In this document: one piece after another, positions 1-64,000 of the stretch
Layout: every line of letters begins with the position of its first letter
Position numbering within the stretch: position 1 is the stretch's first letter
Assembly (NCBI GenBank): GCA_003524305.1
Contig: DQHW01000029.1
Coordinates: forward strand, 4,913 to 68,912
DNA: 64,000 bases
From: Anaerolineaceae bacterium
GTDB taxonomy: Bacteria; Chloroflexota; Anaerolineae; Anaerolineales; Anaerolineaceae
Reading direction: 5' to 3'
Translations under genes and position numbers: made by a program
Notes under the pieces: model-generated
Told to the model about the DNA's origin: nothing
The model's database searches: none
The model's input: the letters and a program-made list of their open reading frames with translations, nothing else

Positions 1-568
1 GAGCGTCATTCGTGCCGTGGCTGAGTGCAAGACCAATGGAGGTGATAATTTGAAGTTTTTTGAAAACGCCATTGATTTTTGGAGAAGATTTCCATGAAAA
101 CAGGAATACGAGATTTGCGATGATTATGCCTGCGATAAAACCGACGATAGGTGAAGCGAATAGTGCAATTAATACCTTGACCACACCACTCCAGATAATC
201 ACACGGAATCCTGCTGCCATAACAACCGCACCGATCAAACCCCCAATTAAAGCATGCGAAGAACTGCTCGGAATTCCAAGAATCCATGTAAGTACATTCC
301 AAAAAATAGCTGCCGCGCAGGCTGCAATAAGAACACTCATATTGATGGATTCTGCCGCAACGATATCATGACCAATCGTTTTTGCAACTGCTACCCCAAA
401 AATAAATGGACCTACAAAGTTAGCTGCAGCTGTCATATATAGGGCAATCCTTGGATGAATTGCCCGTGATGAGATCATGGTTGCAACCACATTACTCGAA
501 TCGTGGACTCCATTTAAGAAATCAAAAGCTAGCGCAAAAATAATCAATACAATTAACAGCGGTTCCAT
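1..568 (-). CDS. pit: PiT-family inorganic phosphate transporter, N-terminal part (gene continues past the left edge)
   Basis: Hand translation of the minus strand from ATG at 568 gives MEPLLIVLIIFALAFDFLNGVHDSSNVVATMISSRAIHP...GLALSHGTNDA. This carries the GxHDSSN and GTNDA motifs of the PHO4/PiT family and is hydrophobic throughout. It is absent from the ORF track because no stop codon lies inside the window. Confidence 0.85.
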   Translation of the reverse strand, partial: MEPLLIVLIIFALAFDFLNGVHDSSNVVATMISSRAIHPRIALYMTAAANFVGPFIFGVAVAKTIGHDIVAAESINMSVLIAACAAAIFWNVLTWILGIPSSSSHALIGGLIGAVVMAAGFRVIIWSGVVKVLIALFASPIVGFIAGIIIANLVFLFSWKSSPKINGVFKKLQIITSIGLALSHGTNDA

Positions 569-578
569 TGACTATCCT

Positions 579-1199
579 TTAAGTGGTCTTAACCACAATA
601 TCCGCGAGAACGTTGGCTGCTTCGTCGCCCCGGTCTGCCGCATTGCTTAAGTGACGATAGACTTCGCGTAGTTTTAACATTTTTACCAATTGTTTTGCAT
701 CATCAGTTTCGGTAAACATATCTGCCAGTGCTTCGCGATAAACATCTTCAATTTTATTTTCATAGGCTTTGCAGCGTTGGGCATGCTCAAGGGTAACAGC
801 GGGATGATCTTGAAGGCGGTCTACTGCATTTAAGATTTCAAAAGTTGCATCTTTCAAGAGTGAACATATGCGCACCATAAACGGAGTTGGTTCCACTTTA
901 AGGATGACAATTTCTGTAATCGTGCTATAGGCATAATCAAGAATGTCGTCAACTGCACGTGAAAGTGCAAATATGTCTTCACGATCAAATGGAGTAATAA
1001 AGGTTTTGTTGAGTTCAGAAATTAGAATTCTTCTTGCTTCATCAGCTTCTTTTTCTTTTTCTCTTAGTTGATCAGCAAGTTTGGTGTCAGGTGTTGTCAA
1101 ATATTCTTTGAGTATGTCAACGCCCTCAAGAGTCAGTTTTGCTTGCTCATGAATAAGGTGAATAAATATATTTCGTCTTTTTTTAAAAATCTTAAGCAT
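579..1199 (-). CDS. DUF47 / TIGR00153 PhoU-like phosphate-transport accessory protein (YkaA type)
   Basis: 206-aa helical protein lying 11 nt upstream of pit on the same strand. This is the classic DUF47-PiT gene pair. The N-terminus MLKIFKKRRNIFIHLIHEQAKLTLEG is typical of the family. Confidence 0.7.
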   Translation of the reverse strand: MLKIFKKRRNIFIHLIHEQAKLTLEGVDILKEYLTTPDTKLADQLREKEKEADEARRILISELNKTFITPFDREDIFALSRAVDDILDYAYSTITEIVILKVEPTPFMVRICSLLKDATFEILNAVDRLQDHPAVTLEHAQRCKAYENKIEDVYREALADMFTETDDAKQLVKMLKLREVYRHLSNAADRGDEAANVLADIVVKTT

Positions 1200-1218
1200 T
1201 TTTTTTCTCCTTTAAATT

Positions 1219-2880
1219 TTATATTCTGGAAACACACCCTGTGACCACCAGGGTTTCCATTCCAGACCGGATTTCTTCTTTGGTTAATTTCGAATCAACT
1301 TCCAAAGTTCGATATGAGAACTCGGGAAGAAATTTCGCGATTTTTGAAAAGTCAACATCTCCGCAGCCTGGTGAAAGGTGATCAACAATGCCCTGCACGT
1401 CATGCAAATGAACCCCCACGATGCGGTCTCCAAAATGGTTGAGCCACTCATCGAAATTGGCCAGCCCTAGCTCGGCGTGGATTTGCAGGTGACCAATATC
1501 AAATTGCCATCCCACCCAGCTCTGTTTAAATGCAGATAACAAAGATTGCAGTTCTTCAAAAATAGGCATTTCGTAATAATGCAGACGATTTTCAAGACCC
1601 AACATGACGCCGCTGTCTGAGCTAAACGTCACCAACTCGGAAACACTTTTTAGCAGCGAATCAAGGTGAGGTTTACCTCTTTCAAGGCGATCATTAATCA
1701 ATCGAATGCGCAAGTCATCATAGACAATGCTGCCTTTTTCACCATTGCGGTAAAGCGTGCGAATTTGTTTATCCAGAGAATGATCACCAACCACACGCCC
1801 GGGGTGGATGACCACCAGAGAGGAACACAGGGCAATGGCCTGCTCAATAGTCCGTTTGATCACATCCACACCCTTGATCCTGAGCGATTCATCCAGTGAT
1901 GAAATCAACCAGTCTCTTTTATCAAGTTCCTTGGTGGAGATAATGGCCGGGCAGGGATCGTGAAGAGAACCCACATGAAATTGGTTCTGATTAAATTCAT
2001 CAAATGCTTCTTGTGATACATTGTGGTTGAGTTCAAATCTGGCAAAACCCATATCACGCCCTTGTTGAAAAAGGGTCGAGATGGGCACGTTTTCTTTGAT
2101 TCCCCACATGGTTGAAAGGGCGGCATCATATAGAAAGAATGACCTCTTGTCTTCTTTTTCAGTAGTGGAATTTCGGGGTGGCAGGATATTCAACAACTCT
2201 GACAAACTTGAAATCGTGTAATCAGGCTGCATGGGCACTATTTCAGATTCCTGGGTTTGATCTTTCCCGTTAATAGTGACTACTTTTCCGATGCCTGCTT
2301 CACGAGAACCGATAACATCTCTCGAAGGACGGTCGCCTACATATAAACATTCCTCGGGGCTTACCTGGCATTCACGCGCCGCGGCGAGGAAAAGAGAGGG
2401 ATGCGGTTTTCTTCTGCCAAATTTTGAAGCATAAATCACTGTTGAGAGCAATTCAAGAACGCCTGTACCTTCAAGAAAACGCGGAGAGGTGTGACTAATG
2501 GTGCCCAATTTATATCCGCGTTTGGCAAGCTCAGTCAGTGTAGTTACAGCATCCGGGTAGATCATCTTGCTGCTCTTGGAGGTGCCCCATAACAATTGCA
2601 GTTTGTCGGCGTTCGCTTTGATAAGAGTTTCTGAATAGCGCTTTCCAAGAAATCTTATCCATCTGTCTTCAATGGAATATTCAGAGAGTGTTTGTTTGCT
2701 CCAGGTTTTGTAGTTCTTTTCTTCCTTCTCAAGCGCGCCAACAAATTCATTGACATCGCACTTCTCGCCGAGAAGCGCCATCATGGCATGGATATTTGAG
2801 ATTTCTCTTTGTTTATTCTTTTTCTTCATAACGAGTGTTCCGCCGATATCAAAAAAGATGGCTTTTGTTTGGGCTTTCAT
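1219..2880 (-). CDS. Fusion protein: N-terminal HAD-IA hydrolase domain + C-terminal xylose-isomerase-like (AP_endonuc_2) TIM barrel
   Basis: 553 aa. HAD motifs: FFDIGGTL (motif I variant), RRKPHP (motif III Lys), VGDRPSRD (motif IV). The C-terminal half has VIHPG, GLENR, FDIGH, HLHD and TLEV, the spacing of metal ligands in sugar-phosphate isomerase/epimerase TIM barrels. It is roughly half identical by eye to the next ORF. Confidence 0.75.
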   Translation of the reverse strand: MKAQTKAIFFDIGGTLVMKKKNKQREISNIHAMMALLGEKCDVNEFVGALEKEEKNYKTWSKQTLSEYSIEDRWIRFLGKRYSETLIKANADKLQLLWGTSKSSKMIYPDAVTTLTELAKRGYKLGTISHTSPRFLEGTGVLELLSTVIYASKFGRRKPHPSLFLAAARECQVSPEECLYVGDRPSRDVIGSREAGIGKVVTINGKDQTQESEIVPMQPDYTISSLSELLNILPPRNSTTEKEDKRSFFLYDAALSTMWGIKENVPISTLFQQGRDMGFARFELNHNVSQEAFDEFNQNQFHVGSLHDPCPAIISTKELDKRDWLISSLDESLRIKGVDVIKRTIEQAIALCSSLVVIHPGRVVGDHSLDKQIRTLYRNGEKGSIVYDDLRIRLINDRLERGKPHLDSLLKSVSELVTFSSDSGVMLGLENRLHYYEMPIFEELQSLLSAFKQSWVGWQFDIGHLQIHAELGLANFDEWLNHFGDRIVGVHLHDVQGIVDHLSPGCGDVDFSKIAKFLPEFSYRTLEVDSKLTKEEIRSGMETLVVTGCVSRI

Positions 2881-2927
2881 ATTAATATCTTCTTTCGATT
2901 ATTTCTAATAATTAGATTGTATGTCGA

Positions 2928-4616
2928 TTAAAGTTTCTTCACAATTCCCATCGTCACCAATAATTCAGTGCCATCGATCAGTTCTTGTTGGGTAGCCTGT
3001 GGACCTACTTCAAGAGTGCGATAGGCATACTCAGGGATGTACTTCGCTACCATTTCAAAATCTATATCGCCATGACCGGGTGTCTGATGATCAGTGATGC
3101 CTTTTACATCGTGCATGTGAATGGCAACAATGCGTTTTCCATACCGTTTTAACCATTCTTCATGGTCTTCAAGCCCTAACGCGGATAAGGTTTGGGCATG
3201 CCCCATGTCATATTGAAAACCATACCAAGGCTCATCACATAAATCCAAAAGCAAACCCATTTCATCGATTAGAGGGATATCGTAATATCTGTACCTGTTT
3301 TCAAGGCCGATGCTCATTTTGACTGATTTGGCATATTCAATGATCTCATGCAGACTTCTTTTAACTGCTTCAAGATGCGGACTTACTTTACTTTTGCGGT
3401 CTGCCACCATGGCATTCGTAAGTTCTTCGTATTCCTGTGAACCAAATAATCCTTGGTCATACATGGCGCGCAAACGTTTATCCATGGATCGATCGCCATT
3501 GACCTGGCCTGGGTGTAGAATGACAGAACTGGCTCCAAGTTTTACTGCAAGGTCAATCGTACGCAGGGTAACATCCACACCTTTCTTGCGGTTTGTTTCA
3601 TCAAGAGATGAAATCAACCAATCTTTTTTCTTGAGTTCATTCATGCTGAAATATGCCGGGCAGGGATCATGGACGTTGCCTGCGCGGAAATGGTTGAAAT
3701 CGATTTCTTCAAGCATGGCCGGAGAAATGGCATGGTTCAATTCAAGCCTTGCGAATCCCAATTGCCGACCAACTGCAAATGTTTCGCCAAAAGGCATTTT
3801 TTGACCCACATTCCACATGGTTGAGAGCGCCGCATCGTAAAGAAATTCTGGCTGCAAGGCTTTTACCTCAACCTGGGGGAGGTCTTTGTGATCAGGGAAA
3901 ATATCCAACAGCTCGGGCAAACGGCTGATTAAATGGTCGGGATTCATGGGCACGTTTTCTTTTTTCTCATGCTTCAATCCGGCTGCCTGGATGATAACCA
4001 CCTTCGAAAAACCGGCTTCTCGGGCGCCAACCACATCACGTGAAGGGCGGTCACCGATGTAAGCACACTCTTCAGGGCGAACACCAAGTGCTCTGGTGGC
4101 ATCCAGAAATAATGAAGGGTGGGGTTTACGTCTGCCGTAAACTGCAGACAGGATGACCGAAGAAAAGAGGTGGTTGATCCCATTTTCTTCGAGCAAAGCA
4201 GGCACTTCAACAGATGAGGTGGTGTTGCTGATGATGCATAATTTATATCCGCGTTCGGCTAGTGTCTTTATCGTTTCTACCGCATTTGGCAGCAATTTCT
4301 TCTTGCCTTTTGAGTTGCGCCAAAGCTGATTTAGCTTTATGGCATTTTCACGAATAAATTCGAGCCTGGATTGATCAGGATACATAAACCTGACCCATAA
4401 TTCCTGTTCAGTTAATTCGACTAAAGATTTTTTAGCCCATTTACGGTAATCCTTTTCACCGCGTGTGAGCCTGGTTTTGAGAGAATCGACCGTGCCCTCG
4501 TAGCCCAGGAATGAGCGTATTTCTTCTAAAATTATTATTTCTCGGCCGTCAACTCTCTCAGTAAAACGAAGAGTACCGCCGACATCAAATAGAATGGCAT
4601 TGATTGTCTGTTTCAT
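2928..4616 (-). CDS. Fusion protein: HAD-IA hydrolase domain + xylose-isomerase-like TIM barrel (paralog of 1219-2880)
   Basis: 562 aa. Motifs: LFDVGGTL, RRKPHP, IGDRPSRD, then ILHPG, GLENR, YDMGH, HMHD, TLEV. Colinear with the preceding fusion protein. Confidence 0.75.
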   Translation of the reverse strand: MKQTINAILFDVGGTLRFTERVDGREIIILEEIRSFLGYEGTVDSLKTRLTRGEKDYRKWAKKSLVELTEQELWVRFMYPDQSRLEFIRENAIKLNQLWRNSKGKKKLLPNAVETIKTLAERGYKLCIISNTTSSVEVPALLEENGINHLFSSVILSAVYGRRKPHPSLFLDATRALGVRPEECAYIGDRPSRDVVGAREAGFSKVVIIQAAGLKHEKKENVPMNPDHLISRLPELLDIFPDHKDLPQVEVKALQPEFLYDAALSTMWNVGQKMPFGETFAVGRQLGFARLELNHAISPAMLEEIDFNHFRAGNVHDPCPAYFSMNELKKKDWLISSLDETNRKKGVDVTLRTIDLAVKLGASSVILHPGQVNGDRSMDKRLRAMYDQGLFGSQEYEELTNAMVADRKSKVSPHLEAVKRSLHEIIEYAKSVKMSIGLENRYRYYDIPLIDEMGLLLDLCDEPWYGFQYDMGHAQTLSALGLEDHEEWLKRYGKRIVAIHMHDVKGITDHQTPGHGDIDFEMVAKYIPEYAYRTLEVGPQATQQELIDGTELLVTMGIVKKL

Positions 4617-6061
4617 TATTGTTTTGCCTGTCCAAACTCCCCAGACAATAAAGTTAATAATTCTGGAAAATTTTCAATATATTTATCTGCAACCGCTGAT
4701 TTTTCGTAATTGTAGGCGATGGTTTTGAACCCAACCTTGCGGGCTCCTTCAAGTTCTGTAGATTTATGCCCAACAAATACAGTTTCTTCCGGGTTGAGTC
4801 CAGCCTGTATGAGTGCTTCTTCATATAATATGGATGCAGGCTTGCGTACGCCCAAGTCTTTGGAACTGATAATGATATCCCATATGTGACCAAACCCTTC
4901 TTTTTCAAACCATTTGAGTTTGATTGTATAGGGAAGTGCGGTGTCGGTGATGATGCCCAGCAGGTAGCCCTGATCTTTTAACGCTTTTATTGTTTCAGGT
5001 ACACCGTCAAAAATAGCGACAGTATCATCATCCAGGTCAAGCGCAGCAACACCATCCTGAATCAGTTTTTCATCGGTAAAGCCGTAAAGTTCAACTGTTT
5101 GACGATAGTAATCTTGGCGATCTACTTTACCCTGGAAGGCAAGTTCTCGAACCTTTTTTGCTTTTTGATCCAATTCAGGTTCTGGATTGAAAATTTTACC
5201 TTTAAGAAAATTCTTAAAATTGAGGTGTTTTTGAGGGCGATAATACAAAATATCTCCAGCATCGAAGAAGACTGCTTTAATTTTTCGAGTCATCTCAACT
5301 TTTGCAAATATTTTGTCTTGTTCCATTTCTTTTTCGAGCAGTGGAATCAATTGCATCATATTATCAATCTCGGCGTCTGGAGTAGCCCCTTCATCAGGGT
5401 CTCCATCATCGAAGATATGTGAGATTTTTACTGAAAGTCTGAAACCCGCACGGTATGAACCCAGGATGTCGCGGTTGATCTTATCACCTACGTAGACGCA
5501 GCTTCCTGTGGGAACTTTTGCCAACCGGGCGGCATGATAAAAAATAGATGGATCTGGTTTGCGAAGTCCAAATTGGGATGTAAGAACGATTGGATCGAAA
5601 TAATCAATAATGCCGTATTGTGTAAGGTTATCAGGAACCTGGCGTTGGCTCTGACAATTGCTGATGATGCCCATGGAAAGTCCCATGGATTTAATAGCTG
5701 CCAGAACCTCTGGCATTTCTGGCCGCATTTCTCGATAATAAAAGGTTGTTTCATATAAATATGTCAGGTCTTCAGCGATTGAAGCAAGTGAATCATCAGG
5801 GAATTGATAATCTCTCAGTACAAATCTTTTCCAAACTTCGAAAGGTTTTAATTCAATCAGTGATGCGCGATTCCATTTGTGATATGACGAAATTCCACGT
5901 GAAACCAGGTCAGTCAAAGCCTCGTCAGTAAGTTCTAAGTTGATGTTTGCCCGTAGAAAAGTATCACGAAATTGTGGAATACTTTTTACTTTGAGTTCGC
6001 GATTTGTCCAAAAACTCTGGATTGTACCGCCCATATCGAAGAAGACTGTTTTAAGTTTCAT
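4616..6061 (-). CDS. Tandem double-HAD protein (two HAD-IA domains in one polypeptide)
   Basis: 481 aa. Domain 1: FFDMGGTI, ISNCQS, LRKPDP, VGDKINRD. Domain 2, from about residue 257: FFDAGDILY, IITDT, VRKPAS, VGHKSTELEGA. The stop codon overlaps the start of the downstream gene (TAATG at 4614-4618). Confidence 0.75.
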   Translation of the reverse strand: MKLKTVFFDMGGTIQSFWTNRELKVKSIPQFRDTFLRANINLELTDEALTDLVSRGISSYHKWNRASLIELKPFEVWKRFVLRDYQFPDDSLASIAEDLTYLYETTFYYREMRPEMPEVLAAIKSMGLSMGIISNCQSQRQVPDNLTQYGIIDYFDPIVLTSQFGLRKPDPSIFYHAARLAKVPTGSCVYVGDKINRDILGSYRAGFRLSVKISHIFDDGDPDEGATPDAEIDNMMQLIPLLEKEMEQDKIFAKVEMTRKIKAVFFDAGDILYYRPQKHLNFKNFLKGKIFNPEPELDQKAKKVRELAFQGKVDRQDYYRQTVELYGFTDEKLIQDGVAALDLDDDTVAIFDGVPETIKALKDQGYLLGIITDTALPYTIKLKWFEKEGFGHIWDIIISSKDLGVRKPASILYEEALIQAGLNPEETVFVGHKSTELEGARKVGFKTIAYNYEKSAVADKYIENFPELLTLLSGEFGQAKQ

Positions 6062-6133
6062 GAGAATTACTACTCCAGTGATTATTGGCCGTGCTATTTC
6101 AGCACCAATAAATTAATTTCAGTTGTGGAATGG

Positions 6134-6166
6134 TTGGGCACGGACCGGAAAAGCATCCGTGCCCAA
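6134..6166 (-). terminator. Intercistronic stem-loop after the SBP gene (11-bp stem)
   Basis: TTGGGCACGGA ...11 nt... TCCGTGCCCAA lies between the SBP stop (6191) and the next gene start (6061). Confidence 0.45.
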
Positions 6167-6190
6167 AGATTGACTAATCGATCTTGAAAA

Positions 6191-7417
6191 TTATTTTCCG
6201 AGGTTCAACAGATAGAAGTCACGAGCCTGAATCATGTTATCGTAAGCGTATTGCTCATCGATGAACCAGGTCATGGTCATCATTTCATCTAAAGGTTTCT
6301 GACCTTCAGGAACTTCATATGTGGAATCAGTGAAATAGGTGCCGAATTTAGCCCAAGGATCGCGGCCATCTGCTCCGACAACGAATTTAACCCACAGTTT
6401 TGCAGCATTGACGTGGGGAGCCTGGTTGAGGATGCCCAAGTAACTCTGGCTTTGAACACCAAGAGCAGGTTGGACGCCCCAACAGGGTTCGAATGCCAAG
6501 ACGCCATCCATGACATCAGCCATATTGGAGTAGGAGGTCAAGGCCATATAGCTGTCGGTCATGCCTGGGGTTGCGAAGGCTGAGTCGACTTCATCACCAC
6601 CGGGTTGAGGGATGGGGCCATTCTGAGCGAAACGTTTGAGCCATAACCAACCAGCATCGGGTGTGTCTGCATCCAGCTCAGGAGCGGATCCATAGAGGTC
6701 AACATAAGCAGCTTCTACTTCATCAGCGTGAGCAGCGATGGTGAGCAATTTGCTCAAGGTTGAGGCATCATTCAAAGGATCTTCGATGAAGAATTTGCCT
6801 TTCCATTCTGGTTGGGTAAGTTCCCAGATATTGGTGATGGGGCAGGTTTCGTTTAACTCAGAGTTGTATGCGAAAATGCTGGTACCCAAGCGTGCCATTA
6901 ACAAAGGCTGGGTGTATTCATCTGAAATCAGACCTGCGACACTGTCGGGGACAAAACGCCATACATATTGTTTGGGTAAGACGTTGCCGACGAGTTCTGC
7001 ACCACCACTGCTGAACCAGACATCACCAGTGAATGCACCGGCTTTTTGTTCTTCAATGGTTTTTTGTAAGACATCATCTCCACCGAGGTCGAAGGCCTGC
7101 ACGGCGATTCCGGGGTAGGCTTCCATGAATGCTTCAGCGGCTTTTTCAACCTTGGAACTGTTGGCATAGACCAAAAGGGTTCCTTCAGCTTTGGCTGCTT
7201 CTTCAATTGCGGCCCAATCTTGGGTGTCTGTCTGGTAGGGGCCGACTTCATTGTCTTTTGCCCATTGTTCAGCAGCGCTGAGAGGAGCATCGGCGGCTGC
7301 TTCGGTGGCTGCAGGGCTATCTACAGCAGGTGCTTCTGTTGCGGCAGGTGCTTTTGCACATGCGGCCAGGAAGCAAATCAAAACAATAATTGTTACAATC
7401 TTCACGAACGGTTTCAT
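6191..7417 (-). CDS. ABC transporter substrate-binding lipoprotein, FbpA/AfuA/PotD-like class (ligand unknown)
   Basis: 408 aa. It has a signal peptide with lipobox FLAAC followed by an Ala/Thr/Glu/Pro linker. The LLVYANSS...GDVWFSSGG pattern is typical of the iron / sugar-phosphate / polyamine SBP class. It is paired with a fused 12-TM permease and an ATPase. Confidence 0.65.
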   Translation of the reverse strand: MKPFVKIVTIIVLICFLAACAKAPAATEAPAVDSPAATEAAADAPLSAAEQWAKDNEVGPYQTDTQDWAAIEEAAKAEGTLLVYANSSKVEKAAEAFMEAYPGIAVQAFDLGGDDVLQKTIEEQKAGAFTGDVWFSSGGAELVGNVLPKQYVWRFVPDSVAGLISDEYTQPLLMARLGTSIFAYNSELNETCPITNIWELTQPEWKGKFFIEDPLNDASTLSKLLTIAAHADEVEAAYVDLYGSAPELDADTPDAGWLWLKRFAQNGPIPQPGGDEVDSAFATPGMTDSYMALTSYSNMADVMDGVLAFEPCWGVQPALGVQSQSYLGILNQAPHVNAAKLWVKFVVGADGRDPWAKFGTYFTDSTYEVPEGQKPLDEMMTMTWFIDEQYAYDNMIQARDFYLLNLGK

Positions 7418-7551
7418 TATCTTCTCCTTGTAGAATAAGAATCAAACACACTTCGTTACCCGATAATCCTAAGCTGGCTTTTTTGTTTGGTTGGGTTCCT
7501 CCTTGTACTGTTCTCTGAATAATTATTAATAGAGTAAAAAAACCTGCAAAA

Positions 7552-8634
7552 TTAACCGTTGACCAGTTTTCCACTGGCTTTATCATAGAGGTTGATGTCA
7601 TCTTTATGGAACTTCAACCAGATTTTTTGGTCCATTTTGATTTTTGAAACGCCCATTTCTCTGACGGTTAATTCGGTATCACCTTTACGCGCAATGATGG
7701 TGGTTTCAGCGCCAGAGGGTAAAACTGAATAGGCCTGGAATTCAATGGCGCCATCTTCCTGGTTTGCTGTAATACTGATATCTTCAGGGCGAATGCCTAC
7801 AACGACATCACCGGTCTGATCCAGGGTTTTTACAGGGATGTTAAATTTGCCAATGTCAACTGTATCTTTGCCAGAAACCCACCCCGGCATGAGATTGACT
7901 TTAGGGTTGCCAATGAAATCAGCGACAAACAAGGTGGCAGGGAAGTGGTAAACCTTGTCTGGCGTATCCATTTGCTGGATGACCCCTTCTTTCATGATGG
8001 CGATGTTGGTAGACATGGTCATTGCTTCAACCTGGTCATGAGTCACATAGACTGTGGTCGCGCCTGATACATGGTGCAGACGCTTGAGTTCAGTGCGCAT
8101 ATCCATTCTCAAACGTGCATCCAGGTTGGAAAGCGGTTCATCCATCAGAAAGACATGCGGTCGATATGCCAACATACGGGCCAGTGCAATACGCTGCTGC
8201 TGTCCGCCGCTCATTTCACGCGGGTAGCGGTCTTCATAACCAGACATCTGAACTTCAGAGAGAGATTCTTTAATTCTCCGGTCCATCTCTACTTTGGAGA
8301 GTTTTTGGATTTCTAAAGCAAATGCCAGGTTTTTGTATACATTCATATGTGGCCATAAGGCATAATTCTGAAATACAAGACCCAGATCACGCTTACCCGG
8401 CGCCAGGGAAATACCTTTGACGTGGGAATAAACCAGTTTATCGCCGATATAGATCTCGCCCTCATCGGGGTCTTCGAGCCCTGAGATACAGCGCAGAAGG
8501 GTGGTTTTTCCGCAGCCAGAGGGGCCGAGTAAGGTCAAAAAGGTGCCAGGCTCAACAGTCACGCTGACATTGTTGACCGCAACGACGTTGCCAAATTTTT
8601 TGGTGAGGTTTTTAACTGTGATTGTGGTTTCCAT
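7552..8634 (-). CDS. ABC transporter ATP-binding protein with C-terminal TOBE-like domain
   Basis: 360 aa. Walker A GPSGCGKTT, signature MSGGQQQR, Walker B VFLMDEPLS, H-loop YVTHD. Confidence 0.9.
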   Translation of the reverse strand: METTITVKNLTKKFGNVVAVNNVSVTVEPGTFLTLLGPSGCGKTTLLRCISGLEDPDEGEIYIGDKLVYSHVKGISLAPGKRDLGLVFQNYALWPHMNVYKNLAFALEIQKLSKVEMDRRIKESLSEVQMSGYEDRYPREMSGGQQQRIALARMLAYRPHVFLMDEPLSNLDARLRMDMRTELKRLHHVSGATTVYVTHDQVEAMTMSTNIAIMKEGVIQQMDTPDKVYHFPATLFVADFIGNPKVNLMPGWVSGKDTVDIGKFNIPVKTLDQTGDVVVGIRPEDISITANQEDGAIEFQAYSVLPSGAETTIIARKGDTELTVREMGVSKIKMDQKIWLKFHKDDINLYDKASGKLVNG

Positions 8635-8646
8635 GAAGTTCTCTCC

Positions 8647-10482
8647 TTACATTCCCAAGCCTTTTTTCAGGCTTCCGCCTTTGAAGCGGCTAATAATGAA
8701 GTTGCCGATCAAGACCAAAACGATCAAAACGATAATGACAGCGTTTGCCTGCTGTTCATTTCCATTTTCGATATAACGCATGGTCATACTTGCCAATACA
8801 GCCGTTGTAGGTGTAACCAGCAAGATAATCAGGGATAACTCTCTCATCGTGGTGATGAAGGTCATCAAGAATCCAGAGACAAAACCTGTGCTGGTCAATG
8901 GAAAGATGATCCTTTTGAAGCGCTGCCATGGAGAAGCGCCGGCGATCGCAGCCGCTTCTTCAAGTTCCTTACTCACTTGCAGCATGGCTGAAACACCACT
9001 GCGCGAAGAGTAAGGGATATGTTTGGCAACTGAAACAACCACCAAAAGGGCGAATGTGCCATAAAGAGCGGGGATTGGACCAACCGGTTTGGTAAACATC
9101 GAAATATAGACCGCACCAAATGCAATACCTGGAATCACATATGGGATGAACGCCAGTTGTTCAACAAATTTCGATAGACGTGTTCCCCTGCCTTTGACAA
9201 TGGCATATCCGAGGATGATTCCAAAGAAGGCAGTGAACAAAGCGGTAAACAAGGAAAGTTTTATGGAGTTCCATGCCCCCAGGTAGATTCTTGGGTTTAG
9301 AAGAACTCCTGGCTCACCGCTGTTTATCGAAATATCACCTTTTCCAATCCAATGCGCAAGGGTGAAATTACTCATACTGTAATCACCCGTACGCAGCATG
9401 AAAGTACTCCAGATCAATAGGGTAAGCGGAAGCACTGCAATGATGAATTGAAAAACAACTATGATCGCAGTGAATAATCCCTTGAAGTTACGAAGTTTCA
9501 TTTTTTGGGCCATAAATCCGCGGCCGCCAATGGTTTCATAACTTTTTCGCGTGCCCACAAGTTTTTGGTTGATCATGACGGTGACCATGGCAAAAAGAAT
9601 CAACACGATGGCCAAAACAAATCCGTCGCCATAATTGCCTATACCTGTGTTGGATCTCAACATGGTCGAAAGGGTATAGTATTGCACTGGAACACCCAAC
9701 ACATTCGGTCCACCGAAGGTGCCCATGGTTTTTGAGAAGGTCATGATAAAACCGGATGCAATCGCCGGCACAACCAATGGAAAGGTGATCTTGCGCATGA
9801 TCCGCCATCGGCCCGCACCTGACAACTCACCTGCTTCTTCGAGTGAACTGTCAATAGAAAGCAAAGCTGCCGCCACAAACAGGAAGAAGAAAGTGTAATA
9901 GTGCAGGGCGCTGCTAATGATGATCGGCACAGGACCGTAAGCCAGCCAATCAGGGGTGGGCTGGTTGGTTATAAACTCCAGCAAACCCGGTGTACCTCCC
10001 GATTTGGCATTTTTAAACAACACCTTCCATGCCATGGCGATTGTCCATGAAGGCATAATGTAAGGGACAGTGGCCAATGTGTTAATGATGCCTTTTCCAG
10101 GAACATCAGTGCGCACCACCAACCAGGCCATTAATCCGCCAATTGCCAACGAAAGCAAAGTGGCACCTAACGAAATGGTGAGCGAGTGCAACAGAGGCTC
10201 ATATGTCATGATCACGGCGATTTTGCTGGTAAGCATCCTCAGCCAGTGATACCAGGTGATGTCTCCGATATTTGCATCTTTAAGGACACGCAAATCACTA
10301 TCTGAAACTGTGATGGTTGTGACTACCATTCTGTAAAGCGGAATGATCACCATGTAGAACATCACGACAAGCATGATGAGCGACAAAATTACTTGTGGTC
10401 TTGAGATCCACCTTGAAAATCTTCGCAGATAGGCCAGGAACTTCTCTGCTTTTGTTTGATGGTCGAACGTACTAGCAGCCAT
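8647..10482 (-). CDS. ABC transporter permease, fused two-module (FbpB/AfuB-like)
   Basis: 611 aa and polytopic. Two EAA loops are present (LEEAGELSGAGRWRIMRKITFPL and LEEAAAIAGASPWQRFKRIIFPL), as in the fused permeases of the iron / sugar-phosphate ABC class. Confidence 0.8.
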   Translation of the reverse strand: MAASTFDHQTKAEKFLAYLRRFSRWISRPQVILSLIMLVVMFYMVIIPLYRMVVTTITVSDSDLRVLKDANIGDITWYHWLRMLTSKIAVIMTYEPLLHSLTISLGATLLSLAIGGLMAWLVVRTDVPGKGIINTLATVPYIMPSWTIAMAWKVLFKNAKSGGTPGLLEFITNQPTPDWLAYGPVPIIISSALHYYTFFFLFVAAALLSIDSSLEEAGELSGAGRWRIMRKITFPLVVPAIASGFIMTFSKTMGTFGGPNVLGVPVQYYTLSTMLRSNTGIGNYGDGFVLAIVLILFAMVTVMINQKLVGTRKSYETIGGRGFMAQKMKLRNFKGLFTAIIVVFQFIIAVLPLTLLIWSTFMLRTGDYSMSNFTLAHWIGKGDISINSGEPGVLLNPRIYLGAWNSIKLSLFTALFTAFFGIILGYAIVKGRGTRLSKFVEQLAFIPYVIPGIAFGAVYISMFTKPVGPIPALYGTFALLVVVSVAKHIPYSSRSGVSAMLQVSKELEEAAAIAGASPWQRFKRIIFPLTSTGFVSGFLMTFITTMRELSLIILLVTPTTAVLASMTMRYIENGNEQQANAVIIVLIVLVLIGNFIISRFKGGSLKKGLGM

Positions 10483-10607
10483 TCATTTTCTCCTATTCAA
10501 AGCAAATTACCAGCTTCGGATCACGTTCAACAAAATGACTTACAGAAAAACAATCCTTTTCTAACTACCTTTTATCTTGAAAATCCTCCTAAACAAAGTT
10601 TTGTAAC

Positions 10608-11492
10608 TCAGAGTTCCTCGGCATTAAATATTTTCAAACGTTCTCGTAAAGAATCCAATTTATCCAATGCGGGCAAAATCGTTTCTGGTTGTTGATCAGC
10701 CACAGACAGCAACAACGCATTGATAATGGTCATTGGCACAACCATGGAATGAAATTCAGAAACGGGACCGCGCTTTGCAGAAAGCACAACCCCAGCTTTA
10801 TCACCAATGAGCGTGTCTAAGGTGTCAGTGATCAGAATTATTTTGCAGCCAATTTCGCGAGCATAATCCAGCACGAGTTTCAAGGTGGGGTTAAGATTGT
10901 AGAAACAAATTACAAACAGAACGTCTTCAGGCGAAAGTGTGAGGAGTGAATCAAGTACTTCACGACCTGAGCTTTTAAGTGGGATCACCGCCTTGCCAAA
11001 ACGGCTCAACCTGATTTGCATTAGATCGACGAGCGTGATCGAAGGACCGGTTCCGAAAACAAAGAATCGGTTGTTTTCCATGGTTATTTTGACCGCTTGA
11101 TCGAACTGTTGCCGATCGACTGACTCTAATGCCTGGGTAAGATAATCAATTTCCATCATGGTCAGGCGTTCAAAAATATCACCTTTTTCAGGTACTTCTT
11201 TTAACCGTGAAAGGATTCTTGACGAGTGCGTCAACCTGGTTTTGAACGCAGCTTGAAACGATGCGCGAAGTGCAGGATAGGAGGGGTATCCTAAAGTGCG
11301 TGCAAACCGAACTACCGTCGCTTCGCTAATATCTAAATCTTCTGCGATTTCACTGGCAGAAAGGAAAGCCGCATCGTTTTGATTATTTCGCAAGAAATTA
11401 GCGATTTGTTTTTCACTCTTTGTCAGGGTGTCAAAATAATTGCTGACTTGTTGGTTGAAATCCAATTTAGGCATTGTCTCTTCAGAAGTCAT
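10608..11492 (-). CDS. RpiR/MurR-family transcriptional regulator (HTH_6 + SIS phosphosugar-binding domain)
   Basis: 294 aa. The N-terminal SEKQIANFL...SEIAEDLDISEATVVRFARTLGY is an RpiR HTH. The C-terminal FVFGTGPS...ILITD is SIS-like. Confidence 0.8.
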   Translation of the reverse strand: MTSEETMPKLDFNQQVSNYFDTLTKSEKQIANFLRNNQNDAAFLSASEIAEDLDISEATVVRFARTLGYPSYPALRASFQAAFKTRLTHSSRILSRLKEVPEKGDIFERLTMMEIDYLTQALESVDRQQFDQAVKITMENNRFFVFGTGPSITLVDLMQIRLSRFGKAVIPLKSSGREVLDSLLTLSPEDVLFVICFYNLNPTLKLVLDYAREIGCKIILITDTLDTLIGDKAGVVLSAKRGPVSEFHSMVVPMTIINALLLSVADQQPETILPALDKLDSLRERLKIFNAEEL

Positions 11493-11529
11493 ATTTTCTC
11501 CGATCAGGTTTTTGATTTAACAAATACCT

Positions 11530-12735
11530 TTAAGCGCCGTATTTGGCAAGTCGAAATGCATTCGCCAGGGCAATTGGCATTACTTCTTTGGCTGGTAGAA
11601 TACCCAGGCTGCCTTTTAAGCAATTTCGTTCTCCAAAACTTGAAATTCCATCAGGTCGCACATAATTTGAGAACAACAGGGTGGGCACTGGATGCCACGA
11701 ATGAAACTTCAACGCCGCAGGTGAGGAATGATCTCCGCTGACAATGACCACATCAGGATTCAAGGCTGTCAACCTCGGAATCAAAGCATCTACTTCTTCA
11801 ATCACTTTTACCTTGCGGTCGAAATCGCCGTCTTCGCCGGCAGTATCCGTTTGTTTGACGTGTATATAGAAGAAATCGAAGTTCTGCCAGTTTTGTTCTA
11901 GAGCAGCAAATTCATCTTCGATTGATGTGCCTTGAAATTGAATAATTTCCATGCCAATCAGGCGTGAGACGCCCTTATACATTCCATTTACTGCAATGGC
12001 TGCCGGGTTAAGTTTAAAGATTTCTTGATAAGTTGGGATGACTGGTAACTTGTCGAAACCGCGTAACAAGATGCCGTTGGCATGTTTTTCACCGGCAAGG
12101 GCATTTGTAGCTTTGTTGATAAATTGATTAACGATTTCAGCCGTACGGATTGAAGCATCATCCATCCCTTGAGTTAACAGAGGTTTGACGCCGTTTTTTT
12201 GTGGGTCCGTTTCGCTGACATTGGCGCCCAAACCAGCACCTCTGATCACGAAGGCAAAACGGTGTTCTTTTACCGGTTCCACGAAAAATTCAACACCATC
12301 CATCTTAATCGTATTGAGAATTGCAGCAATTTTCTTGGCTTCAATGGTTGCCAATCTACCTGCACGTCGATCTACGAGTACACCTTTATCATCCAGCAGG
12401 CAGAAATTTCCTCTTGCCGCGATATCGTCTGGGCGGAGATCGAAATCAACGCCTAAAGCTTCCAATGCGCCGCGGCCAATCTCATGTTGAATGGGGTCGT
12501 AGCCGAAAATTCCCAGGTGGCCTGGACCGCTGCCGGGGGTGATTCCATAGGCAGCAGGAACAGTCAAACCAAGAGCTGAGAGAGAGGCAAGCTTATCAAG
12601 GTTGGGGGTATTGGCTGTTTCCAATTCGGTCAATCCGCCTGGCTGCATGGGCAATCCTCCAAGCCCGTCAAGGATGAGCATGACGATCTTGGTTTTTGCC
12701 GGTATGGTCATTCGACGTAAGAAGTCTAAATCCAT
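11530..12735 (-). CDS. ApgM-type (archaeal-form) cofactor-independent phosphoglycerate-mutase-family protein, alkaline-phosphatase superfamily
   Basis: 401 aa. Motifs: VMLILDGLGG, TPGSGPGHLGIFGYDP, VSGDHSSP, HSWHPVP. This is the metal-ligand and nucleophile pattern of the COG3635 family. The substrate is not inferable from sequence. Confidence 0.7.
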   Translation of the reverse strand: MDLDFLRRMTIPAKTKIVMLILDGLGGLPMQPGGLTELETANTPNLDKLASLSALGLTVPAAYGITPGSGPGHLGIFGYDPIQHEIGRGALEALGVDFDLRPDDIAARGNFCLLDDKGVLVDRRAGRLATIEAKKIAAILNTIKMDGVEFFVEPVKEHRFAFVIRGAGLGANVSETDPQKNGVKPLLTQGMDDASIRTAEIVNQFINKATNALAGEKHANGILLRGFDKLPVIPTYQEIFKLNPAAIAVNGMYKGVSRLIGMEIIQFQGTSIEDEFAALEQNWQNFDFFYIHVKQTDTAGEDGDFDRKVKVIEEVDALIPRLTALNPDVVIVSGDHSSPAALKFHSWHPVPTLLFSNYVRPDGISSFGERNCLKGSLGILPAKEVMPIALANAFRLAKYGA

Positions 12736-12756
12736 AAGTCCTCAGTAATTACCGTA

Positions 12757-14343
12757 TTATTTAATAAAACTGGGTCTGCCTTTACCAAAAACAAATGCGA
12801 TGTAGGCTTTCTGAGTCTTTGAATAATTTCCATCACGATCAAGTGCGATGCCTCGCCCGATTCCCGACACAATTTGACCAATGCCAATTTCATTGACCTT
12901 TTCGTCCATCATTTCAAGCAAGGAGGGGGCGCTGCCGGGCTCGGTGCTTCTGCCGTCAAAGATCATGTGAAGGCATACATCTTCAAGTCCGCGTTCTTTT
13001 GCCATTTTTAGAACCGCCAATGGGTAATCAATCGAACCATGAGAACTTTTGATGGTCATCAAACCGATGAGATGAAGTTTGCTTTTATTATTAATGGCGT
13101 GATCTATGGCTTGAAGAATGGTTGGGTTGGAATAGAAACTGCCATCTTTCATGGCTGCATCCAAGCGTACATCATCCTGCAAAACAACGCGGCCGGCGCC
13201 GATATTCATGTGTCCGGCTTCTGAATTGCCGGCTTTTCCTGCTTTCAAACCAACGGCTTCACCCGAGGCTTCAAGCGTGCTTTTTGCTTGAGTGGCTAAT
13301 AATTGATCCCAATAGGGAGTTTTGGCCAAATAGATGGGGTTTGTTTCATCTTTTTTTCCTATGCCCCATCCATCCAGAATGATCAACAGGACTTTACGAT
13401 TTTCCCCAAAGTGATGATCAAGGGCTAGATTGCTGCCAGTCATGGTTGGAGGTTGGTTAAGCCCCATGGCTTTTAGAATTGTCGGGGCGATATCACCAAG
13501 TTTTCCATTTTTCAAAGAAATCGGTGAAGTAGTGTCGGGATCAAGCAGAATGAAATCCACAAGGTTGGTGGTGTGCGAGACATTCGGGGTGCCGTCTTCA
13601 TTAAATAGCTCTTCAAGATTGCCGTGATCTGCCGTGATGAGAATGACATACCCTGCATCTTTGGCAGCTTCAACTACTTTGCTCAGATTACGATCGACAA
13701 CCTCAGCGCATTTGATTTTTGCTTCGCGATTCGAGGTGTGGCCGATCACGTCTCCATTGGCAAAATTGGTGACAATCAGGTGATCTTTTTGTTCAATTCG
13801 CTCGATGACCTTATCCGCAACTTCATCCAGTTTTAACTCGGGCACCTTGTCATAAGAGATGCCTTTGGGTGAAGGAACACGGATATCCATTTCACCAGGG
13901 TAAGGGGCATTGTTACCGCCATTTAAGAAGAAGGTCACATGGGCAAATTTTTCTGATTCAGAGATTCGAGCCTGGTTCAACCCTGCTTTGCTGACCACTT
14001 CACCAAGTGTTTCTTGCATTTTGACTGGTGCAAAAGCAACTGGCAGGTCTTTAAATTTATCGTGATATAAAGTCAAAATGACAAACGGAAGGTTTTTAAA
14101 AGGAATTTTCTCAAATTGATTGAAATTTGGTTCGGTGAAGGCTTCTGTAAGTTGAATTTCTCGTTCGCCTCTGCGGCAGCAAAAGATGACGGCATCGTTC
14201 TCTTGGATTTCTCCAATGGCATTACCCTGGTTATCAACCAAGACAACAGGTTCAAAAGAATAGTCTGTCTGTCCTTCAGAATACATTTCTCTGACGGTAC
14301 CAGCCAGAACACTTCCGCTATTTTTAATCCGATGTAAGACCAT
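12757..14343 (-). CDS. Circularly permuted GpmI (iPGM)-like phosphomutase
   Basis: 528 aa. Residues 1-306 align to the C-terminal half of canonical GpmI: IFCCRRGEREI ~ NFRADRAREI, SESEKFAHVTFFLNGG, NGDVIGHT, ITADHGN, SHTTNLV, GKLGDIAPTIL, MTGSNL. Residues 317-528 align to the canonical N-terminal half: VLLIILDGWG, AGNSEAGHMNIGAGR, HLIGLMT, FDGRST, IGRGIALDRD. Confidence 0.8.
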   Translation of the reverse strand: MVLHRIKNSGSVLAGTVREMYSEGQTDYSFEPVVLVDNQGNAIGEIQENDAVIFCCRRGEREIQLTEAFTEPNFNQFEKIPFKNLPFVILTLYHDKFKDLPVAFAPVKMQETLGEVVSKAGLNQARISESEKFAHVTFFLNGGNNAPYPGEMDIRVPSPKGISYDKVPELKLDEVADKVIERIEQKDHLIVTNFANGDVIGHTSNREAKIKCAEVVDRNLSKVVEAAKDAGYVILITADHGNLEELFNEDGTPNVSHTTNLVDFILLDPDTTSPISLKNGKLGDIAPTILKAMGLNQPPTMTGSNLALDHHFGENRKVLLIILDGWGIGKKDETNPIYLAKTPYWDQLLATQAKSTLEASGEAVGLKAGKAGNSEAGHMNIGAGRVVLQDDVRLDAAMKDGSFYSNPTILQAIDHAINNKSKLHLIGLMTIKSSHGSIDYPLAVLKMAKERGLEDVCLHMIFDGRSTEPGSAPSLLEMMDEKVNEIGIGQIVSGIGRGIALDRDGNYSKTQKAYIAFVFGKGRPSFIK

Positions 14344-14364
14344 TGAAACTCCGTTGTTTACAAT

Positions 14365-15117
14365 CTAGGCAGCTATTGGCGGAAAAATAGAAAGGAGATC
14401 GGTAAGGCGCTCAATCACCATGTCTGGTGTTTGTTCCGGGGTTAGCTCCATCTCTTTATCTTTTTTATCAGGCATGATGATGATCATGCCAAAACCGGCA
14501 TTGCGGGTGCCTTCAACATCACGGGCAAAGTTGTCACCTACATATACACATTCTTCAGGGGTAACTTCAGCCCGGTTTGCTGCTTCAAGATAGATGGCTG
14601 CATCAGGTTTACGTATTCCAAAAACGGAAGAAAGCATCACGGATTTGAAGTACTTAGCCAGACCGTCTTCTTCCAGCCATTCGGGGATCTCACGTTCAGT
14701 GATCACGTTGCTTATGATTCCCAAAACATAACCGCGTTTATAGAGCTCGATGATGGTTTCAGCCCCGCCTTCAGCAACGACGCGTCTTCCCATGGATTGT
14801 CGAAACTGAAAAGTGAGCGGCGCTGACAAAGACGCTATTGTTTCAGCGGGATAATCGGGCAAAAGCCAGCGCGTCCACAGTTCTTTTTCTGAGGCTTCAC
14901 GCATGTTGTCAAAAGCCCATTTGCGATAAATCTTATAACGGCGGTCCAGTTCAGCAACAAAACTGTCGGGATCTTCTTGGGTGCCAACGAGTTTGGCAAT
15001 TTCGAGTCGTGCAGCCGCCCGGTGCGGCTCTTCTTTAAGAAGAATGCGCAGGGTGTTGCCCACATCCAGAAAAATGGCTTTCATGTTGGCGATATTTACC
15101 GAATTGACAGCATCCAT
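14365..15117 (-). CDS. HAD-IA family hydrolase
   Basis: 250 aa. Motifs: FLDVGNTL, IISNV, IRKPDA, VGDNFARD. The start could instead be the internal Met at 15084. Confidence 0.75.
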   Translation of the reverse strand: MDAVNSVNIANMKAIFLDVGNTLRILLKEEPHRAAARLEIAKLVGTQEDPDSFVAELDRRYKIYRKWAFDNMREASEKELWTRWLLPDYPAETIASLSAPLTFQFRQSMGRRVVAEGGAETIIELYKRGYVLGIISNVITEREIPEWLEEDGLAKYFKSVMLSSVFGIRKPDAAIYLEAANRAEVTPEECVYVGDNFARDVEGTRNAGFGMIIIMPDKKDKEMELTPEQTPDMVIERLTDLLSIFPPIAA

Positions 15118-15122
15118 TTTGA

Positions 15123-15854
15123 TTAATTCCTGGCTGGAAAGATATCCAGCAGTTGAGAAATTTCCGTGATGTGATAATCAATAACAAAATCACTGGATTG
15201 AGGTTCTTTTTCGAGGGTTTTTGGCTCGTCAATAACGATCATCATGCCATAACCGGCGACCTGGGTGCCTTCGACGTCGCGGATGGGGTTGTCGCCTACA
15301 TAGGCGCAATTGACCGGCTCAACGCCAATTTCTCTGGATGCCAGCCAATAGATTTCAGGGTCTGGTTTGCGCAGGCCGACTTTAGATGAGAGGACGACAG
15401 GGTTGAAGATGCCAGTTAATCCATCAGATTCAATCCAGTCGGGGATTTCGGTTTCAGTAATAGTGTTGGCAATGATGCCGATCTTGTAACCGCGTTTGTG
15501 CAGTTCAAGGATGGTTGCCTTCACATCGTGACGTGGCACGCGGATGCCGTCGTGATCTCTCCAAAGGCGGGTGAGTTTTCCGGCCAGGGGGGCAATTTTT
15601 TCAACAGGGTATCCCGGTAGAAGGTGAATCGACCAAAGATCTTTTTCGGAGGATTCTTTCAATGATTTTTTTGATGCTTTACGATAAGTCTTCCAGCGTT
15701 CTTCCAAACCGGCAAAGAAAACTTCTTCAGATTCGGTTGTGCCAACTAATGTCATCAAGTCTTGTTTGGCTCTTGCTTGAAACTCAGGATCTTCCAAGAC
15801 GATGCGCAGCGTGTTGCCAACATCCAGGAAAATGGCTTCGATATTAGGATTCAT
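15123..15854 (-). CDS. HAD-IA family hydrolase (paralog of 14365-15117)
   Basis: Motifs: FLDVGNTL, IIANT, LRKPDP, VGDNPIRD. I prefer ATG at 15854, preceded by AAGGGA, over the track start at 15899. Confidence 0.75.
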   Translation of the reverse strand: MNPNIEAIFLDVGNTLRIVLEDPEFQARAKQDLMTLVGTTESEEVFFAGLEERWKTYRKASKKSLKESSEKDLWSIHLLPGYPVEKIAPLAGKLTRLWRDHDGIRVPRHDVKATILELHKRGYKIGIIANTITETEIPDWIESDGLTGIFNPVVLSSKVGLRKPDPEIYWLASREIGVEPVNCAYVGDNPIRDVEGTQVAGYGMMIVIDEPKTLEKEPQSSDFVIDYHITEISQLLDIFPARN

Positions 15855-15962
15855 GGAATTTCCCTTTCGATCTGTAGAATGGACAGTCAAGAAAAACACT
15901 GAGAATAAATGACGAATTCAATTGCAAAAATAAAAAATGTGAATTTGTGCTTACAAATGTAG

Positions 15963-15991
15963 ATATTACAACATTTTTCAGAAATATGCAA
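15963..15991 (-). promoter_or_regulatory. Sigma70-like promoter for the minus-strand HAD/mutase/ABC array: TTGCAT-17 nt-TAATAT
   Basis: On the minus strand, TTGCAT lies at 15991-15986 and TAATAT at 15968-15963, with a 17-nt spacer. The same hexamers and spacing recur upstream of the paralogous module at 34105-34133. An inverted repeat ATTTGTgcttACAAAT lies just downstream at 15943-15958. Confidence 0.5.
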
Positions 15992-16010
15992 GTATTCTTG
16001 CAAAAAGGTA

Positions 16011-16058
16011 TTGACTTTCTTTTTTTTGTTTGCTATATTGTTGATGCACACGTGTGCA
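16011..16058 (+). promoter_or_regulatory. Promoter (TTGACT-17-TATATT) plus 14-bp perfect palindrome TGCACACGTGTGCA, a candidate LacI-family operator
   Basis: TTGACT at 16011-16016, TATATT at 16034-16039, palindrome at 16045-16058. Nearly identical to the module at 18767-18812. Confidence 0.6.
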
Positions 16059-16368
16059 ACATCTGTTTGCCCGTTTTTTTGTTCTGAAAGAAAAAAAATA
16101 GCAACTCCAAAATTCGTATCTGAGTAGGAGATACGAAGTGTATTTTTGCTCGTTAAATCCGGATTGATTGACAAGAATGCCTTGTAATCTCAGATTCATA
16201 AGTAATGTGTCGGAAAAGTAGTTTTTTCAATGTGAATCAGCTTCGAGCTGAGTCGTTCTTTTTCGACTGAACTTTTTTGCATGGTTTTTACCCAATATCC
16301 TGATCGCCCAGATCAGTGATTGGGAGAAATGATCGGAACATCTTCAAACATTTTCTTTAGGAGGAGTA

Positions 16369-18684
16369 ATGAATATTTTAGGTCTTGGATTAAGGCATGG
16401 GCTGAGTAATTTTGAGCAAATCGCCATCGTCGCCGTTTTGGTGATTTCTTGTGCCAGCCTGTTTTATGCCTGGATTTTGAGGAAATCTGTTCTCAAAAAA
16501 GACAAGGGGACCGAAAAGATGCAAGAGGTCTGGGATGCCATCCGCGTCGGGGCAGAGGGCTATCTCTCCAAACAGTTAAAAACAATTCTGCCTGCTATTG
16601 GCATTCTCTTTGTGGCTTTGTTTCTCTCTGTCTATGTGGTTCCCCCAAGCTCCGAAGCATTGGTAGAATTTCCCCCGGAGAAATTTAATACACAACTGAT
16701 CATTGCAATTGGACGCGCGATTGCATTTGTTTTGGGAGCATCGTTTTCTTTAATCGTCGGTCAATTGGGCATGCGCATGGCCATCCAGGCCAGTGTGCGC
16801 TCTGCATCTGCTGCCAGACGCGAATTCAACGAAGCACTTTCAATTGCCTATTATGCAGGTGCTTATACCGGCATGCTCACTGATGGGTTAGGACTGCTTG
16901 GCGGAACTGTCATTTTCATCATCTTCGGCAAAGCCTCCCCGGATGCCCTGCTGGGATTCGGTTTTGGCGGCACCTTGCTTGCCTTGTTCATGCGCGTTGG
17001 TGGAGGTATTTACACCAAAGCGGCAGACGTTGGCGCAGATCTTGTTGGCAAGGTTGAAAAAGACATTCCAGAAGACGACCCCCGCAACGCCGCCGTAATT
17101 GCCGACCTGGTTGGCGACAACGTGGGTGACTGCGCCGGCATGGCCGCTGATATCTTTGAGAGCTATGAAGTGACCATTGTCTCCGCTTTGATCCTCGGTC
17201 TGGCACTTTGGAGCACGGATCAAAACTTGAAATGGATTGTCTATCCGTTAATCGTCCGTGGAATCGGTGTGATCAGTTCAATCCTGGGGACATTTGCCGT
17301 ACCGATCTGGGAAAAATTTCCGATCAAATTCTTGCGCGCCCACGATGCTGAAGAATCCATGTTCAGGTCATATGAGATCTCCAGCATTAACACCATTATT
17401 TGGTCCTTCGTGGTTGCCATTTTGTACGCTCATGATTGGAAGCTGGCAGTATTAACCACCATCGGTGTGGGGCTGGCGGTTGCTTTCAACCCCCTGACTT
17501 CTTACTTTACGTCAACCAAATATGCACCGGTTCGTGAAATTGTAGACAGCACCAAAACCGGGCCTGCCACCACCATCCTCTCCGGTTTGGCTATTGGCAT
17601 GGAATCAAGTGTCTGGGCACTGCTGGTGATCGCAGTTGCTTTCTTTGCATCCTTGATGCTGTATACCGGGTTTGAATCAATCTACGTGCTTTACGGCATC
17701 GCCATGGTGGGTATCGGTATGCTCAGTCAAACGGGTAATAACGTGGCCATGGATTCATTTGGTCCGATCTCAGACAATGCCAATGGCATTGGAGAAATGG
17801 CCTGGCACGGTCAGACGGATGAAGTGACCCTAAAAGCGCGCCAGACCATGGCCGATCTTGATGCAGTGGGCAATACCACCAAAGCCATCACCAAGGGTGT
17901 CGCCATTGCGTCTGCAGTGATCGCTGCTGTCAGCTTGTTCTCATCCTTCATCACGGATGTGGGCAACGTCCAAAGAGGACTTGTTGCCAGCGGTATGAAA
18001 ATTGAAATCCTGGAATCGATCAGGGTGTCTGACACGAAGGTGTTCATCGGATTTTTACTGGGTGGTGCTTTACCCTGGTTGTTCAGCGCTTTGAATATCA
18101 AAGCTGTCAGCCGGGCTGCCACCAAGATTGTTGAAGAAGTTCGCCGCCAGTTCAAAATCCCTGGCATCATGGAAGGCACCAAGAAACCAGATTATGCAGA
18201 AGTGGTTGCCATTTCGACCGGCTCTGCTCAAAAAGAACTGCTACCTCTGGCTGCCATTGCTGTTTTGATGCCGCTGGTGGTGGGCATGGTTTTACAGGTT
18301 GAAGCGCTAGGCGGCTTTCTCGCCGGCGTCATCTTGAGCGGACAGTTGTTGGCGGTCTTCATGTCTAATGCCGGCGGTGCCTGGGATAATGCCAAGAAAT
18401 CTGTTGAAGATCAGGCGCGTGACATAATTGCCAACACCGGCAAGGGTTCTGACCGCCACAAAGCCGCCGTGGTGGGTGATACAGTCGGCGATCCGCTAAA
18501 AGATGCTGCGGGACCTGCCTTGAACCCGATGATCAAGGTGGTAAATCTCGTCAGCCTGATTGCTGCTCCTGTGATCGTCCGCTACCAGAACCTGGGCGTG
18601 GTCGGCTGGGTGATTGTGGCTCTACTGCTTGCCGCCATCGTGTGGGCAATCGCTGTCAGCAAGAAACCGGCAATTTTGAAATAA
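16369..18684 (+). CDS. hppA: Membrane-bound proton-translocating pyrophosphatase, K+-independent type
   Basis: 771 aa and polytopic. Motifs: DVGADLVGKVE, DNVGDCAGMAADIFESY, GDTVGDP. GNTTKAITKG at 17869-17898 carries the Lys/Thr signature of K+-independent H+-PPases. RBS AGGAGG lies upstream. Confidence 0.9.
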   Translation: MNILGLGLRHGLSNFEQIAIVAVLVISCASLFYAWILRKSVLKKDKGTEKMQEVWDAIRVGAEGYLSKQLKTILPAIGILFVALFLSVYVVPPSSEALVEFPPEKFNTQLIIAIGRAIAFVLGASFSLIVGQLGMRMAIQASVRSASAARREFNEALSIAYYAGAYTGMLTDGLGLLGGTVIFIIFGKASPDALLGFGFGGTLLALFMRVGGGIYTKAADVGADLVGKVEKDIPEDDPRNAAVIADLVGDNVGDCAGMAADIFESYEVTIVSALILGLALWSTDQNLKWIVYPLIVRGIGVISSILGTFAVPIWEKFPIKFLRAHDAEESMFRSYEISSINTIIWSFVVAILYAHDWKLAVLTTIGVGLAVAFNPLTSYFTSTKYAPVREIVDSTKTGPATTILSGLAIGMESSVWALLVIAVAFFASLMLYTGFESIYVLYGIAMVGIGMLSQTGNNVAMDSFGPISDNANGIGEMAWHGQTDEVTLKARQTMADLDAVGNTTKAITKGVAIASAVIAAVSLFSSFITDVGNVQRGLVASGMKIEILESIRVSDTKVFIGFLLGGALPWLFSALNIKAVSRAATKIVEEVRRQFKIPGIMEGTKKPDYAEVVAISTGSAQKELLPLAAIAVLMPLVVGMVLQVEALGGFLAGVILSGQLLAVFMSNAGGAWDNAKKSVEDQARDIIANTGKGSDRHKAAVVGDTVGDPLKDAAGPALNPMIKVVNLVSLIAAPVIVRYQNLGVVGWVIVALLLAAIVWAIAVSKKPAILK

Positions 18685-18695
18685 CGCGGAACCCC

Positions 18696-18730
18696 TGATA
18701 AGGATCCGAAGTTTATTCGGATCCTTATCA
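18696..18730 (+). terminator. Stem-loop after hppA (15-bp stem TGATAAGGATCCGAA / TTCGGATCCTTATCA)
   Basis: Perfect inverted repeat with a 5-nt loop, 12 nt after the hppA stop. No clear U-tract follows. Confidence 0.5.
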
Positions 18731-18766
18731 ATAAAGTCACAATAGTCACATATTGTTTGAACAGTA

Positions 18767-18812
18767 TTGACTTTCAAATTCTTGTTTGTTATATTTAATG
18801 CACACGTGTGCG
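18767..18812 (+). promoter_or_regulatory. Promoter (TTGACT-17-TATATT) plus near-palindrome TGCACACGTGTGCG, a candidate autoregulatory LacI-family operator
   Basis: TTGACT at 18767-18772, TATATT at 18790-18795, operator-like element at 18799-18812. It lies immediately upstream of the LacI-family gene. Confidence 0.6.
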
Positions 18813-18832
18813 TTAAATATAAGGACAATCAT

Positions 18833-19864
18833 ATGCCAGTCACAATAAAAGACATTGCCAAGAAAGCCGGTGTTTCACATACAACAGTATCTCGTGCATT
18901 GAACGGAAACCGTTCAATCCCCGAGAAAACGACGCTTACGATTTGTGAACTCGCCAAAGAAATGGGATATCTTCCCAGTGCCGCGGCCAGGGGATTGAAA
19001 ACCAATAAATCTCATGCAATCGGCGTCATTGTCAGCCGCATTGATAATCCCTATTTTGGAGAAATCCTTCAAGGGATTGAAGAAATTCTACAAAAAACCG
19101 GATACAGTTTGTTTGTTGCTTCTTCTCACCTGGAATTTGACAGCGAAAAGAATATTGTGCAGGCATTTGCAGAACACCGTGTGGATGGAGTGATCATTTG
19201 CTCGGTCACTTTTGGCTCGAAACATGCCGAGTTCTTAAAGAAATACGGCATGCCGATAGTGGTCATCAATAACCAATCACCAGAAGATTATCAATGTTCC
19301 ATCGCTAATGATGACGTGGATGGCGCACGCAATGTCACTCGTCATCTCATCACTCTTGGGCATACAGAAATAGCATTTTTAGGCAACGCCAGTGCGGATC
19401 GCATCAACGAAGACCGTTTGTTGGGTTTTCGTGCCGAAATCCAAAGAGCATCACTTCAAGTGAATGAAAAGTTCATTGTTAATTGCCCCGCCAGCGAGAT
19501 TGAAGATGGCGTACATGGCATGCAAGCATTGTTGAAATCTGAACCAAGACCTACTGCAGTCTTTTGTTTCAATGACCTGATGGCTATCGGTGCCCTAAGC
19601 GTGTTAAATACCAACAAGATTGCTGTTCCAGAAGAAATTTCCATCGCCGGATTTGATAACATCCCATATTCAGCATATACATGCCCTCCTTTAACGACAT
19701 TTGATCAACCCAAGCGCATGATCGGTGCAGAGGCGGCTCAAATGTTATTGGGCATTATCGATAATCCAGACAGCTCAAATACCACAGTACCGGTAACTCA
19801 TATGATGCGCGGACATTTATTGATCCGCGGTTCGACCAACGAAGTGCAAAAGAGGAGTTTTTAA
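18833..19864 (+). CDS. LacI-family transcriptional regulator (probable inositol-cluster repressor)
   Basis: The protein begins MPVTIKDIAKKAGVSHTTVSRALNG, a LacI HTH, and has a periplasmic-binding-protein-like C-terminal domain. ATG at 18833 is preceded by AAGGA. The track's TTG start at 18767 would lie inside the promoter. Confidence 0.85.
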   Translation: MPVTIKDIAKKAGVSHTTVSRALNGNRSIPEKTTLTICELAKEMGYLPSAAARGLKTNKSHAIGVIVSRIDNPYFGEILQGIEEILQKTGYSLFVASSHLEFDSEKNIVQAFAEHRVDGVIICSVTFGSKHAEFLKKYGMPIVVINNQSPEDYQCSIANDDVDGARNVTRHLITLGHTEIAFLGNASADRINEDRLLGFRAEIQRASLQVNEKFIVNCPASEIEDGVHGMQALLKSEPRPTAVFCFNDLMAIGALSVLNTNKIAVPEEISIAGFDNIPYSAYTCPPLTTFDQPKRMIGAEAAQMLLGIIDNPDSSNTTVPVTHMMRGHLLIRGSTNEVQKRSF

Positions 19865-20739
19865 TGACAACAACTGCATCCAACTTTCTTGTCAAGCCGG
19901 ATTTTTCTCATCCATTATATATAACCATCACCCCGGAAAGTGCCAGGTGGGAGCACCTCCATTTTGCGGCAATCAAACTAAAAAAAGGTCAATCCTGGTC
20001 ATTTGATACCACTGAGTTCGAATTGGCGCTTACCATCCTTGGCGGCAAATGCGATGTCACTTCTTCAGCAGCGAAATGGGAGTCAATCGGTTCTCGCGAG
20101 GATGTCTTTCACGGTATGCCGACAGCGCTTTACCTTCCCCGTAAGACTACGTTAACAGTAAAGGCAGTCAGCGAATCGCTGGATTTCGCCTGTGGATGGG
20201 CAAAAACCGATAAAGATTTTCCGGCGGTGTTAGTCAGCCCTGAGGATGTGACGGTTGAACTGCGCGGAGGAGATAATGCCTCTCGCCAGATCAACAAGAT
20301 GCTTCCGGCGGGCTTTCCGTGTGACCGGCTGGTGGTGGTGGAAGTTTATACGCCCTCTGGCAACTGGAGTTCTTATCCACCGCATAAGCATGATGAACGC
20401 AAGTTCGATGATCAGGGCAACCTGGTTGAAGCGGATCTGGAAGAGATCTATTTCTACAAAATTGATAAACCTGAAGGCTACGCCTACCAGCGGATCTACA
20501 CTGATGACCGCCGGTTGAATGAACTGATATTGGTGAGTGACAGCGAGGCAGTCCTTTCGCCCGAGGGCTATCATCCCGTTGTGGCGGCACCCGGTTACAA
20601 CGTTTATTACCTGAATATCCTGGCTGGCTCTGACCAATCATTGGCCAGCAGCGACGATCCTGCTTATACATGGGTCAAAGAGACGTGGAAGGAAATGGAT
20701 AAACGCCTTCCCTTAGTATCGATCAAGATGAATAAGTGA
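19864..20739 (+). CDS. iolB: 5-deoxy-glucuronate isomerase (KduI/IolB family)
   Basis: 291 aa, cupin-like, with the SSYPPHKHDE motif. It sits inside a cluster with iolD, iolE and iolG. Its start overlaps the lacI-family stop (TAATG). Confidence 0.75.
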   Translation: MTTTASNFLVKPDFSHPLYITITPESARWEHLHFAAIKLKKGQSWSFDTTEFELALTILGGKCDVTSSAAKWESIGSREDVFHGMPTALYLPRKTTLTVKAVSESLDFACGWAKTDKDFPAVLVSPEDVTVELRGGDNASRQINKMLPAGFPCDRLVVVEVYTPSGNWSSYPPHKHDERKFDDQGNLVEADLEEIYFYKIDKPEGYAYQRIYTDDRRLNELILVSDSEAVLSPEGYHPVVAAPGYNVYYLNILAGSDQSLASSDDPAYTWVKETWKEMDKRLPLVSIKMNK

Positions 20740-20754
20740 TCCAAGGAGAATAAA

Positions 20755-21843
20755 ATGGCCGAGTATAAAAGCAAGCTTCACCAAACTGTATCAACGACCC
20801 CAACCGATTATTGGAATGATTCATGTTCAATAGAAGAGTTGACTTATGCCATTGAAAATGGCGCAGTTGGGGCAACAACCAATCCAACCATCGTGGTGAA
20901 CGTTCTCAAAAAAGAAATGCATCTTTGGGAAGACCGCATTAAAGAAATGATTCGAGAAAACCCCACCTGGTCAGAATCTGAAGTCACCTGGAAGCTAATT
21001 GAAGAGATGGCAGTCAAAGGTGCCGAATTGTTGAAACCTACCTTTGATAAAGAAAAAGGCAAGAAAGGCCGCCTTTCCATCCAGACAAACCCGACTTTCT
21101 ACCGCAATGCGCAAGCCATCACCGAACATGCCGTTCACTTTAAAACCCTGGCTCCCAATATGCAAATTAAGGTTCCAGTTACCAAAGCAGGCATTTATGC
21201 CGTGGAAGAAGCAACCTATCACGGCGCCTCCCTCAATGCAACTGTGTGTTTCACTGTTCCGCAAGCTATTGCTGTCGCCGATGCAGTCGAGCGCGGTTTA
21301 AATCGCCGTGTCGCCGAAGGAAAACCCATCTCTGATATGGCTCCAGTCTGCACCATCATGGTTGGACGTACAGATGATTGGATGAAAGCAGTCTGCAAAC
21401 GGGATGGCATTGAAATTGATCCAACTTACCTGGATTGGGCAGGGATCGCCTGTATTAAACATGCTTATGCTGTGTTCCAGGAAAGAAAATACCGCACCCG
21501 TCTTTTAGCAGCAGCCTACAGACATTTGGGTCATTGGTCCGAATTGATCGGCGGCGATATCGTTTTAACCATTCCATACGAATGGCAATTGAAAATTAAT
21601 GCCAGCGATATTGAAGTCAAAGAGCGCATGTCAGACCCCGTGGATGCCAATATATTATCTGAAATGCTTGCCAAAATCCCCGATTTCCGCATGGCTTATG
21701 AAGTCAATGGCATGACCTGGGAGCAATTTGATAGTTACGGTGCGACCGTGAGAACCTTGCGCGGATTCATGTCATCCTACCATGAAGTTCAAGGTGTGAT
21801 TCGTGAGATCATGCTGCCCAACCCTGACGTAAAACCTGCATAG
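20755..21843 (+). CDS. Transaldolase-family class I aldolase-fold protein (atypical active-site residues)
   Basis: 362 aa. Motifs: GATTNPTIV, GRLSIQTNP, IKVPVTKAG (Schiff-base Lys region), NATVCFT, MVGRTDDW. See the findings for the Glu-to-Gln substitution. Confidence 0.7.
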   Translation: MAEYKSKLHQTVSTTPTDYWNDSCSIEELTYAIENGAVGATTNPTIVVNVLKKEMHLWEDRIKEMIRENPTWSESEVTWKLIEEMAVKGAELLKPTFDKEKGKKGRLSIQTNPTFYRNAQAITEHAVHFKTLAPNMQIKVPVTKAGIYAVEEATYHGASLNATVCFTVPQAIAVADAVERGLNRRVAEGKPISDMAPVCTIMVGRTDDWMKAVCKRDGIEIDPTYLDWAGIACIKHAYAVFQERKYRTRLLAAAYRHLGHWSELIGGDIVLTIPYEWQLKINASDIEVKERMSDPVDANILSEMLAKIPDFRMAYEVNGMTWEQFDSYGATVRTLRGFMSSYHEVQGVIREIMLPNPDVKPA

Positions 21844-21860
21844 AGAACCAGGAGAATTAA

Positions 21861-23723
21861 ATGACCACGATCCGATTAACTATGGCGCAAGCCCTCATCC
21901 GCTTTTTGAAAAATCAATACGTCGAGCGAGATGGAAAAGAAACCCCGTTCTTTGCAGGAGTGCTAGGCATTTTCGGCCACGGCAACGTTGCCGGCATTGG
22001 GCAGGCTTTGCAGGAAAATCCCGATTTTCGTTATATCATGGTGCGAAATGAACAGGCCGGTGTACACATTGCCAGTGGATTTACCAAAATGAAAAACCGC
22101 ATGCAGACCTTTGCCTGCACATCCTCCATCGGACCAGGTGCGACCAATATGCTCACTGGTGCGGCACTTGCCACGATCAATCGCCTTCCTGTGCTGTTGC
22201 TGCCCGGTGATATTTTTGCCCGCCGAAACGTGGCGCCAGTGCTGCAGCAGTTGGAATCTCCTAACACGCAGGATATCAGCGTCAATGACTGTTTCAAGCC
22301 TGTTTCGAGATATTGGGACCGTATCAGCCGGCCTGACCAACTGATTACTTCCCTGCCTGAAGCCATGCGCGTGTTAACTTCGCCCGTGGATACTGGTGCA
22401 GTGACACTCTCTTTGCCTCAGGATGTGCAGGCTGAAGCTTACGATTACCCAGAAGAATTATTTAACAAACGTGTTTGGCGTATTCACCGCCCAATGGCTG
22501 ACCGCAGCCGTCTGGAAGATGCCATCACCATGATCAAGACTGCCAAGCGGCCGTTGATCGTAGCTGGCGGCGGCGTCTTGTTTAGTGACGCCTGCAAGAC
22601 CCTTGATAAATTTGCACTTCAAACCGGCATCCCCGTGTGCGAAACGCAAGCCGGAAAAGGTTCCTTGGCATATAACCACACCTGCAACCTTGGGGCAGTC
22701 GGCGCCACCGGCACCCTGGCTGCCAACCGCATGGCGCATGATGCCGACCTGGTGATTGGCATTGGCACACGTTATTCCGATTTCACCACGGCATCCAAGA
22801 CGGCCTTCCAAAACCCGGATGTGAAATTTATCAACATCAACCTTTTTGAAATGGATGCCTATAAACACAGCGGCATCCCCATCACGGCCGATGCCAAGGT
22901 GACGCTTGAAGAATTGACCAGGGCTCTGAATTCATTCAAGGTACAAGCGTCGTATACCGGTGAAATAGCCTTATTAAAAGAAGCATGGGAAAAAGAAACA
23001 GACCGCTTGTTCAACCTGAATCATCTGCCTGTGCCTGCACAGAGCGAAGTCATCGGTGCAATTTGGGAAGCCGCAAAACCCAAAGATGTGATCCTTTCAG
23101 CGGCTGGCAGCCAACCCGGCGACCTGCACAAACTGTGGCGCACCCACACGCCCAACTCCTACCACATGGAGTATGGCTATTCCTGTATGGCCTACGAAAT
23201 CCCGGCCGGCATCGGCGTCAAAATGGCTGATCCCAGCCGTGAGGTTTTTGTCTGGGTGGGTGACGGCACTTACCTGATGAACCCAACCGAAATCGTCACT
23301 GCCGTTCAAGAAGGAGTCAAACTGACTATCATCGTGGTGGATAACCACGGTTTTGGCTCAATCGGATCGCTTTCAGGTTCCATCGGCAGCAGCGGATTTG
23401 GTACAAGGCTTAATCATCGTGACCCTGAAACGGATCAATTGGTTGGTGATCGCCTGGTGATTGATTATGCAGCTAATGCAGCCAGCCTGGGGGCAGTCGT
23501 CTTCACCCCCAACTCCATTGCTTCCTTTAAAGACGCACTCAAAAAGGCAAAAGCTGAAACGATTACCACTGTCATAGTGATCAATACCGATCGTGAAGAG
23601 AAGGTGCCGGGGTACGAGTCTTGGTGGGATGTAGCCATCGCAGAAACATCCACCATGCCTTCGGTTAAAAAAGCACGAAAAGCATACGAAGAGAATCGAA
23701 AGAAAGAAAAATTCTTTCTATAA
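21861..23723 (+). CDS. iolD: 3D-(3,5/4)-trihydroxycyclohexane-1,2-dione acylhydrolase (ThDP enzyme)
   Basis: 620 aa. The N-terminus IRLTMAQALIRFLKNQYVERDGKETPFFAGVLGIFGHGNVAGIGQAL closely matches my recollection of Bacillus IolD. A ThDP motif GDGTYLMN...NN is present. Confidence 0.85.
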   Translation: MTTIRLTMAQALIRFLKNQYVERDGKETPFFAGVLGIFGHGNVAGIGQALQENPDFRYIMVRNEQAGVHIASGFTKMKNRMQTFACTSSIGPGATNMLTGAALATINRLPVLLLPGDIFARRNVAPVLQQLESPNTQDISVNDCFKPVSRYWDRISRPDQLITSLPEAMRVLTSPVDTGAVTLSLPQDVQAEAYDYPEELFNKRVWRIHRPMADRSRLEDAITMIKTAKRPLIVAGGGVLFSDACKTLDKFALQTGIPVCETQAGKGSLAYNHTCNLGAVGATGTLAANRMAHDADLVIGIGTRYSDFTTASKTAFQNPDVKFININLFEMDAYKHSGIPITADAKVTLEELTRALNSFKVQASYTGEIALLKEAWEKETDRLFNLNHLPVPAQSEVIGAIWEAAKPKDVILSAAGSQPGDLHKLWRTHTPNSYHMEYGYSCMAYEIPAGIGVKMADPSREVFVWVGDGTYLMNPTEIVTAVQEGVKLTIIVVDNHGFGSIGSLSGSIGSSGFGTRLNHRDPETDQLVGDRLVIDYAANAASLGAVVFTPNSIASFKDALKKAKAETITTVIVINTDREEKVPGYESWWDVAIAETSTMPSVKKARKAYEENRKKEKFFL

Positions 23724-23753
23724 ATCATCGCACTTGACCAGAGGAGATGAAAC

Positions 23754-24767
23754 ATGAGTATTCGTATTGGATTGATCGGTGCAGGAAGAATGGGGAAGGT
23801 GTTTGCCAATACCCTGGCATTTACTGTCTCAGAGGTAGACCTGGTGGCAGTCGCCGACCCAAGTGAACAAGCCCTCGCTGATGTCAGCAATCGCTTTGGC
23901 ATCAAAAAAGCTTATAAAGATTACCGTGAATTGCTGGATTCAAAAGACGTGGATGTAGTGGTGATCACCACGCCCACAGGCACACATGCCGAGGTTATCA
24001 TGGCGGCCGCTGCTGCCGGCAAGAATATCTTCAGCGAGAAACCGATTTCTCAAGCAGTGAAACCCTGCGATGATGCCATTTTGGCAGTCAAACAAGCAGG
24101 TGTAAAACTTCAAATGGGATTCATGCGCCGTTTCGATCCGCCTTATGCGGCTGCCAAACAAAAGATACTTGAAGGCGCCATTGGCACCCCGGTAATGTTC
24201 AAGGCGATTAGTCGTGACCCGGGTTGCCCAAATCTTGAGTTTGCCAAACGAGTCAACAGCGGCGGGCTGGTGATTGATATGGGTGTTCATGACTTTGATC
24301 TGGCGCGCTGGCTGATGGGCAGCGAGATTATCCGTGTTTACACTGAAGGCACCTGCCTTGCATTTCCTGAGCTCAAGGGCGTGGGTGATATTGATAATGC
24401 GGTTATCAACCTGCGCTTTGCCAGTGAAGCTGTCGGCAATATTGATACAAGCCGCAATGCCGTCTATGGATATGACATCCGCACCGAGGTGCTCGGCACC
24501 GCAGGCAGTCTATGGATTGGCTATTTGCAGCAAACCCCCATGCTGATTCTCAACAAGCAAGGTGTTACCCACGACGTGGTTCCGTTTTTCATGGAACGTT
24601 TTGGATTGGCCTACGCTGAAGAAGTCCGCGCCTTTGTGAAGAGTATTGTCAATAATACGGATCCGAGCCCCACCGGCGCAGATGCCCGCGCGGCAACCGT
24701 GGCCGGCATAGCAGCCACATTATCACTGGATGAACAACGTCCGGTGCTGACCAGCGAAATCAAATAA
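23754..24767 (+). CDS. iolG: Gfo/Idh/MocA oxidoreductase, inositol 2-dehydrogenase-like
   Basis: 337 aa. Rossmann motif IGLIGAGRMG, the EKP motif, and iol-cluster context. Confidence 0.7.
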   Translation: MSIRIGLIGAGRMGKVFANTLAFTVSEVDLVAVADPSEQALADVSNRFGIKKAYKDYRELLDSKDVDVVVITTPTGTHAEVIMAAAAAGKNIFSEKPISQAVKPCDDAILAVKQAGVKLQMGFMRRFDPPYAAAKQKILEGAIGTPVMFKAISRDPGCPNLEFAKRVNSGGLVIDMGVHDFDLARWLMGSEIIRVYTEGTCLAFPELKGVGDIDNAVINLRFASEAVGNIDTSRNAVYGYDIRTEVLGTAGSLWIGYLQQTPMLILNKQGVTHDVVPFFMERFGLAYAEEVRAFVKSIVNNTDPSPTGADARAATVAGIAATLSLDEQRPVLTSEIK

Positions 24768-24791
24768 CTTATTCTATTTCGGGAGAGAACA

Positions 24792-25691
24792 ATGATCAAA
24801 ATTGCAAATGCACCATGCTCTTGGGGAGCACTTGAGTTTGACCTGCAAGGAAAGCCCGCTACTTTCGATGTGGTTCTGGATGAAATGCAGAAGACCGGCT
24901 ATGAAGGAACCGAATTGGGTGATTGGGGATTCATGCCCACCGATCCAGAGGTCCTCAAAAAAGAACTGGAAAAACGTTCCTTGACCATGCTGGGCGCTTT
25001 TGTTCCAGTGGCGCTCAAAGATGAAACCACCCATGCAAAAGGCGAAGAAGCTGCTCTCAAAGTGGCCCGCTTGTTATCCGCAGTTGAAGGGTCCTCACCG
25101 GTGATCGTGCTGGCTGACAATAATGGCAGCATCCCCGAGCGAACGCTTAATGCCGGGCGAGTCACGCCTGCCATGGGATTGAGCGATGCCGAATGGAAGA
25201 CTTTTGCCAAGGGTGTTGAACGTATTGCCAAGACAGTGAAGAAAGAAACCGGCATGCGCCTGGTATTCCATCACCACTGCGGCGGATACGTAGAAACACC
25301 TGCCGAAATTGATAAATTGCTTGAACTCACCGATCCCTCTCTTGTGGGTATTTGCCTGGATACCGGGCATTACCAGTTTGCGGGCGGCGACCCGGTGGCA
25401 TTTTTACAGAAGAATGCCAAGCGTGTCTGGCACATGCATTTTAAAGATTGTGAACCTGCCATTGCCGAGCTATCGCGCAGCGATGGTTGGGATTACTTCA
25501 AATCGGTTGAAAAAGGCGTCTTCTGCGAACTCGGCAAGGGTGCAGTAGATTTCAAGGCCGTAAAAGCAGAACTTGAGAAACAAGGTTTTGAAGGTTGGAT
25601 CGTGGTTGAACAAGATGTGCTCCCCGGAATGGGAAAACCCTTTGATTCAGCGCTGCGCAATCGTCAATTCATCAAATCCATTGGTTTATAA
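24792..25691 (+). CDS. iolE: Xylose-isomerase-like TIM barrel, inosose dehydratase-like
   Basis: 299 aa. AP_endonuc_2 pattern (FHHH, DTGH, HFKD, VVEQD). It lies between two iolG-like genes. Confidence 0.6.
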   Translation: MIKIANAPCSWGALEFDLQGKPATFDVVLDEMQKTGYEGTELGDWGFMPTDPEVLKKELEKRSLTMLGAFVPVALKDETTHAKGEEAALKVARLLSAVEGSSPVIVLADNNGSIPERTLNAGRVTPAMGLSDAEWKTFAKGVERIAKTVKKETGMRLVFHHHCGGYVETPAEIDKLLELTDPSLVGICLDTGHYQFAGGDPVAFLQKNAKRVWHMHFKDCEPAIAELSRSDGWDYFKSVEKGVFCELGKGAVDFKAVKAELEKQGFEGWIVVEQDVLPGMGKPFDSALRNRQFIKSIGL

Positions 25692-25702
25692 ACGGAGAGA
25701 AA

Positions 25703-26725
25703 ATGAGCAATCCTAGAGTTATCAAAGTAGGTGTAATCGGTGCCGGCCGTATTGGTAAGATTCATGCCGGAAACCTGGCCACACGCATCCCCGGGGTCGA
25801 AGTTGTCGCCATTGCGGACCCAAATGTAGATGCCGCAAAAGAATTGGCCGAGAAACTTCATGTTTCTGCATATTATGAAGATTACCGCAAGGTTCTCGAA
25901 GATAAATCCATTGAAGCAGTGCTGATTTGCTCCTCAACAGATACCCATGCCCGTTTCATGACCGAAGCGGCTGAAGCCGGAAAGCATATTTTCTGCGAAA
26001 AACCGGTTGATCACAGCCTCGAGAAAATTGACGCCGCACTGGCTGCTGTCAAAAAAGCTGGTGTCAAATGCCAGATTGGATTCAACCGCCGCTTTGATCC
26101 CAATTTCAAAAAAGTGCGTCAGATGGTCAATGAAGGCAAGGTTGGTGAGGTGCAGATCCTGCGCATTACGAGCCGCGACCCGGCTCCCCCTCCTGTATCT
26201 TATGTAAAAGTTTCAGGCGGCATGTTCCTTGACATGACCATCCACGATTTTGATATGGCGCGTTATTTATCTGGCAGCGAGGTGGTTGAAGTTTTTGCAG
26301 CCGGCGCCGTCATGGTTGATCCGGGCATCGGAGAAGCCGGTGATATTGACACCGCTGTAATCACCCTCAAGTTCGCCAATGGCGCCATCGGTACCATTGA
26401 TAACAGCCGCAAAGCCATATACGGATATGACCAAAGAGTGGAAGTATTCGGTTCCAAGGGGATGGTGGCTGTCGCGAATAACACTGCCAATTCAAGCATG
26501 TACAGCAGTGAAGACGGCGTATATTCTGAGAAGCCTCTATATTTCTTCCTCGAAAGATACATGGATTCGTTCATTGCAGAATTATCTGACTTTATTGATG
26601 CCGTTCGAGACGATAAACCGACACCTGTCACTGCACTGGATGGCCGCAAACCAGTGGTCATCGCCATGGCTGCAAACAAATCATTAAAAGAAAACCGGCC
26701 GGTCAAGTTATCTGAAATTGAATAA
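25703..26725 (+). CDS. Gfo/Idh/MocA oxidoreductase, second inositol dehydrogenase paralog
   Basis: 340 aa. VGVIGAGRIG and EKP motifs. Colinear with 23754-24767. Confidence 0.7.
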   Translation: MSNPRVIKVGVIGAGRIGKIHAGNLATRIPGVEVVAIADPNVDAAKELAEKLHVSAYYEDYRKVLEDKSIEAVLICSSTDTHARFMTEAAEAGKHIFCEKPVDHSLEKIDAALAAVKKAGVKCQIGFNRRFDPNFKKVRQMVNEGKVGEVQILRITSRDPAPPPVSYVKVSGGMFLDMTIHDFDMARYLSGSEVVEVFAAGAVMVDPGIGEAGDIDTAVITLKFANGAIGTIDNSRKAIYGYDQRVEVFGSKGMVAVANNTANSSMYSSEDGVYSEKPLYFFLERYMDSFIAELSDFIDAVRDDKPTPVTALDGRKPVVIAMAANKSLKENRPVKLSEIE

Positions 26726-26744
26726 GAGCAATAAGGAGTAAGTA

Positions 26745-28133
26745 ATGGTTGATGAAATTCTGGAATTGGTTGCAAAAGCACGCGCTGCCCAAAGTGTAGT
26801 GGAATTTTGGTCTCAAGAACGCGTTGATGAAATGGTGGCAGCGGCAGGTTGGGCGGCATACGAAAGATCGCATGCCGAAGCCTGTGCACGCTCTGCTATT
26901 GATGAAACTGGTATGGGTGTTTATGCCGACAAGATTGCCAAGCACCAAAAAAAGACTTTGGGCACTTTGCGCGATTTGCAAGGTTTAAAAACCACCGGCA
27001 TCATCGAAGAAAACAAAGAAAAAGGGTTGATCAAAATTGCCAAGCCTGTTGGTGTAATTGGCGCACTGACTCCCGTGACGAATGCATCATCAACTATTTC
27101 TTGTAATGGCTTGCCCATGTTGAAAACACGGAACGCCGTCATTTTTGCTCCGCACCCCAAGGCGAAAGTGACCTGCGGATTAATTGCAGGTTATATGCGC
27201 GAGGGTTTGAAACAGGTAGGTGCTCCTGAAGATCTAATCCAATATGTGCCGAACCCCAGTGTTGAAATGACACAGGAATTAATGAAACACGTTGATCTGG
27301 TGGTGGCTACAGGCGGTTCTGCGATGGTGAAGGTGGCATATTCCAGCGGAACACCTGCTTATGGGGTTGGCGCCGGAAATGCCGTCGTTATCGTGGATGA
27401 AACCGCTGACCTCGCGGATGCCGCCAACAAGATCCATCTTGGCAAAATCTTTGATAATGCCACCTCCTGTTCATCAGAGAATTCTGTGGTCATCCAGGCG
27501 GCTGTATTTGACCAAATGCTCAGCAACCTGAAAGCACTTGGCGGGCACCTGTGTTCGGCTGAAGAAAAAGCTCAATTGAAACAAGCCATGTGGCCTGATG
27601 GTACGCATCTGAGCCCCAAGGTGGTTGGCCAGCATGCCCAGAAGATTGCACAAGCGGCTGGTATAGCGGTCTCACCTGAGATCAAATTTCTCATGGTGCT
27701 CGGCGAAGCCGTGGGCAGTGCTGATATGTTCTCAGGCGAAAAGTTGTCTCCGGTGATGACGTTGTGGAAGTATGACGATTTTGATGCGGCAGTGGCATTG
27801 GTCACCGATATCACCCGCTACAGTGGTTATGGGCATTCCTGCGGCATTCATTCCACCAACCAGGAACATATCATGCAGTTGGCAACTCAAGCCAAGGTTA
27901 GCCGCATGATGGTGCGTCAAACCCAGGCATACGCCAACAGCGGTAATTACGACAACGGCTTGCCTTTTGCGCTCACCTTGGGCTGCGGCACCTGGGGAGG
28001 CAATATCACAAGTGAAAACGTGCATTGGAAGCATTTCATCAATACCACCTGGGTTTCCATGCCCATCCAACCCGTTTTGCCGGATGAGAATTTGATCTTC
28101 GGCGCTCATTGGAACAAGTACGGCAAGGTTTAG
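26745..28133 (+). CDS. Aldehyde dehydrogenase of the CoA-acylating (EutE/PduP/AdhE-N-terminal-like) class
   Basis: 462 aa. The N-terminus ILELVAKARAAQ...WSQERVDEMV and the catalytic-Cys region NATSCSSENS are typical of acylating ALDHs. It is not the MmsA/IolA type. Confidence 0.65.
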   Translation: MVDEILELVAKARAAQSVVEFWSQERVDEMVAAAGWAAYERSHAEACARSAIDETGMGVYADKIAKHQKKTLGTLRDLQGLKTTGIIEENKEKGLIKIAKPVGVIGALTPVTNASSTISCNGLPMLKTRNAVIFAPHPKAKVTCGLIAGYMREGLKQVGAPEDLIQYVPNPSVEMTQELMKHVDLVVATGGSAMVKVAYSSGTPAYGVGAGNAVVIVDETADLADAANKIHLGKIFDNATSCSSENSVVIQAAVFDQMLSNLKALGGHLCSAEEKAQLKQAMWPDGTHLSPKVVGQHAQKIAQAAGIAVSPEIKFLMVLGEAVGSADMFSGEKLSPVMTLWKYDDFDAAVALVTDITRYSGYGHSCGIHSTNQEHIMQLATQAKVSRMMVRQTQAYANSGNYDNGLPFALTLGCGTWGGNITSENVHWKHFINTTWVSMPIQPVLPDENLIFGAHWNKYGKV

Positions 28134-28171
28134 GTTATAGGTTTCCTTCAAAGACCTTTTTTCTTCCTCCA

Positions 28172-28202
28172 CTCAATAACCTGCCAACAGCAGGTTATTG
28201 AG
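28172..28202 (+). terminator. Stem-loop after the aldehyde dehydrogenase gene (13-bp perfect stem)
   Basis: CTCAATAACCTGC caaca GCAGGTTATTGAG, 39 nt after the stop codon. Confidence 0.45.
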
Positions 28203-28241
28203 TATTAAGGGATAATTCAGTCTCGCTGTCGAGGAGATAAT

Positions 28242-28961
28242 ATGACGTTGCAATATTTGTGGTTATCCATTGCGGCATTTTTTGCGGCTGCCCTCTCTGG
28301 CGCTGCCGGTTTTGGCGGAGCACTTTTGCTGCTGCCTGTGCTCGCCGGCACGGTTGGCACAATGCAGGCGGTGCCGCTGCTAACGCTTGTGCAGTTAATT
28401 GGCAACCTTTCACGGGTTGGTTTTGGTTTCAAACAGATCAAGTGGAAGCCAGTCGGTTTGTTTCTCGTTGGCGCTGTACCCTTATGCGTGGCAGGCGCAC
28501 TGTTGTTTGCTGAACTACCCAAATCAATCGTCAACCGCTGTATTGGTGCAGCTATCTTGTTTTTTACAGTTTTGAAGTTAAGTGGCATCATCAAACTAAA
28601 GCCAAGTAATACACTAATGGTGGTTGGGGGAGGTGTGGTGGGGCTTCTTTCTGGTTTGGTTGGCAGCGCGGGTCCGCTTGGGGCGTTCATTTTCTTGAAC
28701 CTCGGATTGACACCGGTGGCATACATCGCCAGTGAAGCGACAACTGCACTGGTCATGCATGGCGTAAAGACGGTTGTTTATCAAAGCATACTGACTATTG
28801 ATCCCAAGACCTGGATTTTAGCCGGAATGATGGGGATTGCAATGATCTTCGGAACCTGGGTTTCAAAACGGATTTTAGAGAAACTGGATGCCAGAAAATT
28901 TCAAATTTTTGTTTCAATATTGTTGATTGCCATGGCTGGATATATGGTTATCCATGGATAA
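28242..28961 (+). CDS. TSUP (TauE/SafE) family membrane transporter
   Basis: 239 aa with about 7-8 TM segments. It has Gly-rich repeats (GAAGFGGALLLLP and GLVGSAGPLG), one in each half, as in the TauE/SafE family. Confidence 0.7.
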   Translation: MTLQYLWLSIAAFFAAALSGAAGFGGALLLLPVLAGTVGTMQAVPLLTLVQLIGNLSRVGFGFKQIKWKPVGLFLVGAVPLCVAGALLFAELPKSIVNRCIGAAILFFTVLKLSGIIKLKPSNTLMVVGGGVVGLLSGLVGSAGPLGAFIFLNLGLTPVAYIASEATTALVMHGVKTVVYQSILTIDPKTWILAGMMGIAMIFGTWVSKRILEKLDARKFQIFVSILLIAMAGYMVIHG

Positions 28962-28985
28962 GGAAATTGTCTTTGATCTTTAAAA

Positions 28986-29020
28986 CACAAGAACGTGGAG
29001 AGTTTATCCACGTTCTTGTG
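28986..29020. terminator. Bidirectional stem-loop between convergent genes (14-bp stem)
   Basis: CACAAGAACGTGGA gagttta TCCACGTTCTTGTG lies between the TSUP gene (+) and the SBP gene (-). Confidence 0.5.
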
Positions 29021-29042
29021 CCTTTCAGGAGAAAACAAGAAA

Positions 29043-30272
29043 CTATTGAGTCAGCAGATTCACGGCATAAAAGTCGTGATAATCAGTGATGTTTTGGAAA
29101 ACGAACAAATTATCGAAGTTGTAAACAGACAATTCTTTGAAGGGAACAGCATCTTCAACTGGAGCAATGTCGCTGCGGCCTGAATATTGTCCGACCTGGT
29201 TCCAGGGTTCAAAACCCTCGGCGCTCAAAGCAAATTTCAGGAATAATTTGGCTGCATTTGGATGCGGAGCCTGGTTGATGATGGCCAAATAGTTATGTTT
29301 TTGTACACCAACAACAGGTGTCAAGCCTTCGCACGGCGCGAAAACTGCGTCGCCAGCGAGAACTTTGCGATATTTTGACAACGGAAGCCAACCCAGATTA
29401 TTGTCTGTTAAACCTGGGATAGCCATTGCACCCCATACATCGTCACCACCGGCAACACCAACAGGTTGATTCTGGGCAAATTTCTTAAGCCACATCCAAC
29501 CGGCATCAGGAGTATCGGCGTCAAGAACTATATCGGTGCCATAGAGTTCTTTGTACGCAGCGGCAAATTCATCGGTATGAGAAATTGCGCTCATCAGCAT
29601 GCCAAGATCTTCTGCGCTGTTGATGGGATCCTTGATGAAGATTTTACCCTTCCATTCGGGGTCAGTTAATTGCCACCAGTTGGTGATGGGGCAGGTTTCA
29701 TTCAGTTCGGTGTTGTACACCCAACCAAAGGTCTCGGTGCTGGCAGTTACAACGGGATTTTGGTTTTCTTCAGGGATTGCAGAAAGCAATTCGGCGGGGA
29801 TGTACTTCCAAAGATATTGATTTGGAACAAATTCACCTTCCAGGTCTGGCCCGCCAGCGCTGTACCAAACATCTCCGGTAAATGCGCCTGCTTTTTGTTC
29901 TTCGCGAACTTTGGTGATCACTTCTGCACCGCCCATATCGTTCGCTTCAAGAACAATATCGGGATATAATGTTGCCCATACCGCGGCAGCATCTTGGATG
30001 CGTGAAGAATTGGAGTAGATGACCAACGAGCCTTCTTCTTTTGCTGCAGCTTCAATAGCAGCCCAGTCTTCAGTATCAGAAAGATACGAGCCAAGACCAT
30101 TATCTTTAGCCCATTGTTCAGCAGCGCTGAGAGGTGCTTCGGTGGCAGCCGGAGCTTCGGTCGCTGCAGGCGCTTCAGTGACATCGGCGATTGGTGCCGC
30201 GGTAGGTTTTGCGCAAGAGACTAGAAAACTGATCACGAGTACGAGTGAGACTATCCAAAAAAGCTTTTTCAT
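29043..30272 (-). CDS. ABC substrate-binding lipoprotein, paralog of 6191-7417
   Basis: 409 aa. Lipobox FLVSC, a TEAPAATEAPAATEAP linker, and colinear similarity to the first SBP throughout (SAAEQWAKDN..., FTGDVWYSAGG, NETCPITN, DADTPDAGW). Confidence 0.7.
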   Translation of the reverse strand: MKKLFWIVSLVLVISFLVSCAKPTAAPIADVTEAPAATEAPAATEAPLSAAEQWAKDNGLGSYLSDTEDWAAIEAAAKEEGSLVIYSNSSRIQDAAAVWATLYPDIVLEANDMGGAEVITKVREEQKAGAFTGDVWYSAGGPDLEGEFVPNQYLWKYIPAELLSAIPEENQNPVVTASTETFGWVYNTELNETCPITNWWQLTDPEWKGKIFIKDPINSAEDLGMLMSAISHTDEFAAAYKELYGTDIVLDADTPDAGWMWLKKFAQNQPVGVAGGDDVWGAMAIPGLTDNNLGWLPLSKYRKVLAGDAVFAPCEGLTPVVGVQKHNYLAIINQAPHPNAAKLFLKFALSAEGFEPWNQVGQYSGRSDIAPVEDAVPFKELSVYNFDNLFVFQNITDYHDFYAVNLLTQ

Positions 30273-30397
30273 TTATTTCTCCTTAGTTTATGTAGGAAAT
30301 GATATGAAAAGTGAGAGGATCTTAGTAAAGTTTCTTCAGATATTACCTCCTTCTTGTCAACGGCAAGTAAATGAATTCAAGCATCCAACATTTTTCA

Positions 30398-30470
30398 CTA
30401 AACCGCAGTAATTAAATAGACCCTGGCTTTTTCATAAAGATTGGTTGCATCTTCATCGATAGTCGACCAT
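30398..30470 (-). pseudogene. Deletion relic of an ABC ATPase gene (retained RBS and ATG fused out of frame to the last ~20 codons)
   Basis: On the minus strand, AAGGAG-N9-ATG at 30470 reads MVDYR-stop. The +1 frame reads STIDEDATNLYEKARVYLITAV-stop. This matches the C-terminus of the intact ATPase (KDDINLYDKASGKLVNG-stop). At DNA level, AATCTTTATGAAAAAGCCAGGG versus AACCTCTATGATAAAGCCAGTG is about 18 of 22 nt identical by eye. Confidence 0.65.
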
Positions 30471-30485
30471 GTTTTTGTGCTCCTT

Positions 30486-32321
30486 TTATAATCCCAAGCC
30501 CTTTTCAAGACTGCCTTTACGGAATCGACTGATTAACCAGTTGCCTCCGAGGATTAATGCGATCAGCAAGATAATGACTGCGTCAGCTTTTTGTTCACTG
30601 CCATTTTCGGTGTAGCGCATGGTCATACTCGCCAAGACCTGGGTGGCTGGCGTGACCAACAGGATGATTAAGGAAAGTTCACGCATGGTGGTGATGAAAG
30701 ACAATAAGAATCCTGAAACAAATCCGCTTCTGGTAAGTGGAAAGATGATGCGCGTAAAACGGGTCCAGGCGTTTGCACCCGCCACTTTTGCAGCCTCTTC
30801 AAGTTCCCTCCCCACCTGCATCATGGCAGTTACGCCTGTCCGGCTCGAAAAGGGAAGGTTCTTGGCAACTGACACCACCACCAACAGTGCAAATGTTCCA
30901 TACAGCGGCGGAATTGGTCCAACCGGCTTTGCGAACATGGAGATAAATATGGCGCCAAAAGCAATGCCCGGTATGACATAGGGGATGAATGCTAATTGTT
31001 CTACAATTTTTGATAATTTCGTTCCACGGCCTTTGACTATGGCGTACCCTAAGATCACACCTAAAATTGCAGAAAAGAAGGCAGTCGAAAATGCCAATTT
31101 AACTGAATTTATGGCGCCTTTTATAATTGCGGGATTTCTAAAAATACCAGGTAATCCATCATCGATTGTCGAATCACTTTTTCCGATCCAGTGAACCAAT
31201 GAAAAATTGGCAAGACTGTAATCCCCCGAAGTTTTCATGAAGGTATTCCATAGTAATAGTGCAGCAGGAACAACAGCGATAATGATTTCAATGCCAATAA
31301 TGAGGACGGTAAAAAAGGGGCGCCACTTGCGCAGGTTGATCTGCTTGATGACCAGACCCCTGCCGCCGATAGTCTCAAAACTTTTCTTGGTGCCCATTGC
31401 TTTTTGATTGATATACACGGTAATAATGGCTATCGCAATCAACATGAGGGCTAATACAAACCCATCTGCTGTGTCGCCCAACTTCATATCGGCACGGATC
31501 ATGGTTGAAAGTGTGTAGTAGCGTACGGGAACACCGAGGATATTGGGGCCGCCGAAGGTGCCCATCACTCTTGAAAAAGTCATGATAAATCCAGATAAGA
31601 GTGCCGGCAGCACCAATGGAAAGGTAATCTTTCTTAAAATGCGCCAACGGTTCGCGCCCATCATTTCACCGGCTTCTTCAAGGTTTGAATCGATGGACAT
31701 TAATGCAGCAGAAACGAACAGGAAGAAAAAGGTGTAATAATGCAATCCGCTGCTGAACATGATGGGCACAGGACCATAAGCGAACCAATCTGGAGGGCTT
31801 ATGCCTAACAGGTATTCCACGATCCCGGGCGCGCCGCCAATGGTTCGATTCTTGAACATAACCGTCCAGGCCATGGATATGGTCCATGAAGGCATCATAT
31901 AGGGCACAATGGCAAGAATATTAATAATTTTTCTTCCCGGCATGTTCGTGCGCACAACAAACCAAGCCATCAGGCAGCCCAATGCCATGGCAATTGCTGT
32001 GGCTCCAGCAGAAACCACCAGCGAGTGTTGCAAGGGAACATAGAGCATAATCATGCTGATTTTTGATGACAGCATTCTGATCCAATGATAAAAAGTAAAT
32101 GCGCCAGTGGTGGCATCGGGAAACTTGATCAAGTCTTTTTCTTGAAAGGTAAGGGTGGTGGCCATCATGCGATAAAGCGGAATGATGATCAGGTAGATCA
32201 GCAATGCCAACATAATTAATGAGAGCAAGACATGTGGGCTGCCTATCCAACGTCCAAATCGTCTTGCGCGAGCAACTAACAATTGTTTACTATTCTTTTC
32301 AAGATCAATGTGGGCGGCCAT
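30486..32321 (-). CDS. ABC transporter permease, fused two-module, paralog of 8647-10482
   Basis: Colinear and roughly two-thirds identical by eye to the first permease, with two EAA loops. I prefer ATG at 32321 (MAAHIDLEK..., RBS AGGAG) because the track start at 32405 overlaps the rpiR-like gene. Confidence 0.8.
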   Translation of the reverse strand: MAAHIDLEKNSKQLLVARARRFGRWIGSPHVLLSLIMLALLIYLIIIPLYRMMATTLTFQEKDLIKFPDATTGAFTFYHWIRMLSSKISMIMLYVPLQHSLVVSAGATAIAMALGCLMAWFVVRTNMPGRKIINILAIVPYMMPSWTISMAWTVMFKNRTIGGAPGIVEYLLGISPPDWFAYGPVPIMFSSGLHYYTFFFLFVSAALMSIDSNLEEAGEMMGANRWRILRKITFPLVLPALLSGFIMTFSRVMGTFGGPNILGVPVRYYTLSTMIRADMKLGDTADGFVLALMLIAIAIITVYINQKAMGTKKSFETIGGRGLVIKQINLRKWRPFFTVLIIGIEIIIAVVPAALLLWNTFMKTSGDYSLANFSLVHWIGKSDSTIDDGLPGIFRNPAIIKGAINSVKLAFSTAFFSAILGVILGYAIVKGRGTKLSKIVEQLAFIPYVIPGIAFGAIFISMFAKPVGPIPPLYGTFALLVVVSVAKNLPFSSRTGVTAMMQVGRELEEAAKVAGANAWTRFTRIIFPLTRSGFVSGFLLSFITTMRELSLIILLVTPATQVLASMTMRYTENGSEQKADAVIILLIALILGGNWLISRFRKGSLEKGLGL

Positions 32322-32331
32322 GATTGGTCTC

Positions 32332-33228
32332 CTAGTTCTTTTTTCTTGAGTTTGTGTTGTTACTTGTACGTTTAACACTTTCACGAAGCTGATCGAGCTG
32401 GTCAAGGTTGTTCATGATCCTGTCTTGATCGGCTGCAGTTAACGCCAGAAGAAGCGTGTTAATAATGGTCATCGGTATGGTCAGGGAATGGAAGGCAGAT
32501 ACGGGGCCACGGCGTGAAGCCAGTGTGACTGTTGCTTTGCTGCCAATCAGGTCGCCTAATGTATCAGTGATTAAAATTACCGGCACCTTAAATTCATTTG
32601 CGCGATCCAAAACGAGTTCCAACAGAGGATTAACACTGTGAAATGCAATTGCGATCACCAGATCGTCGCCTGTCATTAGAAGTAATGGCTCGATCAATTC
32701 CCGTCCGGAGGTGCGTAACGGAATTACGTGTTTGAGAGAGCGTGTAAGGCGTATATCCAATTGATCAACCAGTGATACGGATGGGCCGAGACCAAACACA
32801 TAGATCCGTTCATGTGTTCGCAAAAGTTCTGTAGCCTGTTTAATCGCGTCGCGGTCAAGCGTCTGCAACGATTCTGTTAAGAAATCAATTTCAGATGTGA
32901 CTAATTGCTCGTAAAGATCCCCCGCGTTTCGCAGGTCATCCAGGCTGCTTCGAATGCGTGCGGAATGGTTTGCCAGGTTTCTCACCTTGGTCTGCAGCAT
33001 GATTCGCATGGCCGGGTAACTGTCAAACCCAAGCCTCTTTGCAAAACGCAGCATGGTAGGCTCGCTCAGGTTTAATTTGTTTGCCACCTCTGCGGCTGAC
33101 ATGAAAGCGACTTCATCATGATTCTGACTGATAAATTCCGCGATCCGTTTTTCGCTGTGAGTAAAAAAATCGTAATGTTTGGCAACTAACTTGTTGAATT
33201 CCAGGTCATTTTCTTTTTCTGAAATCAT
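32332..33228 (-). CDS. RpiR/MurR-family regulator (HTH_6 + SIS), paralog of 10608-11492
   Basis: SEKRIAEFI...LNLSEPTMLRFAKRLGF is the HTH. YVFGLGPS...ILITD is the SIS domain. ATG at 33228 is preceded by GAGGTG. Confidence 0.8.
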   Translation of the reverse strand: MISEKENDLEFNKLVAKHYDFFTHSEKRIAEFISQNHDEVAFMSAAEVANKLNLSEPTMLRFAKRLGFDSYPAMRIMLQTKVRNLANHSARIRSSLDDLRNAGDLYEQLVTSEIDFLTESLQTLDRDAIKQATELLRTHERIYVFGLGPSVSLVDQLDIRLTRSLKHVIPLRTSGRELIEPLLLMTGDDLVIAIAFHSVNPLLELVLDRANEFKVPVILITDTLGDLIGSKATVTLASRRGPVSAFHSLTIPMTIINTLLLALTAADQDRIMNNLDQLDQLRESVKRTSNNTNSRKKN

Positions 33229-33306
33229 GCACACCTCTGTTCACCAGGCAAACTAAATTCGGATTTTTTGTTGGCATTTCAGTTCAACTAAAAGTGAAAA
33301 AATAAC

Positions 33307-33972
33307 TTAATTGTTTTGAAATATTGGTAGTGCCGGCAAATCCAGGAGGGAATCACAAAAATAATCAGCTTTTGCGCCTGCGTCATGGTTTATTGCAATG
33401 GTTGTCATTCCGGCTTTGCGTGCGCCTTCGAGCTCTATGCCAAGGTGGCCAACAAAGGCAGTTTCGGCCGGGGTTAACCGGGCTTGCTGAATGGCATAAC
33501 TGTATACCAATGGATCTGGTTTGTGGGCACCTAGATCCGTGGAACAGGCGACAATGTCAATGAATTCTGCCACGCCGGCTTTTTCGAGACGGCGCATTTT
33601 CCACTCAAGCGGGTACATTGTGTCTGTGATAATACCCATGGGGAACCCCTTTTTTTTCAGTTGGGTTAAGGCTTCTTTAGCGCCGGGCATCGGTTGAATG
33701 GCATTTGAATAATTCACAATCTCTGTTGTGAGCTCTCTGCGCTGGTCAGGATCATTAACGCTGCGCATCGAAAGCCATTGGTCCCAATAAACTTCGTGAC
33801 TGATACTACCTTCGTTTGCCTGGGATCGTAAAGCCAATTGTTTTTCCATTAACTCACCCGATATATCAGATGAAAAACCTTTTTCGTTCACTAATTTAAT
33901 TGCGAAATCTTCCGTGGTACCTGATCTTGTGTAGAGGATTCCAGCCGCATCAAAGAAAATTGCTTTTATCAT
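33307..33972 (-). CDS. HAD-family protein with atypical motifs I and IV (paralog of the C-terminal domain of 4616-6061)
   Basis: 221 aa. Motifs: FFDAAGILY, GIITDT, AHKPDP, VGHLGIELEGARKAG. Confidence 0.7.
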   Translation of the reverse strand: MIKAIFFDAAGILYTRSGTTEDFAIKLVNEKGFSSDISGELMEKQLALRSQANEGSISHEVYWDQWLSMRSVNDPDQRRELTTEIVNYSNAIQPMPGAKEALTQLKKKGFPMGIITDTMYPLEWKMRRLEKAGVAEFIDIVACSTDLGAHKPDPLVYSYAIQQARLTPAETAFVGHLGIELEGARKAGMTTIAINHDAGAKADYFCDSLLDLPALPIFQNN

Positions 33973-34104
33973 TGTGAAGTTTTCCTGTCGCTAAAGAATA
34001 AATAGTCCCACCAATTTTCCATTTCTTCGAAAAAGAATCGGCAGGAAAAAGTGAAATGATTATTGTAATTACATTTTTTAGTATTTTGTAATTAGACTTA
34101 CATA

Positions 34105-34133
34105 ATATTACAACACTGTAAGTTAAAATGCAA
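34105..34133 (-). promoter_or_regulatory. Sigma70-like promoter TTGCAT-17-TAATAT for the second HAD/RpiR/ABC module
   Basis: On the minus strand, TTGCAT lies at 34133-34128 and TAATAT at 34110-34105. The flanking context CTTACA..ATATTACAACA..ATGCAAG is shared with the promoter at 15963-15991. Confidence 0.5.
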
Positions 34134-34378
34134 GCACCAATTTTGAGCAATTTTAGAGAAATAATCTTACATCAAAGCGAACACGTTTCTAATTGATATA
34201 AAGTCGATCATTGAATAAAAAAATGAGATGGTCTGTTAGTAAACCCTGATGTTATTTAGTTAAATGGTCAGAAGAGTTAAGACAAACCAAATGTCAGCTT
34301 GTCTGGCGTTGGATGAAGAGAGTGGGGGAGCGAATAATTGTTGAGAGGATTTTTCTGATTTCTCCATCAGATAGGGTA

Positions 34379-34406
34379 TTGACTTTTCTAGGAAAGGTTC
34401 TATAAT
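34379..34406 (+). promoter_or_regulatory. Promoter TTGACT-16-TATAAT upstream of the ROK regulator gene
   Basis: GTATTGACTTT, an extended match shared with the two LacI-type promoters, followed by a consensus TATAAT 39 nt upstream of the ATG. Confidence 0.55.
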
Positions 34407-34444
34407 GTAAACATAATTCATTCACTAAACGAAGTAATTATATT

Positions 34445-35644
34445 ATGAACCCAATACCACGCGGCAACCGCGACCTTATCCGCTCCATCAATCGATCCAT
34501 CCTCCTCAATGTGATTAAAACAGAGGGGGAGGTTTCGCGTGTGGCATTGGCGCATATGACTGGATTAAGCCCGGCAACAGTTACTACTATCACAGGGCAG
34601 CTTATTCAAGAAGGTCTTGTATTTGAAAAAGCTACTGGTGATTCCACCGGCGGCAGGCCGCCGATCATGCTGGCATTGAACCCGCGCGGCGGATTTGTGA
34701 TTGGAATCAAGTTGATGGAAGGCAAAGCTGTTGGAGCCATTACTGATCTGAATGCATCCATCCTGGCAAAAGATGCCATTATTTTGCCTGACAAACAGGT
34801 AAACACCAGTGTCGAGACATTGGTTAAACTGGTGAATCGCCTGGTGCAGCAAGGCGGAATAAAAAAGAAACAATTAATGGGAGTTGGCATTGGCCTGGCT
34901 GGTGTGGTTGATTTTGCCCAGGGTATTGTTAAACAAAACCCCATTTTTGGCTGGAAAAACGTAAATTTATGTGAACTTCTAGAAGCTCGCATGCGCGTTC
35001 CTGTCTATATTGATAATGATGTCAATACCCTGACTTTAGGTGAAAAATGGCTTGAACCGGGTAAACCCGAAGATAATTTTATTGTCATCACACTTGGGCG
35101 CGGTATAGGCATGGGCATTGTGATCAATGGACAGATCTACCGTGGCAAGGGTGGTGGAGCCGGCGAATTGGGCCATATCATGGTGGATCCAAACGGACCT
35201 AAATGCGATTGCGGCCGCCAGGGCTGTCTTGAAACTTTATTGAGTGATCGGGCACTGGTTGCTGAAGCGCGTCAGGTAGTTTCAGCGGATGTTAGCGACC
35301 TTGATGACTTAATTGCGCGCATGAAGGCCGGCGATCAAAATGCCGCTTTGATCTTTACAAAAGCAGGACAACTTCTTGGCCATCAAATCGCCAACCTGGT
35401 AAATTTGTTTGATCCGAAATTGATCATTATCAGCGGTGAAGGTATCCGCATGGGTGATGTATTCTTCTCTGCTGTACGCAGTACTTTTAATGAAGGCGTC
35501 ATGCCTGGTCTTGCTGAAGATACCGAGATCCGTGTGAACTCTTGGGGTGATGATATTTGGGCACTGGGCGCAGCCAGCCTGGTGATTGCCGAGATCTTTA
35601 TTTCTCCTATCCAGAAGGAGGGCAGAGCCATACCAAACAGATAA
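34445..35644 (+). CDS. ROK-family transcriptional repressor (wHTH + ROK sugar-kinase-like domain)
   Basis: 399 aa. N-terminal NRSILLNVIKTEGEVSRVALAHMTGLSPATVTTITGQL. ROK motifs GLAGVVD and GELGH. Zn motif CDCGRQGCLE. Confidence 0.85.
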   Translation: MNPIPRGNRDLIRSINRSILLNVIKTEGEVSRVALAHMTGLSPATVTTITGQLIQEGLVFEKATGDSTGGRPPIMLALNPRGGFVIGIKLMEGKAVGAITDLNASILAKDAIILPDKQVNTSVETLVKLVNRLVQQGGIKKKQLMGVGIGLAGVVDFAQGIVKQNPIFGWKNVNLCELLEARMRVPVYIDNDVNTLTLGEKWLEPGKPEDNFIVITLGRGIGMGIVINGQIYRGKGGGAGELGHIMVDPNGPKCDCGRQGCLETLLSDRALVAEARQVVSADVSDLDDLIARMKAGDQNAALIFTKAGQLLGHQIANLVNLFDPKLIIISGEGIRMGDVFFSAVRSTFNEGVMPGLAEDTEIRVNSWGDDIWALGAASLVIAEIFISPIQKEGRAIPNR

Positions 35645-35736
35645 ATTTTTTTAATAAAAGTTAATTCGTTCAGTATATAAAGTAATGTATCCTCCTGCAT
35701 TTGCAGGTAAATGATAACAATCTTAAAGGAGTAGAA

Positions 35737-37077
35737 ATGAAACAGCGTGTACCGTTTTTTGTCGTCTCTGTTGTAATTGTTTTGGCAATGCTGCTCGGAG
35801 CTTGCGCTCCCGCCGCTGCTACTGAAGCACCGGTTGTTTCTGACGCCACAGAAGCTGCTGTAACCGAAGCTGATGTGGCTGAGCCTGTAACCATCAAGGT
35901 TGTCAGTTTCTTAACCTACAGTGAAAATGTTGATGGTGCTGAAACAAAGGTTGTTGAAGCCTTCCAGGCTGCACATCCTGAAATCACCGTTGAATTCCAA
36001 CTCCTGCCCTATGCAGATTACTTCACTTCTCTGAAGACCTGGATTGCCGGCGGAACTGCTCCTGACGTCGCTTCATTAGACCTCGGCATGCTCCAGGAAA
36101 TGGCGGCGGCTGGTTCTCTCTCTGACTTGAATCCATTGATCCAGTCTGATGGTTACGATCTGAATCAATACTATCAGAGCACCCTCGACATGTTCCAGAA
36201 TAATGGCGGTCAATATGGCCTTCCCGCCTCCTATTCAAACGTTGTCCTTTACTACAACAAAAGCCTCTTTGATGCCGCCGGTTTATCTTACCCCGATGAC
36301 ACCATGGATTGGGCAACCTTCATGGAATACAACAAGAAACTCACCCAGGATACAAACGGTGACGGCACCATTGACACCTTTGGAACCTCCCGCTTATGGT
36401 GGCCTTACTACATGCTCATGACCGGCGCCACCCCCTTCAACGCTGACGCCACCCAATGCACACTGACCGATCAAGCTGCAATTGACGGTTTCCAGGCTAT
36501 GGTTGACCTGACCCTCACTGACAAAGTTGCCCCTTCAGCCAACGATTTGGCCGCCCAGGATGATTGGCACATGTTTGAAGCTGGTCGTATTGCCATGTAT
36601 CCCATCGGACCCTGGTCCATCACTGAATTCAATGATGTCATCAAAGATTTTGATTGGGACGCCACAACTCTTCCCATCGGACCTACCGGCAAGAAAGCAA
36701 CCTTCCTGTTTGGAAACGCGTATTCCGTTCTCTCCAGCTCTGAACAACAAGATGCTGCCTTTGAATTCTTGAAATTTGTCACCGGCCCCGAAGGTGATCA
36801 AATCCGCCAGGATTCTGGTTTCGAAATTGCCCCGATCAAAGCTGTTGCCGAAGGTTCTTTCCTGAAAGCAATGGAAGGCAAGAAACCCACCAATGCAGCA
36901 GTCTTCCTTGATTCAGCAGCTTTCGCTGAGAGTGTTCCAACCCACGCTCGCTGGTCTGAAATTGCTGATGCCATTTCAGCTCAATTGGATTCCGCTTTAC
37001 TTGGAGACATCACAGTTCCTGAAGCAATGCAGAATGCATGCGATACAATTAATCCTATATTAGCCGAATCAAATTAA
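35737..37077 (+). CDS. CUT1-family sugar ABC transporter substrate-binding lipoprotein
   Basis: It starts at MKQRVPFF... (RBS AAAGGAG), has lipobox LLGAC and an Ala/Thr/Glu linker, and is a family 1 SBP of about 446 aa. Confidence 0.8.
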   Translation: MKQRVPFFVVSVVIVLAMLLGACAPAAATEAPVVSDATEAAVTEADVAEPVTIKVVSFLTYSENVDGAETKVVEAFQAAHPEITVEFQLLPYADYFTSLKTWIAGGTAPDVASLDLGMLQEMAAAGSLSDLNPLIQSDGYDLNQYYQSTLDMFQNNGGQYGLPASYSNVVLYYNKSLFDAAGLSYPDDTMDWATFMEYNKKLTQDTNGDGTIDTFGTSRLWWPYYMLMTGATPFNADATQCTLTDQAAIDGFQAMVDLTLTDKVAPSANDLAAQDDWHMFEAGRIAMYPIGPWSITEFNDVIKDFDWDATTLPIGPTGKKATFLFGNAYSVLSSSEQQDAAFEFLKFVTGPEGDQIRQDSGFEIAPIKAVAEGSFLKAMEGKKPTNAAVFLDSAAFAESVPTHARWSEIADAISAQLDSALLGDITVPEAMQNACDTINPILAESN

Positions 37078-37097
37078 CGTTTCTCCCTTCTCTTTTT

Positions 37098-37128
37098 TGA
37101 TAAAGGGCGGTCAAACCGCCCTTTATCA
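37098..37128 (+). terminator. Intercistronic stem-loop after the SBP gene (13-bp stem)
   Basis: TGATAAAGGGCGG tcaaa CCGCCCTTTATCA lies between the SBP and permease genes. This is the usual position for a partial terminator or mRNA stabiliser. Confidence 0.5.
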
Positions 37129-37162
37129 AACCCCGACGAAATCTTTAGAAATGGAGTAAGCT

Positions 37163-38095
37163 ATGGAAATTACCCGACCACTGGAGTCCCCGCCAACGTT
37201 TTTTCAGAAAATTCGCAAGAGTATGGGGAAGTATTTCTGGGGTTATTTCTTTGTCTTACCCAGCCTGTTGATCATCGTACTTTTCAAACTAATTCCGTTG
37301 ATTATCGGGTTTGGTATCTCTTTTACAAACTGGTCTCTGCTTTCGGCACCGGATTTTGTGCAGTTAGACAACTATGCCAAATTATTTACGGACCCAACCA
37401 CCGGTAAGGTTTTTGCGAACACTTTCTATTATGCTTTTTTAAGTGTTCCCCTGAATCTTCTCTTATCGTTAGCTTTGGCATTAGCCTTAAATCAAAAAAT
37501 TAAAGGATTGGCATTCTTTCGCACCGCATACTACATCCCCGTGGTGGCGGCTTCTGTGGCGGTCAGTGCTATTTGGGTTTGGCTGCTTTCAGATTTTGGA
37601 ATTCTCAATACCTTCCTTACCAGCCTGGGATTCCAATCTTTGAACTTGCTGCAAAACACAAAAACCGCGTTGACTTCAATCACACTGGTGGATGTTTGGA
37701 AAAATCTTGGCTTTAATGTCGTAATTTTCCTGGCGGCATTGCAGGATGTTCCTGAGGAACTCCGCGACGCTGCAAAAGTGGATGGCGCCAACAGTCGCGG
37801 AATCTTCAAGAACATCACACTGCCTTTGATCACCCCGGCTATTTTCTTTACCGCAGTCATGGGCATTATAGGTTCCCTTCAGGCATTTGACCTGGTCTTT
37901 AACATGTCTATGAAACACGAAGGCGGACCGGCGCGCGCCACCAGCACTGTTGGTTTCTATGTCTGGCAAAATGCATTCAAATATTCAAAAATGGGATATG
38001 CCGCCGCGATTTCTTTCGCCCTAATGGCAATTCTCCTGGTATTGACCATTATCCAGTGGCAAATGCGCCGCAAATGGGTTTATGGGGAGGATTAA
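37163..38095 (+). CDS. Sugar ABC transporter permease (MalF/CUT1 type)
   Basis: 310 aa, 6 TM, EAA loop LRDAAKVDGANSRGIFKNITLPL. Confidence 0.85.
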   Translation: MEITRPLESPPTFFQKIRKSMGKYFWGYFFVLPSLLIIVLFKLIPLIIGFGISFTNWSLLSAPDFVQLDNYAKLFTDPTTGKVFANTFYYAFLSVPLNLLLSLALALALNQKIKGLAFFRTAYYIPVVAASVAVSAIWVWLLSDFGILNTFLTSLGFQSLNLLQNTKTALTSITLVDVWKNLGFNVVIFLAALQDVPEELRDAAKVDGANSRGIFKNITLPLITPAIFFTAVMGIIGSLQAFDLVFNMSMKHEGGPARATSTVGFYVWQNAFKYSKMGYAAAISFALMAILLVLTIIQWQMRRKWVYGED

Positions 38096-38096
38096 G

Positions 38097-38957
38097 ATGA
38101 AAAACGCAGCGATTGAGTCCTTATATAAACCCAAAAGCAAGGTTTCGATAGGCCGCATATTGGTTTATGCATTGTTGACCATTGGTGCATTGGTCATGAT
38201 TGTCCCCTTTCTGTGGATGCTTTCTACTTCATTAAAAGACCAGCAGCAATTATTTGCATGGCCGCCGAATTGGTGGCCCCAGCCCTTTGTCTGGAGTAAC
38301 TATACAGAGGTGATGACCAAGATCAAATTTGGTCAATACGGATTGAACACTTTCAAGATTACGGCTGCAGTTACGATTGGCCGCCTCATCTTGTGTTCGA
38401 TGGCCGGATATGGTTTTGCACGCATGAAATTCCCGGGTAAGAACTTTTTGTTCTTTCTTACGCTTGCGACCATGATGATTTCCAGTCAGATCACGATCAT
38501 TCCCAATTTCATCATCATGCGCTACCTCAGTCTGGTCGATACCCACCTGGGTGTTATATTACCGCAGCTTGCAGATGGATTCAGCATCTTCTTAATGCGT
38601 CAATTCTTCCTAACCTTTCCTTACGAACTTGAAGACGCTGCCAAGCTCGATGGCTGCAATCCACTCATGTTTTATTTTCGAATATTGATTCCCAATTCCA
38701 AAGCCATTTTGGCCACCCTTGCGGTGATGACATTCCAGGGTGTGTGGAATGATTTCCTCTGGCCGTTGGTTATGCTCACAAGTCCCGAAAAACGCACCTT
38801 ATCGGTAGGGTTGTCTTACCTGGTGGGTCAATATACCACTCGTTGGGATTTACAAATGGCAGGTTCTGTACTCACGGTTCTTCCAATTCTTATCTTGTTT
38901 TTCTTATTGCAGAAGTACTTTGTACAGAGCATCAAGATGACGGGATTAAAAGGTTAA
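38097..38957 (+). CDS. Sugar ABC transporter permease (MalG/CUT1 type)
   Basis: EAA loop LEDAAKLDGCNPLMFYFRILIP. ATG at 38097 is preceded by GGAGG. Confidence 0.85.
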   Translation: MKNAAIESLYKPKSKVSIGRILVYALLTIGALVMIVPFLWMLSTSLKDQQQLFAWPPNWWPQPFVWSNYTEVMTKIKFGQYGLNTFKITAAVTIGRLILCSMAGYGFARMKFPGKNFLFFLTLATMMISSQITIIPNFIIMRYLSLVDTHLGVILPQLADGFSIFLMRQFFLTFPYELEDAAKLDGCNPLMFYFRILIPNSKAILATLAVMTFQGVWNDFLWPLVMLTSPEKRTLSVGLSYLVGQYTTRWDLQMAGSVLTVLPILILFFLLQKYFVQSIKMTGLKG

Positions 38958-38969
38958 AGGTGCTGTTTA

Positions 38970-40112
38970 ATGGATCAAGGTTTATACAAAAAATCAATTC
39001 AAACGATTCTTGCCAGTCAAAGCGAATGGGGATCGTATGTTGCATCACCTTTTTTCCCGACTTATCAGTATTGCTGGCTGAGAGATGGCAGTTACATCGC
39101 CCATGCCATGGATACAGCCGGTGAATATGAAAGTGCCTCCGCTTTTTTTAACTGGGTGGGGCAGACCATTCAAAGATTTAGCTACAAGGTGGAAGAAGCC
39201 AGACTTCGTCTGTCTGCAGGCTTACCATTGGGCAAGGATGATCTGCTGCATACCCGTTTTACATTGGATGGCGAGGAAGTATACATCGACAATACCTGGG
39301 GTAATTTTCAGATTGATGGTTACGGCACCTGGCTGTGGGCATTAAATGATCATGTCAAACGCTCAGGCGATTATGGCATCCTTCAAAAATTGAAGGACCC
39401 CATAGAGACCACCCTGCGTTATCTTGAATTAACCTGGAAGCTTCCCAACTACGACTGTTGGGAGGAACATCCTGAATATTTACACACTTATTCACTATCA
39501 ACTGTATTTGCCGGTTTTCATGCCGCCGGAGAGATGATCCGGTCGGGCAAACTTGAGATAAAAAATATAGCCGCAGATGTATTGGCAAAGGAAGTGCGCA
39601 AGTTCATTCTGGATTCAGCGGTTAAGAACGGTCGATTGGTTAAATATTTTTGCCCGCCTAGTGTGAATTCTGTATCGCACTTGATCGGCAATGACGGCGT
39701 GGATGCGAGTTTGATGGCAGTAGCTATACCTTACCAGATGTTCTTGCCTGATGATCCCATCATGTTGGCGACTATTAAAGCCATTGAAGAGGATTTGTTC
39801 CGAATTGACGGCGGGGTCTATCGTTATAAAGCAGACGTCTATTACGGCGGCGGTGAGTGGATTCTGCTTACAGCCTGGCTGGGCTGGTATTATGTTTCAA
39901 TCAAGCAATTTGATAAAGCCCAGGCGATTTGTCAATGGATTGAATCTCAGGCGGATGAAAACGGGTGGCTGGCTGAGCAGGTCAGCGATCATGCACTTCA
40001 CCCTGAACATTACGCTCCCTGGGTCAAAAAATGGGGACCTGTCGCCAATCCACTCACCTGGTCACACGCCATGTATGTCATTTTAACCAATGCCATTAAC
40101 CAAGGACTATAA
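38970..40112 (+). CDS. GH15-family glycoside hydrolase (catalytic alpha/alpha-6 barrel only)
   Basis: 380 aa. Motifs: YCWLRDGSY, WGNFQIDGYG, NYDCWEE (general-acid motif). Confidence 0.7.
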   Translation: MDQGLYKKSIQTILASQSEWGSYVASPFFPTYQYCWLRDGSYIAHAMDTAGEYESASAFFNWVGQTIQRFSYKVEEARLRLSAGLPLGKDDLLHTRFTLDGEEVYIDNTWGNFQIDGYGTWLWALNDHVKRSGDYGILQKLKDPIETTLRYLELTWKLPNYDCWEEHPEYLHTYSLSTVFAGFHAAGEMIRSGKLEIKNIAADVLAKEVRKFILDSAVKNGRLVKYFCPPSVNSVSHLIGNDGVDASLMAVAIPYQMFLPDDPIMLATIKAIEEDLFRIDGGVYRYKADVYYGGGEWILLTAWLGWYYVSIKQFDKAQAICQWIESQADENGWLAEQVSDHALHPEHYAPWVKKWGPVANPLTWSHAMYVILTNAINQGL

Positions 40113-40114
40113 CC

Positions 40115-42913
40115 ATGACCACTTCACACACTCCCAATGCCATTGAAATGCGGCACGATCCTTACGGAGAGATGCATCCCTATATTCCGCTTCCCAATGA
40201 AAGATCCCCGCGATATCCCTCCAGTGGAGCACCAGTCACAGTGAAGATTGAAACCGAATCAATCTCGCCAATTGATGCGTTGTGGTGTGAATGGACCGAA
40301 AAAGGAAGCGCCGAGATCCACCGTGTGGATGCCTCATTAAGCTCAAAGTCAGAAAATTTGGCTCAATGGCAGGCTGTGCTTTCACCTTTTAGTGGCGGCG
40401 AAGAAATCAACTACCATTTCTGTGCGATGAGTGATAAGCAGGTTCACCATGGTGAAAATTATTCTTTTTATGTAAACACCTGGGTCAACGTTACCTCACT
40501 GGTAGAAGTAGAAGCAGTTGAAAATCAACTTGAACTACACCTTGCCACTCAGCGTCAGGGTTTGGAGTTGGTTTTGACCATGTCTCTCGAATTCGCAGGC
40601 AAACTGGCATTTAAATTGTCAACCTGCCGAGAGAGGATTGGGTCCATTGCAAAAATGGAATCCACTTATGTGTCAAATTGGAAGGATTTTCAAATCACAT
40701 TGCAAGAAGATCCGTTTATTTTTGAAATTAAACGATCTGGTGATGGAATGGTGATTAAGATTAAACCACCTTTACAAGTGCTGGTTGATCAAACCGGTAG
40801 TGTACTTGAATATCACCTGGAAATTGAAAGCCCAAGCGATGAAGCCTTTTACGGTTTCGGTGAACGTTTCAATGCCCTGGATCAACGCGGCAGCCATTTG
40901 GATAATTATGTCTATGGTCAGTACACCAGCCAGGGTAAACGAACTTACATTCCCATTCCGTTTTTTGTGTCTTCACGCGGTTATGGCATGTGGTTAAAGA
41001 CTTCGCGTCAAGCTCAGTTTGACCTGGCAGCCGCCAACCCTGAGTCTTGGTATCTTGAAGGCCGCGCTGAAGATGATGAAAACCTTGAGATTACTTGGTT
41101 TCTTCATCAGCAGCCCTATGAAAATGTCAAAGCTTTTACGCTGCAAACGGGCCAACCCAAAGTTCCGCCAGCCTGGGTATTTGGCTTATGGATGAGCAGC
41201 AATGACTGGAACAGCCAGAAGGAAGTGCTCAATCAATTGCATGAATCTCAAAAGTTGCAGATTCCAGCCAGTGTGCTGGTCATCGAAGCGTGGAGTGACG
41301 AGATTAATTTCTATATCTGGAATGACGCCCAATATAAAATCAAACCCTCGTCTGAACCCTGCAAACTCACAGATTTCACCTTTGCAAGCGACAGCCGCTG
41401 GCCAGACTTAAAATCCATGGTGGATGAATTACATCAAAATGATGTGCGCCTGGTGTTGTGGCAGAACCCGGCAATAAAATTTCAGGGTGAACACGAGAGT
41501 TTTGACGACACCTTAAACCTGGCAGATCAAGCCTATGCCATTGAAAAGGGATATGTGGTGACCAAAGTGGATGGCACTCCCCACCGTGTTGAGAAACACA
41601 TGCCCTGGTTCCAAAACAGCCTGGTGCTTGATTTCACCAACCCTGAAGCCGCAGAGTGGTGGTTCTCAAAACGAAGCTATCTCGTGGAAGAACTTGGTGT
41701 GGATGGATGGAAATCTGATGGCGGTGAGCATATCTGGGACCCTGATACCCGCTTCTTCAGTGGAAAACGCGGCACAGATGGCATCAACGAATACCCGGTG
41801 GATTACGAAGCCGCCTATGATCGTTTTATGCAGAAACTGCGCGGCAATGATTTCGTTCTTTTCAGTCGGGCTGGCTACACCGGATCGCAAAACTATCCAA
41901 GCCATTGGGCAGGGGATGAAAACTCCACCTGGGAGGCTTTTAGAGCAACCCTGCAAGCCTTGCTCAATGTTGGTATTTGCGGTCTGCCTTTTGTCGGCTG
42001 GGATATTGCCGGCTTTGCCGGACCAATTCCGACCAGTGAACTCTACCTGCGAGCGGCGGCTTTTTCAGTTTTTTGCCCCATCATGCAATACCACTCGGAT
42101 GTAAATCGAACCGAACGCACCAGCCGTGACCGCACTCCCTGGAATATGCAAAAACAGACCGACGATACACGGGTGGTTCCCACTTTTCGTAAATTTGCCA
42201 ACCTGCGCATGAACTTGCTGCCTTATGTGTTAGACCAGGCTCGATTATGCAGCGAGACAGGGCTGCCTTTGATGAAGGTCATGGGGTTGGTGTATCCGAA
42301 TGATGTCATGTGTCCGAAATATGCCAGTCAATATTTCTTTGGCGAAGATTTGCTTGTTGCTCCAGTGACCCATGAAGGTGTCGAAAATTTGCCGGTTTAT
42401 TTACCCGAAGGCAGTTGGCGCGACTTTTGGACGGGCGAAATTTTGTCAGGTCCGGTTGAACTTGTCGTCAACGTACCTGTTGATCGCATTCCTGTTTATC
42501 AGAAACAGAGCAGTATCTTGCCGCTAAACCTGAATCATACCGGTGAACTTTGCACACCCGTGGGCAACATATGCGACCGGGTGGATGATCTGACCCTGAT
42601 CCTCTACCCTGGCATCGGAATGAACACAAAACAAATTGTGTTGGCAGATTCAAAATCAGTATCTTTGGAAGTAGCATTTGACGCGCTTACAACTGGACTG
42701 ACAGTAACAATTGATCCATCCCCGATCGAACTACATTTGGTAGTTGTGGGGAAGGAACCAAAATCAGTGTTCGTTGACGGCGTAGTTTTGCCAAAACGCA
42801 CAGACCAAACAGCGTCCCCTGCCATTTCTGGCTGGACCTGGAATGAAAAAGCGGAAGAGATTAAGATCACGTTGGCTGCCAAAGCATCTAAAACAATCAT
42901 CAAAATTCAATAG
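40115..42913 (+). CDS. GH31-family alpha-glycosidase (YicI-like)
   Basis: 932 aa. GVDGWKSDGGE matches the nucleophile region GVDxFKTDFGE. HWAGDENSTW is the acid/base region. Confidence 0.8.
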   Translation: MTTSHTPNAIEMRHDPYGEMHPYIPLPNERSPRYPSSGAPVTVKIETESISPIDALWCEWTEKGSAEIHRVDASLSSKSENLAQWQAVLSPFSGGEEINYHFCAMSDKQVHHGENYSFYVNTWVNVTSLVEVEAVENQLELHLATQRQGLELVLTMSLEFAGKLAFKLSTCRERIGSIAKMESTYVSNWKDFQITLQEDPFIFEIKRSGDGMVIKIKPPLQVLVDQTGSVLEYHLEIESPSDEAFYGFGERFNALDQRGSHLDNYVYGQYTSQGKRTYIPIPFFVSSRGYGMWLKTSRQAQFDLAAANPESWYLEGRAEDDENLEITWFLHQQPYENVKAFTLQTGQPKVPPAWVFGLWMSSNDWNSQKEVLNQLHESQKLQIPASVLVIEAWSDEINFYIWNDAQYKIKPSSEPCKLTDFTFASDSRWPDLKSMVDELHQNDVRLVLWQNPAIKFQGEHESFDDTLNLADQAYAIEKGYVVTKVDGTPHRVEKHMPWFQNSLVLDFTNPEAAEWWFSKRSYLVEELGVDGWKSDGGEHIWDPDTRFFSGKRGTDGINEYPVDYEAAYDRFMQKLRGNDFVLFSRAGYTGSQNYPSHWAGDENSTWEAFRATLQALLNVGICGLPFVGWDIAGFAGPIPTSELYLRAAAFSVFCPIMQYHSDVNRTERTSRDRTPWNMQKQTDDTRVVPTFRKFANLRMNLLPYVLDQARLCSETGLPLMKVMGLVYPNDVMCPKYASQYFFGEDLLVAPVTHEGVENLPVYLPEGSWRDFWTGEILSGPVELVVNVPVDRIPVYQKQSSILPLNLNHTGELCTPVGNICDRVDDLTLILYPGIGMNTKQIVLADSKSVSLEVAFDALTTGLTVTIDPSPIELHLVVVGKEPKSVFVDGVVLPKRTDQTASPAISGWTWNEKAEEIKITLAAKASKTIIKIQ

Positions 42914-42928
42914 GATATTTATTATTAA

Positions 42929-42953
42929 CCCCCATCCGCTTGCTGGATGGGGG
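42929..42953 (+). terminator. Stem-loop after the GH31 gene (9-bp GC-rich stem)
   Basis: CCCCCATCC gcttgct GGATGGGGG, 16 nt after the stop codon. Confidence 0.4.
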
Positions 42954-42992
42954 ATGATTACATGCGCTCTCAATAAGCACTAGGATACCATC

Positions 42993-44261
42993 ATGAAAAT
43001 TCATCCATTGTTTCATTCCTTAGTCAATTTCAAGGGTAATGCGCGAGGTTGCGTGTATCCTGAACCTTTGAATGCCATACCGGTCAATTTGTATGCACCG
43101 TATGTATCCGTTTTTATGCTGGCGCTTGGTGTCACTGATGCTCAAATTGGGCTGACCGTAAGCGTGAGTTGGGCTGTGCAGCTAATATTGGCAATATTCA
43201 GCGGCACAATTACTGACAAGCTTGGCAGACGCAAGGCAACCTTAATCTTTGACCTGGTTTCATATGTAATTCCAGCCATTATTTCTGCAGCGGCGCAAAA
43301 TTTCTGGTATTTTCTTGGCGCTGCCATTTTCAGTAGTTTTATCCGCATTCCGCAGAATTCATGGATGTGTCTGGCGGTGGAAGATACTGATCCGGATCAG
43401 TTGATAGACATCTTTTCGTGGGTATACATCGCCGGGCTGCTTTCTGCATTTTTTGCTCCCATTGCAGGTTTATTGATCAAATCATTAACCTTAATCCCAA
43501 CCATGCGAATTTTGTATATATTTGCTGCCATTTGTTTTACCGCAAAAGCCTTTATTACTTACCACTTGACTAGTGAAACCAAACAGGGGTTCATTCGCAT
43601 GGAAGAGATGAAACGAAAAAGCATCTTTTCAGGCATGGGAGGATATCGCCAGATATTTAACCAGGTTTTGCATACCCCCAAAACACTCTATACAGCCGGT
43701 ATTATGGTGATCATGAGCATTTGTCTGATGATCAATAGCACTTTCTGGTCGGTGATTGTGACCGAAAAGATCAAAATAGCGGTCTACAATATTTCGATCT
43801 TTGCTTTTGTGCATTCCGTGATCATGTTGGTGTTTTATTTTGTGATCTCGCCTCGTTTGAAGAAGTATCATTACAAAATACCCATGGTGCTCGGTTTCTG
43901 GGGATTTGCGCTGAGCCAATTGCTGCTGATCTTAACCCCTATCAACGGATATTTCTTGCTCATAATCAGTATCGTAATTGAAGGCTGTGCATTGGCGACC
44001 TTGAATCCATTGGTGGATCAACTTATAGTGTTGACCATTGACGCAGAAGAACGTGCACGCATTCAATCCATCTTGTATGTGGCCGTAATCATCATCACGA
44101 CTCCCTTTGGCTGGATTGCGGGCAACTTATCAGCCATGAATAAGTCTCTGCCTTTTATCTTGAATCTTGTATTGTTTGGTCTTGGAGGAGTTTTAGCCTG
44201 GCTTGCAGGTCGAGAAGATAAATCAAGGAAAAATTCCCCTTCGGTTTCTGCCTGGGAATAA
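42993..44261 (+). CDS. MFS-type transporter
   Basis: 422 aa with about 12 TM segments. DKLGRRK is the loop 2-3 MFS signature. Confidence 0.7.
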   Translation: MKIHPLFHSLVNFKGNARGCVYPEPLNAIPVNLYAPYVSVFMLALGVTDAQIGLTVSVSWAVQLILAIFSGTITDKLGRRKATLIFDLVSYVIPAIISAAAQNFWYFLGAAIFSSFIRIPQNSWMCLAVEDTDPDQLIDIFSWVYIAGLLSAFFAPIAGLLIKSLTLIPTMRILYIFAAICFTAKAFITYHLTSETKQGFIRMEEMKRKSIFSGMGGYRQIFNQVLHTPKTLYTAGIMVIMSICLMINSTFWSVIVTEKIKIAVYNISIFAFVHSVIMLVFYFVISPRLKKYHYKIPMVLGFWGFALSQLLLILTPINGYFLLIISIVIEGCALATLNPLVDQLIVLTIDAEERARIQSILYVAVIIITTPFGWIAGNLSAMNKSLPFILNLVLFGLGGVLAWLAGREDKSRKNSPSVSAWE

Positions 44262-44272
44262 GAAATGGATAC

Positions 44273-44309
44273 AAAAAAGATCCCCCATGAAAGATGGAGG
44301 ATCTTTTTT
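44273..44309. terminator. Bidirectional rho-independent terminator between convergent genes
   Basis: AAAAAAGATCC...GGATCTTTTTT. The stem is flanked by A6 and T6 tracts. Confidence 0.7.
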
Positions 44310-44344
44310 GTAAATAATCCAGTTTGGCTTTAAACCACGAAAAA

Positions 44345-45286
44345 TCAACAACGAGATAACAAAGCTCTGCCCTCATCCTCAAACATCACTTCAAAAGGCG
44401 GACATTCCGCAGGGATAAACAGCGTTTCAAGCAGACTGAGGTCGAAGGTAAAACCATTTCCTTTAATAATAATGTTACTGTTTATTGAAGTGATGACCGC
44501 AAAAGATTCTCCCATGGTATTGATCTTAACATTACTTTTATTACCTTGCAGCATGGTTAACGAGAAATAACTACAGGAAGTTAATGTGTTGATTGGAGAA
44601 GAAGAAACTTTTTCATCAAAAGATTTAACCGTTCCCTTCTCATCAGGGTTTAGAACTTCAATCGATTCAGCAACGTGCAATTTTCTACCCCCGTTCATCG
44701 GACGGTCCCAATCATAGACGCGGTAGGTGATGTCAGAATTTTGCTGAACCTCGTAGATCAGTAACCCGGGTCCAAGCGCGTGAATGGTGCCTGGCGCGAT
44801 GAAGATGGTATCACCGGCTTTGACTGACCTGCGTTCTACCAGGTCAAGGATTTCTTTTTTGCCGGCAGCATTATGAATGTCCTGGCTGGTGACGTTGGGT
44901 TTAAGACCGCTGATCAATTGAGCATCTTTATCGGCATCGATCACATACCAGGCTTCTGTTTTACCAAACTGAGTTGAGCCAGCCAGTTTCTTGGCTTGTT
45001 CGTTGTTAGGGTGAACCTGCAATGAAAGCCAGTCTGCACAATCCAATAGCTTGATTAGTAGCGGGAAGCGTCTGCCTGTTTGTGTCACAACTTTTGAGCC
45101 CAATAGTGCGATCCCTTCAAGTTCAACCACTTTGGCAAGGGTTTTTCCGATATAAGGGCCGTCTGCGACAATATCTTCCTCATAGACAATCCAGGCTTCG
45201 GCGGTGATGTCGGCTTGCGGCCGCAGTTTTTTTCCACCCCAGACATATTCTTTATAGTTGGGAGTCAATTTAAATGGGATGAGCAT
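44345..45286 (-). CDS. manA: Class I mannose-6-phosphate isomerase
   Basis: Motifs: YKEYVWGG, LSLQVHPN, GKTEAWYV, IHALGPG. ATG at 45286 is preceded by AGGTGA. Confidence 0.85.
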   Translation of the reverse strand: MLIPFKLTPNYKEYVWGGKKLRPQADITAEAWIVYEEDIVADGPYIGKTLAKVVELEGIALLGSKVVTQTGRRFPLLIKLLDCADWLSLQVHPNNEQAKKLAGSTQFGKTEAWYVIDADKDAQLISGLKPNVTSQDIHNAAGKKEILDLVERRSVKAGDTIFIAPGTIHALGPGLLIYEVQQNSDITYRVYDWDRPMNGGRKLHVAESIEVLNPDEKGTVKSFDEKVSSSPINTLTSCSYFSLTMLQGNKSNVKINTMGESFAVITSINSNIIIKGNGFTFDLSLLETLFIPAECPPFEVMFEDEGRALLSRC

Positions 45287-45398
45287 GCAAATCACCTATT
45301 ATTGAGTTTTTTTCTATCAAATTTATTCAAACCGATATTATAAACTTGGATTTTTTTTTTCATTATCTTTTTAAGGAGGGGTTGGCATCCTTTGATAC

Positions 45399-46019
45399 TT
45401 AGAGGAGCAGATTTTCGAGTGCAGCTTTTGAATGGTCTCGCACGGTTGTATGAAGGCTGGCATTATGCGCATCCAAGGTGACTATTACGGGCATGTCTTT
45501 AACTCTGATTACCCAAATCGCTTCCGGAACACCAAATTCCAATTTATGAACGCCAACCACTTCAACAACAGATTTGGCAATCAGTGCCGCCGCGCCGCCA
45601 ATCGCATGGAAATACACTGCCGGCGCTTCATGGCAGGCGTTAAGCGTTTTGGATCCCATACCGCCTTTTCCAATCACTCCCCTCAGATTCAGGAATTTAA
45701 TCACATCTGCTTGATACGGCTCTTCACGAATGCTGGTGGTCGGTCCGGCGGCGATAAAATGATATTGTTTTGAGTCCAGACCTGAAACAACAGGTCCGCA
45801 GTGGTAGATCAGACCTTCATTGAGAAGCGGTTTCAATTGGTTCATGATATCAAGGTCTTCTTGACTGGCGGTCTTAAGTTTGTTGATAAAAGTATCGTGA
45901 ATCCACTTATGAGCAGCATCTCTGCCGGTGATCAGAATACCACTTAAAAGAACTGAATCGCCTACTTTCAAGTCTTTAATTTCATCAGCACTTATGGGGA
46001 TGTTGAGATGTTTTGTCAC
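45399..46019 (-). CDS. Fe-S hydro-lyase beta subunit (class I fumarate hydratase / tartrate dehydratase C-terminal domain)
   Basis: 206 aa. Motifs: LSGILITGRDAAHK and GKGGMG. Adjacent to the alpha subunit. Confidence 0.8.
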   Translation of the reverse strand: MTKHLNIPISADEIKDLKVGDSVLLSGILITGRDAAHKWIHDTFINKLKTASQEDLDIMNQLKPLLNEGLIYHCGPVVSGLDSKQYHFIAAGPTTSIREEPYQADVIKFLNLRGVIGKGGMGSKTLNACHEAPAVYFHAIGGAAALIAKSVVEVVGVHKLEFGVPEAIWVIRVKDMPVIVTLDAHNASLHTTVRDHSKAALENLLL

Positions 46020-46031
46020 GATTTCTCCGTT

Positions 46032-46907
46032 CTATTCGTAAACGATCTTGTCACCTTTGATGACCATCTTATGGCGGCGGTAAGCCCAACACATGTAAGA
46101 GATGGTGACAAAAAAGGAGGCAGGTAAACGGTGTGTGGAGGTTATTTTTGTGCCAAGAACTGTGCTTTTCCCGCCAAACCCCATAGGACCGATGCCCAGT
46201 TCGTTTGCCTCAGTCGTAATTTGATTTTCCAATTTATCCAGGCCGACATCCGGGTTTTTATCATCCGGATCGCGTAAAAACACTTCTTTAGATGCCAGGT
46301 AAGATGTACCGCGATCTCCGCCGATGGCGATGCCAAGAAAACCTGGAGAGCAGCCTTCACCTTGTGCCTGGTAAACTGCATCCAGTGCAGCTCTTCTGAC
46401 GCCTTCAAGATCTCGGTTTGCTTTTAATTCATCATTGGGCAGCGAATATTGTGCGCCAACATTTTCACATCCGCCGCCCTTTAAGATCAGGTCGACAGTC
46501 AATTCATCTGTTTCAGACACATGAAAATGGATGGTTGGAAAAAATTCATCACCCAGGTTGTTGCCTGTGTTTAATCCGGTGATTGCATCCACAGCGTTGG
46601 GACGAAGATAGGTTTGTTTTGTTGCCAATGTAACTGCAGTGCGAATCTGGCGTGTTAATTCGTTTCGATCAATCGATGCAGCGGAGTGGATGAAGAAAAT
46701 GGGGGTGCCGGTATCCTGGCAAATGGGGGTTGAATTCTTGCGAGTCATGGCCACGTTCTTGAGGATTGTTTCGAGTGCAGCCTGGGCTGCGGAACCGGGG
46801 GCTTCGTTGGCCAATGCTGCCTTTAATCGTTCTTCAACCTGACCGGGTAGATCGGTTGAAGTGAGGCGAATCAATTCGAGGAGTTCGTATGTATAATCCC
46901 GCATCAT
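46032..46907 (-). CDS. Fe-S hydro-lyase alpha subunit (class I fumarate hydratase N-terminal domain)
   Basis: 291 aa. Motifs: ICQDTGTPIFF and KGGGCEN. Confidence 0.8.
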   Translation of the reverse strand: MMRDYTYELLELIRLTSTDLPGQVEERLKAALANEAPGSAAQAALETILKNVAMTRKNSTPICQDTGTPIFFIHSAASIDRNELTRQIRTAVTLATKQTYLRPNAVDAITGLNTGNNLGDEFFPTIHFHVSETDELTVDLILKGGGCENVGAQYSLPNDELKANRDLEGVRRAALDAVYQAQGEGCSPGFLGIAIGGDRGTSYLASKEVFLRDPDDKNPDVGLDKLENQITTEANELGIGPMGFGGKSTVLGTKITSTHRLPASFFVTISYMCWAYRRHKMVIKGDKIVYE

Positions 46908-46911
46908 TCCT

Positions 46912-48192
46912 CTATTCTATCTTGAGCCTGTCTTTTAATTGTTGTTCGTATTGTACTAAATCAATAGTGATTCGTGAAACGCCGCTTTCCATGGCTGCTT
47001 TCGCAACTGCAGGGGCAACCCATAAACAAACACGGCTATCCAGAGGTTTGGGCACGATGTAATCAGGTCCAAATTCAAGGTGATTAAGCCCGTAAGCTTT
47101 TAAAACCTTGGCAGGTACTGGTTCTTTTGCCAGAGCAGAAAGGGCATTGCTGGCAGCTATTTTCATTTGATCATTGATTGCGCTGGCGCGTACATCCAAT
47201 GCGCCGCGGAAGATGAAGGGGAAGCCCAAAACGTTGTTGACCTGGTTCGGATAATCAGACCGGCCTGTTCCAATCATGGCATCCGGGCGGGCTTGCTTGG
47301 CGAGGTCAAATTTGATCTCGGGGTCCGGGTTAGCCATGGCAAAAATCACGGGTGCCTGGCGCATTCTTTTGATCATTTCTGGTGTGACAATATTGGCAAC
47401 TGAAAGCCCTACAAACATATCAGCACCTTCAAGCACTTCTGCCAGCGAGGCGGCATGCCCTCCTTGGGCGAATATTTCTTTTTCAGGGAACATTTCTTCT
47501 TTTCGACCTTTATAAACCAGCCCTTTGATATCGCACATCCAAATGTTTTCTCTTGGCACGCCAATTTTTACAAAATGATTTGCAGAAGCGAGTGCGGCAG
47601 CGCCGGCGCCTGAAAAAACGATCTTGATATCCTCAATCTTCTTTTTGCTTATTTCAAGTGCGTTGATTAAGGCAGCGCCCAGGATGATCGCCGTGCCGTG
47701 TTGATCGTCATGAAAGACTGGGATATCCATTCTTGATTGAAGGACTCGTTCAATATAAAAACACTCAGGAGATTTAATATCTTCAAGGTTGATGCCACCA
47801 AAGGTTTTGCCTATGAGTTCAACAACCTGGATTATTTTTTCAGGATCGTGAGAGTCAATTTCGATGTCTATGGCATCTACATCTGCAAATTTCTTGAATA
47901 GTACCGATTTTCCCTCCATGACAGGCTTGCTGGCCAGCGCTCCGCGGTCGCCCAAACCGAGAATGGCGGTGCCGTTGGATATGACGGCCACCAGGTTTCC
48001 TTTATCGGTATATTCATAGGCAAGATTAGGGTCTCTGGCGATCTCAAGAACTGGATACGAAACCCCAGGGGTATACGCCAAACCAAGATCGGTTTGTGTA
48101 TCCAATGGTTTGCTTGGAATGATTGAAATTTTCCCAGGCACTCCATTTAGTTTGTGATATTCAAGTGCAGATTCTTTTGTAATTGGCGGCAT
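46912..48192 (-). CDS. NAD(P)-dependent malic enzyme (short form without a PTA domain)
   Basis: Motifs: LAYTPGV, VISNGTAILGLGDRGALASKPVMEGK, FHDDQHGTA, FSGAGAAA. ATG at 48192 (RBS GGAGAA) is preferred over the GTG at 48216. Confidence 0.85.
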   Translation of the reverse strand: MPPITKESALEYHKLNGVPGKISIIPSKPLDTQTDLGLAYTPGVSYPVLEIARDPNLAYEYTDKGNLVAVISNGTAILGLGDRGALASKPVMEGKSVLFKKFADVDAIDIEIDSHDPEKIIQVVELIGKTFGGINLEDIKSPECFYIERVLQSRMDIPVFHDDQHGTAIILGAALINALEISKKKIEDIKIVFSGAGAAALASANHFVKIGVPRENIWMCDIKGLVYKGRKEEMFPEKEIFAQGGHAASLAEVLEGADMFVGLSVANIVTPEMIKRMRQAPVIFAMANPDPEIKFDLAKQARPDAMIGTGRSDYPNQVNNVLGFPFIFRGALDVRASAINDQMKIAASNALSALAKEPVPAKVLKAYGLNHLEFGPDYIVPKPLDSRVCLWVAPAVAKAAMESGVSRITIDLVQYEQQLKDRLKIE

Positions 48193-48333
48193 GAAGTTCT
48201 CCAGTAAATATCCCACGAAGTGGGTGAGGTGTTTTTTTCTAATTGTAGTTCATGATAATCAACTTTAAGCTAACCGCTCAATTTTTTAGAAAATCTTTAT
48301 ATTTGGGTTTGTTTGTAGTCTTGTTTAATTCAA

Positions 48334-48362
48334 AAATATTCCAGGCTTGACCTGGAATATTT
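48334..48362 (-). terminator. Rho-independent terminator after the LCP gene
   Basis: AAATATTCCAGG cttga CCTGGAATATTT. On the minus strand it is followed by a T-rich run. Confidence 0.6.
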
Positions 48363-48389
48363 CATCATCGGCAATTCTTTTATCAACTT

Positions 48390-49436
48390 TTAATTACTTA
48401 ACATGGTGTTCAAATATGTTTTTATTTTCTCAACATCAGGGATATTGTTGTTCATCAAATCAGGTGAGGTTATGGCGCCAAAAGTGACATTTTCTTTGGG
48501 CATGGTTAAGGCAAGGCAAGCGAGGTTGGTCAATTGTTCGGTGCTTAAATCAGTGATAAAGGCATCTTTGAATTGGGTGATGAGCGTGGGGATTTGAGGA
48601 AAAATATTGACATTGATCATTTTGGCTTGCAGGGCATTTACGACTTCATTTTGACGTGCGGTGCGTCCAGATTCGCCGCCAGGGTTGTTAAAACGCACAT
48701 ACTCGGTTGCCATCGCACCATTGAGAGTTTGCTTGCCTGCCGGAAAACTAATGTTGTGTTCGGTGGTGATCGCTGCAGGGAGGGTGACCTCGATGCCGCC
48801 AACGGTGTCAATCATGGCAGCAAACTTATCCATTTGAACCGTGATATAGAGGGTCGGTTCAACACCAAAATTTTCACGTAATAATTGTGCAACCACACCT
48901 GCGCCTACGGCATTTTTCTCGAGCGGTGCGCCGATTGCGGCTTCAAATGCTGTAAAGTAAGCAAGCCCAAGCGGTTGTTGCATTTTGGAAGCATCATTGA
49001 CTGAGGCTGTCTGAATGAGTAAGTCCCGTGGGAAGGTGATGATTTTTATTGACTGTGTGTCGAAATTTACTTTAATCAGACGGATTGCGTCTGCACCATA
49101 AGGTTTTGAGCTGCCTAAAACATCAGAACCAACAAATATGATGGTCTTCGATCCGCTTTCGCCACAGGTTTTATTTGATTTTGGTGTGTTGGTCGGCAAG
49201 AGAATTTCCTCGTCGGGGTTACTGGTTGGCAGGTTAAGCTCAACCCCTGGAATCGCATTTGATTCGGGCAATTCTGAAGTAGGCAAATCTAACTCTGAGG
49301 CGATAGTTGAAGTCGCCAGATCCATGGTCGGGGCAAGTGGTTCTTGAAATGAGTTGTTGGAGGAACACGCGGTTGTAACGAGCAAGACGAGAAGAGTAAC
49401 GAAAACCATTAATTTTAGTGGATTATTTTTTTTCAT
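48390..49436 (-). CDS. LytR-CpsA-Psr (LCP) family glycopolymer transferase
   Basis: Membrane or lipoprotein anchor MKKNNPLKLMVFVTLLVLLVTTACSS. LCP core: ADAIRLIKVN...TFPRDL...LNGAMATEYVRFN...GRTARQNEV. Confidence 0.75.
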   Translation of the reverse strand: MKKNNPLKLMVFVTLLVLLVTTACSSNNSFQEPLAPTMDLATSTIASELDLPTSELPESNAIPGVELNLPTSNPDEEILLPTNTPKSNKTCGESGSKTIIFVGSDVLGSSKPYGADAIRLIKVNFDTQSIKIITFPRDLLIQTASVNDASKMQQPLGLAYFTAFEAAIGAPLEKNAVGAGVVAQLLRENFGVEPTLYITVQMDKFAAMIDTVGGIEVTLPAAITTEHNISFPAGKQTLNGAMATEYVRFNNPGGESGRTARQNEVVNALQAKMINVNIFPQIPTLITQFKDAFITDLSTEQLTNLACLALTMPKENVTFGAITSPDLMNNNIPDVEKIKTYLNTMLSN

Positions 49437-49509
49437 GACTTGCTCCATTCTATTTGTGGTCAAATACATCTAATATTTATTTTACATCAGTTATCTGTTC
49501 AAAAAAGCC

Positions 49510-50916
49510 CTAATATGCACCTTTACCTCTGACAACAATCCAAAAGGTATTTATCAAGATATATAAATCCAGCCAGATGGAATAATGCTGGATGTAAAAG
49601 ATATCATCTTCAGTATGCAGGTACATCGGTTTGTCACTGCGTCCGTGGATTTGCCACCAGCCGGTCAACCCCTGTGGAATTGCAAAACGCTTTCTCTGCC
49701 AGGGTTGATATTTCTCTACCAATTCAGGCAACTCAGGGCGGGGACCGACCAGGCTCATGTCGCCTTTAAGAATGTTGAATAGTTGCGGCAATTCATCCAA
49801 ACTAAACCTGCGCAAAAATCGTCCAAAGGCGGTTACCCGTGGATCATTTTTGCTCTTGAAGATCATATTACCATTATCATCGAGACGTTCCACTTGTGAA
49901 CGAATGCTCTCTGCGCCATTAACCATGGTGCGGAATTTTAACATTTTGAAAATCCGCCCATTGCTTCCAGCTCTTTTCTGTCGAAAGAATATAGGGCGTC
50001 CATCCACCAGCAGAATAATAAGAGAAACTATGACGAGCAAAGGAAGTGCCAGAATTAAACTGAGTGTACAAAAAAACAAATCAAATGAGCGTTTAACCAT
50101 GAGTTGATAATCATCAATGGCCGAGGCGCGCAGGTCAATCATCGGTATGCCTGAAAAATCATCAATTGAAGTTTTATAGAGGGCCAAATCAAAGAAACCT
50201 AGTGCGACCCAAATCTTCACCGGCAATTCTTCCATTTGCTGGACGATCAGGCTCAACTGCGGATAAGCCGAATATGGAAGGGCAATGATCACATCCGTGG
50301 CATGTTTTGCAAAGATAATTTCCTTTATGTCAAAGGTGTTACCGAGTAAAGAAAAAGCTGAATGAGACTCGTTTTTGTCATCCACGAACCCCAAGAAGGT
50401 ATTCCGCGGAGTGGTTTCATTGATATGTGCCAGAACCTTTTGCCCCATCGGCCCGGAGCCTACGATCAGAATGCGTTTTTCTTCTGTGGGAGGAACTTTT
50501 TGAAAACGAAACAATAAACGTGCACATAAACGCCATAACAATGATAATAAGTAGGCAATCGGTAAAAACAGAACAAATGCAGCTCTTGAAAAATCGCGAT
50601 AAGAAAGATACAAAATCCCGGCAGCTGAAATTGATGCGATCAGCATTCCAAGAGTCAATGCACCAAACTCATCCACAACCCTTAGATATTTTTTACCATC
50701 ATATATTGAAACGATTAGGTATATCAAGACCCATACCAGGGGAAAAATCAAATATACTGCCGGAGGAATCAAAACAGGAGATTGCATGGGTTTGATAAAA
50801 GAGAAGGAGTTTAATATCGGACGGATAACAGTTGAAAGCCACAAACTGAACGCGATGGTTAACGCGTCCAGCAGCATGGAGAGGATTGCAAAATTGATCG
50901 AAAAGCGTCGGTTCAT
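49510..50916 (-). CDS. Polyprenyl-phosphate glycosyl-1-phosphate transferase (WbaP/EpsB-like initiating enzyme)
   Basis: 468 aa. It has N-terminal TM helices and the C-terminal bacterial sugar transferase motif KMLKFRTM...DELPQLFNILKGDMSLVGPRP. Confidence 0.85.
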   Translation of the reverse strand: MNRRFSINFAILSMLLDALTIAFSLWLSTVIRPILNSFSFIKPMQSPVLIPPAVYLIFPLVWVLIYLIVSIYDGKKYLRVVDEFGALTLGMLIASISAAGILYLSYRDFSRAAFVLFLPIAYLLSLLWRLCARLLFRFQKVPPTEEKRILIVGSGPMGQKVLAHINETTPRNTFLGFVDDKNESHSAFSLLGNTFDIKEIIFAKHATDVIIALPYSAYPQLSLIVQQMEELPVKIWVALGFFDLALYKTSIDDFSGIPMIDLRASAIDDYQLMVKRSFDLFFCTLSLILALPLLVIVSLIILLVDGRPIFFRQKRAGSNGRIFKMLKFRTMVNGAESIRSQVERLDDNGNMIFKSKNDPRVTAFGRFLRRFSLDELPQLFNILKGDMSLVGPRPELPELVEKYQPWQRKRFAIPQGLTGWWQIHGRSDKPMYLHTEDDIFYIQHYSIWLDLYILINTFWIVVRGKGAY

Positions 50917-50989
50917 TGAAAAAACCTCATTATTTTTTCAAACCACTAATAATTTTCACATACTTATTTTATATTCGTTTGCAATTTCT

Positions 50990-51832
50990 TTATATTTCCG
51001 ATTCCTTGTTTAAAGAACTAAATCGCTTTCCAAATAACAGCAGAAACCCTTCATTATCAAAAGAAACAATTCGTATGAGTTGAAGAAAAAAAACAAATAA
51101 AAAGAGAACATTATAAATTGTGTATCTTACCCACAGACGCTTAAAATCATGAAAAAGCCGAAAGAGCCATTCAATTCCAAGATTGCGGATCCATTTAGGG
51201 GCTTGTTTGATTTTTCCGCTAAAAAAATCAAAGGTTGCTCCTGACGGAATAAAAATACATCCATGTAACTTCTCTTTATGTTCATGAATCCAGATATCCT
51301 GCTTTGGTGAACCTAACCCGATCCATAAAAAATCGGGATTGGCAGCGTTGATCATTTCACAAATTTCTCTATCTTCTTCATCAGTCGATTGCCTGAATGG
51401 AGGAGAATATTTGCCAACAATATTAATCCCTTCAAACTTTTGATTTAAGAACTCTTCAATTTTCTCTGGAGCATTGGGATAACCGCCATATAAGAAAAAG
51501 GAATACCTTTTTTCTTTTGCTTTGCTACTTACTACTTCCAATAGATCGGGTGTATAAAAACGATCACTATTTTTTTTGTAAAAAACTCTTGCCCACATAA
51601 GAAATGGCATACTATCAATACTGACCAAGTCGGCAGTATTATACATATTTCTTAATGACCTGTCAAAAAGAGATGAAACACAAATATGTACATTAATTAC
51701 AGCAAGCGAATGACCTCGCGAGTATTTATCTGACAGCCAGGTATCAAAAATGCGGAACATTTCTTCATATGAAAGACAAGACATACGAAGGCCAAGAATA
51801 TTCATAGTCTTGGATTTATTGTGCATAATCAT
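50990..51832 (-). CDS. WecB/TagA/CpsF-family (GT26) glycosyltransferase
   Basis: Pattern: MNILGL...VINVH...FFLYGG...GLGSPKQD. Confidence 0.7.
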   Translation of the reverse strand: MIMHNKSKTMNILGLRMSCLSYEEMFRIFDTWLSDKYSRGHSLAVINVHICVSSLFDRSLRNMYNTADLVSIDSMPFLMWARVFYKKNSDRFYTPDLLEVVSSKAKEKRYSFFLYGGYPNAPEKIEEFLNQKFEGINIVGKYSPPFRQSTDEEDREICEMINAANPDFLWIGLGSPKQDIWIHEHKEKLHGCIFIPSGATFDFFSGKIKQAPKWIRNLGIEWLFRLFHDFKRLWVRYTIYNVLFLFVFFLQLIRIVSFDNEGFLLLFGKRFSSLNKESEI

Positions 51833-51858
51833 GGGTACGATAAAAATCCTTGAAATCG

Positions 51859-52944
51859 TTAATCATCTAGATTAACCAGTCCTTTTGATATTTGATTACT
51901 TGCCCAATCAAAAGTATGCTTAAGTCCCTCTTCAAGAGAGGTAAACACATCCCAACCAAGCAGCAGTTTAGCTTTATTGAAATTACCTGATCTACCACCA
52001 TCTCCTTCGGGTTGATCTTTATCATAAATAATATTTATTTTTTTTCCGCTAATAGATACTAAGAGTGAAGCCAATTCAGCGATTGTGGTTTCTTTTGCTG
52101 TTCCGATCTGAATTGGACCTTTATTCATTCCCTTAATTGGTACGCGCAAGATCGCATCTATTACATCTCCTACATATACAAAATCGCGCGCTTGTTGACC
52201 ACTGCCCCAAACAATGAATTCTTCATTCGGATAAAGGACCGCTTTTCTAATAAGACTTGGAATTACTTGCGAGCGTTTTTTTGACATGATAGCACGAGGC
52301 CCATAAACATTGTGCAGGCGAAGGATTCCCACTTCCATGTCTGAATATTTTTGTAGAAGTTCAGCTTCGTATTCACCCATCAATTTGGACCATCCGTATG
52401 CAGATTCCGGGTTTGCAGGGTACATTTGTTCTTCAACCAGTGGAACCGACCCTGGTTTTTCTTGCAACTCCTTGGGATAACTGCATGCTGATCCTAAGTA
52501 CACCAAACGTTTGATACCTGCTTCTCTTGCAGCAGTGAAAACATTTGAATTAATCCGATTGTTGACGCGGAACAGGAATGGCTCGTTAGAAAAAACATAA
52601 TCAATTCCAGCAACAATATCTGCCAAATGAAAAATAATATCGGGGAAAACATCCACACAGACCTTTGATGCGGTATGAAATTCCTTCAAATCACCATACA
52701 GAAAATGATCATCAAGATTTATCACATCGGATCCATCTTCCCTTTTTAGATTTTCCAGAGATCCCCGCCAAAGGTTATCAACGACATAAACATCAGCACC
52801 TGATTCGACCAACGCTTCAACCAACCATGAGCCAATGAATCCAGCTCCACCGGTAACAAGTATTTTTTTCCCGTGATACCACTCAATACCAACATTTTCG
52901 TTGGTTAATCTTTCAAGAATTTTTGAAATCATCATACTTGCCAT
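51859..52944 (-). CDS. NAD-dependent nucleotide-sugar epimerase/dehydratase (extended SDR)
   Basis: ILVTGGAGFIGSWL, and YGWSK as the YxxxK motif. Confidence 0.8.
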   Translation of the reverse strand: MASMMISKILERLTNENVGIEWYHGKKILVTGGAGFIGSWLVEALVESGADVYVVDNLWRGSLENLKREDGSDVINLDDHFLYGDLKEFHTASKVCVDVFPDIIFHLADIVAGIDYVFSNEPFLFRVNNRINSNVFTAAREAGIKRLVYLGSACSYPKELQEKPGSVPLVEEQMYPANPESAYGWSKLMGEYEAELLQKYSDMEVGILRLHNVYGPRAIMSKKRSQVIPSLIRKAVLYPNEEFIVWGSGQQARDFVYVGDVIDAILRVPIKGMNKGPIQIGTAKETTIAELASLLVSISGKKINIIYDKDQPEGDGGRSGNFNKAKLLLGWDVFTSLEEGLKHTFDWASNQISKGLVNLDD

Positions 52945-53017
52945 CTTTTATCTCACTTATTTTGATACTTATATCGAAGCTGTTAGTGAACAAATCAATG
53001 TCGCTGAAAAGGTTTCA

Positions 53018-53836
53018 CTATCTGAATAAGGATGAAAACTCAGCTTTATTGAATACTGGGCACTTTCCTCCAATAGTAGAATCAATTATTTCCCGGCCAT
53101 CCGCTTCATAGGCTTTTCGTGCAATTGAAAAATCTATCTCTGATCGCAGCAAATCTGGCAATTGCCATCGAAATCCCTTTGGAAAATAATTTTTATGAAA
53201 ATGGTCCTTATCTGTATCAGATGTTCGTATTTCTGATTTACTGGGTATTCCAGACTCTGTGTAATCATGATCAAGTCCAATTAGAATAACCTTTGAAAAA
53301 CCCATATAATATGCCAACTGTAAAGCTACAAAAGTAACCGTTGCTCCCACAACCAGCGGGTGGGTCAAATCATATTGAAAAGAATCCTTGATCACCATCT
53401 TGGATTTTAAGAACATTGTGTTCGCATTGTTTATTTGAAATAAAGAACGTCGATTCCAATTTAGGAATTTTGGCATATTTAATCGTAAAATTTCATTAGC
53501 ACATTGCTCCAAAATTAATTCATTCACAATTACTTGATATGTCGGACGAAATGGGGACTCGTCAAAATTTAAATATATCCTGTTCAATCCAAAAGTAACC
53601 TCATTTGCCAACAAATCAAGATTTGTTTTTTGCAAGCTTGGTCCGTTCGCCACAATAAAGCATCTTTGACCTATGTGAAGGTTTTTATATTTTCGTAAAT
53701 ATTCTTTGTTTAATTGTGCATGAGGAGAAATGTTCCATGCAATAGAATGAGGAATTTCGGAAGCGCGTGTTTTGATAGCTTTAAATAATCGAGATATTGT
53801 AATATTTGATGGGTCAAACCGTCCGTATGTGTTCAT
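53018..53836 (-). CDS. DUF115 / MptE-like domain protein (putative glycosyltransferase)
   Basis: FIVANGPSL, GLNRIY and VILIGLDH resemble the DUF115 (Maf/MptE-like) pattern. The assignment rests on motif memory only. Confidence 0.4.
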   Translation of the reverse strand: MNTYGRFDPSNITISRLFKAIKTRASEIPHSIAWNISPHAQLNKEYLRKYKNLHIGQRCFIVANGPSLQKTNLDLLANEVTFGLNRIYLNFDESPFRPTYQVIVNELILEQCANEILRLNMPKFLNWNRRSLFQINNANTMFLKSKMVIKDSFQYDLTHPLVVGATVTFVALQLAYYMGFSKVILIGLDHDYTESGIPSKSEIRTSDTDKDHFHKNYFPKGFRWQLPDLLRSEIDFSIARKAYEADGREIIDSTIGGKCPVFNKAEFSSLFR

Positions 53837-53837
53837 T

Positions 53838-54653
53838 CTAATTTTTTTTCTTTATGCATATGTAATAATTAGATGGAAAAAGAAATTCATCTAATTTGGT
53901 ATTAATTATGAATGCAATAATTAGGCCTAAATGCGAATATTTTGACAACATATAATTTCTTCTTACTGGAATGATCGTCTCAAATACAGAATGGGCATCC
54001 ATCAAAAACTCTTTTTCAGTGAACCCTGCATGAGCCCCATATCGGTTTTCAAATTTTCTCAGAAGCTTGAATTTGTAATCATTTAGGTTCCATCCGATTT
54101 TTTCGGCAATTGTGGCTTTTTGACTTGTTCCAATATATGAAAACAACCGATTCTTGTTTGGAAACCCAATAAAGAGCGCACCCCCAGGTTTTAAGACACG
54201 AGAAAATTCTTTCAAAACTTCTAGGTGCTTGGTTACATGTTCAAGGACATGATAGCAATAGATTAGTGAAAAAACATCCTTCGAAAATGCTAAGGTGTGT
54301 AAATCTTGTCTTTGAAGAATAAAACCGGTCAGCAAATTCGAAGGATAAACTTGAGAAAAATCGATATTTAAGTCCACCCCAATTGTTCTATTTTGAAATT
54401 CCTGCTTAACAAGCAATGCCTCTTGCCCTGAACCGGCTCCAGCAACAAGGATCAAATCCTCTTCAGAAAGTTTTATGTTCTCATCAATAATATTTTTGTT
54501 TATTCTAATCCCCTGAAGCATTTTTTGGCTATCAACAAGTGATAGTTGAGAATATCCAATTGTTTTTGAGTATTTTTGTTTCATATTGAATAGTCTTTTT
54601 GACCTACTTTTTTGAACATGGAAAAAATATGATATCGATAAGTATACTTGCAA
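53838..54653 (-). CDS. Class I SAM-dependent methyltransferase
   Basis: Motif I is LVAGAGSGQEAL and the post-I motif is VGVD. The start is uncertain; ATG at 54584 is an alternative. Confidence 0.7.
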   Translation of the reverse strand: MQVYLSISYFFHVQKSRSKRLFNMKQKYSKTIGYSQLSLVDSQKMLQGIRINKNIIDENIKLSEEDLILVAGAGSGQEALLVKQEFQNRTIGVDLNIDFSQVYPSNLLTGFILQRQDLHTLAFSKDVFSLIYCYHVLEHVTKHLEVLKEFSRVLKPGGALFIGFPNKNRLFSYIGTSQKATIAEKIGWNLNDYKFKLLRKFENRYGAHAGFTEKEFLMDAHSVFETIIPVRRNYMLSKYSHLGLIIAFIINTKLDEFLFPSNYYICIKKKN

Positions 54654-54707
54654 TTATTGGACTGATTTTTAAATATTACTTTAGTGAAATGAAAATCATT
54701 AGGATTC

Positions 54708-56036
54708 CTACATAGATTGAGGAGTTTGTTTTTTTGATAAGCTGACTCCTACAGTAGCCCATATAAGAATAAATATAAAAAATATTTCTTGATGGTCAGG
54801 GGTGAGAGTGGTTTCAGTTGTGCCTGCTAAAACTAAAAAGAAAATCAAGAAGAAAAGAATTCTAAAAGTAATGTCTTTAGGATTGTTTTTGATCAATTTC
54901 GCTAAAGAAAAAAACAGAGAGGTTACCAACCAAAAAACGATTATCAATCCAATGTAACCGAGTTCAATTAGGGTTTGTAAAAGGAAATTATGAGCAGTCG
55001 CAAGTTCACTTGAAATGAAATTAGTGAAAAGATACGAGTAACTAGTTGAAATACCTGATATTTGCTGTCCATGATATCCGTACCCAAATAAATGAATAAA
55101 TTGAAAATGATTAAAGTGATCCAAAATTCCGTTCCATATTAGTTGACGACCTGAAAAAATTTCAGTACCTGATATTACTGAGTTTCTTGATAAGGCTTCA
55201 ATAAATTTCAAAGGGATGATTTTTTGCACAGCCAATAAAAATAAGGGGATTGCTGGAGTAAATAAAGGGAGCCAGCGCCAAAAAATAATTGATTTTGCTG
55301 AAAAAACAATAGCAATAAAAATTGTGATAGCAGCGAAAAATAGAGCACCTCTGGAATCGGTCAGTAAAATCTCATAAAGACTAAATATGATACCTATTCC
55401 GCCAATAACCTTCTTACTATTTGTTGAATTGAAAAAAAATAAAAGTGCACTGACACATAAACCTGCACCAGCGATCATACCTTCAGAATTAATCCCGCTC
55501 GAAAAAGGAAACAATACCCGAAAAGTTGATATACCAACAAATTGGAGCATCACTGCCGGTCTTAATGATAAATAAATTTCTTTTTGATTTATAAAACCCA
55601 GTAATTGGGTTACAGAATTAACCACAATATATAGAATTAATCCTAAATAAATAACTTCTCTGTATGTTTTGATTTTTTCTTCAGAACTATTGCGAGTTAG
55701 TGATAATATACCAAAAAGAGCAAAGGTAATCCAAATAAAGTAATTTCCAAAGGTTGATGCGACAGAGAAGTAACTACTTATAGCGCTTCTGAGTACAGCG
55801 ACCCCCCACAAACATAAATATAGAAAAAAGATGATAAAGCTTTTTTTATCAAACAGAAGTTTATTTGTATTAATTAATAGAATAATATTGATGAATATCG
55901 AAACCCAAAATGGGGATAAACACATTATCCTCACTGCGATAGAATCAGAATACCCCAGAAAAGTCGGAAGTTTATAAATTATTATTCCGAAAATCAATAT
56001 CCAATAGTCAAACCCTTTATGTATCTGCCTATTCAT
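54708..56036 (-). CDS. O-antigen polymerase/ligase-like (Wzy family) membrane protein
   Basis: 442 aa with at least 10 TM segments, very AT-rich, and located inside the polysaccharide cluster. Confidence 0.6.
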   Translation of the reverse strand: MNRQIHKGFDYWILIFGIIIYKLPTFLGYSDSIAVRIMCLSPFWVSIFINIILLINTNKLLFDKKSFIIFFLYLCLWGVAVLRSAISSYFSVASTFGNYFIWITFALFGILSLTRNSSEEKIKTYREVIYLGLILYIVVNSVTQLLGFINQKEIYLSLRPAVMLQFVGISTFRVLFPFSSGINSEGMIAGAGLCVSALLFFFNSTNSKKVIGGIGIIFSLYEILLTDSRGALFFAAITIFIAIVFSAKSIIFWRWLPLFTPAIPLFLLAVQKIIPLKFIEALSRNSVISGTEIFSGRQLIWNGILDHFNHFQFIHLFGYGYHGQQISGISTSYSYLFTNFISSELATAHNFLLQTLIELGYIGLIIVFWLVTSLFFSLAKLIKNNPKDITFRILFFLIFFLVLAGTTETTLTPDHQEIFFIFILIWATVGVSLSKKQTPQSM

Positions 56037-56114
56037 GATTATTTCTCAACAGCATTACCAACCATCCTCAACCAAATGTTCAAAAGCAGCATTATGGAAG
56101 CTCAATTATTTGGT

Positions 56115-57050
56115 TTATTCGTTATAAGTAACAATACCAACAGGCAAATAGGAGGGTTCCCAAGTTTCTGGTTGCTTTCCTGGTTCATTTTTTACTTTGT
56201 ATATACTTGCCAAGTGTTTCAGAATAAAAGAATTATGTTTATATTCATAAAGCATTTCATCATAATCAGAAAACTCATTTACAGTTTTTTCGGCCAACCG
56301 AAATACTTCTGCCAGTGTTTCATAAGAAAAACACCATCCTGCACTTGGTTGGTGAAACCAATCATCTGATTTTGAGGCACTCGTGGTTAAAATTATAGGC
56401 TGATTTGTTTTTAATACCCTTCGAAATTCATTCAAAGCTAATTTTACGCTTCCAATTTCCATATGCTCTATCGCTGAAACAGAAACCACTGCATCAATCG
56501 TGGAGTCATCGATAGATTTCATATTTTGCATATCAGATTGGTGAAAAATAATCCTTCCAGGCTTGTCTTTGCCAGTTCGTACTTTGATGAATAATCGGGC
56601 ATATGCAAAAATACCAAGATTTCCACTCCGGATCAATGACCATAATTTGAGAAATTTGTTTCTTAAATTGCCGGATTCTCTTATGTGATTAATGTAAGGA
56701 CTCTCAAACTCAACACTTGATTGCATGATCTCAAATGGAAATACAAGCTTAGCCAAAAGAGATATTTTTCTAGGTGAAAAATCAATACTAATCACGTTAT
56801 ACCCATACAAGGAGAGGAGATATTGAAGCAATCCGTTTCCGGCTCCGGCATCTAAAATTGTTGAACCTGGATAGATCTCATTTTCTCGCAGACGGTTTAC
56901 GATCCAAATTAAATCTACATAATAATGCCACCCAATTTCTTTATACAATCCCTTTTGTAGTAATACTATGTCTGCAAGAATATTTCCATTATCTCTTATT
57001 GCATCGCACGAAAGCAATTCTATGATCGATAATTTCTTTGAATTATGCAT
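56115..57050 (-). CDS. Class I SAM-dependent methyltransferase
   Basis: Motif I is ILDAGAGNGLL. ATG at 57050 overlaps the upstream stop codon (TGATG). Confidence 0.7.
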   Translation of the reverse strand: MHNSKKLSIIELLSCDAIRDNGNILADIVLLQKGLYKEIGWHYYVDLIWIVNRLRENEIYPGSTILDAGAGNGLLQYLLSLYGYNVISIDFSPRKISLLAKLVFPFEIMQSSVEFESPYINHIRESGNLRNKFLKLWSLIRSGNLGIFAYARLFIKVRTGKDKPGRIIFHQSDMQNMKSIDDSTIDAVVSVSAIEHMEIGSVKLALNEFRRVLKTNQPIILTTSASKSDDWFHQPSAGWCFSYETLAEVFRLAEKTVNEFSDYDEMLYEYKHNSFILKHLASIYKVKNEPGKQPETWEPSYLPVGIVTYNE

Positions 57051-58366
57051 CAATGCTTACCCTCCATTCCTTCTACCTTTAAAAAGGAAAACCAGGGCAT
57101 GGAACTATTTTTTACTACGACAATTTTTACAACAATAAATGAATAGAAAAATGTTATTGCTGTTGATTGTGCTGCACCAATTGTTCCATATTTTGAAATA
57201 AGGAAATAATTTAATATAATATTAAGCAGAACCGCGCTGATCGTAATCAGTGTTAACCATCTATTTTTATTTAGAAAATATAAATATCCAGCGACGATTC
57301 TATACATTCCATGAAATGTGTATCCCAAGAAAATTAATGGGACAAATTTGAAGGCTTCGCTAAACTTGCTGCCAAAATATATTGGGGTAATCAGATAGGC
57401 AAAATAAGTTGCGGCGAAAAAAAGCACAAAAGCAAATAAATAATACAACCAAGTCCATTTTACGATTTTTCTATTGGTTACCAGATCATTTTTTTCCAGT
57501 TTTTCAAAAAAGTATGGCTGCCAGGTTCTTTGAAGAGCATCATAGATCAACATTAATCCAAGCCCTAAATTATAGGCGGCAGAATAAACACCGACACTTT
57601 GAAGTCCGACAATTTTTTCGAGAAAGAACCGATCAATAAAATTCATACCCCATAAACAAACTGAATGGGGTAATAAAGGAAGCGAAAAGTTAAGCAAGTG
57701 TTTGATCTTTGCCCACGAAAAATTTGATTTATATGGATATTGCTTCCGAAGGTAAATTAATAAAATCGCACATATTACAAACTCTGCGAGAAGATCAGCG
57801 ATCAGTTTTCCTCGCCAGTTATCTTTGTATATCACGACGAGAATAATTACAAAAGACAATTGCAGAAATGCAGAAATGGAACTAAATATGAAGAAAGTTT
57901 GTCCTTTTTTCTCCATCTGGATGGTCGTAAACACAACGGCTTCAACAACCATAAGCAAAGCGGTTATAAAAATGACGACTAGAAATAAGGTTGTTTGGTT
58001 AACAAAAAAAGTGATTTTCAACCCTAAATAAAAATAAAGAGTAAACAACAGAATTGATGATAGAAGAATGATTATGAATATGTTCGATAAATACTCTGCC
58101 AACTCATCCCTTTTTGTTTTAAAAAAATTTACGATAAGAAATAAAGAGGGATTAAAACCAATTAAATTTTTGAGCAACCCTGAAATAACAGCTGCGATGC
58201 TAATAATTCCATATTCTTCGGGATTTAGGAAATTTGTTAAAATGGGAATCAACAGAAAAGACATTCCGCGATTCAACCCAACAGCAAGAAAATACATTAT
58301 CGCATTTCTGATAACGTATTTTTGACCGGATATTTTGTGAAACAAAGATTTCAGAAAATAAACCAT
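57050..58366 (-). CDS. Wzx-type polysaccharide flippase (MOP superfamily)
   Basis: 438 aa with about 12-14 TM segments, in polysaccharide-cluster context. Confidence 0.7.
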   Translation of the reverse strand: MVYFLKSLFHKISGQKYVIRNAIMYFLAVGLNRGMSFLLIPILTNFLNPEEYGIISIAAVISGLLKNLIGFNPSLFLIVNFFKTKRDELAEYLSNIFIIILLSSILLFTLYFYLGLKITFFVNQTTLFLVVIFITALLMVVEAVVFTTIQMEKKGQTFFIFSSISAFLQLSFVIILVVIYKDNWRGKLIADLLAEFVICAILLIYLRKQYPYKSNFSWAKIKHLLNFSLPLLPHSVCLWGMNFIDRFFLEKIVGLQSVGVYSAAYNLGLGLMLIYDALQRTWQPYFFEKLEKNDLVTNRKIVKWTWLYYLFAFVLFFAATYFAYLITPIYFGSKFSEAFKFVPLIFLGYTFHGMYRIVAGYLYFLNKNRWLTLITISAVLLNIILNYFLISKYGTIGAAQSTAITFFYSFIVVKIVVVKNSSMPWFSFLKVEGMEGKH

Positions 58367-58554
58367 AATAATTCAATAATTGAAGTGTCTAGCTTTACTT
58401 CAATTACAGTTAATAATCCAATTGTTTGAAATATAAAACACAAAATAAATAGAAGAATCCGGCATTTAAAAATCCTAAAGGTGTTATACTTTTTCGATTG
58501 GTTACGACAAATCTGCAACTACCTGTAAATTTTCTCGTTTTGAATTTTTCTCTT

Positions 58555-60228
58555 TTACTTCTTCTTTCCCTTAACGTTGTTGCCATAATAAGTCTGGTAG
58601 GCAGTATAGTTCCGATACTCCTTATAATGATAGCCGTAAGACTTGCCCCGGGTAACGACATTATTCAAGACAACACCCAGAACACGGGCATTCACCTGAG
58701 AAAGCTGTTCAAGGGTTTGTTTGAAAGCGGTCATGCGGGTTTTACCGGGTTGAACGACGAGCAGAACGCCATCGAGCGAAGGAGCAAGAGCGGCAGCATC
58801 CGTCACGGCCAGTACAGGCGGGGTGTCGATGAGAATGATATCCGCAGTTTCACTCATCAGGTTCAATATCTTCTGCATGGTCTGCGATCCCATTAACTCG
58901 GATGGGTTGGGCGGCAGGGGTCCGGTCGTGACGACGGAAAGACCTGGCAATCCGGTAGGCTGGCATACGCTCTTAACTACTTCCTGGTGTGAAAAGAGAG
59001 TGCTCATACCAATGCGATTGGGCAGGTTGAAGTATGCATTTAACCGCGGATGACGCATGTCGCAATCCGCGATGATCACGCGGCTTCCGTTCTGTGCCAA
59101 CACGACTGCCAGATTTGAAATTGTCGTGGATTTTCCTTCACCGGGTTCAGCGCTCGTCACCAGTATCTTCTTTAAAGGATGGTCGACGCTGGTGTAGTTG
59201 AGGTTTGTTCTTAATGATCGGTAAGCTTCGGCGGTAGGTGATCGCGGTTCGGATAACGAAATGGGTATCTTTCCGTTAGCGGGGTGGCGGTTAATTACTC
59301 CCAAGACAGGCAGTCGAAATTTTTGGATGATATCTTTGGGTGTTTTGATGGTATCATCCAGCGCTTCGCGTGTCACTATGATGATTACCGATAACAGAAA
59401 ACCGGCTATCGCGGCCAGGGCTGTATTCAAAAAGGTTTTTGGACTGACTGGAATATCATCAGGTGTTGCCGTCTCAACTTGAACCACGGATGATACCGAC
59501 TGTGCTTCTGCAAGACGAATTTGTTCATACGAAAGCAGCAGGTTGGCATAAATTGAGCGATATTGCGTCAATTTAGCATCCAGACGTTCTTTTTCATCCG
59601 TCGATGTGGCTTTTTCTACTTTATCAGTGTACAAAACAATTTGTTTGTCAGTTTCAGCTAATTGGGTTTCAAGAGCTGCTTTTGATTGAACGAAACGTCC
59701 GATCTGGATAGCCTGGATTTGCTCGCCAAATACTTTAACTATTGCGTTTGCAATTTTTGCTGAGAATTCAGGGTCAGTGGTTGTTACCGTGACTTGAACA
59801 AGCTGCGTATCGCGAATAACGCCGACATCTATCCATTCTTTAAGGTCATTGATCGTATTCCCAATACCAACTTCTTTAATTACTTCGTTTAAAATTGGAT
59901 CGGTAATCATCATTTGTGCATAAGTGCTGGTTAACTGTTTGGACATTAAGACTGAGGAATAATCGGTCGCTTTAGTGGCAGGGGCTTCATTAACCAGCAT
60001 GGTTGTCGAGGATTGATAAAAAGGACGCATGCGGCTGCTGATATAAAAGCTCACCGAGCCGGCAACAATTGCAACAACAAGGAATAACCACGCCCAGTGC
60101 CAAAATAACGATAAATACTGGCGAAAATCCAGGTTAATACTTTCTTGTCCCTCTTGAGAATTTTCCATTTCCAATAATTTCCTTTGAGTCAGTAATGTAA
60201 AAAAGTCGTTTATCGGTCTATCTGCCAA
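58555..60228 (-). CDS. Fused polysaccharide co-polymerase (Wzz domain) + BY-tyrosine kinase
   Basis: 557 aa. It has two TM segments flanking a coiled periplasmic-type domain. Walker A is SAEPGEGKST and Walker B-like is IILIDTPP. The C-terminal Tyr cluster is YGYHYKEYRNYTAYQTYYG. Confidence 0.85.
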   Translation of the reverse strand: MADRPINDFFTLLTQRKLLEMENSQEGQESINLDFRQYLSLFWHWAWLFLVVAIVAGSVSFYISSRMRPFYQSSTTMLVNEAPATKATDYSSVLMSKQLTSTYAQMMITDPILNEVIKEVGIGNTINDLKEWIDVGVIRDTQLVQVTVTTTDPEFSAKIANAIVKVFGEQIQAIQIGRFVQSKAALETQLAETDKQIVLYTDKVEKATSTDEKERLDAKLTQYRSIYANLLLSYEQIRLAEAQSVSSVVQVETATPDDIPVSPKTFLNTALAAIAGFLLSVIIIVTREALDDTIKTPKDIIQKFRLPVLGVINRHPANGKIPISLSEPRSPTAEAYRSLRTNLNYTSVDHPLKKILVTSAEPGEGKSTTISNLAVVLAQNGSRVIIADCDMRHPRLNAYFNLPNRIGMSTLFSHQEVVKSVCQPTGLPGLSVVTTGPLPPNPSELMGSQTMQKILNLMSETADIILIDTPPVLAVTDAAALAPSLDGVLLVVQPGKTRMTAFKQTLEQLSQVNARVLGVVLNNVVTRGKSYGYHYKEYRNYTAYQTYYGNNVKGKKK

Positions 60229-60240
60229 AGTCAGTTGATA

Positions 60241-60735
60241 CTAAATAATTGGTGAAAATCCATCATGCAGTAATAAAGTCAATTGTACCAGTTTGGAAAA
60301 TGTCTGCTTAATTGAGCTGTTTATGAGCTCTGCGACCGCATCAGAATTTGTAAAAGCGTCTTTAGCCGGATCAGGAATCTCACCATCAGGTACATTCGCG
60401 ATTTGGCCCAGGATAACTATCTTTCCAAGTGTTTGTGGAAATTCCAATTCCAACGATTCTTTATGATTGTTCTCCATCACCACAATCAAGTCAAACTCAT
60501 TAATAAATTCAGAATTTACTTCCTGGGTTTGATGATTTGTTATATCGAGTCCAATGGTTGAAGCTGCGATGACCGCTTTTGGATGTGCGGGAAGACCAGA
60601 AGTGGTCCAGGTTCCTGCACTGGCTATCTTCCAGGTATCGGGGTTTCTGGAGGAAGATAACACTTGGGCAAAACTGGCCGCTGCAATTGGTGAACGAAAT
60701 TGATTGGCAGTACAAATAAATAAAATCGCCGGCAT
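60241..60735 (-). CDS. Low-molecular-weight protein tyrosine phosphatase
   Basis: P-loop CTANQFRS (CX5R-S). ATG at 60735 is preferred over the TTG at 60750. Confidence 0.85.
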   Translation of the reverse strand: MPAILFICTANQFRSPIAAASFAQVLSSSRNPDTWKIASAGTWTTSGLPAHPKAVIAASTIGLDITNHQTQEVNSEFINEFDLIVVMENNHKESLELEFPQTLGKIVILGQIANVPDGEIPDPAKDAFTNSDAVAELINSSIKQTFSKLVQLTLLLHDGFSPII

Positions 60736-61073
60736 TTTTTGTCTTATCAACTCATATTTTTATTTTTCAAAGTAATTATTTAAGCTGCAATACTTGGTAT
60801 TCTTGTTGCAAGAACTTCACCAATATTTATTCGTATTTTGGTAATGAACACAAAAAAAAGATTTATGAATTCATAAAATCAGTTTGGGTATTTATTTTAA
60901 AATATTTGGAGGGAAAAGTGAATTAATCGACCATTAATATCGGTATAAAAGGACATTAACAATTGACAACTTATGATAAATTGACTTAAAAAAATATTGC
61001 ACTTGTCTTGTCGAATTTCTTAAAAATTATGATTGGCGATTATGAAACCTCGGATCTATATCATCCTTGTTAT

Positions 61074-62330
61074 CTAAGGGTTCGATAAATCCGCTTTGAA
61101 ATCATCCAGGTTCACAACCTTTTTTGATAATCTGGATTGTTCTGCTGCGAATGACATGAGATGACTTTGCACCGAGATATCTGCCGAGGTCAGGCTTTTT
61201 GTGCTGCCGCTTTCCACCAGGCGTATAAAATCCTCCATCAGTCCTGCGTCACCCCCGCCGTGGACGTCTCCTCCGATAGTCTCCACCGATATGAACTCAG
61301 TTACTCCACTTGCAAAATTGCTAATTTCTATTTCGTTCTTTTCCATGTGACCCCTGATTTCACCCAGTGTTCCCATCAGTTTGATGGTTCTACTGGTGTC
61401 TTTTGTGAACGCGCACATGGTAAAGGCGGCGGTTACACCGTTTTTGAATTCAATGTTGACCACCTGGTGGTCAACCACGTTATTATCGCAGTGAAACACG
61501 CAGCGCCCATAATTCCCTTCTTTCAAAGCTTTCTCACGAGCCTTAAGGCTGGTATCAATGCTGATGGTGTTGGTGAACCAATCCAGGTTGTCTGTCAGGT
61601 AGTGTTTTTGCGCGGAATAGGGGCACTCCGGTTCAACCGGGCAGCCATCTGTGCAGCGCAGAGGTGCATTTTTTGGTGCATGCTCTTCTTTGAAATAGGA
61701 GAGTTTACCAAAAGATGAAACACTTTCACAATCTGCATCCACCAGCCAGAGGAGAATATCCATGTCGTGGCAGCTTTTCGCGAGGATCATTGGACTTGAT
61801 AAATCCGAATTTCTCCAATTGCCTCTTACGTAGCTGTGGGCATAATGCCTGTATCCCACGTTTTCGTTGTGTTGGATGGAAACCAATTTTCCAATCCGTC
61901 CTGAGAGTAAAAGCGCTTTAAGGTTTTTGAAGAACGCCGCATATCTCAGCACATGGCAAACAGCAAAAACTTGTTCACGCTGTTTGGCGTATTCTCCCAT
62001 GGCAATACATTCAATCGGGTCTGTCGACATGGGTTTTTCCAACAGGATATGGTAGCCTTTTTCGATGGCTGCCATGGTTGGCTTGTAATGTGTGCTATCA
62101 GGCGTGCTGATGATAACTGCATCCGCAAGGCGCGGTTGTTTTAATAGATCTTCCCAGTCTTGAAAACAGCGTTCTTCGGGGATGTTATGCAATTTTTGAA
62201 ATCGCTGCCGGGTTTGTTGATCGGGGTCTGCCACGGCAACAAATTGAGCTTTATCAGCATGATCAAGAACATAAGCACCATAGGCATGTGTTCCGCGCAT
62301 GCCTGCACCAATCAACGCAATCGTCACCAT
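61074..62330 (-). CDS. Gfo/Idh/MocA-family oxidoreductase (long form)
   Basis: 418 aa. Motifs: IALIGAGMRG and LLEKP. Confidence 0.7.
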   Translation of the reverse strand: MVTIALIGAGMRGTHAYGAYVLDHADKAQFVAVADPDQQTRQRFQKLHNIPEERCFQDWEDLLKQPRLADAVIISTPDSTHYKPTMAAIEKGYHILLEKPMSTDPIECIAMGEYAKQREQVFAVCHVLRYAAFFKNLKALLLSGRIGKLVSIQHNENVGYRHYAHSYVRGNWRNSDLSSPMILAKSCHDMDILLWLVDADCESVSSFGKLSYFKEEHAPKNAPLRCTDGCPVEPECPYSAQKHYLTDNLDWFTNTISIDTSLKAREKALKEGNYGRCVFHCDNNVVDHQVVNIEFKNGVTAAFTMCAFTKDTSRTIKLMGTLGEIRGHMEKNEIEISNFASGVTEFISVETIGGDVHGGGDAGLMEDFIRLVESGSTKSLTSADISVQSHLMSFAAEQSRLSKKVVNLDDFKADLSNP

Positions 62331-62375
62331 GGATAAATCCTTTCAAACGCTTAAACTAAACAAAATTTCACACTG

Positions 62376-64000
62376 TTACTTCAATTTGATGGTCTTGATT
62401 TCAAAAGGAGTGAACTCCAACTTATTAATATCGATACTGCCAAGTTCATTTTCCATCAAGTCAGTTTCAACGGCTTCTTTGTGGGTAAAGAAGGTTAGCA
62501 GCCGGCACACCGCAGGCACTCCCTGGCTTTCATACAACCGGAGAATAACGCTATCACCCTTGTAGGCGCGTTTGATCGTTTCAACGATTACTGTTGGTGC
62601 ATCAGTCTGCGCGATTGAGCTTACATCCACCTGACCTGGGGTCAGATACACAGGCTTGTTGAGGCTGTAGCTGTGCATCAACGTTTCAGTGCCGCAACCG
62701 CCCTGATGTAAGAATAGCGCATAGGTAAAGCTGTGTTTTCTGCGGTCAGCAGTCTTATCGGGATAAATGGGCGAGCGCAGCAGGTTGAGCGAGATGCGGT
62801 TGCCTTTGACGCGATGACCGTACTTGCTGTCGTTCAACAGTGAAGCGCCGTGCATTCCATCAGATAAATCAACATATTTGTGAGCACAAATTTCAAATTG
62901 TGCTTTTTCAACATCGGATGAATCGCCCGTACTGCGTTGGATGCTGCCAAGCTGAATATCACAAGTCACAAATGGCGAATGAACCGCCAGGTCAAATTCA
63001 GCTCTCAGCATTTTGAAGGTTTCGTGATAATCGCAGTTGGTTTGAAAATAAATTACAGGACGGTCAGAATATAAAACAACATCCTGGGTCAGGGTCGTGC
63101 GTCCATGTTTGTAAAAGCTGCGGCGAATGACGGTCGGTCCGTCTATAAAACTTTCGTGGCGGTAGGCTTTTAACACCTGGCTGGGTTTATTGAAATATTG
63201 CCAATCGATATCCCAGGCGTTGAAGAACAGCCATTTGTCGCGGTAGAGACGCAAGGTGTTAAGCCGGCTTTCAGCATATTCAGCCCCGTCTTTTTTGATG
63301 ATTGCAGAGATAATATCCCCTTGATTTGAAAACTGCACACGGATGTGCTCGTTTTCAAGACAGTCTTCTCCAAATTTCAATCCACTTTGCAGCGGCAGTT
63401 CTTGCAGTGGCGCAAATCCGTATGGGGCAAGGTTGGCATGGTACCAGGCGTCATCCAGATGGATATATTCGTGGCGGTCATAGCTCGTGGGGTTGAAGGC
63501 TGCGGTGCCGCTGCCATTAGAAAGGAAGCTCATCACATCTTCGTGTTCGGCATTGATTTCATTCAAGATGATTTCGTAGCGTGCGCGGCTTTCTTCATAG
63601 ACACGGGTAATGCTGCTGCCAGGCAGAATATCGTGGAACTGGTAAAGCAGCACCTCTTTCCACCAGGTATCCAGTTTGTCTTGTGGATAGAAGCGGCCTT
63701 TTTCGGCTGCAAGTGTGCATAGCGCTTCGAGGTTTTGCAACGCATATTCACAGCGGCGGTTATACATTTTATTGGCTGCCTGTGTCGTATAAGTACCTTG
63801 GTGTTTTTCAAGGTAAAGCTCGCCGTCGTAGGTGGGCAATTTATCCCGGTATTGATCCAGTTTTCCAAAAAAATCCATGGCTGAGCCGGGTGTGACGCGC
63901 GGACTGCCAGCCAGGCTGTGCTGCCGCATCACCAATTCAATGTGGGCCTCGCCGGGTCCGCCGCCGCCATCGCCAATGCCGTAAACCAGCAGCCCTTCGG
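62376..64000 (-). CDS. GH38 alpha-mannosidase, C-terminal part (gene continues past the right edge)
   Basis: The reading frame stays open upstream of the track's TTG start. Hand translation of 63936-64000 gives EGLLVYGIGDGGGGPGEAHIEL, containing the GDGGGGP motif of GH38. Downstream motifs include YLEKHQGTYT and QFHDILPGSS. Confidence 0.8.
   Translation of the reverse strand, partial: EGLLVYGIGDGGGGPGEAHIELVMRQHSLAGSPRVTPGSAMDFFGKLDQYRDKLPTYDGELYLEKHQGTYTTQAANKMYNRRCEYALQNLEALCTLAAEKGRFYPQDKLDTWWKEVLLYQFHDILPGSSITRVYEESRARYEIILNEINAEHEDVMSFLSNGSGTAAFNPTSYDRHEYIHLDDAWYHANLAPYGFAPLQELPLQSGLKFGEDCLENEHIRVQFSNQGDIISAIIKKDGAEYAESRLNTLRLYRDKWLFFNAWDIDWQYFNKPSQVLKAYRHESFIDGPTVIRRSFYKHGRTTLTQDVVLYSDRPVIYFQTNCDYHETFKMLRAEFDLAVHSPFVTCDIQLGSIQRSTGDSSDVEKAQFEICAHKYVDLSDGMHGASLLNDSKYGHRVKGNRISLNLLRSPIYPDKTADRRKHSFTYALFLHQGGCGTETLMHSYSLNKPVYLTPGQVDVSSIAQTDAPTVIVETIKRAYKGDSVILRLYESQGVPAVCRLLTFFTHKEAVETDLMENELGSIDINKLEFTPFEIKTIKLK

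Follow-up and report, generated by a model that had tools for sequence, protein, structure and literature searches.

The locus analysed here raises two questions: whether an open reading frame (ORF) that reads like a cofactor-independent phosphoglycerate mutase (iPGM) with its halves exchanged is a genuine circular permutant, and whether its product, hereafter cp-iPGM, still serves glycolysis. The canonical iPGM, a drug target, is a textbook example of an enzyme built from two domains. The ORF lies in a 64,000-nucleotide stretch of DNA from an Anaerolineaceae bacterium, which we refer to as the window, and its parts and neighbours are listed in Table 1.

Table 1. Features of the permuted gene and of the genes around it in the window. 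Residue numbers are those of cp-iPGM; equals signs give equivalents in the Bacillus stearothermophilus enzyme.
Feature	Position	Strand	Remarks
Circularly permuted iPGM-like ORF	12757..14343	-	528 aa plus stop; single intact ORF
Second half of transferase domain, residues 1-104	14032..14343	-	B. stearothermophilus ~211-310; FCCRRGERE with R58 (=R261) and R61 (=R264)
Phosphatase (alkaline-phosphatase-like) part B, residues 105-307	13423..14031	-	Metalloenzyme stretch 105-296 = profile positions 64-251; K132 (=K336), D198/H202 (=D403/H407), D239/H240 (=D444/H445), H257 (=H462)
Linker LDHHFGEN, residues 308-315	13399..13422	-	Lies between the two PDB matches and aligns with neither
Phosphatase part A, residues 316-394	13162..13398	-	D324 (=D12), nucleophile S374 (=S62), H378 (=H66)
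First half of transferase domain, residues 395-528	12760..13161	-	iPGM_N stretch 395-523 = profile positions 2-130 of 217; H435 (=H123) in KSSHGS; R465-S466 (=R153, D154 to S); R497/R503 (=R185/R191) in GRGIALDRD
Two HAD-IA hydrolase genes	14365..15899 (15123-15899 and 14365-15117)	-	Directly upstream of the permuted gene, same gene run
ApgM-type (archaeal-form) cofactor-independent PGM homologue	11530..12735	-	21 nt downstream of the permuted gene
RpiR-family regulator	10608..11492	-	HTH_6 and sugar-phosphate-binding SIS domain
AfuABC/Fbp-like ABC importer	6191..10482	-	Fused double permease 8647-10482, ATPase 7552-8634, binding protein 6191-7417
Double-HAD protein	4616-6061	-	
Two HAD plus xylose-isomerase-like TIM-barrel fusion proteins	2928-4616 and 1219-2880	-	
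PhoU_div/DUF47 gene	579-1199	-	
PiT-type inorganic phosphate transporter	within 1..1199	-	Start only, runs off the window; assigned by motif only

The ORF begins with an ATG that has GGAG 8 nt upstream, and its product is 100% identical to the database entry P0001, which comes from an Anaerolineaceae MAG; the coordinates and all of the motifs quoted in the original prediction were present. The claim that these motifs occur in permuted order within one intact ORF was borne out by phmmer, BLASTP, TIGR01307 and Pfam, each of which gave swapped matches. In particular, phmmer aligned query residues 316-522 with residues 4-210 of the iPGM in PDB 1EJJ (1e-43) and residues 17-307 with residues 220-509 (2.5e-63), and BLASTP aligned residues 316-522 and 21-306 with residues 6-212 and 227-510, respectively, of E. 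coli GpmM. The TIGR01307 profile likewise matched in two stretches, profile positions 213-503 falling on residues 13-306, and the Pfam matches to Metalloenzyme (4.3e-65) and iPGM_N (1.5e-47) were each broken in two; iPGMs in the PDB matched at 4e-110. Both domains of the iPGM fold, an alkaline-phosphatase-like metal domain and a phosphotransferase domain, are present, in the order transferase-C, phosphatase-B, linker, phosphatase-A, transferase-N and not in the canonical linear order. The two halves do not overlap, are contiguous in the parent, are swapped within one ORF and keep this arrangement in orthologues. Judged from its sequence, the window protein is almost certainly a genuine circular permutant of the two-domain iPGM fold. 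In seven canonical controls from the same scan the N-half preceded the C-half, and every permuted locus had the reverse order. (Note that these seven loci, from Bacteroidia, Patescibacteria, Oleidesulfovibrio and Clostridiales DTU053 and numbered L056-L062, had appeared colinear with cp-iPGM, because the figure for residues matched in the genome scan is a union of segments; they were rejected as distant permutants.)

Whereas the new termini had been predicted at around E. coli residue 235, BLASTP placed the break at residues ~212-226 (B. stearothermophilus ~210-220), within a loop of the transferase domain. The 8-residue linker, found where it had been predicted, connects what were the C- and N-termini of the ancestral protein; phosphatase part B terminates in MTGSNL, which corresponds to the canonical C-terminus, and in homologues the linker is 8-12 residues long and variable in sequence. 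Because the break falls in a transferase-domain loop, the phosphatase domain (residues ~105-394) is a contiguous insert in a split transferase domain, the opposite of the arrangement in the canonical enzyme. An AlphaFold2 model of cp-iPGM was confident throughout (pLDDT 94.2, pTM 0.86), including the linker (pLDDT ~94-96), and the best PDB fold matches found with it by Foldseek were all iPGMs. The Foldseek alignments covered ~270-300 columns with TM-scores of 0.43-0.45; the method depends on sequence order, so that these are partial superpositions, consistent with permutation. No description of a permuted iPGM/GpmI, or of a permuted enzyme of the alkaline-phosphatase superfamily, was found in the open-access full-text literature searched.

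Database orthologues with the same permutation, which the original prediction had proposed to seek, were plentiful: at least 140 independent proteins were colinear with cp-iPGM. All 120 of the 120 best homologues were colinear (63-87% identity, spanning 96-100% of the query), and divergent colinear representatives reached down to 38% identity. Some 50 species-level (representative) genomes of Anaerolineae and Firmicutes carry the gene, including complete or isolate genomes such as those of [Clostridium] asparagiforme DSM 15981 (complete; orthologue at ~715.2-716.7 kb of NZ_CP102272.1) and Enterocloster lavalensis, and proteins from Pseudomonadota and Ca. Desulfofervidus MAGs lie within 90% identity of divergent members. 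A misassembled junction of two gene copies is excluded, since these 140 or more independent sequences share the architecture and come from many assemblies, one of them a complete isolate genome. The host organisms are abundant members of anaerobic-digester and gut communities.

cp-iPGM retains the Ser374 nucleophile and every one of the seven ligands that form the two Mn/Zn sites; D324, S374, D198, H202, D239, H240 and H257 make up the binuclear-site and nucleophile set, and the metal ligands agree with the published iPGM site (PMC5382265; for the domains and metal sites of iPGM in general, see PMC5382265 and PMC8113725). None of these catalytic residues varied among the 36 permuted sequences or among ~115 canonical ones, and the transferase domain with its arginines was invariant among the permuted sequences. 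We take the phosphoglycerate-binding residues, from structures 1EJJ and 1O98, to be H123, R153, D154, R185, R191, R261, R264 and K336; the roles of individual pocket residues reportedly come from the B. stearothermophilus iPGM structures of Jedrzejas and co-workers in 2000. Seven of these eight residues are kept in cp-iPGM, the exception being D154, which is Ser; Asp occupies this position in 112 of 115 canonical sequences, and Ser occupies it in 28 of 36 permuted ones.

Around these contacts the pocket is remodelled. DGRD becomes DGRS, GGVHSH becomes KSSHGS, NFRxDRA becomes CRRGERE and GRYY becomes GRGI, so that by position a Lys is gained at 120 and an Arg at 260, GGV is replaced by KSS, YY by GI, and D154 by Ser. 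The pocket substitutions noticed originally are real, and they are fixed in the clade that contains the window protein (type I), at positions nearly invariant among canonical enzymes. The predicted replacement of RADRAR by RRGERE held as a change of sequence in which the substrate arginines R261 and R264 are kept and only flanking residues are altered. The substituted residues probably flank the substrate site, as suggested by their adjacency in sequence to known ligand-binding residues.

Type I is monophyletic (98.5% neighbour-joining bootstrap), has clade-specific motifs, and is deep, with members down to ~40% identity; it was recovered from Chloroflexota and Bacillota genomes. Rarer permuted forms (type II: P0135, P0137, P0140 and a domain inside the 5027-aa P0226) have the break point and linker length of type I and a canonical pocket (GVHSH, DGRD, GRYYAMDRD, FNFRxDRA). 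The two types do not group in neighbour-joining trees (1% bootstrap), and the permutation may have arisen once or twice. At the sole informative type II locus (L067), the gene for P0140 overlaps the stop codon of pgi and stands amid housekeeping genes. A permuted protein with a canonical pocket beside pgi indicates that the permuted topology is compatible with a glycolytic role. (The contigs that encode the divergent proteins P0123, P0127 and P0137 are too short to give an informative genomic context.)

The neighbours of type I genes are of another kind. The ApgM-type neighbour in the window scored 572 bits against the NF003160 equivalog cut-off of 468 and matched PDB 2ZKT at 3.6e-71. The profile of the importer's binding protein matched the hexose-phosphate binder AfuA (4R72-75, 2.4e-15) and also the organophosphate binders P5PA/PLP binder 6WCE and 2-AEP binder 4R6Y; the PDB entries that it matched best, however, carry the label of iron-binding proteins. 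Only this profile was informative: when the binding protein, a HAD protein and a HAD-TIM fusion were each searched against the PDB as single sequences, no clue to a ligand emerged. The order HAD, HAD, permuted gene, ApgM, RpiR, permease, ATPase, binding protein, two HAD genes and HAD/TIM is kept in ~45 Anaerolineae loci, and an ApgM-type gene adjoins the permuted gene in most Anaerolineae loci. The upstream HAD pair occurs in the ~45 Anaerolineae loci and in Oscillibacter/Dysosmobacter, and in Oscillibacter the permuted gene is flanked by orthologous importer and HAD genes. In [Clostridium] asparagiforme an RpiR gene and a TctC/TctA transporter adjoin it. Among divergent metagenomic contigs, L068 and L069 carry the importer, a LysR gene, a GDPD gene and a second permuted paralogue (the two type I paralogues of L069 lie less than 8 kb apart), and the importer and GDPD also occur on a contig whose protein shares a 90%-identity cluster with a Pseudomonadota MAG protein. 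In the loci examined, which come from Chloroflexota and Bacillota genomes and from divergent metagenomic contigs, type I genes neighbour transporters, HAD or GDPD genes and regulators, not glycolysis genes; such a neighbourhood is indirect evidence of function.

We put at roughly 55% the probability that the role of type I is non-glycolytic, its substrate being a compound different from the phosphoglycerate of glycolysis. On our best reading, cp-iPGM would be no housekeeping phosphoglycerate mutase but a phosphomutase of the phosphoserine type, dependent on Mn, whose substrate would be an anionic organophosphate imported by the cell. Two considerations lead there: the remodelled pocket, together with a cross-phylum context of importer, HAD, GDPD and a regulator of sugar-phosphate type, points to an imported anionic organophosphate as the likely substrate, and an ApgM-type mutase above its equivalog cut-off only 21 nt away would make a second plain phosphoglycerate mutase redundant here. 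The proposal that the substrate is something other than 2- or 3-phosphoglycerate has been strengthened rather than proven, by substitutions fixed in a monophyletic clade and by a non-glycolytic, transporter-linked context in several phyla.

Mechanistically, we would expect phosphoryl transfer still to pass by way of a phosphoserine, with the acceptor turning round in the transferase domain in the meantime. Type I would most likely isomerise, or otherwise transfer phosphate on, the imported anionic organophosphate, possibly a phosphoglycerate-like acid with more negative charge than 3-phosphoglycerate; a bisphosphorylated or dicarboxylic glycerate analogue is a candidate. Isomerisation of glycerol phosphates (G1P/G2P/G3P), an idea raised by the link to GDPD, was not favoured, since the pocket has become more positively charged and has lost none of the arginines that bind carboxylate and phosphate. 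cp-iPGM may accordingly serve as one step of a pathway of uptake and dephosphorylation, not as the housekeeping glycolytic enzyme. A further possibility, to which we give somewhat less than even odds, is that type I constitutes a cross-phylum phosphomutase family with a new substrate that, with the AfuABC-like importer, HAD and GDPD proteins, forms an unrecognised pathway for uptake and use of environmental organophosphates. The permutation, with its phosphatase domain as insert, may have accompanied a change of function.

The alternative that survives best, although we consider it rather unlikely, is that type I is an ordinary 2-PG/3-PG mutase, with a permutation that has no effect on function and a pocket that differs through lineage drift. 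All of its catalytic and nearly all of its substrate-binding residues are conserved, its TIGR01307 score of 501.9 bits (the sum of two stretches) clears the cut-off of 330.65, and the type II gene overlapping pgi has a fully canonical pocket. Drift sits poorly, however, with substitutions fixed over a deep clade at near-invariant positions, and a glycolytic role sits poorly with the type I gene context, with an ApgM-type mutase already adjacent, with paired type I paralogues in L069, and with a score of 397.6 bits against the NF003897 equivalog cut-off of 862. As an activity, plain interconversion of 2-PG and 3-PG by cp-iPGM is quite possible, because all known phosphoglycerate contacts except Asp154 are kept and the TIGR01307 cut-off is passed.

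Less probable again is that cp-iPGM is a hydrolase (a phosphatase or phosphodiesterase) that frees phosphate from an imported compound along with the HAD enzymes. Its phosphatase domain belongs to the alkaline-phosphatase superfamily and gives weak matches to Sulfatase, Phosphodiest and PglZ, it no longer has Asp154, and HAD and GDPD esterases as well as the PhoU_div/PiT pair are encoded in linkage with it; yet a whole transferase domain with invariant arginines is not expected in a simple hydrolase, and dedicated phosphatases are already abundant at the locus. That the ORF is an assembly chimera or the decaying remnant of a tandem gene duplication has next to no probability, for all that speaks for it is the general view that tandem duplication gives rise to permutations, whereas the sequence lends no support, the single intact ORF is identical or colinear across many independent assemblies and isolate genomes, duplicated segments are absent, catalytic residues are invariant and the model is confident over its full length.

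Returning to the reading of cp-iPGM as an organophosphate phosphomutase, thousands of these genes are annotated automatically as ordinary GpmI, because their TIGR01307 scores pass the cut-off. For type I this name may be wrong; if so, reconstructions of glycolysis would be in error for Anaerolineae and for some Firmicutes of the gut. That linkage to an AfuABC-like importer, to GDPD and to many HAD paralogues is conserved points to a pathway of organophosphate scavenging that has yet to be characterised. Moreover, a widespread natural permutant shows that the iPGM fold tolerates inverting which domain is inserted into which, and provides, in nature, a means of testing how the open/closed catalytic cycle depends on the connectivity of the chain through the two hinges.

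We know of no AfuABC locus for which an iPGM-like gene has been described. In layout the transporter beside cp-iPGM agrees with the AfuABC loci (fused double permease, MalK/UgpC-like ATPase and Fbp-type binding protein), but its sequence identity to them is low; AfuABC is a sugar-phosphate importer (PMC4546632). ApgM and the phosphopentomutase DeoB share the metal-binding phosphatase core with cp-iPGM (weak matches over residues ~168-298) but have another inserted domain, and cp-iPGM falls far short of their respective cut-offs (34.5 bits where 320 are required, and 40.4 where 256 are). cp-iPGM was accordingly rejected as an ApgM (TIGR00306); the PhosphMutase insert PF10143 is also absent from it, and its neighbour is the true ApgM homologue. 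The closest known system is GpmI/iPGM (TIGR01307, EC 5.4.2.12; 1EJJ, 1O98 and E. coli GpmM), which shares with cp-iPGM both domains (36-45% identity across the two halves) as well as the Ser nucleophile, the seven metal ligands, His123, Arg153, Arg185, Arg191, Arg261, Arg264 and Lys336. In contrast to it, cp-iPGM is circularly permuted, with a contiguous phosphatase domain and a split transferase domain, its pocket motifs are altered (Asp154 to Ser, KSSHGS, CRRGERE and GRGIAL), and its gene stands outside a glycolytic context.

The iPGM-like (cofactor-independent phosphoglycerate mutase-like) ORF was found exactly where the original prediction had placed it, with a GGAG 8 nt 5' of its start and the preceding gene 21 nt away. 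When the protein was compared with Pfam, Metalloenzyme (4.3e-65) and iPGM_N (1.5e-47) were each broken into two stretches; in Metalloenzyme, the C-terminal three quarters fall on residues 105-296, and in iPGM_N the first 130 of 217 positions fall on residues 395-523. The swapped order was also evident with TIGR01307 (positions 213-503 on residues 13-306), with phmmer against the PDB (residues 316-522 on residues 4-210 of 1EJJ, the B. stearothermophilus iPGM structure, and residues 17-307 on 220-509), and with BLASTP (residues 316-522 on E. coli GpmM 6-212 and residues 21-306 on 227-510). Because phmmer and BLASTP show that both parent halves are complete, present once and swapped (with the linker listed in the table joining them), the window protein is, as had been claimed, a true circular permutation of an iPGM. 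The new termini do fall at adjacent positions of the canonical sequence as predicted, but at E. coli residues ~212-226, slightly earlier than the proposed 235. In the permutant it is the transferase domain that is split, by a phosphatase domain inserted in one piece, and the number of hinges remains two.

Features of the permuted protein, its gene run and related loci (nucleotide positions unless marked as residues; L numbers denote loci carrying iPGM-like genes)
Feature	Location	Strand	Details
Permuted iPGM-like ORF	12757-14343	minus	528 aa, ATG start
Transferase, second half	residues 1-104		followed by hinge
Phosphatase part B	residues 105-307
Linker	residues 308-315
Phosphatase part A	residues 316-394		followed by hinge
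Transferase, first half	residues 395-528
ApgM-type (archaeal-form) iPGM homologue	11530-12735	minus	NF003160, 572 bits vs equivalog cut-off of 468
Gene run, in order		minus	HAD, HAD, permuted gene, ApgM-type PGM, RpiR, fused double ABC permease, ATPase, binding protein, double-HAD protein, two HAD/TIM-barrel fusions, PhoU_div, PiT-like gene
HAD-IA domains	1219-6061, 14365-15899	minus	six domains
PhoU_div/DUF47, then ORF leaving the window	1-1199	minus	end of run
Membrane H+-translocating pyrophosphatase	16369-18684	plus	771 aa, 1.3e-237
Low-GC region	~50000-58000		GC 0.33-0.37 vs 0.42-0.51 elsewhere in the window
Oscillibacter (L043)			HAD, permuted gene, orthologous permease/ATPase/binding protein, HAD; no ApgM
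L065 (protein clusters with a Pseudomonadota MAG protein)			orthologous importer and GDPD
L068			LysR, binding protein, permease, ATPase, permuted gene
L069			GDPD, LysR, permuted gene, importer; second permuted paralogue beside another GDPD
L069 type I paralogues	10001-11548, 17522-19093		6 kb apart
[Clostridium] asparagiforme (L044)			RpiR regulator, TctC/TctA transporter
L001 extra kinases	7026-7895, 12829-14025		PfkB-family sugar kinase, PRK/uridine-kinase-family protein
L054 conserved cluster	8400-21500		Chloroflexia MAG

A search for orthologues with the same permutation, proposed in the original prediction, returned many. Each of the best 120 matches in a collection of 5.8 billion proteins aligned in one local alignment (63-87% identity, 96-100% query coverage), and one match, from an Anaerolineaceae MAG, was 100% identical. 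A word-free HMMER search of 1.84 billion cluster representatives, in which permuted proteins match as one stretch and canonical iPGMs as two, added ~20 divergent permuted proteins, down to 38% identity. Two divergent members share 90%-identity clusters with a Pseudomonadota MAG protein and a Ca. Desulfofervidus auxilii protein, respectively. When the two halves were searched separately, 140 of the 270 retrieved proteins proved permuted and 126 canonical, the other 4 being fragments. Among GTDB species representatives there were ~50 permuted loci, the majority in Anaerolineae and others in Oscillibacter, Dysosmobacter, Clostridium sp., Enterocloster lavalensis and [Clostridium] asparagiforme DSM 15981 (a complete genome); seven canonical loci in the same scan, which served as controls, had the halves in the reverse arrangement. 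An AlphaFold2 model built from 42 permuted sequences was confident, including the linker (mean pLDDT 94.2, pTM 0.86). Every Foldseek match to it at E <= 0.001 was an iPGM structure, with alignments spanning one half only (~273-300 columns, TM 0.43-0.45), as expected of a permutant with an order-dependent aligner. Misassembly, which the original prediction had named as a refuting outcome, is excluded by colinear homologues in many independent assemblies including the complete genome, and a pseudogene is excluded by these conserved homologues together with the confident model.

For residue comparisons, the halves of the permuted sequences were returned to the canonical arrangement, and the alignment also included 115 canonical proteins and 1EJJ (B. 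stearothermophilus numbering). D12, S62, H66, H123, R185, R191, R261, R264, K336, D403, H407, D444, H445 and H462 are kept in all 36 permuted sequences, and R153 in 33. Of these, H123, R153, R185, R191, R261, R264 and K336, together with D154, are what we take to be the substrate-binding residues of 1EJJ and 1O98. The metal-ligand set matches that described previously (PMC5382265).

The prediction that several substrate-binding positions differ was borne out across a whole clade, which we call type I and which unites the window protein with all of its 120 close homologues and a further 12 divergent representatives (monophyly 98.5% in 200 NJ bootstraps). Four changes are fixed in it: SDGGVHSH to xKSSHGS, DGRD to DGRS (112 of the 115 canonical proteins have Asp154), GRYYAMDRD to GRGIALDRD, and FFNFRxDRAR to FCCRRGERE. 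The net effect on the pocket is the loss of one acidic residue and the gain of Lys120 and Arg260. A second set of permuted forms, type II (P0135, P0137, P0140 and a domain within P0226), has the break point and linker length of type I and a canonical pocket; it does not group with type I (1% NJ bootstrap), and there may have been one permutation event or two. (Note that the P0226 domain occupies residues 3855-4371 of a 5027-aa protein predicted on a 15.6-kb Logan contig. Elsewhere this protein has hydrophobic segments that are repeated, along with further regions, and it may be either genuinely multidomain or an artefact of gene calling.)

In the window, the permuted gene lies within a tight minus-strand run (gaps of 5-134 nt) whose order is kept in ~45 Anaerolineae loci at 59-86% identity. 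The ApgM-type gene, 21 nt 3' of it, adjoins it in most Anaerolineae loci, but the Firmicutes loci and the Pseudomonadota-like ones lack it; its product may be the glycolytic PGM or a partner enzyme. A profile of the importers' binding proteins matched Fbp/Afu-type proteins, including AfuA (4R72-75; E = 2.4e-15, full length), which binds hexose and heptose phosphates (PMC4546632), as well as the pyridoxal-phosphate binder 6WCE (PMC8427247) and the 2-aminoethylphosphonate binder 4R6Y. The HAD-IA domains belong to one TIGR02253-like subfamily, none reaching an equivalog cut-off. Two are encoded by single-domain genes, two lie together in the double-HAD protein, and the remaining two are each fused to a xylose-isomerase-like TIM barrel (AP_endonuc_2); this expansion of paralogues is also kept in related Anaerolineae loci. 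The N-terminus (MEPLLIVLIIFALAFDFLNGVHDSSNVVAT...) of the ORF leaving the window resembles that of a PiT-family inorganic phosphate transporter, and such a transporter would fit phosphate release by the locus. The pyrophosphatase gene is divergent from the run and followed by a LacI-type regulator; L006 and L010, the closest two loci, have the same neighbour. The low-GC region may be a horizontally acquired island.

The L069 paralogues lie on a single metagenomic contig, each near a GDPD (glycerophosphodiester phosphodiesterase) gene, and one shares an operon, under a LysR regulator, with the importer's orthologue. In L001, from a related member of the Anaerolineae, the extra kinase genes are within the cluster or beside it, the PRK/uridine-kinase-family gene lying between ApgM and RpiR, and there is a second ABC importer; the window has neither the extra kinases nor this importer, and these genes may hint at the pathway chemistry. 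In L054 each conserved-cluster gene matches solely as several short frame-shifted pieces, a pattern that looks more like long-read indel errors left uncorrected than like true pseudogenes.

The permutation in itself appears compatible with ordinary PGM function, since P0140, a type II gene, overlaps the pgi stop codon and has housekeeping neighbours. For type I, the original prediction held that the substrate may not be 2/3-phosphoglycerate. The main rival, that the type I protein is simply a permuted housekeeping PGM, is less likely but still credible, because seven of the eight substrate residues are retained and because contexts were read at loci rather than over whole genomes. At these loci an organophosphate-type importer, phosphoesterases and sugar-phosphate regulators recur beside type I genes, the permuted gene adjoins an ApgM-type PGM, paralogues occur, and the pocket remodelling is fixed across a deep clade. 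On these grounds we argue that the type I protein would act on an imported organophosphate. The retained arginines and gained positive charge suggest that this substrate is acidic, possibly more anionic than 3-PG.

We came across no account of a permuted iPGM in the open-access literature searched, Pfam and NCBIfam have no dedicated model, and databases name these proteins ordinary GpmI. Circularly permuted enzymes are known, as is the iPGM fold; the interest here lies in the inversion of which domain is nested in which, and in a specificity and pathway that are likely to be new.

Follow-up and report, generated by a model that had tools for sequence, protein, structure and literature searches.

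A putative kinase-free inositol branch with a transaldolase-fold enzyme in an Anaerolineaceae bacterium

The inositol (iol) operon of a groundwater Anaerolineaceae bacterium probably encodes a kinase-free branch of inositol catabolism, in which the operon's transaldolase-fold enzyme would cleave 5-dehydro-2-deoxy-D-gluconate (DKG) in its unphosphorylated form. The substrate, acceptor and products that we infer for this enzyme, if true, would amount to an undescribed splitting of a ring-opened sugar without prior expense of ATP, with one transaldolase-like enzyme in place of IolC and IolJ in many bacteria of several phyla. No publication describing such a kinase-free inositol route was found.

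Operon structure and regulation

The operon lies within a 64,000-nucleotide stretch of contig DQHW01000029.1 (the window), part of a 3.58-Mb assembly; all features described here are on the forward strand. It opens with a LacI-family repressor (18833–19864; PF00356 and Peripla_BP_3), followed by the 5-deoxy-glucuronate isomerase IolB (19864–20739; TIGR04378, 336 bits, cut-off 205), the transaldolase-fold enzyme with putative DKG-cleaving function (20755–21843; PF00923, 142 bits) and the trihydroxycyclohexane-1,2-dione acylhydrolase IolD (21861–23723; TIGR04377, 924 bits, cut-off 715). Downstream are an IolG-like inositol dehydrogenase paralogue (23754–24767; TIGR04380, 375 bits, cut-off 355), an inosose dehydratase candidate with a xylose-isomerase-like TIM barrel (24792–25691), the inositol 2-dehydrogenase IolG (25703–26725; 495 bits, cut-off 355), which shares 41% identity with the first copy, and a SauS/SucD-like CoA-acylating aldehyde dehydrogenase (26745–28133). 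The dehydratase scores below the TIGR04379 cut-off (225 against 290 bits), so that the wording 'IolE-like' is correct, and its position is kept in related loci. Intergenic gaps of 11–30 nt and a 1-nt overlap of lacI and iolB make this a single operon from 18833 to 28133, within which the transaldolase-like gene lies 15–17 nt from the flanking iolB and iolD. Profile scores thus placed the repressor, iolB, iolD, the iolE-like gene and both iolG-like genes where the initial annotation, made from the sequence alone, had read them, and recovered the transaldolase-family protein and CoA-acylating dehydrogenase that it had noted among them.

A promoter (TTGACT-17-TATATT) with a 14-bp palindromic operator, TGCACACGTGTGCG, precedes lacI-iol at 18767–18812. 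The lacI start is ATG 18833, as annotated initially, with AGGA upstream; the alternative start given by the ORF tool, TTG 18767, was rejected, being the −35 box of this promoter. A near-identical promoter–operator cassette carrying a perfect palindrome, TGCACACGTGTGCA, is found at 16011–16058, upstream of hppA. The membrane pyrophosphatase (H+/Na+-PPase, 16369–18684; PF03030, 791 bits; Na+-PPase model 906 bits, cut-off 912) and the iol operon are apparently co-regulated, and the pyrophosphatase–iol gene order recurs in the two closest relatives (loci L012 and L057). At the other end, sequence reading revealed an inverted repeat (28171–28203), a possible partial terminator, between the dehydrogenase gene and that of a TauE/SafE-family anion permease (28242–28961; PF01925). 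Whether this permease belongs to the operon is uncertain, as its place after the dehydrogenase is kept only in L012 and L057.

Missing canonical genes and mutual exclusion with IolC

The upper part of the canonical pathway of the Bacillus subtilis type (IolG-E-D-B-C-J-A) has its counterparts here, with IolG, the IolE-like protein, IolD and IolB clustered under a repressor, and the intermediates expected up to DKG, like malonate semialdehyde as the C3 acid product, are shared. The present operon differs in that the kinase IolC, the class II aldolase IolJ and MmsA/IolA are all missing, and in carrying the transaldolase-fold enzyme in the slot of IolC. The initial annotation had reported iolC, iolJ and iolA missing from the window and proposed searching for them in the rest of the genome. 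For IolC and MmsA/IolA the absence extends to the whole assembly, where the best matches reach 118 bits (cut-off 300) and 212 bits (cut-off 448.5), respectively. The only class II aldolase of the assembly is on another contig (C27:248500), with no iol genes nearby. L012 and L057 likewise have neither IolC nor MmsA. IolC was not found in Levilinea saccharolytica (locus L031) either, and over 20 independent related genomes lack it, one isolate among them. As nearly all genomes compared are MAGs, individual gene absences are weak evidence.

Of 251 genomes sampled evenly across the class, 43 have iolD; 26 of these iolD genomes carry IolC only, 10 the transaldolase-like gene only, 1 both and 6 neither (odds ratio 0.023, Fisher p = 3.8e-5 for the 43 genomes). 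Among iolD genomes the two genes are therefore close to mutually exclusive. Further, they occupy one slot: iolB-iolC-iolD-mmsA-iolE-iolG in locus L095 corresponds to iolB-TAL-iolD-mmsA-iolE-iolG in L115.

Co-occurrence with iol genes in other genomes had been suggested as a check. Among 73 related loci, retrieved by peptide patterns from this protein and hence biased toward close relatives, 56 have iolB or iolD no more than 10 kb from the transaldolase-like gene; they span Chloroflexota, Acidobacteriota, Spirochaetota and one archaeal MAG. None of these 56 loci contains a class II aldolase. An aldehyde-oxidising gene is present in 24 (MmsA in 15, an acylating dehydrogenase in 5 and a tungsten-type AOR in 4), while five, of a Caldilineales type, have a bona fide iolC beside the transaldolase-like gene. 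In these five the substrate could be phosphorylated, or both routes may coexist.

The transaldolase-like enzyme

The protein of 362 aa reaches none of the NCBIfam cut-offs for transaldolases or FSA. Its predicted structure (pLDDT 94.9) has the transaldolase fold, with TM scores of 0.80–0.81 to classical transaldolases (TalB and the long type of Neisseria gonorrhoeae and Corynebacterium glutamicum, 3clm and 3r5e; 0.81 for the Neisseria transaldolase) and about 22% identity. Asp22, Asn43, Lys139, Asn161, Thr163, Arg205 and Arg256 are invariant in its subfamily and correspond to the classical Schiff-base lysine, Asp17/Asn35, Asn154/Thr156 and both anion-binding arginines, which indicates that the enzyme retains the Schiff-base chemistry as well as the anion site. 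Equally invariant, however, are Gln110, Met202 and Ala254, which replace TalB Glu96, Phe178 and Ser226. With the lysine kept and Gln and Met at the Glu96 and Phe178 positions, the enzyme is neither a classical transaldolase nor an FSA. On its own, Gln110, which stands where transaldolases have their general acid/base Glu, would point to an aldolase and not a transferase, or to a poorly active enzyme.

The iol-linked proteins cluster together in the tree, and a fusion of a bona fide IolE (341 bits) with a transaldolase of the same type was found. The genome also has a housekeeping transaldolase–PGI fusion.

Proposed pathway and alternatives

IolG, the IolE-like protein, IolD and IolB would convert inositol to DKG as in the known route, and DKG would stay unphosphorylated. 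Lys139 would then form a Schiff base with the C5 ketone, and cleavage of the C3–C4 bond would release malonate semialdehyde. The bound C3 unit would be passed to glyceraldehyde-3-phosphate, giving fructose-6-phosphate in a true transaldolase reaction, an outcome to which we assign slightly less than an even chance. Comparison of the structures suggests that DKG, read from its C6 end, has the C3/C4 configuration of D-fructose and that its carboxylate would sit where fructose-6-phosphate has its phosphate. The initial proposal of DKG cleavage without IolC, via a Schiff base, is strongly supported by the comparative genomics; of its two products malonate semialdehyde is retained, while free dihydroxyacetone is disfavoured by the lack of Dak1 and GldA.

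A precedent for the transfer is the 6-deoxy-6-sulfofructose transaldolase SftT/SqvA of sulfo-transaldolase (SFT) sulfoglycolysis (PMC7491151), with glyceraldehyde-3-phosphate as acceptor of the C3 unit and an anionic aldehyde as the released product. The route proposed here would follow the logic of that pathway, in which an isomerase supplies an unphosphorylated ketose with an anionic tail, the transfer forms fructose-6-phosphate, a dehydrogenase oxidises the anionic aldehyde and a sugar kinase is dispensed with. However, the SFT enzyme is of the short TalC type (~220 aa) and matches the present protein only over a 70-residue stretch (E = 9e-9), and DKG has a carboxylate tail and one carbon fewer.

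The enzyme could instead be an FSA-like retro-aldolase, releasing free dihydroxyacetone by hydrolysis, and malonate semialdehyde, from unphosphorylated DKG, with a promiscuous kinase then phosphorylating the dihydroxyacetone. Everything in the genomes that speaks for a branch without a kinase fits this version equally; Gln110 is the FSA signature (Gln59 in E. coli FsaA/FsaB), and FSA uses unphosphorylated dihydroxyacetone. A GlpK homologue (44% identity) could supply the kinase activity. However, invariant Met202 stands at the position of the FSA catalytic Tyr131, and FSA is a 220-aa, decamer-type enzyme with 22% identity to this one. Dak1 is missing here and in 22 related genomes with the transaldolase-like gene but no IolC, GldA is missing from this genome, and a sister clade of the enzyme, with kinase-less sugar clusters containing an isomerase and an AOR, likewise comes from genomes without Dak1. 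Release of free dihydroxyacetone is thus less likely than transfer to glyceraldehyde-3-phosphate, and on the whole unlikely, though the FSA-like Gln and the GlpK homologue keep it a candidate.

That the enzyme substitutes for IolJ alone, splitting 5-dehydro-2-deoxygluconate-6-phosphate into DHAP and malonate semialdehyde, is improbable. The phosphate would have to come from an unrecognised kinase, or be carried over from inositol phosphate taken up by the cell, through the adjacent phosphomutase/HAD module; upstream in the window there are two iPGM-like genes and an importer for organophosphate. The five Caldilineales-type loci with iolC and no iolJ would also fit, and the changes from Glu to the uncharged Gln and from Phe to Met near the C1 pocket might accommodate a phosphate. 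Yet a DKG-6-phosphate aldolase should accompany the kinase, whereas the sample holds one genome with both genes against 10 and 26 with a single one, the 26 having IolC without the transaldolase-like gene. Moreover, sister Caldilineales clusters of identical layout (L044, L050, L051) lack iolC, active-site residues are identical between IolC-positive and IolC-negative lineages, and in Acidobacteriota, Spirochaetota and the archaeal MAG the clusters contain no IolC and no phosphate module. To our knowledge, no member of the transaldolase family takes a 1-phosphorylated ketose.

Finally, the genes for the transaldolase-like protein, the SauS-like dehydrogenase and the TauE permease could make up a module of their own, serving a sulfonated or other sugar, inside an incomplete iol cluster whose missing iol genes fall in the unassembled 6% of this 93.9% complete genome. 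Such a module would recall sulfo-transaldolase clusters, where an aldehyde dehydrogenase and an exporter accompany the transaldolase (PMC7491151), and would suit a dehydrogenase just below the SauS cut-off followed by a TauE/SafE permease. It is very improbable given the 15–17-nt gaps, the place between iolB and iolD kept in dozens of genomes with MmsA or AOR and no SauS-like or TauE gene, the recurrent absence of IolC and the IolE–transaldolase fusion.

Fate of malonate semialdehyde

In the kinase-free branch, the acylating dehydrogenase would convert malonate semialdehyde and CoA to malonyl-CoA. The canonical IolA route gives acetyl-CoA and CO2, whereas an EutE/SucD/SauS-type enzyme should give malonyl-CoA. 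Its closest structure is SucD (8cei, 346 bits). SauS and SucD belong to one CoA-acylating family acting on short aldehydes with an anionic group, and malonate semialdehyde relates to the sulfoacetaldehyde used by SauS as its carboxylate analogue and to the succinate semialdehyde used by SucD as its C3 homologue. These relatives favour malonyl-CoA as the likely product. SauS is the best-scoring model for the enzyme, but its 577 bits stay under the equivalog cut-off of 600, and its gene lies in an iol operon rather than in a sulfoacetate or succinate context. It occupies an equivalent position in L012, L017, L026 and L057. As it occurs in only 5 of the 56 clusters and has two paralogues in this genome, its substrate is assigned from position alone. 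The initial suggestion that it takes malonate semialdehyde gains support from the aldehyde-oxidising genes of three families that follow these clusters in different lineages.

Another part of the genome encodes a Na+-translocating biotin decarboxylase that could turn malonyl-CoA into acetyl-CoA. The runs containing this sequence are DNA only. In Sphaerochaetaceae, the order acylating dehydrogenase, carboxyltransferase, transaldolase-like gene counts in favour of malonyl-CoA, and in the present genome the decarboxylase operon is complete (C43:90212–93820), comprising the carboxyltransferase, gamma subunit, biotin carrier and OAD_beta.

Gene content of the operon and the genome

The inositol genes form a single plus-strand operon (18833-28133) with intergenic gaps of 11-30 nt and a 1-base overlap between lacI and iolB. 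The first gene encodes a LacI-family repressor starting at ATG 18833, and is followed by genes for IolB (336 bits versus a cut-off of 205), a 362-residue member of the transaldolase/fructose-6-phosphate aldolase (FSA) Pfam family (20755-21843; 142 bits), hereafter TAL, that scores far under every curated transaldolase or FSA model, IolD (924 bits versus 715), an IolG paralogue (375 bits versus 355), an IolE-like TIM-barrel protein (225 bits, under the cut-off of 290), IolG (495 bits versus 355) and a CoA-acylating aldehyde dehydrogenase (26745-28133). The place of the IolE-like gene is kept across related clusters. A TauE/SafE permease gene lies on the same strand, 108 nt and a hairpin after the dehydrogenase gene. 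The family scores bear out the gene content proposed in the initial annotation, and the repressor start is also as given there.

The absence of iolC, iolJ and iolA, first seen in the window only, holds for the whole 3.58-Mb assembly, which is 93.9% complete, of Chloroflexota/Anaerolineae type and derived from sediment and groundwater metagenomes; the public runs containing the sequence are DNA metagenomes only. With 118 bits, the top match to IolC in the whole assembly stays below the cut-off of 300, as does that to MmsA/IolA with 212 bits (cut-off 448.5). No IolJ is encoded in or near the cluster, and the genome's single class II aldolase gene lies on a different contig, away from any iol paralogues. 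An incomplete genome is ruled out as the reason why iolC is missing, as more than 20 independent related genomes lack this gene, including that of the isolate Levilinea saccharolytica. The two best PfkB matches (117-118 bits) are unlikely to be a diverged IolC, given that their sequences look like ordinary sugar kinases and that they have no iol neighbours. The genome also encodes a housekeeping transaldolase fused to phosphoglucose isomerase, so the copy in the operon is an extra, diverged paralogue.

Distribution of the transaldolase-like gene

To relate TAL to IolC, an even sample of the class was used whose composition is independent of the query protein: 251 genomes, 43 of them with iolD. 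Counting IolC above the cut-off, 26 of the 43 encode IolC only, ten TAL only, one both and six neither (odds ratio 0.023, Fisher p = 3.8e-5); in the single genome with both, the genes are on different contigs. Comparison of the iolD neighbourhoods further showed that IolC and TAL occupy one shared slot in otherwise collinear clusters, for example iolB-iolC-iolD-mmsA-iolE-iolG at locus L095 versus lacI-iolB-TAL-iolD-mmsA-iolE-iolG at L115. The IolC-positive Anaerolineae clusters (L095-L114), with their canonical-looking iolB-iolC-iolD-mmsA-iolE-iolG order, have no class II aldolase gene within 10 kb.

Co-occurrence with iol genes in other genomes, a check named in the initial annotation, was also evident when TAL itself was the starting point. 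Scanning a single genome for each prokaryotic species yielded 73 loci with relatives of the protein (50-91% identity); at 56 of these, iolB or iolD is no more than 10 kb from TAL. The taxa represented are Anaerolineae and Caldilineales-type Chloroflexota, Acidobacteriota and Spirochaetota, plus a single MAG with an archaeal label; Levilinea saccharolytica is again among them. None of the 56 TAL-linked iol loci has a class II aldolase gene within 10 kb, five contain iolC, and 24 contain an aldehyde-oxidising gene, namely MmsA (15), the tungsten-type aldehyde:ferredoxin oxidoreductase AOR (four) or, inside the cluster at only five loci, the acylating dehydrogenase. Whole-genome searches failed to find a bona fide IolC in 42 of 50 TAL-bearing genomes and found one in the other eight; one of these eight, a spirochaete, carries a canonical iolC-aldolase pair elsewhere and its TAL in a different context. 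An apparent 767-aa fusion at the TAL position of three loci (L069, L072, L075) was discarded as a spurious long open reading frame in high-GC DNA.

The transaldolase-like enzyme

In an alignment with E. coli TalB and FsaA (annotated K-12 record) and the genome's own transaldolase, the Schiff-base Lys139, Asp22 and Asn43 (the equivalents of TalB Asp17 and Asn35), Asn161/Thr163 and both anion-binding arginines, Arg205 and Arg256, are invariant. Relative to TalB, Glu96 is replaced by Gln110, Phe178 by Met202 and Ser226 by Ala254. The Gln110/Met202 pair is invariant in 32 close relatives and kept in full-length family representatives down to ~30% identity; ~350 clusters (50% identity) match at E < 1e-30. 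The best structural matches of a confident AlphaFold model built on the alignment (pLDDT 94.9, pTM 0.92) are the long transaldolases of Neisseria and Corynebacterium, with TM scores of 0.80-0.81 at ~22% identity (7bbx, 0.81).

Glu96 together with Phe178 is the mark of transaldolases and Gln59 together with Tyr131 that of FSA, and exchanging them converts either activity into the other, as is also visible in PDB titles. The window enzyme shares the TAL/FSA fold and Lys139/Asp22/Asn43 with classical transaldolase (EC 2.2.1.2), but keeps neither Glu96, the general acid/base, nor Phe178, and its best score against the curated transaldolase models is 119.9 bits versus 367 (NF002881). The equivalent of FSA Gln59 is present, whereas the position of the catalytic Tyr131 is taken by Met202, and the enzyme thus belongs to neither family. 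It also differs from the sulfofructose transaldolase SftT/SqvA, which is of the short TalC type: BmSF-TAL (8bc3) has 226 aa versus 362 aa, and matches residues 106-175 only (E = 9e-9).

The iol-linked proteins cluster together in a maximum-likelihood tree, which also contains a well-supported, distinct sister clade with members from other sugar clusters. The latter clusters (L056, L061, L077; also L055, L059) combine LacI, DUF4432, a sugar ABC importer, a fucose-isomerase-like gene and a tungsten-type aldehyde oxidoreductase; no kinase was found in them and no Dak1-type dihydroxyacetone kinase in their host genomes. This suggests that the sister clade splits another unphosphorylated ketose in like manner. 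A public protein of 655 aa (P0127) joins a bona fide IolE (341 bits, residues 4-290) to a Gln/Met transaldolase-like domain (residues 309-655). Another, P0153, may be a transaldolase-IolB fusion or else a gene-calling artefact.

Proposed reaction

Since a genome has either IolC or TAL, in the same slot, and since the TAL clusters contain no aldolase gene, the simplest reading is that the TAL enzyme acts directly on unphosphorylated 5-dehydro-2-deoxygluconate (DKG), taking over both phosphorylation and cleavage. Judged from Fischer projections, DKG numbered from its C6 end would be a 2-ketose with the D-fructose configuration at both carbinol carbons, and its carboxylate would sit where fructose-6-phosphate has its phosphate. 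The retained pair Arg205 and Arg256 could hold this carboxylate. Cleavage would free malonate semialdehyde, a product in keeping with the presence, after the cluster, of genes for aldehyde oxidation, which belong to three unrelated families depending on the lineage. The C3 unit would probably be passed to glyceraldehyde-3-phosphate to give fructose-6-phosphate, which is exactly the transfer carried out by sulfofructose transaldolase (PMC7491151).

The initial annotation had proposed a kinase-free cleavage of DKG that releases dihydroxyacetone as such. Genomic evidence that is indirect, though strong and mutually independent, supports the first part, while free dihydroxyacetone is the less likely of the two versions. 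Although the FSA-like Gln of the enzyme and a GlpK homologue in the genome (44% identity) speak for it, Dak1 was found neither here nor in 22 related TAL-positive, IolC-less genomes, and GldA was not found in this genome. Further, the sister-clade clusters are kinase-less and in Dak1-less genomes, and a hydrophobic Met occupies the site of the Tyr that FSA requires. Based on these observations, transfer of the C3 unit to glyceraldehyde-3-phosphate is favoured.

The TAL enzyme might also cleave DKG 6-phosphate, at least in the five Caldilineales-type loci where iolC immediately adjoins TAL. The phosphorylated compound is, however, difficult to uphold as the general substrate in view of the strong negative association between TAL and IolC, the 26 IolC-positive genomes without TAL, the identically laid-out sister clusters without iolC (L044, L050, L051) and the identity of the active-site residues with and without iolC.

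Predicted fate of malonate semialdehyde

The acylating dehydrogenase is homologous over its full length to the CoA-acylating aldehyde dehydrogenases (EutE/PduP/SucD/SauS/AdhE N-terminal domain). Its closest solved relative is the CoA-acylating succinate-semialdehyde dehydrogenase SucD (8cei, 346 bits over residues 5-437), AdhE N-terminal domains reach 285-301 bits, and the best model is that of the acylating sulfoacetaldehyde dehydrogenase SauS, where the enzyme stays under the equivalog cut-off (577.2 bits versus 600). SucD and SauS act on short aldehydes with an anionic group, and malonate semialdehyde is the carboxylate analogue of sulfoacetaldehyde. From its genomic context, the dehydrogenase would convert malonate semialdehyde, and its product should be malonyl-CoA, unlike the acetyl-CoA and CO2 formed by MmsA.

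A complete Na+-translocating biotin-dependent acyl-CoA decarboxylase operon, consisting of carboxyltransferase, OAD_gamma-like subunit, biotin carrier and OAD_beta, is encoded elsewhere in the genome (C43:90212-93820; 6212-9820 of locus L090), and is a possible energy-conserving sink for malonyl-CoA, again going by context. In two Sphaerochaetaceae loci the gene order is acylating dehydrogenase, carboxyltransferase, TAL. In four Anaerolineaceae loci (L015, L018, L022, L053) AOR occupies the exact place of the window's acylating dehydrogenase.

The genome has two paralogues of the dehydrogenase, with 68% and 65% identity (C47:150230-155409 and C37:120208-124560). One has a split transketolase and a GFO/IDH/MocA oxidoreductase as neighbours, and the other comes immediately after a class III aminotransferase gene. 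These contexts would suit a family acting on semialdehydes or aldehydes freed by C-C-cleaving transferases. The split-transketolase neighbourhood is reminiscent of transketolase-type sugar cleavage routes.

Regulation and a possible pyrophosphate link

The TTG that the ORF tool gives at 18767 as the repressor start corresponds to a promoter -35 box (TTGACT-17-TATATT); a 14-bp palindrome follows the promoter ahead of the lacI-iol operon (18767-18812). A near-identical cassette (16011-16058) precedes hppA, the gene for a membrane H+/Na+ pyrophosphatase, and pyrophosphate metabolism therefore appears to be co-regulated with inositol catabolism. Apart from hppA and the iol operon, a genome-wide operator scan recovered only weaker sites; with no site near a kinase, a kinase supplied by a hidden regulon member was dismissed. 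One of the weaker sites, a palindrome copy with two mismatches (C32:167441), precedes by 142 bp an ino1-like gene (C32:166208-167299, minus strand), whose N-terminus resembles myo-inositol-1-phosphate synthase. A possible pyrophosphate link was also examined in the three PFK genes of the genome, one of which combines a Lys124-type motif with a Gly104-type GGDGS.

Implications

Soils, sediments and guts contain a large pool of carbon as inositol, which derives from phytate, lipids and osmolytes. Genome surveys judge its use by whether iolC and iolJ are present; should a single transaldolase-like enzyme stand in for the two, these surveys would overlook many degraders, amounting to about one quarter of the iolD genomes in the sampled class. 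Further, a large family whose only current label is 'transaldolase family protein' would gain a function, the Gln/Met pair would be a third catalytic arrangement beside Glu/Phe in transaldolases and Gln/Tyr in FSA, and the transaldolase logic of sulfoglycolysis would extend to a carboxylated sugar acid.

We found no description of a transaldolase-family enzyme in inositol catabolism in the full-text literature available without subscription. The anaerobic inositol fermentation of Dysosmobacter follows an IolC-dependent route with an FBA-type aldolase and not the TAL route (PMC13311982), and gut studies have reported iolG/E/D/B without iolC/iolJ, leaving the absence unexplained (PMC13617567). 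We regard the proposed TAL route as a variant of the known inositol pathway built on an uncharacterised enzyme subfamily.

A broader and rather speculative proposal, which we hold only tentatively, is that the ~350-cluster Gln/Met class comprises unrecognised, widespread transferases that move dihydroxyacetone from unphosphorylated ketoses to glyceraldehyde-3-phosphate. Anaerobes could thereby feed inositol, or another sugar in the sister clade, into glycolysis without a dedicated sugar kinase. In the present organism malonate semialdehyde would become malonyl-CoA; decarboxylation of the latter by the Na+-pumping biotin enzyme would act jointly with the apparently co-regulated membrane pyrophosphatase and so link inositol fermentation to energy conservation through ion gradients or pyrophosphate.

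Variant clusters and flanking modules

Three genomes of one genus (G125, G166, G230) encode neither IolC nor TAL. Their clusters (L122, L123, L124) read iolD-iolE(-iolG) with no iolB within 10 kb, have an unrelated 324-aa PfkB-like kinase gene ~4 kb upstream, and may be a third variant. A separate sub-lineage (L023, L025, L030, L033, L082) has TAL-iolD-iolE-iolG without lacI or iolB, with iolB elsewhere in the genome; here the cluster continues with a nitroreductase-family gene and a gene for a 587-aa protein whose sole match, a faint one, is PEP-carboxykinase-like.

On either side of the iol operon, the window contains two paralogous modules (1-15899 and 29043-33972) comprising an RpiR regulator, a fused ABC permease, a binding protein and HAD proteins, to which the upstream module adds two iPGM-like metalloenzymes. 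The adjacency of this module to iol genes is kept in related loci.
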